Assembly: GCA_963716255.1 (NCBI GenBank) | Contig: OY970303.1 | Span: forward strand, 7,767,217 to 7,791,216 | Length of the DNA stretch: 24,000 nucleotides | Origin: an uncultured Gemmatimonadales bacterium | Lineage (GTDB): Bacteria; Gemmatimonadota; Gemmatimonadetes; Longimicrobiales; Longimicrobiaceae | Reading direction: 5' to 3' | Shown here: positions 1-24,000 of the stretch, in pieces | How positions within the stretch are numbered: position 1 is the stretch's first letter | How the letters are laid out: each line of letters starts with the position of its first letter | The notes under the pieces: generated by a model | Told to the model about the DNA's origin: nothing | Database searches by the model: none | Seen by the model: the letters and a program-made list of their open reading frames with translations, nothing else | Translations under genes and position numbers: made by a program

Positions 1-345
1 GTGGACGGCGTGCTCGACCTGCACGGCCGCGTGGTGCCGGTGCTCTCGCTGCGGCGGCGCTTCGGCCTCCCCGACCGACCGCTCCGCCCCGACGACGTGT
101 TCGTGGTCGCCACGGTCGCGGGGCGCGTGGTCGCGCTCCGCGCCGACGCCGCGCTCGGCATCGCCCGCGTGGACCCCGCCGGCGTGGTGCCCGCCGCACA
201 GGTGGTCGCGGCATCCGGGCACGTGGGCGGCGTGGCGCGGCTCCCGGACGGGCTCGCGCTGATCCACGACCTGCGCACCTTCCTTTCCGGGGCCGAGGCC
301 GCCGGGGTGGACGCGGCGCTGGCCGCCGCGGAGCGGGGCGCGTGA
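1..345 (+). CDS. cheW: CheW-like coupling protein, C-terminal part (5' end lies outside the window)
   Basis: The frame is open from the window edge. It shows CheW-domain sequence (VPVLSLRRRFGL, VVALRADAALGIARV, GVARLPDGLALIHDL). The stop TGA at 343-345 overlaps the next gene's GTG start (GTGA). Confidence 0.8.
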   Translation: MDGVLDLHGRVVPVLSLRRRFGLPDRPLRPDDVFVVATVAGRVVALRADAALGIARVDPAGVVPAAQVVAASGHVGGVARLPDGLALIHDLRTFLSGAEAAGVDAALAAAERGA

Positions 346-1715
346 GGCCGGCGGCGGTCGCCGAGGTGCTGCGCCTGGCCGGAGAGCGCGCGGGGCTGGT
401 CTTTTCCGCCGGGCAGGCGGAGCTCGCGGCGGCCGGGGTGCGGCGCGCCATGCAGCGCGCGGGGGTGCACGACCCGGCGGACTTCCTGGGGCTGGCCGCG
501 GCGGGGACGGGCGCGTGGGAGGTGCTGCTGGAGGAGCTGTCCGTGGGGGAAACGTACTTCTTCCGCGAGCCGGACCAGCTCGCCTTCATCCGCGACACCG
601 TGCTCCCGGAGCTCGCCGCGCGCGGCGGGCCGGCGGGGGTGCGCGCCTGGAGCGCCGCCTGCGCCACCGGCGAGGAAGCGTACACCCTCGCCATGCTGCT
701 GGGCGACGCCGGGTGCCCCGCCTTCCGCGTGCTGGGCACCGACGTGGTGCGCAGCCGGCTGGACGCCGCCGGGCGCGGCTCGTATCGCCGCTGGTCGCTG
801 CGCGGCGTCCCGGACGCCGCGGCCGAGCGCTGGTTCGGGCGCGAGGGCGACCGCTTCCGGGTGCGCGACGAGGTGCGGGCTGCGGTCGGTTTCGCCCCGC
901 TCAACCTGGCCGACCCGCGCCGGGCGTACGTCGCCGCGGGCGCCTGGGGGATGGACCTGGTCCTTTGCCGCAACGTCCTCATCTACCTGGACGACGCCAC
1001 CACCCGCCACGTGGCCACGCGCCTGATGGACGCGCTCGCCCCCGGCGGATGGCTCTTCCTGGGCGCCTCCGATCCGCCGCTCGCCGGGCTGGTCCCCTGC
1101 GAGGTGGTGACGACCGGCGGCGGCATCGCCTACCGCAGGCCCGCGCGCCCCGCGGCTCCGGCCCCCGCTTCCGCGCCGTCCGCCCGGTCCCCCGCCGGGG
1201 CGCCCCCGCGCGCCGCCGCGCCGCCCCTCGCCGCGACCCCGGCCGACCCCCCGCCGACGGCGTCCGCGCCCGCGGCGCCCGCTGCCCCCACCGCGCCCGC
1301 CGAGCCCGATGCCGACGAGGCCGCCGCGCGGGTGCGCGCCCTCGCCGACCGCGGCGAGCTGGACGAGGCAGCGTCCGCGTGCGCCGCGGCGCTGCGCGGG
1401 CACCGCGACTCCCCCGAGCTGCTGGTGCTCCACTCCACGCTCCTCTTCACCGCCCGCCGCTTCGCCGAAGCCGCCGCCGCGGCGCGGCGCGCGCTCTATC
1501 TGGACCGCGGCTGCGCCGTCGCGCACCTGGCGCTGGGCAGCGCGGCGGCGCGCTCGGGCGACGCCGCGGTGGCCCGACGCGCCCTGCGCAACGCCGCCGA
1601 CCTCCTGCGCTCCCATCCCGCCGGGGAGGTGGTCCCCGCCTCCGGCGGCGAGGCCGCGGCGCGGCTCCTCGCCGTCGCCGAGGCGCAGCTCCAAGTACTC
1701 GGGGAGGTGGCGTGA
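342..1715 (+). CDS. cheR: Chemotaxis protein methyltransferase CheR with C-terminal TPR-like domain
   Basis: 457-aa ORF with CheR SAM-methyltransferase motifs (GETYFFREPDQLAFI, RAWSAACATGEEAYTLAMLL, DLVLCRNVLIYL). A roughly 70-aa Pro/Ala-rich linker is followed by helical TPR-like repeats. There are 4-nt overlaps with both flanking genes. Confidence 0.9.
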   Translation: MRPAAVAEVLRLAGERAGLVFSAGQAELAAAGVRRAMQRAGVHDPADFLGLAAAGTGAWEVLLEELSVGETYFFREPDQLAFIRDTVLPELAARGGPAGVRAWSAACATGEEAYTLAMLLGDAGCPAFRVLGTDVVRSRLDAAGRGSYRRWSLRGVPDAAAERWFGREGDRFRVRDEVRAAVGFAPLNLADPRRAYVAAGAWGMDLVLCRNVLIYLDDATTRHVATRLMDALAPGGWLFLGASDPPLAGLVPCEVVTTGGGIAYRRPARPAAPAPASAPSARSPAGAPPRAAAPPLAATPADPPPTASAPAAPAAPTAPAEPDADEAAARVRALADRGELDEAASACAAALRGHRDSPELLVLHSTLLFTARRFAEAAAAARRALYLDRGCAVAHLALGSAAARSGDAAVARRALRNAADLLRSHPAGEVVPASGGEAAARLLAVAEAQLQVLGEVA

Positions 1716-2299
1716 CGCCGCCGCGCCGCGCCCCGGCGGTCGACCTGGCGGAGGCCCGGCGGCGGGTGGAGGAGGCCGGGCACGCGCTGGCGCACGGCCC
1801 CGCGCCGTCCCCGGAGGGCGACCGCCGCGTGCTGGAGGAGCGCGCGCGGCTCCTCGCGCGCCCGGACGCGCCGGAAGCGTCCGGATACGAGCTGGAGCTG
1901 GTGACCTTTTCCCTCGCCGGCGAGCGCTTCGCCATCGACGCCGGGTACCTGCTGGCCGTCGCCCGCGTGGAGCGCGTGACCACCGTGCCGGGCACCGACC
2001 CCACCGTCTACGGGGTCATGGCGTGGCGCGGCGAGCTGCTCCTGATCCGCGACTACCGCACCCTCCTGGGGCTCGCCGCCGACCCGGACAGGGCGCCCGG
2101 GTGCGTGCTGGTGGCCGGCGAGGATCGCCCCGCCTTCGGCATACTGGCCGACGAGCCCGGGGAGTTCGTGCGCATCCCCGCCTCGCAGGTGCACCCGGCT
2201 CCCGGGAGGGAGGACGTGGGGCTGAACATCGTGCGCGGGGTGACCGGCGGGATGCTGATGGTGCTGGACGCCGTGGAGCTGTGGAACCTACATGGATGA
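1712..2299 (+). CDS. cheW: CheW-like coupling protein
   Basis: An in-frame GTG at 1712 overlaps the cheR stop (GTGA). CheW domain sequence is present (LELVTFSLAGERFAIDAGYLLAV, VYGVMAWRGELLLIRD, GMLMVLDAVEL). The longer ORF from 515 lies out of frame inside cheR and is Arg/Pro-rich, so it was rejected. The exact start is uncertain. Confidence 0.82.
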   Translation: MTPPRRAPAVDLAEARRRVEEAGHALAHGPAPSPEGDRRVLEERARLLARPDAPEASGYELELVTFSLAGERFAIDAGYLLAVARVERVTTVPGTDPTVYGVMAWRGELLLIRDYRTLLGLAADPDRAPGCVLVAGEDRPAFGILADEPGEFVRIPASQVHPAPGREDVGLNIVRGVTGGMLMVLDAVELWNLHG

Positions 2300-2314
2300 C
2301 ACAAGGAGGAGCCG

Positions 2315-3793
2315 GTGCAGAAGACGGTGAGCCGCCGCATCGCGTCGGGCTTCGCGGTGGCGCTGGGGCTGATGCTGGTGGTGACGGCGGTGGCGGGGCT
2401 CGCACTGCACCAGGCCACCCGGGCGTACCAGGCCGCGCTGAAGCAGCAGCGGAACAACGAGATCCCCGCGCTGGAGACCCGGCTGGCGTACATGGAGGCG
2501 AACCTCAACTTCGTCCGCTACCTCCTGGCGCCCTCCGACAACTGGTCCCGGCGGCGCGAAACGGCGGTCGCGGGCGTCATGGCCCAGCTGGACACGCTGC
2601 GGCGCACCTCCCACAGCCCCGAGGCGCGCGAGCTCTGGCAGGACGCCATCGCGTCCATGTCGGACTGGAACGACGCCTCGCGCGATGCCATGGAAGCGGC
2701 GCGCAGCGGGAGCATGGCCGACGCGCTGCGCATCCGCGACACGCGCACCTTCCCCACCGGCACGGCGTTCATCCGGGCGGTGGATGACGGCCTGCAGGCG
2801 GAGCGCCGCGAGACCGACGACACCGTCAGGGCGGCCGAGAAGGCCGCACGCTGGACGATGTGGGGGCTCGCCGGCGCCGCGCTCCTCGCGCTGGTGGTGG
2901 GCGTCGCCTCGGCGCTGCGCCTGTACCGCGACGTGAGCGACCCGCTGCGCGAGTCCACCGGCGTGCTCGCCTCCAGCGCAAGCGAGATCCTCGCCGCCAC
3001 CCGGCAGCAGGCCGCCGGCGCCAGCCAGTCCATGGCCGCCGTGGCCGAGACCGCCGCCACCGTCGACCAGGTGGCCCAGACCGCCGAGCAGGCGGCGCAG
3101 CGGGCCCGCATGGTGGCCGAGTCGGCGCAGCGCACCGCCGAGATCGGCAAGACCGGGCGCCGCGCCGTGGAGGAGTCACAGGCCTCCATGGCCGGGGTGC
3201 GCGAGCAGGTGGAGTCCATCGCCGCCAGCATCCTCGCCCTCGCCGAGCAGGCCCAGGCCATCGGCGAGATCATCGCCACGGTGGACGATATCGCCGGGCA
3301 GACCAACCTGCTCGCCCTGAACGCCGCCATCGAGGCGTCGCGCGCCGGCGAGTACGGCCGCGGCTTCGCCGTGGTCGCGCAGGAGATCCGCAGCCTGGCG
3401 GAGCAGTCGCGGGGCGCCACCGTGCAGGTCCGCCAGCTCCTGGGCGAGATCCAGCGCGCCACCACCACCGCGGTGATGACCACCGAGGAGGGGACCAAGC
3501 AGGCCGCCGTGGGCGCGCGCCAGGTCGCCGAGGCCGGCGACACCATCCGCCTCCTCGCCGAGACCGCCTCCGACGCCGCGCAGGCCGCCGCGCAGATCGT
3601 GGCCTCCGCCGGGCAGCAGGCCTCGGGGATGGGGCAGATCCGCCAGGCCATGCGCGACATCCAGACGGCCACCCAGCAGAACCTGTCCGCCACCCAGCAG
3701 ACCGAGCGCGCCGCCCAGGACCTGAGCCGCATCGGCCTGTCGCTGATGGAGCTGGTGGGGACCGACCGCCGGGCGGGGCCGCGCCCGGGATGA
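2315..3793 (+). CDS. Methyl-accepting chemotaxis protein (two TM segments, ~150-aa periplasmic domain)
   Basis: The GTG start at 2315 follows AAGGAGGA (2303-2310). Hydrophobic segments are [19 protein letters not shown] and [19 protein letters not shown]. The conserved MCP hairpin-tip sequence is present ([40 protein letters not shown]). Confidence 0.92.
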
Positions 3794-5958
3794 GCCGCGG
3801 CTCGCTGGCCGCGCGGCTCCTGGCCGCGTTCCTGGAGGACCTGGACGAGCAGCTCCGCGCCATGGACGCCGACCTGCTCGCGCTGGAGGCGAACCCCGCC
3901 GACGGGGAGCGCCTCCGCTCGCTCTTCCGCGTCGCCCACACCGTCAAGGGCGCCGCGCGCGCCGCCTCCGTCCCCCTGGTGGAGGAGGCCTGCCACGCGC
4001 TGGAGGCGCGCCTGTCCGACCTCCGCGACGGCGCCCGCTCGCTGGACGCCGCCGCCTTCCGCGCGCTCTTCGCCGCCGCGGACGCCCTGCGCGAGGCCGG
4101 CGCCCGGCTGGCCGCGGGCGAGCCGCTGGAGGGCTCGCGCGTGGAGCGGCTGGCCGGGCTGCTGCGCGAGCACGGCCTCGCCTTCCCGGAGGAGGCGCCC
4201 GCCCCGGAGGCCGCGGCCGCCGAGCGGGCCAACGGCCGGGTGCGGGTGGAGGCGGAAAAGCTGGACGCGCTCCTCGCCTCCGCAGTGCAGCTGATGTCCT
4301 CGCGCGGACGCATCGCCGCGCGCGTGTCCCGGGCGGCCGCGCTCCGCGACTCGCTGGCGCGCGCCGAGTCCCGGCACCGGCGCATGGCGCGCACCGTCCG
4401 CGCCGCACTGGAGCACGCCGGCGCTCCCCCCGCCGTGGCCGAGGGGCTGGCCGCCGCCGGCGAGGAGCTGCGCCACGCCGCCCGCGAGGCCGCCCGCCTC
4501 GCGGCCGAGGCCGCCGCCGAGGCGCGGGAGCTGGGGCAGGTCACCGACGAGCTCACCGAGCGCGTCCGCCGCCTGCGCCTGCGCCCCTTCGCGGACGCCT
4601 GCGAGGCGCTCCCGCGCGTGGCCCGCGACGTGGCCGCGGCCGCGGGCCGGGAGGTGCGGCTGGTGGTGCGCGGCGGCGAGGTGCAGGCCGACCGCGGGGT
4701 GATCGAGGGGCTTCGCGAGGCGCTGCTGCACCTGGTGAGGAACGCCGTGGACCACGGCATCGAGCCGCCCGAGGAGCGGGAGGCGCGCGGCAAGCCCCGC
4801 GCGGGGACGCTCACGGTCTCCGCCGCGCTTCACCGCGAGCGCATGACCGTCACCGTGGAGGACGACGGCCGGGGGATCGACACCGGCGCCGTGCGCGCCG
4901 CGCTGGAGCGCCGCGGCCTCCCCGTCCCGGCCGACGAGCGCGAGCTGGCGCGGTCCCTCTTCGCCCCCGGGCTGAGCACCCGCACCGAGGCCACACGCAT
5001 CTCCGGGCGCGGCGTGGGGCTGGACGCCGTGCGCGCCGCCGCCGAGCGCGTCCGCGGCACGCTGGACGTCACCTGGACCACGGGCGCCGGGGCGACCTTC
5101 GTGCTGGAAACGCCGCTGGTGCTCGCCACGCTGCGCGCGCTGCTGGTGAGGGTGGGCGACCACCTGCTGGCGCTCCCCACCTCGGCCGTGGACGCCCTGG
5201 TCCGCATCCCCCCCGGGGCGGTGCACCGCGCCGACGGCCGCGACCTCGCCGTGCTGGACGACGTCCCCGTGCAGGTGGCCTCCCTCGCCCGCATCCTGGG
5301 CCCGCCGCTGCGCGAGGCCCGCGACCCCGGCGCGCCGCTGGTGGCCGCGCTGCTGCGCTCCGGCGGCCGCCGCTTCGCCGCGGTGGTCGACGAGCCCGTC
5401 GGCGAGCTGGAGGTGGTCGTGCGCCCCCTGGAGCGCCCCGAGGGCCCTCTCCCGCACCTCCTGGGCGCTGCCATCCTGGGCACCGGCGAGGTGGCGCTGG
5501 TGCTCAGCCCGGCCAGCCTGGTGGAGGCCGCCGGCGCCCTGGCCGGAGGAGAGCCGCTGGCCGGGACCGGGGCGGACGCCGCGCCCCCCGCCCGGCACCG
5601 CGTCCTGGTGGTGGACGACTCCATCACCACCCGCACCCTGGAGCAGAGCACCCTGGAGGCGGCCGGCTACGAAGTGGCGGTCGCCGTCGACGGCGAGGCC
5701 GCCTGGGCGCGGCTCCAGCAGGGGGGGATCGAGGTGGTGGTCACCGACGTGGAGATGCCGCGCATGGGCGGCATCGAGCTGTGCCAGGCGATCCGCGCCT
5801 CCGAGCGCTTCGCCTCGCTCCCCGTGGTCCTGGTGACCTCGCTGGACTCCGCAGAGCACCGGGCGCGCGGCCTGGAGGCCGGCGCCGACGCCTACGTCGG
5901 CAAGGCCGCCTTCGACCAGCAGGGGCTGCTCCAGATCATCCGCCAGCTGGTGGGGTGA
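3790..5958 (+). CDS. cheA: Hybrid chemotaxis histidine kinase CheA with C-terminal receiver domain
   Basis: The ATG at 3790 overlaps the mcp stop (ATGA). Domains seen are Hpt ([14 protein letters not shown]), an ATPase core ([23 protein letters not shown]), a CheW-like P5 domain ([17 protein letters not shown]) and a receiver ([25 protein letters not shown]). The product is 722 aa. Confidence 0.92.
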
Positions 5959-5966
5959 GGAGCCCG

Positions 5967-7022
5967 ATGATCCGCGTGCTCGTCGCCGAGGACTCCCGGG
6001 CGGAGCGCGCGCTCCTGGTGTCCATCCTGGAGAGCGATCCCGCCATCCGGGTGGTGGGCGAGGCCGCCGACGGCGCGCAGGCCGTGGAGATGACGCTGCG
6101 CCTCCGCCCGGACCTCGTCACCATGGACGTGCACATGCCTCTCCTGGACGGGCTGGAGGCCACCCGCGAGATCATGGTCCGCGCCCCCACGCCCATCGTG
6201 GTGGTCTCCTCCAGCGTCCGTCCCGACGACATCACCCTGTCGCTGCGCGCCACCGGGGCCGGGGCCCTCGCCGCGGTCGCCAAGCCCGAGGGCCCCGCCT
6301 CGCCCCGCTTCGAGGAGGACCGCGCCCAGCTCGTATCCATGGTCCGGGCCATGGCCGACGTCAAGGTGGTGCGCCGCTGGAGCGCCCGCCCCGAGGGCGG
6401 GGTTCCCCCGGCGCCCACGCCCGCCCCGCGGGCCCCCGTGCGCCTGGTCGCGGTCGCCGCCTCCACCGGCGGCCCCGTCGCCCTCCAGACCCTCCTGTCC
6501 GCGCTCCCCGCCTCGTTCCCGGTCCCCGTGCTGGTGGTGCAGCACATGTCCCGTGGCTTCGTGGAGGTGCTGGCGCGCTGGCTCGGCACCGCCACCGCCC
6601 TGCGCGTCAGGGTCGCCGTGGCGGGCGAGCGCCTAGTCCCCGGCACCGTGTACCTCGCCCCCGACGACCAGCACCTGGGCACGACCCCCGACGGCGCCGC
6701 CGTGGAGCTGTCCGCCGCCCCGCCGCTGGAAGGCTTCCGTCCGTCCGCGTCGCACCTGTTCCGCTCCGCCGCCGCCGCGTACGGCGAGTCGCTGCTGGCG
6801 GTGATCCTCACCGGCATGGGGAGCGACGGCGTGCGCGGCCTGCGCGCGGCGCGGGCCGCCGGGGCGCTGGTGCTGGCCCAGGACGAGGAGTCCAGCGTGA
6901 TCTACGGGATGCCGCGGGAAGCGGTGCAGGCGGGAGTCGTGGGGGCCGTGCTGCCGCTCGAGTCCATCGGACCGCGGCTGGCGAGTCTTGTTTCCGCGAG
7001 TGGGGTGGACGATTTGTTCTGA
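5967..7022 (+). CDS. cheB: Chemotaxis response regulator protein-glutamate methylesterase CheB
   Basis: The ATG at 5967 lies 8 nt after the cheA stop. It has an N-terminal receiver (IRVLVAEDS, LVTMDVHMP) and a methylesterase domain (AASTGGP, LVVQHM, GMGSDG, IYGMPREA). The product is 351 aa. Confidence 0.92.
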   Translation: MIRVLVAEDSRAERALLVSILESDPAIRVVGEAADGAQAVEMTLRLRPDLVTMDVHMPLLDGLEATREIMVRAPTPIVVVSSSVRPDDITLSLRATGAGALAAVAKPEGPASPRFEEDRAQLVSMVRAMADVKVVRRWSARPEGGVPPAPTPAPRAPVRLVAVAASTGGPVALQTLLSALPASFPVPVLVVQHMSRGFVEVLARWLGTATALRVRVAVAGERLVPGTVYLAPDDQHLGTTPDGAAVELSAAPPLEGFRPSASHLFRSAAAAYGESLLAVILTGMGSDGVRGLRAARAAGALVLAQDEESSVIYGMPREAVQAGVVGAVLPLESIGPRLASLVSASGVDDLF

Positions 7023-7032
7023 ACGGGGAAGG

Positions 7033-7176
7033 GAACTGACGGTTTTGGGCGTGCCCCCGGCTGGCGCCGGGGTCGGGCTTCGGCTCCGTAGGGCTGCAAA
7101 CAACGCAGCCCAACGGAGTCGAGCCCCGCGAAACGGCCCGCGGGTCTCGCCCCTTCGGGCCGGAATCCCTCACGCG
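7033..7176 (+). repeat. R1 multi-hairpin repeat, copy A, 5' body
   Basis: This aligns with 10084-10230, including an identical 44-nt block (7047-7090 = 10097-10140). Hairpins are CCCCGGC-TGGC-GCCGGGG (7055-7072), GGGCTGC-AAACAAC-GCAGCCC (7091-7111, nested in the CTCCGT/ACGGAG outer stem) and GAG-C-CCCGCG-AAACGGCC-CGCGGG-T-CTC (7121-7148). Confidence 0.9.
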
Positions 7177-7415
7177 GGGCTCGCGCTGGCGTCGGCTGGC
7201 CCCCCACCCGGCTCGCTTGAGGCTCGCCACCCTCCCCCGCAAGCGAGGGAGGGCTGACCGAAGGTCAGGCAGTTTGCCGTTGCGACCTGCGCCGGGAGGT
7301 CGGGGAAGGCTGCGCAGGAGGTGCGTTGTTCGAAGCCAGCGTGATCCCGCCCTCGCACGGAGCGTGAGCGAGTGCTCTGCGAGTCCCTTCGGGTTCCGCA
7401 CCGACGGAGCAGCCG
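7177..7415 (-). repeat. ~240-nt mosaic segment inserted inside R1 copy A (inverted relative to the related mosaic at 12941-13090)
   Basis: This segment is absent from R1 copy B, where body and tail are only about 14 nt apart. It contains the inverted R2 copy (7198-7253). It also has perfect small hairpins CTGACC-GAA-GGTCAG (7254-7268) and GACCT-GCGCCGGG-AGGTC (7285-7302). Weaker similarity to the reverse complement of 12941-13031 includes TTTGCCGTT vs TTTGTCGTT and ACGGAGC. Confidence 0.7.
7198..7253 (-). repeat. R2 repeat, copy A (inverted): hairpin plus conserved 29-nt box
   Basis: The reverse complement reads CCCTCCC-TCGCTTGCGG-GGGAGGG followed by TGGCGAGCCTCAAGCGAGCCGGGTGGGGGGCC. This box matches the one at 13056-13086 apart from one extra G, and it matches 10319-10349 closely. 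Confidence 0.88.
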
Positions 7416-7463
7416 CCCCCGGCCGACCCCAAACACCGGAGGCTGCCGAAGCACACCGTCGTT
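7416..7463 (+). repeat. R1 repeat, copy A, 3' tail
   Basis: CCCCCGGCCGACCCCAAACACCGGAGGCTGCCGAAGCACACCGTCGTT aligns with 10245-10290 (CCCCCGGCCAACTCAAACACCGGAGCCCGCCGGAGCACACGCTGTT). Confidence 0.75.
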
Positions 7464-7469
7464 CTCTCC

Positions 7470-8009
7470 CTACTCGGCGGCCTCCACCATCTCCAGCACC
7501 TCGCGGAGGGTGGTCTCTCCCCGGTCGCGCGCGTACCACTTCCGCACGTCCCGGTAGATCTCCTCCGGAGGTCGCGTGCCGGCGCTCTTTTCACGCAGCA
7601 CGAACTCCTGGAGCTCCGCGGGGCGCGGGCCCCAGCGGCCACGCGGGCGGAACTGCTCGTCGAGCAGGACGACGAGCGGGATGGAGCGGGCGGCGCCGGT
7701 CAGGTACGCGTCCATCAGCTCCGGGTTCTCGTCGCGCTTCACCACCCGCATCTCCAGCTGCGGCGCGGATCCGGCGAGCGCGGCGATCACCGGGACGGTG
7801 TTGGACGCGTCGCCGCACCAGTCCTCCGAGATCACCAGCAGCTTCCAGCTCCCCCCCGCCGCCGCCGCGCGCTCCAGCGCCCACCCGGGCACCCTCACCC
7901 CCCTCGCGACGCCCTCCCACAGGGCGCGGTTGGTCACCACCTCGTCCGCCATGTACGCGTCCCAGGTGAAGCCCCCGTCCCAGTACCCGCGGTAGTCCAG
8001 GTCCGCCAT
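7470..8009 (-). CDS. Thioredoxin-fold protein with single-Cys WCGD motif
   Basis: The 179-aa product runs from the ATG at 8009 (MADLDYRGYWDGG). A thioredoxin-like core is present (KLLVISEDWCGDASNTVPVIAALA, SIPLVVLLDEQF). The upstream part of the 237-aa ORF is Arg/Pro-rich and would run into the divergent gene's leader, so it was rejected. Confidence 0.78.
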   Translation of the reverse strand: MADLDYRGYWDGGFTWDAYMADEVVTNRALWEGVARGVRVPGWALERAAAAGGSWKLLVISEDWCGDASNTVPVIAALAGSAPQLEMRVVKRDENPELMDAYLTGAARSIPLVVLLDEQFRPRGRWGPRPAELQEFVLREKSAGTRPPEEIYRDVRKWYARDRGETTLREVLEMVEAAE

Positions 8010-8195
8010 TTCGGCTCCGCCAATCAGGTCGTGATCGTGCCGGCGCGCCCCCCGCGCCGCCAGTGCCCACGCCCCGTCCGCAAGCTGCGCACCCCGCCGA
8101 TCCGGACGGGGGCGGGCGTGGCTTTTGCATTCCCGCCCCGCTCGGCGCCCGAAGACCGGAGGGTCTTGGACCATCCACTTCAAACCAGACGGGAT

Positions 8196-9311
8196 ATGAT
8201 CACGAAACAGGACCTCGAGCGGCTGATGCAGCGGACGGACGGCGGGCGGCCCGTCCTCTCACTCTTCCTCGACATGTCGGTCAACTCCGACAACAAGCGC
8301 ACCCACAGCACCGTCTTCCTCAACCAGAAGCAGAGCCAGTTCGAGGAGCTGGACGGGAGCCAGGCCCCGGACGTAGGGGATGCATTCGACCGCGTGCGCG
8401 CATGGCTGGCCGACGGCTACGCCGAGGAGAACCGCGGCGTCGTCGTCTACACCGAGGTGGGAGGCGACTGGTTCGAGGCGCTCCAGTTCCCCGTCCCCGT
8501 GCAGAGCCGCGCGACCCTGAGCCCCCGCCCGCTGATCGCGCCGCTGGCGCAGGTCATCGGCAGCTACCACCACCACGGCGTGGTACTGCTGGACCGCGAG
8601 CACGTGCGCATCCTCAGCATCTACCTGGGCACCCTGCTGGACGAGTTCGAGGTGCACGGCGACCCGCTCCCCGTTCCCTCGCACGTGCAGGCCGGGGGAT
8701 ACTCGCAGGCCCGCTTCCAGCGCCGCAAGGCCGAGGAGATGCGGCATTTCTTCAAGGAGTTCGCCAAGGAGGTGGAGACCTTCGTGGGGCGCTACGGGCC
8801 CGACGACCTCATCATCCTGGGCACCGACGAGAACGTCGCCAATTTCCGCGAGTTCCTCCCCGAGCCGGTGCAGGCGATGGTCGTGTACACCGGCAACGCC
8901 TGGGTGGACGACAACACCAGCGACATCCTGGTCAAGATCCAGCCGCACCTGGAGGCGTACGAGGACCGCGAGCGGCAGGAAGTGGTGGAGCGCGTCCGCG
9001 ACCGCGTGGCCAACGACTACCTCGCCACCGCCGGCTTCCAGGGCACGCTCACCGCGGTGCAGGAGGGGAAGGTGGACACCCTGGTGCTCGCCCGCGACCA
9101 GAGCCAGGACGGCACCCGGTGCAAGACCTGCTCGTTCGTGTACGCACGCGGCATGGAGCGCTGCTCGTACTGCGGCTCCAGCGAGCTGGAGGAGGTCGAC
9201 GCCGTGGAGGAGCTGGTGCGCATGGCCGAGGGCCAGGGCGTGGAGATCGCCTTCACCGACCCGGGCCAGGTGGACGACCTCAAGGGAGTGGGGGCGCTGC
9301 TGCGCTTCTGA
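8196..9311 (+). CDS. Bacterial eRF1/aRF1-like protein (VLRF1/baeRF-type putative release factor / peptidyl-tRNA hydrolase)
   Basis: The 371-aa product runs from the ATG at 8196. The central region VPSHVQAGGYSQARFQRRKAEEMRHFFKEFAKEVETFV parallels the eRF1 GGQ-loop region ([33 protein letters not shown], from memory). The C-terminus EGQGVEIAFTDPGQVDDLKGVGALLRF parallels the eRF1/aRF1 C-terminal ...GFGGIGGILRY. A CKTC...CSYC insert lies at aa 309-326. Confidence 0.8.
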   Translation: MITKQDLERLMQRTDGGRPVLSLFLDMSVNSDNKRTHSTVFLNQKQSQFEELDGSQAPDVGDAFDRVRAWLADGYAEENRGVVVYTEVGGDWFEALQFPVPVQSRATLSPRPLIAPLAQVIGSYHHHGVVLLDREHVRILSIYLGTLLDEFEVHGDPLPVPSHVQAGGYSQARFQRRKAEEMRHFFKEFAKEVETFVGRYGPDDLIILGTDENVANFREFLPEPVQAMVVYTGNAWVDDNTSDILVKIQPHLEAYEDRERQEVVERVRDRVANDYLATAGFQGTLTAVQEGKVDTLVLARDQSQDGTRCKTCSFVYARGMERCSYCGSSELEEVDAVEELVRMAEGQGVEIAFTDPGQVDDLKGVGALLRF

Positions 9312-9354
9312 GGGCGTCCGGGACTCACCTTTCCCGAACGACCATTCCGCCCAC

Positions 9355-9387
9355 GGGGGCGCGGGCCATGCCCGCGCCTCCGTTTTT
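9355..9387 (+). terminator. Intrinsic terminator downstream of the eRF1-like gene
   Basis: GGGGGCGCGGGC-CAT-GCCCGCGCCTCC forms a 12-bp stem with one G-U pair. It is followed by G then TTTTT (9383-9387), and lies 44 nt after the stop codon. Confidence 0.7.
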
Positions 9388-9389
9388 GC

Positions 9390-9419
9390 TTGACATTCCT
9401 GCCTGCAGAACCGTACGTT
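9390..9419 (+). promoter_or_regulatory. Candidate sigma70-type promoter for the 9451 gene
   Basis: TTGACA (9390-9395), an 18-nt spacer, then TACGTT (9414-9419). This sits about 30 nt upstream of the ATG at 9451. The -10 element is weak and the promoter consensus for this taxon is unknown. Confidence 0.3.
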
Positions 9420-9450
9420 CCTCGTCCACCCACCTCACACGACACCGCGA

Positions 9451-10077
9451 ATGGCTTCTCCCCAACTGGACGAGGGCGGGCGGAAGCGTCTGCGCGCCGA
9501 CCTGGAATCCCTGGACGGAGTGCGCACCGCCCTGCTCGACGGCTCCCCCCTGGCCGTGTACCTGGTCTGCGACCACGGCGAGCCCGCGCAGCTCGAGATG
9601 CTCGCAGGCGCCGTGCTCGCCCGCCACCGCCTGGACCGCAAGGGCGTCGCCGTCCACGTGTCCTTTCTGGCGGGCCCGCAGCCCGCGCGCCGCGTGCGAT
9701 TCCTCCACGCCCGGGTCGCGCGTCCCAGCGCCGGCCGCGCCGTCGCCTCCGTCGCCCTGGAGTGGAGCGGGACCGTCTACGAGAACGAGACGGACGGGGA
9801 GAGCGGCGAGCCCATCGAGCTGCGCCTGGCCGCGCTCGCCACGCTGCGCGGCATCGAAGCCGTCATCGGCGGCGCGCTGCACTTCAAGCTGGTGGGAATC
9901 CGGACGCTGCGCGCCTTCGACACCGACATGGTCGCCGTCCTCCTGCACACCGACCACGGCAACAGCCCGCTCATCGGCGCGTCGCTGGCGCGCGAGTCGG
10001 TCCACGAGTCGGCCGCCATCGCCGTGCTCAACGCTACCAATCGCCTGCTCGGGAATTATCTCGCCACCGGGGAGTGA
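9451..10077 (+). CDS. Hypothetical protein (208 aa), no recognised domain
   Basis: This is a clean ATG ORF with balanced, non-low-complexity composition and an alpha/beta-like pattern. It lies between a terminator/promoter pair and repeat R1. No family motif was recognised by eye. Confidence 0.65.
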   Translation: MASPQLDEGGRKRLRADLESLDGVRTALLDGSPLAVYLVCDHGEPAQLEMLAGAVLARHRLDRKGVAVHVSFLAGPQPARRVRFLHARVARPSAGRAVASVALEWSGTVYENETDGESGEPIELRLAALATLRGIEAVIGGALHFKLVGIRTLRAFDTDMVAVLLHTDHGNSPLIGASLARESVHESAAIAVLNATNRLLGNYLATGE

Positions 10078-10083
10078 CGGCAT

Positions 10084-10290
10084 GAACTGCGGGTTGGGGC
10101 GTGCCCCCGGCTGGCGCCGGGGTCGGGCTTCGGCTCCGTAGAGCAGCAAACAACGCTGCTCAACGGAGTCGAGCCCCGGCGGAAACAGCCCCGCCGGGTC
10201 TCGCCCCTTCGGGCCGAAATCCCTCACGCGACGGCACGCCCCCTCCCCCGGCCAACTCAAACACCGGAGCCCGCCGGAGCACACGCTGTT
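10084..10290 (+). repeat. R1 multi-hairpin repeat, copy B (uninterrupted body plus tail)
   Basis: The body (10084-10230) aligns with 7033-7176 and the tail (10245-10290) aligns with 7416-7463. Hairpins are CCCCGGC-TGGC-GCCGGGG (10105-10122), GAGCAGC-AAACAAC-GCTGCTC (10141-10161) and GAG-C-CCCGGCGG-AAACAGCC-CCGCCGGG-T-CTC (10171-10202). Confidence 0.9.
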
Positions 10291-10294
10291 GGCC

Positions 10295-10349
10295 CCCTCT
10301 CCCAGAATTGGGAGAGGGTGGTGTGCCTCAAGCGAGCCGGGTGAGGGCC
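10295..10349 (+). repeat. R2 repeat, copy B
   Basis: CCCTCTCCC-AGAATT-GGGAGAGGG (10295-10318) is followed by TGGTGTGCCTCAAGCGAGCCGGGTGAGGGCC. After that comes a second CCGGGTGAGGG unit (10351-10361). Confidence 0.88.
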
Positions 10350-10391
10350 GCCGGGTGAGGGGCTTGCGCGTAAGGCACGGGCAGAAAAGAG

Positions 10392-10423
10392 GCGGCGCCG
10401 CACGGAACTCCGTGCGGCGCCGC
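10392..10423. terminator. Bidirectional intrinsic terminator between convergent genes
   Basis: GCGGCGCCGCACGG-AACT-CCGTGCGGCGCCGC is a perfect 14-bp stem. On the - strand it is followed by CTCTTTTCTG, downstream of the SLT gene stop at 10444. On the + strand it is followed by GAACGTTTTG. Confidence 0.7.
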
Positions 10424-10443
10424 GAACGTTTTGCCCCGGACCT

Positions 10444-11118
10444 TCAGTTGCGCCTGCCGAGGATCTTGCGGGAGTAGCCGTTGTCCGGGTCGATCCCCGC
10501 CCTCACCAGCTGGTCCACCCGTCCCGGGCCGCGGTTGTAGGCCAGCAGCGCCATGTTGACGTCGCCGCGGTACTGCTCGATCAGGATGTTCAGGAAGCGG
10601 AACCCCAGCCGCAGGTTCGTTTCCCGGTCGAAGATCTGGTTGTGGCTGATCCCCGGCCGGAGCAGCCGCGCCGTCTCCGGCATCAACTGCGTGTACCCGA
10701 GGGCGCCCACCGGGCTCACCGCGCGCTGGTTGAACTCGCTCTCCACCCGCACCAGCTCGAAGGCCACCCTGGGGTCGATCCGCTCCGCGAGCGCGATCTC
10801 CTCGATGGAGGCCGCCAGGTCCGCCCCGATCCCGTACTTGGCAGAGTAGCGGTGGATCCGCTCCAGCCGCTCGATCTGCATCTTCTGGAGGTCGATCTGC
10901 CCCTCCAGCGCCTGGAGCTGGGCATCGCCCGCGAGAAAGCGCTGCTGCCACTCCGCCGCCCACCCCGCCCCCGAATCCACCGACCCCGCGCCGAGCTGGA
11001 ACGCGAACACGAAGAGCAGGATCCCGAGCACCGCACCCCGTACCGCCGGCCAGATGTCCGTCCGTGGCTGCTTACGCGCAGCGACGTCTGCCTGCAGCTT
11101 GAGGAGAAGAGACTGCAT
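10444..11118 (-). CDS. Membrane-anchored lytic transglycosylase (SLT domain)
   Basis: The 224-aa product runs from the ATG at 11118, which is preceded by GGAGG. It has an N-terminal TM segment (AVLGILLFVFAFQLGAG), a coiled-coil segment and an SLT domain (VRVESEFNQRAVSPVGALGYTQLMPETA, ALLAYNRGPGRV). The longer ORF to 11241 would overlap moaC, so it was rejected. Confidence 0.85.
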   Translation of the reverse strand: MQSLLLKLQADVAARKQPRTDIWPAVRGAVLGILLFVFAFQLGAGSVDSGAGWAAEWQQRFLAGDAQLQALEGQIDLQKMQIERLERIHRYSAKYGIGADLAASIEEIALAERIDPRVAFELVRVESEFNQRAVSPVGALGYTQLMPETARLLRPGISHNQIFDRETNLRLGFRFLNILIEQYRGDVNMALLAYNRGPGRVDQLVRAGIDPDNGYSRKILGRRN

Positions 11119-11173
11119 AGCGCCTCCGGGCTTGAGTTGACCGGCCCAAAAGCAAGCCCCGTGCCCGGTGACC

Positions 11174-11671
11174 CTACTCCGGACCCGCCTCCCAGGCCCC
11201 GGAGCGGCCACCTTCCTTGCGTACCAAGCGGATAGCTTCAATGCGCATTCCGCGGTCGCGGGCCTTGCACATGTCGTAGATCGTCAGGAGTGCCACCGAG
11301 ACCGCTGTCAAGGCCTCCATCTCCACCCCGGTCCGCGCCTCCACCCGCGCCGTCGCCCGCACCCGCACCCCGGGCAGGGCCTCGTCCGCCTCCAGCTCCA
11401 CCTCCACCGAGCTGAGCGGGAGCGAGTGGCAGAGCGGAATCAGCTCCGCCGTCCGCTTGGCCCCCGTGATGCCCGCCAACTGCGCCACCAGCAGCACGTT
11501 GCCCTTGGGCGCCGTTCCCTCCACGATTGCCCGCACGGTCGCCGCCGAGGTGACGATCCGCCCCTCCGCCACCGCCACGCGGCGGGTGACTTCCTTGTCG
11601 CCCACGTCCACCATTCGCGGCCGCCCCTCCGCGTCCAGGTGCGTGAAGCCGCTCCCCTCCGGGCTCGTCAC
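11174..11671 (-). CDS. moaC: Cyclic pyranopterin monophosphate synthase MoaC
   Basis: The 165-aa product runs from a GTG at 11671, 7 nt after the holB stop. MoaC motifs are present ([68 protein letters not shown]). The start codon is inferred. Confidence 0.88.
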
Positions 11672-11678
11672 GGCGCCC

Positions 11679-12830
11679 TCAAGCCGCGTCCAGCAGGTCG
11701 CGCCGCACGCCCCGCAGCAGGTCGGCCAAGATGAGCTGCGGGTTGACGTTGCCCGAGGCCAGCTCCGCCGCCCGCTGCACCCGGTCCAGGGCCAGGCCCA
11801 CCCCCAGCGGCCGGATGTCCCTTCGGCGCACCACCTGGGACAGCATTGCCGCATCACCCCCGTTCACCACCAGCTCCTCCGCCCCGGAAGCCGACGCCAT
11901 GAGGTCGCGGAGCCACACCGAGAACGCCTCCAGCGTCCCCGTGAACTCCCCGCGGCCGCCCGTGGGCGCCTCCGCCAGCGCCGCCGCCAGCCGCGCCGTG
12001 GGCCCGTCCGCCGTCGCGGCCAGGAGCAGCGCCCGCCCCGCCTGCCGCTGCCGCTCCAGCGGTCCCGGCCCGTCACCCGAGGGGAGGAGCCGCAGCGCCC
12101 GCCCGATCGCCCCCTCCGAGAGCGCCGCCACAGCCTCCGCCTGGTCCGCCGGCATCCCCTTGCGGCGCACCAGGAAGTCGCTCACCTCCTCCGGCGCCAG
12201 CGGGAGCAGGCGCACCGGGAGCACCCGCGAGCGGATGGTGGGGAGCAGCGCCCCGGGCGTGGACGAGGTGAGGATCAGCGTCGTGTCCGCCGGGGGCTCC
12301 TCCAGCAGCTTGAGGAAGGCGTTCGCCGCCTCCTGCGACGACTCCTGCGGCACCATCGCCTCCGCGTCGCCCACCACGAACACCTTGCGCGACCCCATCG
12401 CCGGGCGGTTCCCCGCCAGCTCCTGGAGCGTGCGGATCGCCGCCAGGAAGTACGCCGGGGCCCGCTCGTACGCCGGCAGGTGGAACGGGTCCGCGCGCCG
12501 GGCCACGAGCTCCGCCGCCCGCGACTCCTCCAGCTTCTCCCGCAGCCGGTCCGGCCCCGTCGCGTCGGGACGGGGCAGGGGGAAGAACCAGTTGACGTCC
12601 GGGTGCTCGAGCCGCTCCACCAGCCGGCAGTGCAGGCAGTGCCCGCACGGCTCCGTCGCCGCCTCCGGGCTGTCGCATACGATCCGCTGCGCCAGCCAGA
12701 GTCCGAAGCGCTCCTTGCCGATCCCCTCCGGCCCGTGCAGCAGCAGCGAGTGGGGCAGGTCGTTTTCCCGCACCGACTTCGCCAGCGCGGCCCGCATCTT
12801 TTCGTGGCCCTGGAGGGGGATCAGCGGCAT
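11679..12830 (-). CDS. holB: DNA polymerase III subunit delta'
   Basis: 383-aa ORF with an AAA+ clamp-loader pattern ([26 protein letters not shown]), a Zn module ([18 protein letters not shown]), FVVGDAE and the SRVLPVRL sensor region. Confidence 0.86.
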
Positions 12831-12871
12831 CGTCTCTCGGATCCTGAAGTTCTTCGTGTGGGGCCGCTCCG

Positions 12872-12984
12872 GAGCCCGGCGATACTGCTGCCGGTCTCCT
12901 GCGCGGGTCGCGGAGCCCCGCCAAACAGCCGGCGGGTCTCCGCTCCGGCTCCGTGAGCCTCACGCAAACTACCGCGTGAGTCTC
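12872..12984 (+). repeat. Three tandem GAGC-stem-loop-stem-TCTC hairpin modules
   Basis: The three modules are GAG-C-CCGGC-GATACTGCT-GCCGG-T-CTC (12872-12898), GAG-C-CCCGCC-AAACAGCC-GGCGGG-T-CTC (12913-12940) and GAG-C-CTCACGC-AAACTACC-GCGTGAG-T-CTC (12955-12984). The same module occurs at 7121-7148 and 10171-10202. Confidence 0.85.
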
Positions 12985-13031
12985 CCTCCGCAACATCATG
13001 CGGGAACGGCAGGGAACCGCGGAACGACAAA

Positions 13032-13086
13032 CCCTCCCCCAGAATTGGGGGAGGGTGGCGAGCCTCAAGCGAGCCGGGTGGGGGCC
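13032..13086 (+). repeat. R2 repeat, copy C
   Basis: CCCTCCCCC-AGAATT-GGGGGAGGG (13032-13055) is followed by TGGCGAGCCTCAAGCGAGCCGGGTGGGGGCC. Confidence 0.88.
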
Positions 13087-13155
13087 TGCCGTGCCGTAAC
13101 CGCGGTTGCAGGCTGTGGCGCTTCACGCTCCGCGTGAACCGTTGAACCCTGTCCC

Positions 13156-14457
13156 CTACCGTCTCCTCAGCCATGCAAGCGGGTCCACCGCCTGGCCGCC
13201 GGGGGAGCGGATCTGGAACTCCACGTGGGGGCCCTCCGGCGTGCCCTGGCCGCCCACCGAGCCCAGCACCTGGCCGCGGGCGATCTCGGCGCCGTCGGCG
13301 ACGCGCACGTCGTCCAGGTACAGGTACAGCGAGTAGTAGCCGCCGCCGTGGCTCACCACCACGCTGGGGCCGTAGCCCTCGAAGGGCTCGGCGAGCACCA
13401 CGGTGCCGGACTCCACGGCCTTCACCGGCGTCCCCCGCGGCGCGCCGATGCCGATGCCGTTCCAGCGCAGCACCGTGCCGCTGGGCGTCGTCGTGCGCCC
13501 GAAGCGGTACAGGACGCGGCCGTCCACCGGCCAGCCGAGCTGGCCCAGGTCGCTGGTGGACAGGCGGGACTCGCCGCTGCTCGCCGCGGGGGTGGGGGCG
13601 CGGGGGGGCGGGGCGGGCGCGGCGGCCTTGGGGTCGCCCCCGGCGGCGCGGGCGGCGGCCGCCCGCGCCGCCGCTGCGCGGCGCTCCGTTTCCCTGCGGG
13701 CGGCTTCGCGGCGCTCGGCCTCGCGGCGGCGGCGCTCCAGCGTGGCGATCAGCGAGCCGAGCTGGCGCTCGTCGCGCGCCAGGCGCGTCATGCGGCCCTG
13801 CGTGGTGGTCGCCTGGCGCTGCACGATCCCCAGCGTCTTCCTGCGCTCCTCGCGCAGCAGCTCCAGCTGCTGGTGCTCCGTCAGCCGCTCGCCCTGCAGC
13901 ACCTGCACCTCCTGCAGGCTGCGCTTCAGCTGCCGGTCGCGCAGCACCAGCTGCTTCTCCAGCTCGCGCACCTCCTCCAGCAGGGTGCGGTCGTGGCGGG
14001 CCACCAGGTGCAGGTACTTGTAGCGGTTCAGCAGGTCGCTGAAGTTCCCCGCCGTGAGCAGCACCTGGGCCGACTGCAGCGGGCCGCGCTTGTAGATGTC
14101 GCGCAGGCGGCGCTGCAGCAGCGCGCGACGCTCCGCCAGCCGGTCCTGCGTGTCCAGCAGCTCGCGCGTGGTCACGGCGATCTGCCGCTCCGTGCGGTCC
14201 AGCTGGAACTCCACCTCCTCCAGCACCCCCGCCGAGACGTCCACCTGGCGGCGGAGGATCTGCTCCTCCCCCGACAGGTTCCTCACCTGCGAGCGCAGGT
14301 TCTTGAGCTCCTCCGCCAGCTCGCGCCGCTCCTGGCGGATCTCCTGCAGGCGGCGCTGGCTCTGCGACAGCTCGCGGGTGGTGTTCTGCTGCGCCGCGGC
14401 GGGCGCGGCGGCGAGCAGCAGCGCGGCGAGCGCGGCAAGGCGGACCCTCCCTGCCAT
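13156..14457 (-). CDS. envC: EnvC-like murein hydrolase activator (coiled coil plus degenerate LytM/M23 domain)
   Basis: The 433-aa product runs from the ATG at 14457, 5 nt after the ftsX stop. It has a signal peptide (RLAALAALLLAAAPAAAQQ), a long heptad-like coiled coil and a C-terminal M23 fold (GTPVKAVESGTVV, GPHVEFQIR) with metal-ligand positions substituted. It sits immediately downstream of ftsEX. Confidence 0.85.
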   Translation of the reverse strand: MAGRVRLAALAALLLAAAPAAAQQNTTRELSQSQRRLQEIRQERRELAEELKNLRSQVRNLSGEEQILRRQVDVSAGVLEEVEFQLDRTERQIAVTTRELLDTQDRLAERRALLQRRLRDIYKRGPLQSAQVLLTAGNFSDLLNRYKYLHLVARHDRTLLEEVRELEKQLVLRDRQLKRSLQEVQVLQGERLTEHQQLELLREERRKTLGIVQRQATTTQGRMTRLARDERQLGSLIATLERRRREAERREAARRETERRAAAARAAAARAAGGDPKAAAPAPPPRAPTPAASSGESRLSTSDLGQLGWPVDGRVLYRFGRTTTPSGTVLRWNGIGIGAPRGTPVKAVESGTVVLAEPFEGYGPSVVVSHGGGYYSLYLYLDDVRVADGAEIARGQVLGSVGGQGTPEGPHVEFQIRSPGGQAVDPLAWLRRR

Positions 14458-14462
14458 CCCGG

Positions 14463-15320
14463 TCACACCGCGCGCAGGTGGCGCCGCACCGCGATCGCGC
14501 TGGACAGGAAGCCGAAGGCGGCCCCCGCCAGCACCCCGGCGACCACCCAGGGGAAGGGGAGCCACTCGATGCGGAGCAGCACCCGGTCCACCACGCGGAA
14601 GGCGGCCCACGCCAGCCCCACCGCGAGCGCGCCTCCCAGCAGCCCAGCCACCAGCCCCTCCAGCAGGAAGGGGCGGCGCACGAAGCCGTCCGTGGCGCCC
14701 ACCAGGCGCATGATGGAGATCTCCTCGCGGCGCGCGAACACCGCGATCCGCACCGCCGTCGCGATGACGATGGCCGCCACCGCCGCGAACGCCCCGCCGA
14801 TGATCCCCGCCGCGCCCCCGGCGATCCGCCGCAGCGAGACGATCTTGTCCAGCCAGTCGCGCCCGAAGCGCACGTCCTCCACGAACGGGTACGCGGCCAG
14901 CCCCTTCGCCACCCGCTCCACCGAGGCCGGGTCGCGGGCCCCCGCCTTCAGCCTCAATTCCAGCGAGGCGGGGAGCGGGTTGGTTTCCAGGTCCGTGAAC
15001 ACGTCGCGGAACTCCTCCATCTCCTGCCGCGCCGTCGCCAGCGCCTCCGTCTTGGAAACGTAGCGCACCTCCCCCACCTCGGGGATCAGGCGGACCTCCT
15101 GCTGGAGGATGCGGAGCTGGTCGTCGGTGGCGTCGTCGCGCAGGTAGGCGACCACCTCCACCTTCTCCTCGATGCGGTCGATGGCGCGGCCGATGTTGTG
15201 GGCCGTCAGCCCGAACAGGGCGCCCACGAAAAGCGAGAACGCCACCGCCACCACCGACAGCAGGGTGAGCAGCGGGGTGCGCCGGAAGGCGGAAAGGGCT
15301 TCGCGCAGGGTGTACGGCAT
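14463..15320 (-). CDS. ftsX: Cell division permease-like protein FtsX
   Basis: 285-aa ORF with FtsX topology: an N-terminal TM segment, a periplasmic loop and three C-terminal TM segments. The start lies 1 nt after the ftsE stop. Confidence 0.9.
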   Translation of the reverse strand: MPYTLREALSAFRRTPLLTLLSVVAVAFSLFVGALFGLTAHNIGRAIDRIEEKVEVVAYLRDDATDDQLRILQQEVRLIPEVGEVRYVSKTEALATARQEMEEFRDVFTDLETNPLPASLELRLKAGARDPASVERVAKGLAAYPFVEDVRFGRDWLDKIVSLRRIAGGAAGIIGGAFAAVAAIVIATAVRIAVFARREEISIMRLVGATDGFVRRPFLLEGLVAGLLGGALAVGLAWAAFRVVDRVLLRIEWLPFPWVVAGVLAGAAFGFLSSAIAVRRHLRAV

Positions 15321-15321
15321 G

Positions 15322-16014
15322 CTAGAAAGTCTGCTCCGGCGCGGGGGCCGCCGCCGAGTCGAAGACCACCTCGCCGTGGCTCAGCTCGATGGTCCGGTAC
15401 TCCGGGTGGGCCCGCACCAGCTCCAGGTCGTGGGTCGCCATCAGCACCGTCATCCCCATGGTGTTGATCTCGCGGAACAGGTCGAACACCCCGCGCGCCG
15501 CCCAGGCGTCCAGGTTCCCCGTGGGCTCGTCCGCGAGCAGCACCACCGGGTCGTTGGCCAGCGCCCGGGCGATCGCCACCCGCTGACGCTCGCCGCCGGA
15601 AAGCTCGTCCGGGAGCGCGCGCGCCTTCGCCGCGAGCCCCACCTGCGCCAGCAGCTTGTTGACCCGCGCGGGGATCGCCTGCCGCTTCGCCCCGGTCACC
15701 TCCAGCGCGAAGGCCACGTTGTCCTCGGCGCTGCGGTCGCGGAGCAGACGGAAGTCCTGGAAGACCACGCCCAGCTTGCGGCGCAGCCTGGGAATCTCGC
15801 GCTGGCGGACGCTGGTGGACGAGAAGCCGGAGACGCGCACCTCGCCGGAGGTGGGGCGCTCCGCCATGAGCAGCAGGCGCAGGATGGTCGACTTCCCGGC
15901 GCCGGAATGGCCGGTCAGGAAGGCGAACTCGCCCTTGCGGAGGTGGAAGGAAACGTCCTTGAGGGCCGCGCCGGAGCGCGGGTATTCCTTGCGGACGTCG
16001 AGGAGTCGGATCAC
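15322..16014 (-). CDS. ftsE: Cell division ATP-binding protein FtsE
   Basis: 230-aa ORF with Walker A (GHSGAGKST), the ABC signature (LSGGERQRVAIARAL) and Walker B (VLLADEPTGNLD). Confidence 0.94.
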   Translation of the reverse strand: MIRLLDVRKEYPRSGAALKDVSFHLRKGEFAFLTGHSGAGKSTILRLLLMAERPTSGEVRVSGFSSTSVRQREIPRLRRKLGVVFQDFRLLRDRSAEDNVAFALEVTGAKRQAIPARVNKLLAQVGLAAKARALPDELSGGERQRVAIARALANDPVVLLADEPTGNLDAWAARGVFDLFREINTMGMTVLMATHDLELVRAHPEYRTIELSHGEVVFDSAAAPAPEQTF

Positions 16015-16058
16015 GGAGCGGGGTCCTTCGGGAAGGGATCTGGCGACGGCGGCGAAAG

Positions 16059-17000
16059 CTATCCCCGCCGCCCCCCGGTGTCAAAGCGGCCGGCGAGGCG
16101 CACGGCCAGGAGGACAGCCTCCTTCATGGACGAGGCGTCCGCGATCCCCCGCCCGGCGATGTCCAGGGCGGTGCCGTGGTCCGGCGAGGTGCGGGGGAAG
16201 GGAAGGCCCAGGGTGACGTTGACGCCGCTCCCGAAGGCCGCCGTCTTGAACGCGGCCATCCCCACGTCGTGGTAGGGGGCGACCACCGCGTCGAACTCGC
16301 CGCGCACGGCGCGGGTGAAAACGGTGTCCGCGGGGATGGGGCCGGAGGCGGCGATCCCCGCCGCGCGCAGCGCCTCCAGCGCCGGCGCGACGATGCGCGC
16401 CTCCTCGTCGCCGAAGAGGCCGCCGTCGGAGGCGTGCGGGTTCACGGCGCACAGCGCGATGCGCGGCTCCGCGATCCCCCACTGGCCGCGCAGCGCGGCG
16501 TGCACCAGCCGCGCCTGGCGCACCAGGAGCTCCGCCGAGAGCGCCGCGGGGACGTCGCGCAGCGCCAGGTGCGTGGTGGCCAGCACCACGCGCAGAGGGC
16601 CGCCCAGCGCGGTGCGCTCGGCGGCCATCATCATCGCCACGTCCGGCACGCCGGACAGCGCGTGCAGCATCTCGGTGTGGCCGGGGAAGCGCCACCCCCC
16701 GGCGTGGAAGGCGGCCTTGTCGAGCGGGGCGGTCACCAGCGCGTCCACCTCGCCGGCCAGCGCCAGCTCCGTCGCGCGCCGCACCGCCTCCCCGGCGATC
16801 CGCCCCGCCGCCGCGGCCCCGTCCTCCGGGGCCCAGCGGCCCACGGACACGGCGCTCCCCGGCCCGTCCCACCCCTCCGCCCCCACCACGGTCCACTCCG
16901 CCAGGGCGGCGATCTCCGGGTCGTCCAGCGCTCCGCGCGTCACCTCCGGGCCGATTCCGCGCGGGTCGCCCAGGGTGACGGCGATCCGCGGGCGGCTCAC
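16059..17000 (-). CDS. pdxA: 4-hydroxythreonine-4-phosphate dehydrogenase PdxA
   Basis: The 313-aa product runs from a GTG at 17000 that overlaps the upstream S4 gene stop (GTGA). PdxA motifs are present (IAVTLGDPRGIGPEV, FPGHTEML, NPHASDGGLFGDEE, YHDVGMAAFK, RTSPDHGTA). The longer ORF to 17201 overlaps the S4 gene out of frame, so it was rejected. Confidence 0.9.
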   Translation of the reverse strand: MSRPRIAVTLGDPRGIGPEVTRGALDDPEIAALAEWTVVGAEGWDGPGSAVSVGRWAPEDGAAAAGRIAGEAVRRATELALAGEVDALVTAPLDKAAFHAGGWRFPGHTEMLHALSGVPDVAMMMAAERTALGGPLRVVLATTHLALRDVPAALSAELLVRQARLVHAALRGQWGIAEPRIALCAVNPHASDGGLFGDEEARIVAPALEALRAAGIAASGPIPADTVFTRAVRGEFDAVVAPYHDVGMAAFKTAAFGSGVNVTLGLPFPRTSPDHGTALDIAGRGIADASSMKEAVLLAVRLAGRFDTGGRRG

Positions 17001-17278
17001 CAGCGCTCCTCGGTGCGCTCCTCGCGGAGCACCCGGTACAGCTCCTTCGCCGCCTTCCTGGACACGCTCTTCCCCGGAAGCTCCAGCAGCTCCATCTCCA
17101 GCGTCCGGGCCGGCCAGCGCACCTCCACGCGCGCGCCGGGGAGCACGGCGTCGGCGGCGCGGGCCTTTTTCCCGTTCAGCGACACCGCCCCCGCGTCGCA
17201 CGCCGACTTTGCCTCGTTGCGGCTGCGCGTCAGGCAGAGCCGGTGCAGCAGCACGTCGATGCGGAGCCCGTCGGCCAT
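16997..17278 (-). CDS. S4-domain RNA-binding protein (Hsp15/HslR-like)
   Basis: 93-aa ORF with an S4 motif pattern (RIDVLLHRLCLTRSRNEAKSACDAGAVSLNGKKA). The start lies 1 nt after the surA-like stop. Confidence 0.78.
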   Translation of the reverse strand: MADGLRIDVLLHRLCLTRSRNEAKSACDAGAVSLNGKKARAADAVLPGARVEVRWPARTLEMELLELPGKSVSRKAAKELYRVLREERTEERW

Positions 17279-17279
17279 G

Positions 17280-18590
17280 TCAGAGGTTGATGCGCACGTA
17301 GGTCGTGCGCAGCAGCTCCTCCAGCACCTGCTGCTGGATCTTCTGCTGCTGGACGGATTCGCGCACCTGCTCGCGGAACTCTTCCAGCGTGTACTCGCCG
17401 GCCTCGCGCCGCTCGTTGACCTTGATCACCCCCCAGCCGATGCCGTGGGTCCCGCCCTCCAGCTGCACGGGGCCCAGCACCGAGCCCGCAGCGGCGCCCT
17501 GCATCAGCGGCTGGTACTCCGGGGGAAGCCGGTCCAGCGGCACGTCCTCCGCGAAGCGCCGGTCGGCGGGGGTGTCGTAGCGCTCGGCCAGCGCGTTCAT
17601 GTCCGCCCCGGCGCGCGCGGCCGCGAGCACCGAGTCGGCGCGGACGCGGGAGCGGGCGCGGTCGGCGTCGTCCACCTCCGGGCGGATCAGGATGTGGCGG
17701 GCCTGGCGCTCGCCCGCGCGGGCCTTTTCCAGCTTGATGATGTGGAAGCCGAACGCCGTTTCCACGATCCCGCTCACGTCGCCCGGGCGCATGGCGAAGG
17801 CCACCTGCTCGAAGGGGCGGACCATCTGCCCCTGCTTGAACCACCCCAGGTCGCCGCCGCGCTCCTTGGAGCCGGGATCGTCCGAGAAGCGGCGCGCCAG
17901 CACCTCGAAGTCGCCGCCCTTGCGCAGCTCCTCCACCACCTGCTCGGCCTCGCGGCGCGCCGCGGCCTTCGCCGAGTCGCTGGGCGCCGGCTCCACGACC
18001 ACCTGCTCGAACGAGACCGTGGCCGGACGGGTGCCCAGCTGCGCGCGCTGCGACTCGAACGCGGCCTGGATCTCGGCGTCGGTGACCACCGGGCGCACCG
18101 CGTTCCCCACCCGCTGCGAGATGAAGCGGGCCACCATCATCCGCGAGCGGGTCTGCTCCAGCCGCCTGGCGCGGAACTCGGGCAGGGTGAGCCCGGACTG
18201 GGCCAGCGCCGCGTTGAACTCCGCCTCCGAGGGGAAGCGGCCGCGGATCTCGCGGATCTCCTGGTCCACGGTGCGCTCCACCTCGTCGTCGCCCACGGTG
18301 ACCCCGGCGAGCCTGGCGGCGTTCAGGGCGACCAGGTCGTTGACGCGGGTCTGCACGATCTGGCGCACCATCGTGGCCTGGCCCTCCGCGTCGGCGGGGA
18401 GCTGGCGACCGGCGGCGCGCAGCTGCGCGACCTCCTCCTGCACGTCGGAAAGGAGGAGGGCGGTGTCGCCCACCACGGCCACCACGCGGTCCACCAGCTC
18501 CTCCCCCTGCTGCGGGGCGGGAGCCTGGGTCTGCGCGGCGAGCGCCAAGGGCGCGGCGGCGAGGAGTGCGAACGCGGTACGGATGCGCAT
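17280..18590 (-). CDS. surA: SurA-like periplasmic chaperone / parvulin peptidyl-prolyl isomerase
   Basis: The 436-aa product runs from the ATG at 18590. It has a signal peptide ([20 protein letters not shown]), a SurA-like N-terminal domain and a parvulin domain (FSDDPGSKERGGDLGWFKQGQMVRPFEQVAF, GFHIIKLE). It lies upstream of pdxA, as in the classic surA-pdxA linkage. Confidence 0.85.
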   Translation of the reverse strand: MRIRTAFALLAAAPLALAAQTQAPAPQQGEELVDRVVAVVGDTALLLSDVQEEVAQLRAAGRQLPADAEGQATMVRQIVQTRVNDLVALNAARLAGVTVGDDEVERTVDQEIREIRGRFPSEAEFNAALAQSGLTLPEFRARRLEQTRSRMMVARFISQRVGNAVRPVVTDAEIQAAFESQRAQLGTRPATVSFEQVVVEPAPSDSAKAAARREAEQVVEELRKGGDFEVLARRFSDDPGSKERGGDLGWFKQGQMVRPFEQVAFAMRPGDVSGIVETAFGFHIIKLEKARAGERQARHILIRPEVDDADRARSRVRADSVLAAARAGADMNALAERYDTPADRRFAEDVPLDRLPPEYQPLMQGAAAGSVLGPVQLEGGTHGIGWGVIKVNERREAGEYTLEEFREQVRESVQQQKIQQQVLEELLRTTYVRINL

Positions 18591-18660
18591 GACGGGTCGG
18601 GTGGGTCGTGGGCTGCGGCGGACGCGCCGCCGGTCGGGTGCGGCTCCGGGGAACGGACGC

Positions 18661-18745
18661 CGCGGGGCCACGGAGTGCGACTGCGCGCCCGTGGCCCCGC
18701 GGTTCATACGCCCTTCCGGGGCGCGGAGTTCCGCGCCCCGGAAGG
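18661..18745 (-). terminator. Two strong GC hairpins between the PPIase genes (possible factor-independent terminator or processing site)
   Basis: One is a perfect 16-bp inverted repeat, CCTTCCGGGGCGCGGA-GT-TCCGCGCCCCGGAAGG (18712-18745), 10 nt downstream of the stop at 18755. The other is a perfect 13-bp stem, CGCGGGGCCACGG...CCGTGGCCCCGCG (18661-18701). Neither has a U-tract. Confidence 0.45.
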
Positions 18746-18754
18746 AAAGGACGG

Positions 18755-20260
18755 CTACTGCGGCGCGCCGGGCTGCTGCCCGGGCTGCTGCTGGGGCTGC
18801 GCGGGCATCGCCTCCGGCTGCCCGGGCATGGGCATCGGCACCTGCTGGCCGGGGGCCGGCACGGCGCCGCCGGCGGGCGGGGCGCCGGGCATGGAGGAGC
18901 GGATGGTCTGCATCTGCTTCACCACCTCGGGGAAGGTCCCCTCGTTGACCTCGAAGTCGAACGCGCTGCGCAGCGCCGGGCTGAGCGGCCCCAGCTGCGG
19001 CACCTGCCGCGTCTGGCTGATGGCGCCCTCGATCAGCTCGCGGACGCGCGTCTCGATCACCGTGTTGGCGCCGGAGCCGCGCGGCAGACGGTTGAAGCCG
19101 GCCATGCGCACCATCTCGGAGATGGCCTGGCGGGTGCCGCGCCGGATGGTGTCCAGCTGCGCCGGGGAGGCGGTGATCTTGAGGCGCTCCGCCTGGTTGA
19201 GCAGGAGCTCCCGGTTGGTCATCTGCTCCACCAGGGCGTTGACCTGCTCGTCGGTGGCCTGCCCGAAGCTGCCGCGGGCCTGCGCCGGGAGGGTGCGCAG
19301 GAACTGCGCGAACTCGCCGGTGGTCAGCTCGCCGCCCTTGTACGAGGCCATGGTCCGCGACGCGGCGCGGCCCTTGAGCTCCAGGTTGTCCTGCTCCGCC
19401 AGCTCGCGCGCGATCTTGGCGGCGCCGGGCGCCACCTCCACGCCCGCGGCCTTGGTCAGCGAGTCCACGAAGGACTTCTCGGCGTCCTGCTGGGCCTTCT
19501 GCACCAGGAAGCGGGTGAAGTCCGCGCGCTGCTCGCCCATCTCGGTCTGCCGGCGGTCCTCCAGGCGGATGACGTGGTAGCCGAACGGCGTCTCCACCAC
19601 CGGGCTGATCTGGCCGGGCTGCAGCTTGAAGGCGGCCTCCTCGAAGGGAGCCACCATCCGCCCGCGCCCGAAGTAGCCCAGGTCGCCGCCCTGCACCTTG
19701 CTCCCCGGGTCCTCCGAGTAGCGGCCGGCCAGCGCGGCGAAGTCGGCGCCGCCGGCGGCCTGCGCGCGGACGGCCTCCGCCTGGCGGCGCACGCTGTCGC
19801 GCTGCGTGGGGGTGGCCTCGGCGGGCACCTGGAAGAGGATGTGGCGCGCGCGGATCTCGGCGCCGGGGCCCTCGGAAGCCCACTTCTGCTGGATCTCGGC
19901 CTCGGTGAAGACGGTGTCGGGGCGGATCACCTGGTCGCGCAGGCGCGCCATCACGATCTGGTCGCGCTGCGGGGCGAGGAGCTCGTCCATGTTGATCACG
20001 GCGAGCGTGGTGTCCTCGGCGGCGGCGGTGGCCAGCAGGGTGTAGTCCACCCACATGTTCGCCAGCTCCTGCACCACCTCGGGGGTGGCGGGGATCTGCG
20101 GGTTCGCCGCGAGCATGCGGGCGGCGTCCGCCACCTTCAGCTCCTTGCCTCCGGCCTTGGCGACAACGTCGGTGTGCGAGGTCATGGCCTTGCCGAAGCT
20201 GCCGCATCCCCCGGCGAGAAGGGGGGCGGCGGCCAGCAGGGCCCAGCGGGACAGCTTCAT
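18755..20260 (-). CDS. Parvulin-type peptidyl-prolyl isomerase, probable lipoprotein, with Pro/Gln/Met-rich C-terminal tail
   Basis: 501-aa ORF with a signal peptide carrying Cys ([14 protein letters not shown]) and a parvulin domain ([39 protein letters not shown]). It has a low-complexity tail ([27 protein letters not shown]). Confidence 0.85.
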
Positions 20261-20327
20261 GCGAATCTCCAGCGACGGGTGATTGGTTGAACGGCCTGAA
20301 AGACGATCGGGTGGAGCGTGGTGCGTC

Positions 20328-23300
20328 CTACACGTTGGCGGCCTTTTCCTGCTCCAGCTGGCGGAGCGATTCCACCAGGGTGGACAGGATGGGCTCGGTG
20401 CCGCGGCGGTGCAGGGTGAGGGAGAGCGGGATCGGGCGGCGCACCTCCACCTCGAACTGCCGGGCGGCGAGGACCCGCTGCAGCACCACCATGCGGGGGA
20501 CCACCCCCTTGCGGAAGTTGAGGCGCACGTCCCAGGAGCGCACCAGCAGCCGCTCGATCCCCAGCGCGCCCCCCAGCAGGCGCAGCGCGGCGGTGGCGAG
20601 CAGCGCCTCCACCTCGGGCGGGATGGGGCCGTAGCGGTCGCGCAGCTCCCTGCGGAGCGCTTCGATCTGCTGGGGGCTCTCCTCGCGCGCCAGCCGCCGG
20701 TAGAAGTGGAGCTTCTGCGCCTCGTCGGGAACGTACTCGTCGGGGATCAGCGCCACGCCGTCCACCGACACGTCGGTGGCCTGCCGCGAGGGCGCGCCGC
20801 CGTCGCCCTTCATCTGCCGGACGGTCTCCTCCAGCAGGCGCATGTAGGTGTCGAAGCCCACCGCGTGCACGAAGCCGGACTGCTCGGAGCCGAGGATGTT
20901 ACCCGCGCCGCGCAGCTCCAGGTCCTTGAGGGCGATGCGGTAGCCGCTCCCCAGCTCCGTGTAGTGCTCCAGCACCCGCAGCCGCTTCTCCGCCTCCTCC
21001 GACACCTCGTCCGGCACCAGCAGGTAGCAGTAGGCGCGGTGGTGGCTGCGGCCCACGCGCCCGCGGATCTGGTACAGCTGCGACAGGCCGAAGTGGTCCG
21101 CGCGGTTGACGATCAGGGTGTTGGCGCGGGGCACGTCCAGCCCCGACTCGATGATGGCCGTGGCGCAGAGGATCTCCACCTCCCCTTCCAGGAAGCGGGT
21201 CATCACCTCCTCCAGCTCCTTTTCCTTCATCTGCCCGTGCGCCACCCCCACCCGGGCGTCCGGCACCAGGTCCGCGACCCGCTTCGCCACCACGGGGATG
21301 GTCTCCACCCGGTTGTGGACGAAGAACACCTGTCCGCCGCGGTCCAGCTCGCGCCGGATGGCGTCCTCCAGCACCGCGTCCGCCCACGGGAGGACGTGGG
21401 TGATGATGGGTTGCCGGTCGCGCGGAGGCGTCTGGATCAGCGTCATGTCCCGCAGCCCGAGCAGCGAGAAGTGCAGCGTGCGCGGGATGGGGGTGGCGGT
21501 GAGCGTCAGCACGTCCACCGTGCGCCGCAGCTGCTTGAGCCGTTCCTTGTGCTTGACCCCGAAGCGCTGCTCCTCGTCCACCACGATCAGCCCCAGCTCG
21601 TGGAACTTGACGTCGCCGGAAAGCAGGCGGTGAGTGCCCACGATGATGTCCACCTCGCCCCGCTCCAGCCGCTCCAGCGCGACCGCCTGCTCCTTCGCCG
21701 TGCGGAAGCGGGACAGGGCTTCGATCCGCACCGGGAAGTCGGCCAGGCGCTCGGCGAAGGTGTGCAGGTGCTGCTCGGCGAGGATGGTGGTGGGGACCAG
21801 CACCGCCACCTGCCTGCCGTCCTGCACCGCCTTGAAGGCCGCGCGGATGGCGATCTCGGTCTTGCCGTACCCCACGTCGCCGCAGATCAGCCGGTCCATG
21901 GGACGCGCGGACTCCATGTCGCGCTTGACGTCCTCGGTGGCCTGCCGCTGGTCCGGCGTGTCCTCGAACAGGAAGGCCGACTCCATCTCGCGCTGCCAGC
22001 GGGTGTCCGCGGCAAAGGCGTATCCTTTCTCGGCCTCGCGGGCGGCGTACAGCTCCAGGAGCTCCGCCGTCATCTCCGCGATCGCCTTTTTCGTCTTCTG
22101 CTTGGTGCGCGTCCACTCCTTGCCGCCGATCTTGTGGACCCGCGGCGGAGGCCCCTCGTCGTTGTCCGAGACCCAGCGCTCGATCAGGTCCACGCGGTGC
22201 ACGGGAACGCGCAGCAATTCCCCGCCGGCGTACTCGATCACCAGCGTCTCGAACTCCTCCTCGCCGACGCGCACGCGCTCCATCCGGCGGAACTGCCCCA
22301 CGCCGTGGTCCATGTGGACCACGTACTCCCCCGGCTTGAGCGCCGAGATGCTTTCCAGCGCCGCGCCCCCCCGGAAGCGCCGCTTGCGCCGGATGCGGCG
22401 GGTGCGGCGGAAGATCTCGTGGTCGGTGAGGACCCGCAGCGGCGGGTCGGCGTCGGCCAGGATGAAGCCGCCGCTGACGGAGCCCAGCGCCAGGGTGACG
22501 TCGGACCGGACGCGCAGCTCGTCCAGCAGCTCCTGCAGGCGCTCCAGCTGGCCCTGGTTGTCGCACAGCACCAGCGAGCGCTCGCCGCGGGCCGCGCCTG
22601 CGCGCAGTACCTCGCCCAGCCGCGCCATGTCGCGGTCGATGGCCTCCGGCGGGGCGGCGCGGAAGCGCAGCGCCCGCGCCGCCGCGGGCCCCTCGGCCAC
22701 GAACATCTGCGGAAAGGCGTCCAGCCGCGCGGCGGCGTCGTCCGCCGCGAGGAAGAGCGCCTCGGGGGGCTCGGGGCGGGCCCCGCGCTGCTCCTCGGCC
22801 AGGTGCAGGCGCTGCACCTCGGCCCAGGTGCGCTCCAGCTCCGCGTGCGTCGCCCCGGCGGTGAGGTGCACCAGCACCGTGTCCGGGGGAAGGTACTCCA
22901 GGAGCGAGCGCCGGGGGCCGGGGGCGTCGCCGGCCGGCGTGGCGCGCTGCCGCCCGTCCGCCGCGGAGGCCGGGCGCAGGTCCAGGGGGAGCACCTGGAT
23001 GGCGTCGACGGTGCGGACGGAAAGCTGGGAAAGCAGGTCGAAGTGGCGGATGGACTCCACCTGGTCGCCCCAGAACTCGATCCGCGCCGGCTCCGGCGTC
23101 CCGAAGCCGAACACGTCCACGATCCCCCCGCGGAGCGCGAACTGGCCCACCTCCTCCACGGTGGCCACGCGCTCGAACCCCATCTCCTCCAGCCGGGCGC
23201 TCAGGTCGGCGGGGCGGATCTCCTCGCCGGTCTTCAGCTCCAGCCGCAGGTCCTCCAGCCCCTCCACCGCCGGGGACAGCTCCTGCAGCGCGCGGGTGGT

Positions 23301-23669
23301 GGTCACCAGCAGCGCCGTGCGGCCGCCCAGCAGCGCCTCCAGCGCCTCCACGCGGGCCCCGCCGATCTCCACGTGCGGCTCTCCCTCCTCGTAGGGGAGG
23401 GATTCGCGCTGCGGGTAGAGCTGGACGGCGCCCTCGCCCAGGAGCGCCTCCAGGTCGCTGCTCACCTGCTCGGCGCCGTCCGGCGTGGAAGCCACCAGCA
23501 GCCAGATCCGCTCGGGGCGGGCGCGGTGCAGCGCCCCCACCAGCACGGCCGGGGACGCGCCGGCCAGCCCCTCCACGAGCACCGACTCTCCCGCGCGCGG
23601 GAGCCCGGATGCCAGCTCGCGGAACGCGGGGACGGAGCGGAACGCTTCGATCAGGAGCGGATGCGGCAC
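20328..23669 (-). CDS. mfd: Transcription-repair coupling factor Mfd
   Basis: 1113-aa ORF with a UvrB-homology N-terminus and an RNAP-interacting/CarD-like region ([14 protein letters not shown]). Superfamily 2 helicase motifs are present ([44 protein letters not shown]), followed by a TRG/C-terminal domain. Confidence 0.95.
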
Positions 23670-24000
23670 GGCCTGCGGCGGGGGGAGGACGGGTGCGGGT
23701 CAGGCGCGGCGCGCCGCCACGGTTGATCTTGCGCCGCCGATCCGATACCATCCGGGAGGCGCGGTCGCACGGCGGCCCCGGAGCGCGCACGCCGCGCACG
23801 CCGGGGGACAAACGTCGCAAGCTAAGGGGACCCGGCACCGCGCGTCAACCGCCGGGCGTCCCGCGCCCGCCCGGTCCGGCGCCGCTCCCCGTCCGCCGCG
23901 CGGACACACGCTGTCCCCCGCGGGAGACGCCGCCGCGCGCGCCGCCGCCCCCCCGGCGGTCCAAGTCGTTTGCCGACAACGCTGTCTCCCGCGCCTCCCA

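Follow-up and report, generated by a model that had tools for sequence, protein, structure and literature searches.

What does a protein resembling eRF1 and aRF1 do in a bacterium? The question is raised by a gene of a Longimicrobiaceae soil bacterium, found at positions 8196-9311 of the 24,000-nucleotide stretch of DNA analysed here as a whole (the window; features lie on its forward strand unless stated otherwise). Bacterial homologues of eRF1 were predicted in 2019 and one branch of them was shown in 2024 to be ribosome hibernation factors, named Balon. A previous inspection of the DNA letters (the sequence-only reading) had described the product as a full-length eRF1 and as a candidate peptidyl-tRNA hydrolase for stalled ribosomes, and had assumed that bacterial eRF1-like families lack experimental characterization. 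The latter statement is outdated, as the structures of Balon, Msmeg1130 and Rv2629 have been solved on ribosomes, bound to the A site (PMC10901736).

The open reading frame is translated without interruption into 371 amino acids; it is real, and its likeness to eRF1 and aRF1 lies far beyond chance given the E-value of its family match, the number of its homologues, the identity of its orthologues and the confidence of its AlphaFold2 model. Indeed, Pfam PF18854 (baeRF_family10) matches the protein at 90.8 bits (cut-off 27.1; E = 1.3e-25), ahead of the models for family 2 (52.1 bits) and acVLRF1 (37.5 bits), and is also matched by 129/129 diverse relatives. Homologues were retrieved in large number (n = 774 at E <= 1e-5), with orthologues 62-92% identical, and the structural model reached a mean pLDDT of 95.4 and a pTM of 0.90, displaying the three-domain aeRF1 architecture with an insert in the C-terminal domain (four cysteines within aa 309-326). 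Pfam, family-profile and fold matches agree in assigning the protein to the aeRF1 superfamily, which unites eRF1, Pelota and Vms1, and within it to the baeRF families of bacteria, as had been proposed; its family is Pfam baeRF_family10. Since this family has already been described, and its studied members are the Balon proteins, we are dealing with an additional member and not with a new kind of system. An identity with Pelota/Dom34 was rejected, as it yielded weak matches alone (phmmer E = 0.14, TM 0.25-0.45). The same type of protein is carried by Thermoplasmata archaea, whose members also fall within family 10. The subgroup of the family that combines a zinc ribbon with a GG-aromatic-S-Q loop extends over many bacterial phyla and these archaea.

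The three domains resemble those of release factors to varying degrees. According to profiles, alignment and fold, the N-terminal domain (aa 1-110, 8196-8525) is reduced, Balon-like and devoid of a NIKS-type element. It is about 30 aa shorter than that of aRF1 and has no match to Pfam eRF1_1, and the tip between helices 2 and 3 that aligns with NIKS (aa ~50-58) is variable, with 4-residue indels between orthologues. Similarly, the NCBIfam model of aRF1 (TIGR03676) scored 56.3 against a cut-off of 234.7, its alignment spanning aa 114-355. The description as a full-length eRF1 is therefore true of the architecture alone, neither model matching the N-terminal domain. The middle RNase-H-fold 'catalytic' domain (8529-8939) corresponds to the segment aligned by Pfam baeRF_family10, aa 112-248. 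Finally, the C-terminal Pelota/eRF1 domain 3 (aa 260-371, 8973-9308) is covered by Pfam eRF1_3 at 25.7 bits, just short of the cut-off (25.8), in line with the resemblance to eRF1 domain 3 noticed earlier, and the protein ends in GVGALLRF, a form of the GxGAxLR[FY] motif that aligns with the C-termini of aRF1, eRF1 and Balon, so that the similarity seen at this end holds as well. Besides this motif, the protein has in common with aRF1 the N-terminal SLY(L/I) strand and a zinc-ribbon insert in the C-terminal domain.

The GGYSQ loop (G167-G168-Y169-S170-Q171, 8694-8708) was recovered upon translation exactly where the sequence-only reading had located it, and its likeness to the catalytic loop of eRF1/aRF1 was borne out by a phmmer alignment to archaeal aRF1 4af1 (E = 4.4e-10), in which a segment running from vps through GGySqaRF to FfkefA lies on one running from vpg through GGqSaqRF to FyqevA. 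The alignment is gapless around the GG motif, against both GGQSA and GGQSQ versions of aRF1, and fixes the register: G167-G168 are the GG of GGQ, Tyr169 occupies the position of the catalytic Gln of aRF1, and Gln171 follows two residues on. At the level of the family profile, aRF1 (4af1, 3agk), eRF1 and family 10 share a gapless pattern, vPG+hKxGG(Q/W)SQxR[FY]xR, the difference being the replacement of the Gln of GGQ by Tyr in our protein and by Trp in most of its relatives. Among 130 diverse representatives, the two glycines are conserved in 85 and 92%, the aromatic residue in 78% and Gln171 in 53%, and a true GGQ occurs in the loop of none (0/130); taken together with R176 and the four zinc ligands, the GG and aromatic positions span a conservation of 78-99%. 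Loop length is identical in 76/130 representatives (58%) and equals that of aRF1 in the profile alignment, whereas the clade of the window exhibits 2-3 extra residues ahead of GG. In the structural model, the loop is the least confident region (block mean pLDDT 65).

Conservation of Gln171 had been set beforehand as a refutation test for a hydrolase, and was half passed. Among close orthologues the residue is kept in 92%, with His or Ala in intact proteins lacking it and at least 7 independent losses among 118 otherwise intact orthologues, whereas among the 130 representatives it is absent from 47%, following at least 20 independent losses from a state that parsimony indicates as ancestral. 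The 53% thus measured on the representatives is to be set beside the 'well-conserved glutamine' attributed to baeRF-1 family 10. The features given for this family (PMC6514570; PF18854), namely a loop Gln, the standard three domains and a zinc ribbon, are present here, and no categorical difference separates the protein from family 10.

The Cys4 zinc ribbon, C309-K-T-C312 x10 C323-S-Y-C326, is supported by conservation and by alignment with aRF1. The motif CKTC-x10-CSYC is indeed present at nt 9120-9173, but it is not the novel insert that had been suspected, since it aligns with the zinc ribbon of archaeal aRF1 (PMC6514570). Of the 130 representatives, 129, 128, 128 and 121 have Cys at its successive positions; the fourth ligand is Asp in 93/120 close orthologues. 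The element aligns both with the C...CxxC of aRF1 4af1 and with a Cys-less segment of Msmeg1130, GTVGADGSLYADGEIAPHSH. Given what has been described of the zinc-ribbon insert of aRF1 and of the beta-hairpin by which Balon contacts EF-Tu (PMC6514570; PMC10901736), these alignments indicate that the ribbon was inherited from aRF1 and sits at the same site as the hairpin.

Comparison with Balon is facilitated by the operational definition of its homologues as bacterial aeRF1 homologues of at least 300 aa (PMC10901736), under which the 371-aa protein would be counted. The predicted structure was compared with eRF1-type folds, as the sequence-only reading had recommended, and the best match was ribosome-bound Msmeg1130 (TM 0.85, rmsd 3.0 A, over the whole protein including the N-terminal domain), followed by P. 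urativorans Balon (TM 0.71-0.73), with aRF1 and eRF1 at a whole-protein TM of ~0.5. The family profile likewise retrieved Msmeg1130 first from the PDB (2.1e-44) and then aRF1 (1.1e-37), and Msmeg1130 itself scored 124.6 bits on the Pfam family 10 model, a value obtained for residues 12-375 as rebuilt out of the family-profile alignment; our protein and this mycobacterial Balon homologue are thus members of one Pfam family. With Balon (Msmeg1130, 8v9j/8v9l; Rv2629, 8v9k; P. urativorans, 8rd8), the protein shares the three-domain aeRF1 fold and the arrangement of its domains, the lack of a NIKS-type N-terminal domain and of a canonical GGQ, and a C-terminal GxGAxLR[FYW]. Identity to Balon homologues in structure-based alignments is 16-21%, and the NCBIfam RHF models NF052287/8/9 remained far below their cut-offs (89.3 vs 480, 83.8 vs 320 and 63.2 vs 330). 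In Balon, GGQ has given way to a lasso loop and a bL27 trap, and an HP motif touches the decoding centre. In our protein, the Gln of GGQ is absent (Tyr169), whereas GG and the aRF1-type flanks are retained; a conserved GG-aromatic-S-Q loop, as long in the family consensus as in aRF1, and the Cys4 ribbon set the protein apart from Balon, which harbors a Cys-less beta-hairpin at the site of the ribbon. Within family 10, Msmeg1130 is both Cys-less and GG-less.

The surroundings of the gene provide hints on when such a factor may be made. A sigma-54-type -24/-12 promoter element, GGCGTGGCTTTTGCA (GGC-N7-TTGCA, 8115-8129), lies 67 nt 5' of the ATG and is the single match to such an element in the 24-kb window. 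The textbook sigma-54 consensus, TGGCACG-N4-TTGCW, has the same spacing. The element was found in 11/11 orthologous loci, 77-91 nt 5' of the ATG (consensus nGGCAAGnnnnTTGCA), and GGC-N7-TTGC does not vary in an alignment of 8 upstream regions whose identity outside it is ~49%. Sigma-54 activators are encoded in the lineage. A structured RNA leader was rejected, since a search of the whole window brought up no Rfam family.

Directly downstream lies a 208-aa orphan gene (p208, 9451-10077), which synteny, homologues, the AlphaFold2 model and Foldseek together single out as a conserved partner: it follows the baeRF10 gene in 10/11 distinct loci, reverse look-ups included. Its 190 homologues, from Longimicrobiaceae/Gemmatimonadetes, all bear the name 'hypothetical protein' wherever the source gives one, and no Pfam domain was found in any of them. 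The AlphaFold2 model (pLDDT 88.7) shows two domains, the N-terminal one ferredoxin-like and the C-terminal one a (beta-beta-beta-alpha)x2 fold of the allosteric type of LeuA/citramalate synthase, with Foldseek matches to LeuA at E = 1e-5 and to 3f6h_B at TMt 0.71 and rmsd 3.1; p208 is thus predicted to be a clade-restricted partner with a LeuA-type ligand-binding fold. Taken together, the sigma-54-type promoter and this clade-specific gene distinguish the locus from that of Balon.

That the two genes form one operon was rejected, as the window and five further genomes have a terminator between them, followed by a conserved sigma-70-type promoter of its own for the second gene. The terminator-like element, a hairpin of 14 pairs (12 of them G-C) followed by a T-run (9353-9388, 42 nt past the stop codon), recurs at the orthologous loci L006, L007 and L001 besides the window, and inverted repeats of other sequence stand at its site in L010 and L002, as read by eye from the alignment without folding. 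The promoter assigned to p208 (9390-9419) comprises TTGACA at 9390-9395, an 18-nt spacer and TACGTT at 9414-9419; TTGACA and TA.GTT are invariant in 6/6 aligned intergenic regions, with TACGTT in five and TAGGTT in L001. In other genomes, the gap between both genes is 11-15 nt.

Co-occurrence of neighbours had been proposed as a check for p208, where it was borne out, and for the thioredoxin-fold gene located upstream in divergent orientation (7470-8009, reverse strand; Pfam Thioredoxin_9, E = 1.5e-34), where it was not. By tblastn, the thioredoxin-like gene is present upstream in the window and in L001, L002, L006, L007 and L010, about half of the orthologous loci; Big_2 or SNase genes replace it in L003 and L086, and its WCGD motif, with a single Cys, is no CxxC, so that it was rejected as a partner and is probably a variable neighbour that does not belong to the system. 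The gene is otherwise surrounded by a chemotaxis cluster and housekeeping genes. A defence or conflict system was rejected too, PADLOC being null for the 371-aa protein and the thioredoxin-like gene and giving a marginal Can1 match to p208 (E = 0.0019). All-against-all clustering of 443 neighbouring proteins from 80 loci revealed lineage-specific neighbours alone, with no family-wide conserved neighbour and no stress gene as a conserved neighbour of baeRF10. A linkage to HPF/RaiA has been reported for other baeRF/Balon genes. Searching ~6 kb around 85 loci for HPF/RaiA with phmmer gave no match, a weak negative since the E. coli query sequences were approximate and the search returned no match at all.

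We propose, with a confidence that stands midway between belief and disbelief, that the protein is an inducible, non-hydrolytic, Balon-like A-site factor that acts independently of stop codons and holds the ribosome idle. Upon the action of a sigma-54 activator, the factor would be made under stress or starvation instead of constitutively. Shaped like a tRNA, it would enter the ribosomal A site without need for a stop codon, with its reduced N-terminal domain placed at the decoding centre, its zinc-ribbon domain touching EF-Tu and its middle-domain loop (GG-aromatic-S-x-x-R-x-x-R) reaching the peptidyl-transferase centre. There, the loop would occupy or plug the site, leaving peptidyl-tRNA unhydrolysed and the ribosome idle and protected as with Balon; a plug rather than a hydrolase is proposed because a bulky aromatic residue replaces the catalytic Gln of GGQ family-wide. 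The p208 protein may tune the factor. For P. urativorans Balon, EF-Tu was seen bound alongside and peptidyl-tRNA was left unhydrolysed, and a translation system with a GFP reporter served to assay Msmeg1130 and Rv2629 as recombinant proteins (PMC10901736). The scores far below the cut-offs of the three Balon-type NCBIfam models, the lack of HPF/RaiA matches around 85 loci, weak as this negative is, and the lack of a conserved stress-gene neighbour weigh against the Balon-like reading. Against it also speak, as far as the alignments tell, the GG pair, the consensus loop of aRF1 length, the Gln at +2 and the zinc ribbon, all kept here and lost in the solved Balons, which Burroughs and Aravind regarded as signs of catalysis (PMC6514570).

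These retained features lead to the main alternative, possible though rather doubtful to us, which follows the reading of Burroughs and Aravind as well as the sequence-only reading: a peptidyl-tRNA hydrolase that serves stalled ribosomes and needs no stop codon. Its GG loop would act in the peptidyl-transferase centre as in aRF1, with the backbone amide at 169 and/or Gln171 as the catalytic group, while the reduced N-terminal domain would allow action without a stop codon and EF-Tu would ensure delivery. The high conservation of GG, the aRF1-like loop length and an ancestral Gln171 fit this scheme; so does the GGxSQ common to aVLRF-1 and acVLRF-1, and family 10 was the one singled out in 2019 as possibly catalytic (PMC6514570). 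Moreover, it is the backbone amide of the residue at the Gln position that has been credited with release-factor hydrolysis, which makes the side chain less critical, so that an aromatic residue at 169 is not alone enough against catalysis (PMC6742477). Control by sigma-54 would suit an emergency rescue factor equally well. However, every known hydrolysing family keeps the Gln of GGQ essentially without exception, whereas the position is aromatic in 78% of our representatives and never Gln; Gln171 has been lost repeatedly, even to His or Ala in intact close orthologues; the clade of the window carries additional residues before GG; and the closest characterized relatives release no peptides (PMC10901736). 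The hydrolase is thus possible but not the best-supported reading, given the Balon data, the lack of a VLRF1 assignment, the register of Tyr169 and the partial conservation of Gln171. A wider version, in which the whole zinc-ribbon GG-aromatic-S-Q subgroup would be an active EF-Tu-delivered, stop-codon-independent hydrolase, intermediate between aRF1 and Balon, using amide or Gln+2 chemistry and, in Longimicrobiaceae, switched by sigma-54 and modulated by the LeuA-fold partner, seems improbable.

The sequence-only reading had also found the loop to fit the GxxQ form of the Vms1/ANKZF1 (VLRF1) clade. The pattern itself stands, as the protein shares its superfamily with Vms1/ANKZF1, acVLRF1 and aVLRF-1, and GGxSQ has been described for the latter two (PMC6514570); several orthologues are named 'VLRF1 family aeRF1-type release factor' or 'Vms1/Ankzf1 family peptidyl-tRNA hydrolase' at NCBI. 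An assignment to this clade is not supported: Pfam acVLRF1 is above its cut-off but only third-best, well under family 10 and confined to aa 129-219, its NCBIfam counterpart scored 23.3 against a cut-off of 125, and the top 50 Foldseek matches, dominated by Balon and aRF1, included no Vms1 structure. In addition, acVLRF-1 proteins have lost the stop-codon-binding N-terminal domain and possess a short N-terminal extension instead, whereas our protein keeps the domain, and together with a zinc-ribbon Pelota domain this is not a VLRF1-type architecture. The Pfam annotations of neighbours at five orthologous loci, and of the ten open reading frames of the window that were scanned, brought up no gene of the RqcH type or of RQC more generally. 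An RQC-type enzyme acting like Vms1/ANKZF1 on 50S-bound peptidyl-tRNA, for example by cutting the CCA 3' end of the tRNA through a GxxQ-type loop, is therefore very hard to reconcile with our results. Harder still to believe in is a class-I termination factor reading stop codons, that is a bacterial aRF1. The three-domain architecture, the zinc ribbon, the C-terminal motif and the profile match to aRF1 (E = 1.1e-37) recall such a factor, but eRF1_1 finds no match, the NIKS-equivalent tip varies with indels even in close orthologues, TIGR03676 leaves the N-terminal domain uncovered, GGQ is missing, and baeRF-1 proteins have never displaced RF1/RF2 (PMC6514570).

The basic picture is unchanged by this locus, as the literature and Pfam already contain the family along with its motifs and the ribosomal target it is likely to have; new here are the sigma-54-type promoter in 11/11 loci, the p208 partner in 10/11 and the Thermoplasmata members. 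The gene represents the least-derived branch, combining the zinc ribbon of aRF1 with a GG loop that bears an aromatic residue in place of the catalytic Gln. The conserved promoter and the clade-specific partner with its ligand-binding fold offer handles on the inducing condition and on the interaction partner of the factor, and whether proteins of this branch only park on ribosomes or still cut peptidyl-tRNA bears on the path that led from termination to hibernation factors.

The forward-strand open reading frame at 8196-9311 runs uninterrupted for 371 aa and ends in GVGALLRF, with GGYSQ at aa 167-171 (nt 8694-8708) and CKTC-x10-CSYC at aa 309-326 (nt 9120-9173); re-translation found every coordinate of the sequence-only reading correct. 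It is a genuine gene: the search retrieved 774 homologues (E<=1e-5), the best 120 being full-length orthologues (62-92% identity) from Longimicrobiaceae/Gemmatimonadota metagenomes; the nearest genome locus is in a Longimicrobiaceae MAG (92% identity). Pfam baeRF_family10 (PF18854) matched aa 112-248 at 90.8 bits (cut-off 27.1), which places the protein among the baeRF families, as had been anticipated, with lesser matches to baeRF families 2, 3, and 5 and to acVLRF1 (37.5 bits). Pfam eRF1_3 scored 25.7 against a cut-off of 25.8 and eRF1_2 18.6, and the Pfam scan gave no match to eRF1_1. The NCBIfam scan gave sub-threshold matches only, headed by three recent "ribosome hibernation factor" families (MSMEG_1130, 89 vs. 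a cut-off of 480; Rv2629, 84 vs. 320; AOC03_06830, 63 vs. 330); aRF1 TIGR03676 scored 56 vs. 235, over aa 114-355 only, and acVLRF1 23 vs. 125. The family has been on record since its definition in 2019, with part of it characterised in 2024, and public records already annotate orthologues, some as VLRF1/Vms1; the profile scores obtained here do not support these names, nor the Vms1/VLRF1 placement initially proposed.

The top PDB sequence matches were Msmeg1130, a ribosome hibernation factor of the Balon type (1e-12), and a haloarchaeal aRF1 (4e-10). A family profile of 129 relatives (<=50% identity) retrieved Msmeg1130 (2e-44), aRF1 (1e-37), Rv2629 (1.5e-28), eRF1 (~1e-21), Psychrobacter urativorans Balon (9e-17), and Pelota (7.5e-16). 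Family 10 was matched by 129/129 relatives and also, at 124.6 bits, by Msmeg1130 (residues 12-375, rebuilt from the profile-alignment printout), so that the family already includes an experimentally characterised member, contrary to what had been stated. Indeed, PMC10901736 reports structures of Msmeg1130 and Rv2629 in the ribosomal A site, along with assays of both in translation of a GFP reporter; P. urativorans Balon was solved together with EF-Tu and was shown to leave the nascent chain unreleased. An AlphaFold2 model built from a 129-sequence alignment reached a mean pLDDT of 95.4 and a pTM of 0.90, the GG loop being its sole less certain region (block mean pLDDT 65). Foldseek against the PDB ranked ribosome-bound Msmeg1130 first over the entire chain (TM 0.85, rmsd 3.0 Å), other Balons reaching 0.71-0.73 (P. 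urativorans) and 0.74 (Rv2629), aRF1/eRF1 chains ~0.5 at most, and Pelota/Dom34 0.25-0.45. By this ranking the protein has a Balon-type overall shape, small N domain included; the eRF1-superfamily assignment thus stands, whereas no Vms1 structure occurred in the top 50 matches.

Both the single-sequence and the profile alignments to aRF1 are without gaps around the GG motif, GGQSAQRF (4af1) and GGQSQRRY (3agk) aligning with GGYSQARF of the protein and GGWSQARY of the family consensus. Because of this register, the catalytic Gln position is taken by Tyr169, with Gln171 two residues further. Among 130 diverse family representatives, none of which has GGQ in the loop, G167 (85%), G168 (92%), an aromatic residue at 169 (78%; W 86, F 9, Y 7), S/A170 (77%), R173 (65%), Q175 (67%), and R176 (85%) are conserved, and Q171 is found in 53% (E 20, A 16, others). 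Parsimony on neighbour-joining trees required at least 20 Q/non-Q changes at position 171 in these representatives, and at least 7 among 118 close orthologues (109 Q, 8 H, 1 A), none of them truncated and each well conserved elsewhere; the Gln is therefore kept in most of the clade but not across the family. Loop length is identical in 58% of representatives, and the clade of the protein has 2-3 additional residues ahead of GG. Such a strict GG and aromatic residue with a relaxed Gln does not resemble the pattern of the essential catalytic Gln in RF1/RF2/eRF1, with the caveats that catalysis by release factors has been ascribed to the backbone amide of the residue in the Gln position (PMC6742477) and that Burroughs and Aravind explicitly held family 10 and GGxSQ loops to be potentially active (PMC6514570).

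Cysteine occupies each of the four ligand positions of the CxxC...CxxC element in 93-99% of the 130 representatives; ligand 4 is Asp (CPYDG) in 93 of 120 close orthologues and Cys in the present protein. The element had been taken for an insert; since it aligns with the C...CxxC of aRF1, and also with a Cys-less segment of Msmeg1130, it is no new insertion but the zinc ribbon inherited from aRF1 that PMC6514570 describes. At this site Balon instead carries a beta-hairpin contacting EF-Tu (PMC10901736).

The best-supported reading, to which we give about an even chance, is that of an inducible Balon-like factor. Such a factor would take the A site with no stop codon read, its zinc-ribbon domain would touch EF-Tu, and the GG-aromatic loop would be offered to the peptidyl-transferase centre, leaving peptidyl-tRNA unhydrolysed. 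The main rival is the peptidyl-tRNA hydrolase acting on stalled ribosomes that was first proposed; the retained GG loop and the Gln kept at clade level speak for it, but the Balon-like reading is better supported and we consider the hydrolase rather unlikely. Vms1-like activity is poorly supported and very improbable. In the N domain, the SLY(L) strand common to aRF1 is conserved, and the helix-hairpin tip (NIKS site in aRF1) is variable, with 4-residue indels among orthologues, which makes stop-codon reading unlikely; a genuine stop-codon termination factor is likewise poorly supported, and hardly credible.

The gene is preceded by a gap of 186 nt containing the sole GGC-N7-TTGCA of the window (GGCGTGGCTTTTGCA, 8115-8129, forward strand), whose spacing and sequence we take to be those of a sigma-54 -24/-12 promoter. 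GGC-N7-TTGC is invariant across eight aligned upstream regions that are elsewhere ~49% identical, and lies 77-91 nt 5' of the ATG in 11/11 orthologous loci (consensus nGGCAAGnnnnTTGCA), one of which has a sigma-54 activator gene 3.2 kb upstream. Outside the Longimicrobiaceae clade, it occurs within 200 nt upstream in 8/73 loci vs. 1.9 expected, mainly in Acidobacteriota and Rokubacteria/Methylomirabilota, which suggests that sigma-54 control of family-10 genes recurs there; seven fetched loci with the element are L047, L057, L059, L069, L072, L078, and L083, several reading GGCAC. Most orthologous loci (8170-8195 in the window; L001-L010, L086, L087) have a (C)TTCAAC-like motif ~15-25 nt before the ATG, in the expected Shine-Dalgarno place, where no clear SD is visible.

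Downstream, on the same strand, a 14-bp hairpin and a T-run resembling a terminator (9353-9388) are followed by a conserved TTGACA-N18-TACGTT (9390-9419) and by a gene for a 208-aa protein, p208 (9451-10077). The sequence-only reading had asked whether p208 co-occurs with the gene; it lies directly 3' of the family-10 gene in 10/11 distinct loci, two of them reached in reverse from homologues of 39-41% identity, and the flanks on either side vary. Its 190 homologues, named nothing beyond "hypothetical protein" and without any Pfam domain, come, where a source is given, from Longimicrobiaceae/Gemmatimonadetes, to which the family is apparently restricted. The AF2 model of p208 (pLDDT 88.7) predicts a ferredoxin-like N-terminal domain and a C-terminal (beta-beta-beta-alpha)x2 domain matching the regulatory domains with which LeuA and citramalate synthase bind leucine/isoleucine (E 1e-5; 3f6h_B, TMt 0.71), and more weakly dsRBDs. 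A C-terminal helix, VLNATNRxLGNYL, is nearly invariant in the family.

The upstream Thioredoxin_9 gene (7470-8009, reverse strand), whose co-occurrence had also been asked about, is a variable neighbour among orthologous loci; it has WCGD, with one Cys, instead of the CxxC redox motif and is therefore unlikely to encode a classical disulfide reductase. With E. coli HPF and RaiA as queries, no HPF/RaiA was found within ~6 kb in 85 loci (a weak negative), no defence genes lie nearby in the window, and no RQC genes were noted among Pfam-annotated neighbours in five orthologous loci or the ten window ORFs scanned. The chemotaxis cluster at 342-7022 (forward strand; CheR, CheA with fused CheW and receiver in a 1032-aa ORF, CheB) is ordinary and without relation to this finding. 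Composite intergenic repeats, probably REP-like elements, flank the block of the Thioredoxin_9, family-10, and p208 genes (7040-7456, 10090-10350, 13032-13086). Their segments span 89, 36, and 40 nt (93%, 97%, and 80% identity, respectively), and a module of 55 nt has a further inverted copy at 7201-7253. Paired substitutions preserve a hairpin in the 52-nt cores at 7075-7126 and 10125-10176 (GGGCTGC...GCAGCCC vs. GAGCAGC...GCTGCTC), which read as terminator-like stems on the minus strand; no exact copies occur in 85 other loci. Five Actinomycetota loci (L034:4458-5942, L040, L045, L054, L080) present a different, lineage-specific neighbourhood, in which an ArsA_ATPase gene with ArsA_HSP20 precedes the family-10 gene and, in 4/5, SRPBCC (Polyketide_cyc2) genes are close by; L034, L054, and L080, and also L026, encode a small protein without annotation in between.

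The peptide pattern GG[WY]SQ[AMK]R[YF]Q was confirmed at at least 547 loci in species-representative genomes. Archaea, mostly Thermoplasmata, account for 23/80 fetched loci (within L018-L075; e.g., L031:5986-7101, L032:5950-7065), with the same GGWSQ loop and ~355-385 aa. Since family 10 was the best match (68-91 bits) of the five archaeal proteins scanned, in which eRF1_2 and eRF1_3 were also strong, the "bacterial" baeRF_family10 is not confined to bacteria. Its archaeal proteins may descend from the lineage that donated the gene, or may have come back from bacteria by transfer. What is new here is the measured weak constraint on the Gln, with an aromatic residue in register with the catalytic Gln position, together with the putative sigma-54 promoter, the conserved partner gene, and the archaeal members.

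Follow-up and report, generated by a model that had tools for sequence, protein, structure and literature searches.

Two copies of R1 and the modules around them

Two spacers of the window (the whole 24,000-nt stretch of DNA that was analysed) each hold, just behind a gene, a copy of a structured repeat designated R1, and further short repeats lie around both copies (Table 1). An earlier note made from the letters had reported a unit of about 200 nt in two direct copies. The two direct copies were confirmed, and every item listed there is present in the sequence; the repetition is real, and the true repeated unit is a core of 135–139 nt. The copies begin 10 nt (copy A, stop codon at 7022) and 6 nt (copy B, stop codon at 10077) past the upstream stop codons. 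They share an identical block of 44 nt (7047–7090 = 10097–10140), and GGGTCTCGCCCCTTCGGGCCG occurs exactly twice in the window (7142–7162 and 10196–10216), with 0.03 occurrences expected. The hairpin with the AAACAAC loop reads CTCCGTA-GGGCTGC-AAACAAC-GCAGCCC-AACGGAG in copy A (7084–7118) and CTCCGTA-GAGCAGC-AAACAAC-GCTGCTC-AACGGAG in copy B (10134–10168), the four substitutions amounting to two swapped base pairs. In the next hairpin, copy A has CCCGCG/CGCGGG and copy B CCCGGCGG/CCGCCGGG, and all the listed stem differences are compensatory, as had been claimed. Copy B was detected with nhmmer at E = 1.7e-37 and copy A at E = 4.8e-36, and single-sequence folding revealed that 10078–10295 folds far better than shuffled sequence (z = -6.1).

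Table 1. Positions in the window of the R1 copies, the helices of copy B and the neighbouring modules
Feature	Position	Strand	Remarks
R1 copy A	7037..7175	+	core 7041-7175; H2 distal stem 7091-7097/7105-7111
H5 module (GGGGCTCGCG-CTGGCGTC-GGCTGG)	7176..7199	+	hairpin; loop like that of H1, same orientation
R2, inverted	7201..7253	-	
R3	7262..7463	+	separate conserved repeat, about 190-200 nt; its 3' end (7416-7463) is the "tail" of the earlier note
Leader of copy B (CGGCATGAACTGC)	10078..10090	+	carries the GAAC(T/G)GC motif
R1 copy B core	10091..10229	+	139 nt
P1 in copy B	10099-10103/10225-10229	+	
H1 in copy B	10105-10111/10116-10122	+	
P2 in copy B	10125-10133/10214-10223	+	
H2 proximal in copy B	10134-10139/10163-10168	+	
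H2 distal in copy B	10141-10147/10155-10161	+	loop AAACAAC
H3 in copy B	10170-10182/10191-10203	+	
H4 in copy B	10205-10207/10211-10213	+	
Sequence after copy B	10230..10290	+	non-R1: GACGGCACGCC (can pair with 5' GGGCGTGCC), then a 45-55-nt fragment of the R3 3' end
R2	10295..10349	+	separate 55-nt two-hairpin repeat, CCCTCTCCCAGAATTGGGAGAGGG...GCCGGGTGAGGGCC
Ancestral bidirectional terminator hairpin	10392..10423		spacer between the 208-aa gene and the SLT gene
R2, third copy of the window	13032..13086	+	no R1 beside it

Behind the core, the modules vary: H5, or a long CAACTGCTKG hairpin with R2, or a C-rich module may follow, as may R2 in either orientation and R3. H5 follows about 45% of the cores and shares the loop CUGGCG with H1 in direct orientation, and short forms join H1 to H5, with only these end hairpins kept (L062, L023, L077, and L057). 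As an obligatory right end, H5 was rejected, the related locus L084 having H5 without a core. R2 gave 25 matches in the sources, and in L020 an R2-containing unit was inserted exactly after the CACGC of an R1 copy. R3 was found in 6 of the first 92 sources (the window, L084, L022, L050, L057, and L083), in five of them downstream of R1 and in the same orientation. The conserved 3' tail that had been assigned to R1 is a true similarity (80% between 7417–7456 and 10245–10284) but not a part of R1; it is the 3' end of R3. The fragment after copy B can be aligned to the final ~55 nt of R3 copies, and elsewhere R1 copies bear the tail only where a whole R3 follows.

A common fold with two variable stems

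The comparative fold, mapped from copy B, consists of seven helices (P1, H1, P2, H2p, H2d, H3, and H4) with 43 pairs, which were counted on 90 copies of a genome set and 97 copies of an independent metagenome set. The closing helix P1 encloses H1 and P2, and P2 encloses a tight four-way junction with H2, H3, and H4; the fold therefore has two junctions, one four-way and one three-way. The closing helix suggested earlier, GCGUGC/GCACAC, is not a family feature, and the conserved closing helix is P1, GCGUG/CACGC, directly after the core. Among the 90 copies of the genome set, 98.5% of the cells were paired, compared with 90.0 ± 0.3% in shuffles and 33–48% when slid. Cells with double changes numbered 260 versus 74.6 ± 5.8 in shuffles, and the covariation was 0.203 versus 0.065, equalled by 0 of 500 shuffles. 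The 97 copies of the independent set had 98.9% of the cells paired versus 31–49% slid, and displayed further compensated swaps in the proximal stem of H2 (CTCCGT/ACGGAG to CGGAGT/ACTCCG). The variation that the earlier note had seen between two copies is thus overwhelmingly compensatory in further copies, in two independent samples. The long-range pair 40:128 was U-A in 57 copies and G-C in 32. The topology of the single-sequence minimum free energy (MFE) fold was rejected, as the pairs unique to it were only 84–88.5% paired and were broken by family variation; the pairs unique to the comparative model were 97.8–98.9% paired. An RNAalifold consensus from an alignment that contained flanks was also set aside in favour of the comparative model.

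The distal parts of H2 and H3 vary freely provided that pairing holds, while the sequence is fixed at most other positions, with more than 100 invariant nt in the core. The H2 distal stem has at least 25 variants, nearly all of them perfectly paired, and 25 H2d and 33 H3 variants occurred in 68 combinations among 90 copies. The A-rich loops AAACAAC and AAAC[A/U]GCC are conserved. The earlier proposal that selection acts on structure rather than on primary sequence is supported, with the qualification that structure alone is not what is constrained, because most of the core is also highly conserved in primary sequence. Counts of G.U against A.C were 16–40 versus 5 in the genome set, and 11 versus 10 in the independent set, where both were equally rare (0.26% of cells). 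Being suggestive in the former and absent in the latter, this strand test was not used.

Orthologous copies with flanks of 89–91% identity differed by two to four compensated pairs and by the type of H3. In the closest orthologous pair, L117 and L046 (flanks 95% identical), all six differences fell at unpaired positions, which hints at constraint in place. The differences between copies A and B are probably those of different family variants, exchanged as cassettes, and not paired mutations in place. The invariant blocks might let recombination or gene conversion swap variable hairpins in this way, which would leave A and B differing only by fully compensated pairs.

Occurrence, occupied and empty sites, and gene context

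Conservation beyond this strain, on which the earlier note had counted, was found: R1 is widely present in other Gemmatimonadota/Longimicrobiaceae genomes and in metagenomes. A pattern scan of species-representative genomes yielded at least 83 stretches in five Gemmatimonadota/Longimicrobiaceae MAGs; one MAG had at least 41, many of them 40–90 nt from contig ends. An independent pattern scan added at least 120 further stretches in metagenomes. Across 1.11 Mb there were 272 profile matches, many at contig ends, and the partial ones were almost all truncated by a contig edge or otherwise carried internal deletions. R1 is thus an undescribed family with dozens to hundreds of copies in Longimicrobiaceae genomes, where the copy numbers are lower bounds and a missing partner gene is weak evidence, since the sources were MAGs or metagenome contigs only. 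Viral contigs gave 0 matches in two scans, and a phage origin was rejected. Our literature search found no publication with the R1 sequence and none on repeats in Gemmatimonadota.

Comparison with close relatives revealed sites with and without R1. The spacer of copy B (site B) holds no R1 in L088, L084, L089, and L090, where it measures 86–106 nt, and is filled in the window and in L085, whose copy is of a different subfamily and has a different leader; two lineages filled this spacer independently. The terminator hairpin at 10392–10423 is the sole part of the spacer common with the empty sites. At site A, window bases 7037–7174 (the core of copy A) are missing from the orthologous spacer of L084, the junction being GGGAAC|...|CGGGGCTC in the window and GGGAGC|CGGGAGGT in L084, and L089 lacks the entire site-A mosaic. 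Elsewhere, L043 is filled at 6353 and L100 is empty at the orthologous site, and behind one and the same stop codon a full copy stands in L062 but a short form in L057, with unrelated leaders. No target-site duplication was found at window A/L084, at window B against L088, L084, L089, and L090, at L085/L090, or at L043/L100, where a divergence of 10–20% blurs the junctions and a duplication of 1–3 bp is still compatible. Since close relatives differ in whether a given site holds R1, it behaves like a non-autonomous mobile element of small size and not like a single-copy RNA gene.

Upstream of core starts, GAAC[TG]GC is enriched at distances of 7 nt and about 17 nt, with 59 of 359 occurrences at fixed offsets. 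Where site B is empty (L088, L084, L089, and L090), the leader stretch of copy B is missing as well, indicating that the motif arrived at this site with the insert. It is present in the shared flank of L100 and L043, and L085 has none. The leader often supplies or overlaps a TGA stop.

The genes beside R1 copies are ordinary (MacB/FtsX, histidine kinases, NRPS, and PilB-like). At three resolved sites, a stop codon precedes R1 and a terminator follows it. Of 135 called cases, 101 have the upstream gene on the strand of R1 and 34 on the opposite strand, a sense bias of 3:1, and 84 of the 101 sense cases have their stop 5–36 nt upstream of the core. Divergent, promoter-bearing spacers are avoided (2 versus 22 convergent), and tandem gene contexts comprise 25 sense and 14 antisense copies. 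The earlier idea of an RNA borne in the 3'UTR holds in part, as a statement of location, from stop to terminator and mostly in sense. R1 ends without a U-tract or terminator, its core closing with CACGC before G-rich sequence; as an intrinsic terminator it was rejected, the actual terminator of the spacer being separate (10392–10423). No sigma-70-like promoter was found in 6900–10600, and the TTGAAC of the leader has no -10 partner.

An autonomous parent was sought around the copies. ORF clustering and Pfam returned ordinary genes only, and no transposase, recombinase, or reverse transcriptase lies beside any copy; the 461 ORFs at the first loci include none either. Likewise, none of the 272 matches has IscB, IsrB, TnpB, or another candidate ORF next to it. 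With an approximate IS200 TnpA query, tblastn against 1.1 Mb of DNA from fragmentary MAGs and metagenomes was negative, with a best E of 0.27. A MITE has terminal inverted repeats that match those of an IS element; in R1, nothing clear of this kind was seen besides the 5 bp of P1 (GCGTG...CACGC), and no IS element with P1-like ends was seen among the surveyed loci. An integron attC site was rejected: such sites follow single-gene cassettes in arrays, all in one orientation and beside an integrase, whereas R1 copies are dispersed between housekeeping genes of many contigs and face both ways.

Relation to known elements and nature of R1

Among the candidate classes named in the earlier note, a REP/BIME-like or MITE-like element fits best, R1 being high-copy, located at contig ends, insertion-polymorphic, and mosaic. 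A REP unit is a short imperfect palindrome, and a REPIN consists of two inverted REPs that together make a single long hairpin (PMC3116915, PMC3337134); mobile REP doublets often show compensatory changes (PMC3116915). The RAYT gene of such a genome, a Y1 transposase gene, typically has the repeats on its flanks. Like the REP/BIME and REPIN-RAYT systems of Enterobacteria and Pseudomonas, R1 is high-copy, extragenic, and GC-rich, has hairpins with compensatory stem substitutions (PMC3116915), forms mosaics with other short motifs, and is placed past genes and before terminators. It would also resemble them in being non-autonomous, with an enzyme acting in trans that need not adjoin. Unlike a REP, which is a palindrome of 20–40 nt or a simple doublet hairpin, R1 has a branched fold of 135–139 nt with seven helices; its look-alike hairpins H1 and H5 are direct and not inverted as in a REPIN, and no RAYT was seen among the ORFs of the loci. 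The BOX (boxA-boxB-boxC), RUP, and SPRITE elements of Streptococcus pneumoniae are likewise interspersed, shorter than 200 bp, and predicted to be extensively structured; they are modular, lie in transcribed intergenic regions with repeats nested in repeats, and turn over slowly, with orthologous and non-orthologous copies between strains (PMC3049150). R1, too, forms a modular mosaic of variable order in transcribed intergenic DNA, as expected of a BIME/BOX-like element. Whereas BOX and RUP have paired terminal inverted repeats and target duplications, R1 is closed by a helix of only 5 bp, and no duplication is visible; it also belongs to another phylum and base composition, and its position-by-position conservation is far stronger.

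The PATEs derived from IS200/IS605 (folded single-stranded DNA, Y1 transposase) share with R1 the absence of terminal inverted repeats and target duplication, and may share with it same-strand hairpins near both ends (in R1 H1, plus H5 in about 45% of copies), a recurring short 5' motif (GAAC(T/G)GC in R1), and short derivatives that keep both end hairpins. A PATE inserts 3' of a fixed short target motif. Unlike PATEs, R1 has an H5 that is missing from about half of the copies and stands without a core in L084, a 5' motif that at site B came with the insert, and no TnpA or TnpB found; its large internal cloverleaf is without counterpart in described PATEs.

The best reading is that R1 is a structured mosaic interspersed repeat, REP/BIME/BOX-like, mobilised in trans by a putative enzyme, and with moderate confidence we regard it as a hitherto undescribed repeat family of Longimicrobiaceae and related Gemmatimonadota whose members are small, non-coding, mobile, and non-autonomous. 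One folded strand, RNA or single-stranded DNA, would be recognised by trans-acting machinery that copies or moves R1, lineages that lose pairing would cease to propagate, and individual inserted copies may mostly be passengers of 3' untranslated regions. Several observations count against a mobile repeat. The more than 100 fixed nt exceed what a typical miniature transposon needs and look more like a functional RNA; the sense bias is 3:1, and L117 and L046 differ at unpaired positions only; and no mobility gene adjoins, nor was a clear terminal inverted repeat or a target duplication seen. A rather unlikely alternative, in our view, is that R1 is primarily a cis-acting 3'UTR RNA (an exonuclease barrier or a processing or protein-binding site), selected at its locus and co-transcribed, with spread being secondary. 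The position between stop codon and terminator at the three resolved sites agrees with it, as do the same-strand upstream genes (101/135, with 84 stops 5–36 nt before the core), the avoidance of divergent spacers (2 versus 22 convergent), the six unpaired differences of L117/L046, and the excess of G.U over A.C in the genome set (16–40 versus 5). BIME, BOX, and ERIC elements have moreover been reported to affect co-transcribed genes (PMC3049150), a precedent for such effects. However, the same genes occur in close relatives without R1, about a quarter of the copies are antisense (14 antisense to 25 sense in tandem contexts), and R1 ends with no U-tract or terminator. In the independent set, G.U (11) is at the level of A.C (10), which fits unselected recent mutations and not tolerance of wobble pairs.

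We consider it improbable that R1 is the RNA of an undiscovered RNA-dependent mobile system, either an omega-like guide scaffold (as in HEARO-like orphans) or a ribozyme that processes its transcript, with the hypervariable H2 and H3 stems as tolerated expansion segments or specificity determinants. The HEARO and omega RNAs that go with IscB, like the right-end RNAs that go with TnpB, are multi-copy and often without ORF. R1 is like them a structured (150–300 nt in those RNAs), multi-copy, and mobile element with a conserved core and variable stems, and its more than 100 conserved nt, two free stems, four-way and three-way junctions, and A-rich loops are in keeping with such a role. Unlike them, it has no nuclease gene in 1.1 Mb, neither IscB nor IsrB nor TnpB nor a candidate ORF standing beside the 272 matches, no evident guide segment, the leader being a recurring motif and not free sequence, no promoter-like site found, and no Rfam match to a ribozyme or transposon RNA, even at E ≤ 10 in the window. 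The earlier note had not recognised R1 as tmRNA, SRP, RNase P, 6S, or any riboswitch, and the whole window gave no match at gathering score in Rfam 15. Over 6950–10500, the sole match to R1 at E ≤ 10 was tRNA-Sec, for copy A (22.1 bits versus a cut-off of 47, E = 0.43). This weak match, together with a GGG-CCGAAAU-CCC motif resembling a T arm, would be all that speaks for R1 being tRNA-like, tRNA-derived, or a divergent form of some other known RNA, a reading that we judge extremely improbable. The score is far under the cut-off, copy B has no tRNA-Sec match, and ARAGORN found 0 tRNA or tmRNA genes. By covariation, CCGAAAUCCC has its partner in the distant GGGCUUCGG (P2) and not locally, and CUCCGU has its partner in ACGGAG, two segments that the tRNA alignment puts in different arms. 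As far as Rfam, ARAGORN, and covariation can tell, the tRNA-like reading is refuted.

A frozen core with two free stems points to a specific candidate protein partner. One speculative and, to our mind, doubtful form of this is that R1 is the RNA or folded single strand of an undescribed mobility system of Gemmatimonadota, in which a dedicated protein, encoded once elsewhere, would read the invariant ~100 nt of a scaffold or ribozyme, the paired hypervariable stems would confer lineage identity or specificity, and the TGAAC leader array would supply a new stop at ORF ends.

Gemmatimonadota are abundant in soil and have very few cultured members, and to our knowledge essentially no non-coding or mobile-repeat biology has been described for them. 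The contigs that end inside R1 explain the fragmentation of these MAGs, and R1 is a ready marker for recent insertion or loss between close lineages. It also carries a caution, in that two copies can come to differ in a fully compensatory way by the exchange of hairpin cassettes, besides paired mutations in place. With hundreds of copies, a complex fold, two free stems, and the rest frozen, the family is a clean natural experiment. If its partner is a new transposase or RNA-guided enzyme, R1 would be the substrate map of that enzyme; if R1 instead serves as a module of the 3'UTR, Gemmatimonadota would have in it a widespread regulator of their mRNA ends.

Size of the family and its comparative fold

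The sequence observations of the earlier note on the two window copies of R1, a structured intergenic repeat lying after cheB (copy A) and after the gene of a 208-aa protein (copy B), were all confirmed, and its inference of a structured element was supported. The copies start 10 nt (A) and 6 nt (B) past stop codons and share an identical 44-nt block (7047-7090 = 10097-10140) as well as the 21-mer GGGTCTCGCCCCTTCGGGCCG, with exactly two occurrences against 0.03 expected. In the hairpin with the loop AAACAAC, A reads GGGCTGC/GCAGCCC and B reads GAGCAGC/GCTGCTC, four substitutions that exchange two base pairs, and the next hairpin is longer in B by two pairs, on both arms. Folding of 218 nt around copy B gave z = -6.1 versus shuffles. 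The window was without an Rfam match at the gathering score; when E values up to 10 were allowed, the sole match on R1 was tRNA-Sec (22 bits, copy A), and ARAGORN found nothing. R1 is not in Rfam, and its sequence did not occur in the literature searched.

Species-representative genomes were scanned with the pattern CTCCGTA-N7-AAACAAC-N7-AACGGAG, in which the variable hairpin is constrained at its flanks and loop alone. At least 83 stretches were found, all of those among the matches listed being held by five Gemmatimonadota/Longimicrobiaceae MAGs; one MAG holds at least 41, and many stretches lie 40-90 nt off a contig end. The 94 matches represent 16 different stems, and all seven positions pair in 15 of these variants (93/94 matches). 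A profile built from the R1 core gave 119 matches in the genome-scan loci, including copies with other loops. An independent scan of metagenome contigs, whose pattern constrained the 3' part of the core alone, yielded at least 120 stretches and from them 97 additional full-length copies, all different from those of the genome set. Two pattern scans of viral contigs found no R1.

Mutual information across 92 copies revealed a long-range pair overlooked by single-sequence folding, between the U/G of GGGCU[U/G]CGG and the A/C of CCGA[A/C]AUCCC (U-A in 57 copies, G-C in 33). In the resulting fold, P1 (GCGUG/CACGC) closes the element and contains H1 (CCCCGGC-UGGC-GCCGGGG) and P2 (GGGCUUCGG/CCGAAAUCCC), and the latter encloses a tight four-way junction of H2, H3 and H4. 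H2 consists of a proximal stem CUCCGU/ACGGAG, an A.A mismatch and a distal 7-bp stem with the loop AAACAAC; H3 (CGAG...CUCG) has a variable distal stem and the loop AAAC[A/U]GCC; H4 is CCC-UUC-GGG.

Across 90 distinct copies of the genome set and 43 pairs, 98.5% of cells were standard pairs, compared with 90.0 +/- 0.3 in shuffles (n = 500) and 33-48% when the partner column was slid by 1-3 columns. Double changes occurred at 14 pairs, with 260 double-change cells against 74.6 +/- 5.8 in shuffles, and the covariation score of 0.203 (0.065 in shuffles) was equalled by 0/500. In the metagenome set 98.9% of cells were paired versus 31-49% slid, and the proximal H2 stem, invariant in the genome set, carried compensated swaps to CGGAGT/ACTCCG three times and to CGCACT/AGTGCG twice. 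Only one recurrent exception to pairing occurs among the family members, an H1 variant in 9/90 copies, in which CCGG changes to CTCG on both arms in parallel and without compensation, leaving two adjacent mismatches.

The topology of the minimum-free-energy (MFE) fold was rejected, its exclusive pairs being broken by family variation (84-88.5% paired, versus 97.8-98.9% for those exclusive to the comparative model). The comparative model costs about 10 kcal/mol in copy B.

Extent of the element and associated modules

The conserved unit of R1 is a core of 135-139 nt, preceded by a variable leader of one to five units of ~11 nt with GAAC(T/G)GC, a motif that is over-represented at two distances 5' of cores, exactly 7 nt and about 17 nt. 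The 3' tail that the earlier note had assigned to R1 is indeed alike in the two copies (80%, 7417-7456 vs 10245-10284), but it represents the 3'-terminal ~55 nt of a separate repeat, R3, which is all that copy B retains of it; because the tail belongs to R3, the closing helix GCGUGC/GCACAC proposed with it is not a family feature.

About 45% of copies continue into H5, a hairpin (GGGGCUCGCG-CUGGCGUC-CGCGGGG) with an H1-like loop in the same orientation. H5 stands alone in locus L084 and is elsewhere fused to the 5' part of R1 in recurrent short forms, and could represent the smallest unit that the R1 system recognises. Other 3' continuations are a long hairpin CAACUGCUKG...CCAGCAGUUG followed by the repeat R2, a C-rich module, or unique sequence. 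In internal-deletion derivatives, H1 is fused to H5 or, via the shared CCCCGGC, to H3.

R2 is composed of a perfect hairpin CCCTCTCCC-AGAATT-GGGAGAGGG and then GGCGAGCC-TCAA-GCGAGCC-GGGTGAGGGCC; the first 92 sources held 25 matches, in either orientation and often beside R1. Because a 79-nt R2-containing unit in L020 is inserted exactly after CACGC of an R1 copy, the sequence suggests site-specific nesting of R2 in R1. R3 (GATCTGCGCCGGGAGGTCGGGGGAGGCTGCGCAGG...GTTCGAAGCCAGCGTGATC...CCCCGGCCGACCCC.ACACCGGAG) had only six copies in the same 92 sources, five of them lying 3' of an R1 and oriented alike, with differing intervening modules. Rfam gave no match for R3, which may be a further structured element in its own right or else form the far end of some larger composite.

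Intergenic regions of R1-bearing genomes also hold short tandem arrays whose units are 7-8 nt or 11 nt long, and GAACGGC/GCCGTTC often flanks them. Between the orthologous loci L149 and L019, the number of 11-nt units differs.

Coordinates of R1, its modules and neighbouring features (L numbers, loci from Gemmatimonadota MAGs or metagenomes)
Feature	Location	Strand	Remark
R1 core, copy A	window 7041-7175
R1 core, copy B	window 10091-10229
H1 CTCG variant	A3 columns 20-21/31-32		e.g. L015, L053, L052, L039, L061, L074, L085
H5	window 7176-7199; L084:1735-1765		loop CUGGCG(UC)
Short forms/H5	L062:4195-4130 (-); L023 near 2438 (-); L077 near 4674 (-); L057:2311-2360
R2	window 10295-10349 (+), 13032-13086 (+), 7201-7253 (-)		55 nt
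R3	window 7262-7463; L084:1812-1990; L022:5829-5659; L057:6559-6716; L083:3367-3191; L050:4910-5028		~190-200 nt
GTACTNC units	L014, L073, L011
CTGTCCC / CTGTAAC units	L077, L060, L004, L003, L012
11-nt GAACNGCTTT units	L019:3280-3340	minus
cheB end/leader	window 7020-7036; L084:1700-1720; L089:1360-1377
HepT/MntA with two R1 copies	L045:1541-2610		R1 5'-truncated 1563-1615; inverted full 2607-2475
Chemotaxis cluster	CheB end 7022		CheR, MCP, CheA-CheW-REC, CheB
Thioredoxin_9 gene	7470-8183	minus
baeRF_family10 gene	8031-9311		bacterial eRF1-like, ~370 aa
208-aa protein gene	9451-10077		Pfam match: none
baeRF_family10/208-aa pair	8031-10077
SLT transglycosylase gene	10444-11241	minus	holB also in neighbourhood
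Direct repeat	17728-17918 vs 19560-19750		191 nt, 72% identity

Gene context and presence at orthologous sites

The G+C content of the window is 74%. The genes of baeRF_family10 and the 208-aa protein form a conserved pair adjoining the divergent Thioredoxin_9 gene, with synteny in 8/8 related contigs (L084-L091). This pair is unrelated to R1, because relatives carry it without the repeat. A repeat finder also returned a direct repeat inside a long minus-strand coding region.

Orthologous loci were retrieved via homologues of the 208-aa protein, whose source names are Longimicrobiaceae and Gemmatimonadetes; Trx9, baeRF, 208-aa, SLT, MoaC, holB and M23 are kept in synteny. At site B, the spacer between the 208-aa and SLT genes, L088, L084, L089 and L090 (208-aa protein 92%, 89%, 80% and 75% identical to that of the window) are empty, with 86-106 nt and only a bidirectional terminator. 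The spacer measures 366 nt in the window because 10078-10349, comprising leader, core, R3 fragment and R2, has been added. L085 (73%) carries at site B an R1 of another subfamily with another leader and 3' module, and its closer relative L090 is empty. At site A, after cheB, L089 has 89 nt and a shorter CheB, and L084 has the leader, H5, R2 and R3 without the core (7037-7174). Elsewhere, L043:6353 is filled and L100 empty, the insert lying between stop codon and terminator, while L062 has a full copy and L057 a short form after the same stop codon, with flanks 92% identical and unrelated leaders. No target duplication was visible at any of the junctions compared. In L045, a HepT/MntA (HEPN ribonuclease/nucleotidyltransferase) toxin-antitoxin pair lies between two R1 copies, which could reflect repeat-mediated rearrangement or capture.

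Placement was counted for 209 full copies with a crude GC3-based gene caller. The upstream gene was on the strand of R1 in 101 cases and on the opposite strand in 34; spacers with R1 were convergent in 22 cases and divergent in 2, and tandem contexts were sense in 25 and antisense in 14. Same-strand stops lay 5-36 nt before the core in 84/101 cases. The adjacent stop was TGA in 95/115, and belonged to a TGAAC unit in 29/115 near R1 versus 68/828 for all stops. The window and L084 share a C-terminal extension of CheB ending in CTGAACGG, which L089 is without, so the leader can supply a stop codon; the cheB stop appears to come from the TGAAC leader of the repeat. No promoter-like site and no terminator of its own were found at R1.

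Origin of the stem variants and nature of R1

In 90 copies, 25 H2-distal and 33 H3 variants occur in 68 combinations. Orthologous copies with flanks 95% identical have the same stems and six differences, all unpaired. Those with flanks 89-91% identical differ in two or four fully compensated H2 pairs, in the type of H3 and at the covarying P2 pair, a change far above that expected from flank divergence. Re-insertion is an alternative source of these differences; the simplest account is that copies exchange hairpin cassettes across the invariant blocks, since each of the two stem versions is common among other family members. The fully compensatory differences between A and B are therefore differences between family variants, and the variants themselves had to arise under pairing constraint. 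Broken pairs are rare. G.U (11) and A.C (10) are equally rare in the metagenome set, as would be expected were copies to decay neutrally once inserted and perfect stems to be kept in the lineages that propagate; the genome set differs in having more G.U.

R1 is assigned to the structured interspersed repeats of bacteria (REP/BIME/REPIN, BOX/RUP, Correia and IS200/IS605-derived miniatures) by the combination of its many copies, their scatter among ordinary genes, insertion polymorphism, independent filling of one and the same spacer, mosaic association with other repeats and covariation throughout the family. Mobile REP doublets are documented to undergo compensatory stem changes (PMC3116915), and pneumococcus has modular, highly folded repeats within transcribed spacers (PMC3049150). 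For none of these families does R1 show the defining features that could be tested: it is neither a short palindrome nor an inverted doublet, and beyond the short P1 helix it shows no clear terminal inverted repeats, nor is a target duplication visible. A transposase was not found in the 1.1 Mb of fragmentary DNA searched. The main rival reading, a cis-acting 3'UTR element, is supported by the sense bias and the position before terminators and weakened by the antisense copies and by the absence of R1 from close relatives. We consider it rather likely that R1 is a mobile structured repeat. What is unusual in this repeat is the size and rigidity of its fold, with more than 100 nt of fixed sequence beside two freely varying stems; a dedicated trans-acting factor would read its folded strand, as RNA or DNA.

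Follow-up and report, generated by a model that had tools for sequence, protein, structure and literature searches.

Intergenic hairpins in a Longimicrobiaceae genome are building blocks of two families of highly folded repeat elements

The window analysed here is a 24,000-nt stretch of contig OY970303.1 (positions 7,767,217 to 7,791,216) from an uncultured member of the Longimicrobiaceae, in which genes were called by a codon log-odds caller trained on the window's Pfam-verified genes. Five hairpins with a common frame, consisting of a GAG/CTC foot, a C opposite T and a paired inner stem, had been reported in a first-pass annotation, and all five are present with the coordinates, stems and loops given there. 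They are intergenic without exception, lying within the large regions 7023-7469, 10078-10443 and 12831-13155. Inner stems of 5-8 bp stand above the 3-bp foot and carry loops of 7-9 nt (AAACNGCC, GATACTGCT or AWACNAC). Whereas the annotation had treated the hairpin as a recurrent site by itself, we find it to be a helix within larger composite elements of two kinds, and the hairpins are confirmed as building blocks of two families of highly folded non-coding repeats. In type A, to which two of the five window hairpins belong, the module serves as helix P3 in a cloverleaf-like element of four hairpins and ~138 nt, with a leader of (T)GAACNGC motifs before it. In type B, one to three modules in direct tandem are followed by a tail of GGWACNGC heptamers. 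Both families are new descriptions; they resemble REP and BIME elements but are built otherwise, and full-text literature on repeats or RAYT in Longimicrobium or Gemmatimonadetes yielded no account of them.

All features are on the plus strand unless stated. The first type A copy follows the CheB gene, with its leader (7023..7042) filling the space between the TGA stop codon (7020-7022) and the core and containing GGGAACTGACGG, a GAACNGC-type motif. The 138-nt core (7043..7180) is composed of P1a, P0, P1b, P2+R1, P3 and P4, and scores 152.6 bits (E 5.8e-28) with covariance model R1. Its long P2+R1 hairpin (7084..7118; CTCCGT-A-GGGCTGC-AAACAAC-GCAGCCC-A-ACGGAG), already singled out as the R1 hairpin in the first-pass annotation, is followed by the module as P3 (7121..7148; GAG-C-CCCGCG-AAACGGCC-CGCGGG-T-CTC) and by the mini-hairpin P4 (7149..7160; GCCC-CTTC-GGGC), the middle pair of which covaries, being CG in 76 copies and GC in 18. 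The second copy (10093..10234; 148 bits with the same model) has a leader, cggcaTGAACTGCGG (10078..10092), that starts immediately 3' of the stop codon at 10075-10077, and a P3 module at 10171..10202 that reads GAG-C-CCCGGCGG-AAACAGCC-CCGCCGGG-T-CTC. Its R1 stem differs from that of the first copy by two compensatory double changes (GAGCAGC/GCTGCTC versus GGGCTGC/GCAGCCC).

The three remaining hairpins form a type B array (12860-13031) with start-to-start distances of 41 and 42 nt. The array opens with a conserved 5' flank, GGGGCCGCTCCG (12860..12871), which is identical in the orthologous arrays of the relatives L094 and L095. The first unit, H1 (12872..12898; GAG-C-CCGGC-GATACTGCT-GCCGG-T-CTC), has a first-unit loop variant, and the loops GATACTGCT, GGTACTGCT and ATACTGC also mark first units in arrays elsewhere. 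Linker 1, CTGCGCGGGTCGCG (12899..12912), is the same in the window, L094 and L095, and leads to H2 (12913..12940; GAG-C-CCCGCC-AAACAGCC-GGCGGG-T-CTC), from which linker 2, CGCTCCGGCTCCGT (12941..12954), leads to H3 (12955..12984; GAG-C-CTCACGC-AAACTACC-GCGTGAG-T-CTC). At the orthologous position the stem of H3 is CTGCCGG in L094 and CCCCCGG in L095. A 3' flank, CCTCCGCA, and a tail of unpaired GGAACNGC-type heptamers (GGGAACGGC, AGGGAACCGC and GGAACGAC) complete the array (12985..13031). The adjoining mosaic module 'T' (13032..13086; repeat families D12, I1 and I8) consists of a hairpin, CCCTCCCCC-AGAATT-GGGGGAGGG, and then TGGCGAGCCTCAAGCGAGCCGGGTGGGGG; on the minus strand the M23 peptidase gene has its terminator-like site in this hairpin (13056-13031).

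The pattern GAGC-N5-8-AAACNNCC-N5-8-TCTC has four exact matches in the window against 0.00 expected from 100 dinucleotide shuffles, far above the chance frequency against which the first-pass annotation had proposed to check it. A relaxed scan of both strands (GAG-N-perfect stem of at least 4 bp-loop of 5-11 nt-N-CTC) returned the same five hairpins and no others, all with C opposite T and all on the plus strand. Elsewhere, in 587 kb of genome loci, C/T occupies the mismatch position in 164 of 194 GAG-N...N-CTC frames, 61 of those 164 being unforced by the search pattern. We also searched metagenomes with anchors on the flanking sequence alone, leaving the whole hairpin unconstrained. Among the matches listed, all 127 instances (44 distinct) retained GAG/CTC and 117 of them the C×T mismatch, nearly all stems were perfect, and the loops were AAACNRCC or GRTACNGCT. 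The foot itself covaries to GAA/TTC with C×T retained. The claim that shape, mismatch and AAAC-type loop are kept holds over hundreds of copies, and a lack of preference for complementarity, mismatch or loop, which the annotation had considered as an alternative, is contradicted by covariation and by the unconstrained search.

Covariation extends through the type A fold. In an alignment of 95 copies, 22 of the 34 pairs of the RNAalifold consensus are compensated; for the 43-pair structure, 98.5% of cells are paired compared with 86.5% in shuffles and 33-49% in slid controls, 26 of the 43 pairs show double changes, and none of 500 shuffles reaches any of these measures. The annotation implied that module stems vary freely. 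They are indeed almost always complementary and they covary, but those of type A are less free than this, since most start with CCCG or CCCC. The truly hypervariable stem is that of the neighbouring R1, with a mean column identity of 0.645 and 21 distinct arms in the 95 copies in a helix that is 99.8% paired. Non-Watson-Crick pairs on the element strand are G·T in 31 cases and A·C in 12, 13 of the G·T pairs coming from one subfamily. Inspection of the P0 and P3 loops gave no sign of covariation that would indicate kissing. Shape, mismatch and loop that stay conserved while the stems covary are characteristic of a structure recognised by a factor acting in trans.

The loop motif, RAACNGC, recurs unpaired in element leaders and tails, and it often overlaps TGA stop codons; whatever the context, nearly every type A core has the leader (T)GAACNGCGG directly 5' of it. 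Motif density is 4.35/kb in intergenic compared with 1.04/kb in coding DNA. On the sense strand the motif peaks exactly at stop codons, with 26 motif starts in the 6-nt bin at positions 0-5, and within 30 nt of the stop it occurs in sense in 47 genes and as the reverse complement in 10. The S module, a relative of the form (GGGRACA)n-GCCTGCAAC, is mostly found in sense, with a stop codon before it and an intrinsic terminator after it.

Both element types are dispersed in Gemmatimonadota, mostly in Longimicrobiaceae. Homologues of its holB assign the window to this family; exact-sequence look-ups with its holB and FtsX proteins gave no match. The 1.2 Mb of retrieved DNA holds at least 222 type A copies and at least 64 other module arrays, either type B or unclassified, and the covariance model gave 114 matches in 611 kb. 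The genome scan found at least 93 loci, which among the matches listed come from six genomes and are all from Gemmatimonadota, and the metagenome scan at least 120 loci, from three samples among the matches listed. Many of the copies among these genome and metagenome matches lie at contig ends. Within an array, at most three units follow one another in the same direction along one strand, with a period of 38-44 nt. Overlap with called genes is confined to one of 286 elements (0 of 222 type A copies, 1 of 64 other arrays). Type A copies occupy 50 convergent, 40 sense, 29 antisense and 10 divergent gene configurations, a distribution enriched for gene 3' ends and poor in divergent promoter regions; a co-oriented stop codon lies 6-40 nt ahead of the 5' end in 51 of 62 cases. 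In co-directional gaps the sense and antisense copies counted above are similarly frequent and equally conserved (rank test, p=0.46 and 0.86), and element orientation showed no correlation with local GC skew or gene strand, so that the constraint appears to be intrinsic to the element. The type B array of the window is antisense to both neighbours, as are the orthologous arrays.

The elements show presence/absence polymorphism at orthologous sites, a mark of mobile or unstable elements. Between the M23 peptidase gene and holB, L094, L095 and L098 carry the type B array as the window does; L097, L099 and L096 lack it and have intergenic gaps of 38, 0 and 12 nt. The spacing between the two genes, 325 nt in the window where the block carries the array, is 38 nt in L097. 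Type A is likewise absent from the orthologous first and second intergenic regions (IG1 and IG2) of L095. Such differences between close relatives speak against an essential function at the site itself. Terminal inverted repeats and target-site duplications of the kind found in MITEs could not be defined for the elements; no duplication is visible, only the 5-bp P1a (GCGTG/CACGC) closes type A, and filled and empty sites are too diverged to define junctions.

Several known classes of element were considered and rejected. None of the five modules was called as an intrinsic terminator, the terminator-like sites being other hairpins at 13056-13031 and 10423-10392, both on the minus strand. No Rfam 15 family, including the small self-cleaving ribozymes, matched at its gathering score; the best sub-threshold matches, 6C (28.6 bits) and tRNA-Sec (22.1 bits; cut-off 47 for both), only reflect generic hairpin likeness. 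ARAGORN found no tRNA or tmRNA genes. In an integron attC site the foot would hold R''/R' core sites (RYYYAAC / GTTRRRY), the loop would vary, and an integrase and cassette ORFs would be close by, whereas the foot here is GAG/CTC, the conserved AAAC lies in the loop, and the window has neither cassettes nor integrase. A type III antitoxin (ToxI-like) or CRISPR array does not fit the maximum of three units, variable parts that are self-complementary stems, and housekeeping neighbours (holB and the M23 peptidase gene). No sigma-70-like promoter site was found near the elements, and by eye the spacing from GGAAC/TGAAC to CGT in the leader is wrong for an ECF-type promoter. On inspection the loops lack the GGA of CsrA sites and, at 7-9 nt, differ from ANTAR dual hexaloops; there is no bulge or GNRA loop as in group II intron domain V, and no T-arm or D-arm match as in a tRNA-derived SINE.

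In agreement with the first-pass annotation, the gene calls include no candidate reader protein in the window. The annotation had named a RAYT/TnpA(REP)-type enzyme as a possible reader; the structure does suit a trans-acting reader, but the hallmarks of REPs are missing and no RAYT was found in the 1.18 Mb of element-bearing DNA searched. In this DNA a motif regex found no Y1/RAYT ORF, and tblastn with the L095 TnpA and an approximate E. coli RayT sequence returned nothing besides the L095 insertion sequence. The Y1 transposase encoded there, beside the orthologous array, is a canonical IS200/IS605 TnpA (NF033573, 162 bits), and was rejected as a RAYT on this match and on its score of 33.7 bits with the RAYT model NF047646, which is under the cut-off of 80. 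The hairpin loops of this IS200 copy (CTAAAG, TGAAAG and CTGAAG) are unlike those of the elements. All-versus-all clustering of the neighbouring proteins revealed no element-specific gene family; the clusters were large paralogous families only (sigma-54 activators, histidine kinases, ABC ATPases, glycosyltransferases and TonB receptors).

Based on these results, we propose with moderate confidence that the elements are non-coding, non-autonomous, highly structured intergenic repeats of Longimicrobiaceae and related Gemmatimonadota, analogous to REP/BIME/REPIN elements and read on one strand by a putative protein. Their mobility through a transposase-like reader and their recognition as single-stranded DNA are what we infer. 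One element strand would fold, most likely as single-stranded DNA exposed in replication or repair, although a transcript could also serve. A trans-acting protein might then read what stays constant, namely the foot of GAG/CTC, the pyrimidine mismatch C×T, and RAACNGC exposed as a single strand in loops, leader and tail. Comparable recognition is documented for E. coli TnpA_REP, for which a mismatch in the REP stem is a specificity element: the protein no longer binds when the mismatch is repaired (PMC3479197). The inner stems would merely have to pair, and could therefore drift or exchange freely. Elements would be gained and lost at single intergenic sites and survive only downstream of genes, where insertions are harmless. 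Several observations count against the REP/BIME-like reading. The 1.18 Mb of element-bearing DNA yielded no RAYT or other transposase gene tied to the elements and no gene family specific to them, and neither terminal inverted repeats nor target-site duplications could be delimited. Covariation, conserved unpaired nucleotides and the G·T excess fit a functional RNA equally well, and the 5' ends behind co-oriented stop codons and the RAACNGC peak at stops might reflect a role in transcripts. Invariant linkers beside differing stems at orthologous sites would require that each copy is under strong selection or that stems are replaced repeatedly.

A lesser but still credible possibility is that the elements are structured RNAs acting at the level of the host, as 3'-UTR stabilisers, terminators, a platform or sponge for a RAACNGC-binding protein, or independent small RNAs, with their spread in the genome being secondary. 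The strongly conserved, covarying fold with its invariant loop and junction nucleotides would suit such a role, as would the preponderance of G·T over A·C on the element strand and the mostly sense S module ahead of intrinsic terminators. The 5' ends placed after co-oriented stop codons and the RAACNGC peak at stops could also indicate a role in transcripts. CsrB/RsmZ-type RNAs, which are single-copy small RNA genes that titrate a protein through a GGA motif, likewise repeat one short motif many times in hairpin loops and single-stranded spacers, much as RAACNGC is placed in loops and unpaired tails here; the present elements differ in occurring in hundreds of copies, in either orientation and with another motif. 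A function in RNA is, however, disfavoured by type A copies that are equally conserved in sense and antisense, by an array that is antisense to both neighbours in the window and in its orthologues, by the absence of any promoter-like site near the elements or Rfam family match, and by the presence/absence differences between close relatives. That the modules are merely chance GC-rich hairpins or ordinary intrinsic terminators is vanishingly unlikely. The genome has 74% G+C, its intergenic regions are full of hairpins, and the elements do lie at gene 3' ends, but such an origin is ruled out by the shuffle expectation of zero, the covariation and the hundreds of copies sharing invariant non-stem nucleotides; moreover, the modules have no T-tract 3' and the local terminator-like sites are other hairpins.

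A canonical REP-RAYT system, in which the hairpins would be REPs and a single-copy RAYT encoded elsewhere in the genome would mobilise or maintain them, appears improbable to us. Like REPs, which are high-copy short palindromes between co-directional and convergent genes (PMC3733652), the elements comprise hundreds of short GC-rich hairpins downstream of genes in such gaps, form mosaic blocks with other short motifs, are non-coding and non-autonomous, and have a conserved stem mismatch as in the TnpA_REP-bound E. coli REP. CT dinucleotides are available in the invariant TCTC foot, GTA(G/A) lies directly 5' of the R1 stem, and Y1 HUH transposases do exist in the clade, as L095 attests. REPs are nevertheless defined by a loop of 2-5 nt on a stem of 7-20 bp (PMC6006769) and by an unpaired tag of GTAG, GTGG or CGTC within 0-2 nt of the foot (PMC6006769, PMC3733652), whereas the loops here are 7-9 nt long with conserved sequence, and no such tag adjoins the module, whose GAGC is preceded by the four bases AGTC or AGGC in type A and TCCG, GCGG, CCGT or CCGG in type B; the GTA beside R1 is base-paired in P2. 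Randomisation of the E. coli REP stem abolishes binding (PMC3479197), in contrast to the freely varying stems of the elements. The modules stand in direct tandem or within a 138-nt four-helix junction and not as inverted pairs, unlike REPs with their alternating orientation. Finally, a RAYT gene, which in REP systems typically has its REPs on either side, was not found in the 1.18 Mb searched, the L095 protein being an IS200/IS605 TnpA.

Pneumococcal BOX (boxA-boxB(n)-boxC, with a boxB unit of 45 nt), ERIC and Correia elements are also composite intergenic repeats. Like the present elements, they have a modular build, one tandemly reiterated module (~42 nt here), strong folding by prediction and unit numbers that differ between copies, but they have no known sequence similarity to them; the present elements appear to have far more compensatory variation and conserved loops, and no terminal inverted repeats were found. 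The REPINs of Pseudomonas are likewise non-autonomous, structured, intergenic and replicator-like populations with variants within families and a conserved fold (PMC3116915, PMC3337134), although in a REPIN two inverted REPs make up one long hairpin, and the unit here is a cloverleaf of several hairpins or a direct array of three. In IS200/IS605 elements and their miniature derivatives, the subterminal hairpins are imperfect, with an unpaired or mismatched base, and are read as single-stranded DNA by a Y1 HUH enzyme, and insertion takes place beside a short specific motif (PMC6006769, PMC3479197). Insertion of this type could explain the constant (T)GAACNGCGG junction 5' of type A, but the elements have neither an internal or adjacent transposase gene nor a defined pair of left and right ends, and the L095 IS200 hairpins differ from them.

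A broader reading, which we put forward only tentatively and consider rather unlikely, is that Longimicrobiaceae possess a new system of single-stranded nucleic acid recognition. RAACNGC in mismatch-hairpin loops, in leaders that often provide or overlap a TGA stop codon, and in unpaired tails would constitute a code read by a putative protein, either a new transposase or nuclease or a global RNA-binding regulator, that propagates or exploits the hundreds of elements, with stems renewed by templated palindrome conversion or module exchange. Active renewal of stems would explain why, at orthologous sites, perfectly paired and hypervariable stems adjoin linkers that do not vary.

Gemmatimonadota are among the most abundant phyla in soil, and to our knowledge their non-coding genome is essentially uncharted. 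The elements fill a large share of the intergenic DNA in one clade and, from their position on stop codons and between the genes of operons, they probably shape transcript ends and operon structure. Such repeats fragment metagenome assemblies, and the covariance model can be used to annotate them. Their covariation is of a quality usual only for bona fide functional RNAs, and a 138-nt four-way junction in hundreds of copies makes a good system in which to study how repeats are recognised and propagated. The invariant C×T mismatch and loop heptamer are directly testable as binding determinants for a candidate protein partner.

The five hairpins that the first-pass annotation had described in the window, each of the form GAG-C-[inner stem]-loop-[stem]-T-CTC with a C×T mismatch (the module), were all reproduced in position, stem and loop, including the tandem trio with starts at 12872, 12913 and 12955 and a period of 41-42 nt. 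In the window, four matches to the strict pattern GAGC-N5-8-AAACNNCC-N5-8-TCTC were found, compared with 0.00 expected in 100 dinucleotide-preserving shuffles, so a frequency set by chance does not account for them. A relaxed scan of both strands (GAG-N-perfect stem ≥4 bp-loop 5-11 nt-N-CTC) returned the same five hairpins and no others, with C opposite T on the + strand in every case. All five lie within three long intergenic regions of this DNA (74% G+C), which fold far more strongly than shuffles (z = -4.2 to -7.9). Two are flanked by convergent genes: 7023-7469, between a chemotaxis operon (CheR, CheW, MCP, CheA, CheB; +, ending at 7022) and a Thioredoxin_9 gene (7470-8183, -), and 10078-10443, between a hypothetical protein gene (9451-10077, +) and an SLT transglycosylase gene (10444-11241, -). 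The third, 12831-13155, separates holB (11679-12830) from an M23 peptidase gene (13156-14610), both on the - strand, and the tandem array is therefore antisense to both neighbours. The other Pfam-assigned genes are a baeRF family gene (about 8196-9311, +), MoaC (11174-11857, -) and, from 14463 onward on the - strand, FtsX, FtsE, PdxA, two SurA-like genes and Mfd. Adjacent SurA/PPIase-like genes contain a 191-nt direct repeat of 72% identity (family D1; 17728-17918 and 19560-19750), which reflects tandem gene duplication.

The module is real as a recurrent hairpin but is not free-standing, being part of two larger elements. A repeat of ~89 nt (family D3), 93% identical between the two sites, houses the modules at 7121 and 10171, and alignment of 95 related copies from other genomes delimited a cloverleaf-like element of ~138 nt (type A; 7043-7180 and 10093-10234). 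Its 5′ part comprises GCGTG (P1a), the hairpin CCCCGGC-TGGC-GCCGGGG (P0) and GGG-C-TTCGG (P1b). The 3′ part carries P2 with R1 (CTCCGT-A-[7-bp stem]-AWACNAC-[stem]-A-ACGGAG, the 'R1' hairpin of the earlier annotation), P3, which is the module, and the mini-hairpin P4 (GCCC-CTTC-GGGC), followed by CCGAAATCCC-T-CACGC, which closes P1b and P1a. RNAalifold reproduced this fold with compensatory changes in 22 of 34 predicted pairs. Across a 43-pair structure, 98.5% of 4050 cells showed standard pairing, compared with 86.5±0.3% after column shuffling and 33-49% with partners slid by 1-3 columns; both sides had changed in 26 pairs, and none of 500 shuffles attained any of these measures. The hypervariable region is R1 (column identity averaging 0.645 vs 0.85-0.996 elsewhere), with 21 distinct 7-nt arms among the 95 copies in a helix that is 99.8% paired; the two window copies differ there by two compensatory double changes (GGGCTGC/GCAGCCC vs GAGCAGC/GCTGCTC). 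With a covariance model derived from this alignment, the two copies in the window scored 152.6 and 148 bits; calibration was shortened, which leaves E-values rough and bit scores unaffected.

The second element, type B (12860-13031), is a tandem array of three hairpins in a fixed frame (GGGGCCGCTCCG, H1, CTGCGCGGGTCGCG, H2, CGCTCCGGCTCCGK, H3, CCTCCGCA) with a 3′ tail made up of unpaired GGWACNGC-type heptamers. Its first unit typically has the loop variant (G)RTACTGC(T), which explains the divergent loop at 12872. Read directly from the sequence, the linkers lengthen each hairpin helix and add pyrimidine-pyrimidine mismatches. Such mismatches also recur in P1b and in a P0 subfamily (alignment A1 columns 19-20/37-38; for example the foreign loci L009, L011 and L017), where the central CG/CG has become TC on both arms, so that 13 copies have T×C and C×T mismatches in tandem and no compensated pair. 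They may be a deliberate structural feature.

Types A and B are two abundant, clade-restricted, non-coding repeat families. Scanning one genome per species with a 20-base version of the module gave at least 93 loci, all from Gemmatimonadota among the matches listed, where the hosts were four Longimicrobiaceae MAGs, one Gemmatimonadota MAG and one Gemmatimonadales MAG. Homologues of holB likewise place the window in Longimicrobiaceae (best match 96% identity; Longimicrobium terrae 62%). In 587 kb from the matches listed, 61 further modules that the search pattern had not forced had the same frame with diverse stems (CAGCC, CCGCGC, CTCGCG, CGGACG, CTCACGC, CACCGG and others), and when one stem mismatch was tolerated, stems were still perfect in 164 of the 171 modules listed. 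Copies missed by the pattern covary from GAG/CTC to GAA/TTC and retain C×T; in a few, A-T replaces the mismatch. A metagenome search fixed on the P3 flanks alone (AACGGAGTC, 22-36 free bases, GCCCCTTCGGGCCGAAATCCC) found at least 120 contigs, from three samples among the matches listed. Of the 127 instances listed (44 distinct), all had GAG/CTC, 117 had C×T (the rest being seven A-T and one each of C-G, A×C and T×T), almost all had perfect stems, and loops read AAACNRCC or GRTACNGCT. Because foot, mismatch, stems and loops were kept in this search, the preference for complementary stems, C×T and the loop motif proposed in the first-pass annotation holds. The single-strand fold is strongly constrained, and its foot, mismatch and loop motif are invariant.

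Gene calls, also for loci outside the window, were made with our own codon-model caller. Among the matches listed, none of 222 type A elements and one of 64 other module arrays (type B or unclassified) overlapped a called gene. The gaps holding type A were convergent in 50 cases, co-directional in 69 (40 sense, 29 antisense) and divergent in only 10; the other arrays were sense in 13 cases and antisense in nine. The elements are thus confined to the 3′ sides of genes and neutral to the orientation of the neighbouring gene. Fit to the covariance model did not differ between sense and antisense type A copies (rank tests, p=0.46 and 0.86), and no correlation of element orientation with local GC skew or gene strand was found; the constraint that preserves the elements thus does not depend on the transcription direction of their neighbours.

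A single-stranded motif, RAACNGC, recurs on the same strand in the loops (AAACNGCC, ATACTGC, AWACNAC), the type B tail and the type A leader, at 4.35/kb in intergenic and 1.04/kb in coding DNA. The leader, (T)GAACNGCGG, immediately precedes the core in almost all type A copies, often after additional GAACGGCTTT units. Of 62 type A copies with a stop codon on their 5′ side, 51 lie no more than 40 nt from it, and at 20 of 351 TGA stops the TGA forms the first three bases of the TGAACNGC leader, some nine times the expectation of about 2 that we estimated from base composition. Examples are found in the foreign loci L031 (2798-3784), L049 (2990-5656) and L063 (2527-3306) and at 10075-10092 of the window. 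Sense-strand RAACNGC peaks at positions 0-5 from the stop codon (26 motif starts in the 6-nt bin), and within 30 nt of the stop the sense motif occurs at 47 genes, its reverse complement at 10. Stop codons may be provided or replaced by the elements, or TGAAC may be a preferred site of insertion. Tandem octamers (GTGCGAAA/GTGCGTGA), another class of short tandem repeat that begins with the same leader as the TGAACNGC-type elements, follow a stop and TGAACGGC in two foreign loci (L062, after gene 6398-7384; L023, after gene 3596-4585). The baeRF family 10 (archaeo-eukaryotic release-factor-like) gene at 8196-9311 and the conserved hypothetical gene at 9451-10077 are syntenic in all relatives examined, and we found no evidence linking this pair to the stop-codon-associated repeats.

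Comparison of contigs encoding holB orthologues shows that the elements are gained and lost at single sites and that their presence at orthologous positions is polymorphic. Type B occupies the M23-holB gap in the window (325 nt) and, in the same antisense orientation, in L094 (holB 89% identical to that of the window; gap 407 nt), L098 (80%; 284 nt) and L095 (78%; 1112 nt); it is absent from L097 (86%; 38 nt), L099 (76%; 0 nt) and the L. terrae locus L096 (62%; 12 nt). In L095, which covers the entire syntenic region, type A is missing at both orthologous positions, the gaps measuring 122 and 94 nt vs 447 and 366 nt in the window. The 5′ flank of type B and its two 14-nt linkers each differ at no more than one base between the arrays of the window, L094 and L095, and the stems of H2 (CCCGCC, CCCGCC, CAGCCG) and H3 (CTCACGC, CTGCCGG, CCCCCGG) vary with full compensation. 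Stem turnover is thus much faster than that of the surrounding frame; the stems may evolve in situ by compensatory change while strong selection holds the frame, or other copies may replace them. In L100, a locus from a more distant relative (holB 66% identical), ~ten tandem 9-nt units (CGTCGTCCC; about 5895-5985) directly precede holB.

Several repeat families are combined in mosaic fashion in the intergenic blocks. A repeat of 53-55 nt (CCCTCCCCC-N6-GGGGGAGGG, then TGGCGAGCCTCAAGCGAGCCGGGTGGGGG), present in many foreign loci, has three copies of 87-91% identity in the window (7201-7253, -; 10295-10349, +; 13032-13086, +), and its hairpin forms the terminator-like site of the M23 peptidase gene. 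A 40-nt repeat, CCCCGGCCGACCCCAAACACCGGAGGCTGCCGAAGCACAC (family D20), lies at 7417-7456 and 10245-10284 (80% identity). A third module, on the sense strand directly after stop codons, consists of GGAACGGC, 3-10 G-rich heptamers (GGGRACA or GGTTACA), GCCTGCAAC and an intrinsic-terminator-like hairpin; it occurs in L095 at 8889-8945, 12381-12425 (-) and 15135-15177 (-), with a degenerate copy at 13087-13155 (-) of the window, and in 19 cases a stop codon lies on its 5′ side, in seven a gene start. Judging from its four or more G3-4 tracts, the heptamer run could form a G-quadruplex.

The elements work like REP/BIME/REPIN repeats but depart from them in those membership features testable here. 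REPs carry a GTAG, GTGG or CGTC tag, loops of 2-5 nt and inverted units (PMC6006769, PMC3733652), whereas the elements described here lack such a tag, have loops of 7-9 nt, are arranged directly and, unlike REPs, have freely varying stems. No Rfam family matched them, no tRNA or tmRNA gene was called in them, a terminator scan rejected the modules as intrinsic terminators, and they are unlike integron attC sites, ToxI-type antitoxin repeats and CRISPR arrays; a full-text literature search found no prior description. As the first-pass annotation had stated, no candidate for a protein reading the hairpins is encoded among the window genes. Motif search and tblastn found no REP-associated tyrosine transposase (RAYT) in 1.18 Mb of element-bearing DNA, and recurrent neighbours there were large paralogous families only, with no element-specific gene. 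The M23-holB gap of L095 encodes a 144-aa Y1 transposase (PF01797, 154 bits), which is a canonical IS200/IS605 TnpA (NF033573, 162 bits) and not a RAYT (33.7 bits; model cut-off 80). The flanking hairpins of this IS200/IS605 element (about 9000-9800) have loops unlike those of the modules; a run of four or five small hairpins adjoins it (loops CTAAAG, TGAAAG, CTGAAG, CTGTAAG), and one edge carries a module-like hairpin, ACGACG-AACAGCC-CGTCGT. Y1 HUH enzymes are thus present in this clade, and these mosaic regions receive insertion sequences; the finding does not make this transposase the reader of the modules.

The main rival reading is that the elements function in RNA, as their position at stop codons, the sense-strand RAACNGC peak, the excess of G·T over A·C pairs (31 vs 12) and the sheer quality of the covariation would suggest. 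We favour recognition as single-stranded DNA, by a REP/BIME-like or IS200-like logic, because conservation is independent of orientation, copies come and go at orthologous sites, and the constant 5′ junction (T)GAACNGCGG resembles a preferred insertion context and can coincide with a TGA stop. Since REPs act in transcripts too, the two readings are not mutually exclusive. A trans-acting protein would recognise the folded single strand by three features, namely its GAG/CTC foot, its C×T mismatch and its RAACNGC motif, and the inner stems would need only to pair. Mismatch reading has a precedent in E. coli TnpA_REP, which contacts a mismatched base of the stem in a base-specific manner and no longer binds once the mismatch has been corrected (PMC3479197). 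We infer that such a protein, acting in trans, propagates or maintains the elements, which would not be autonomous.
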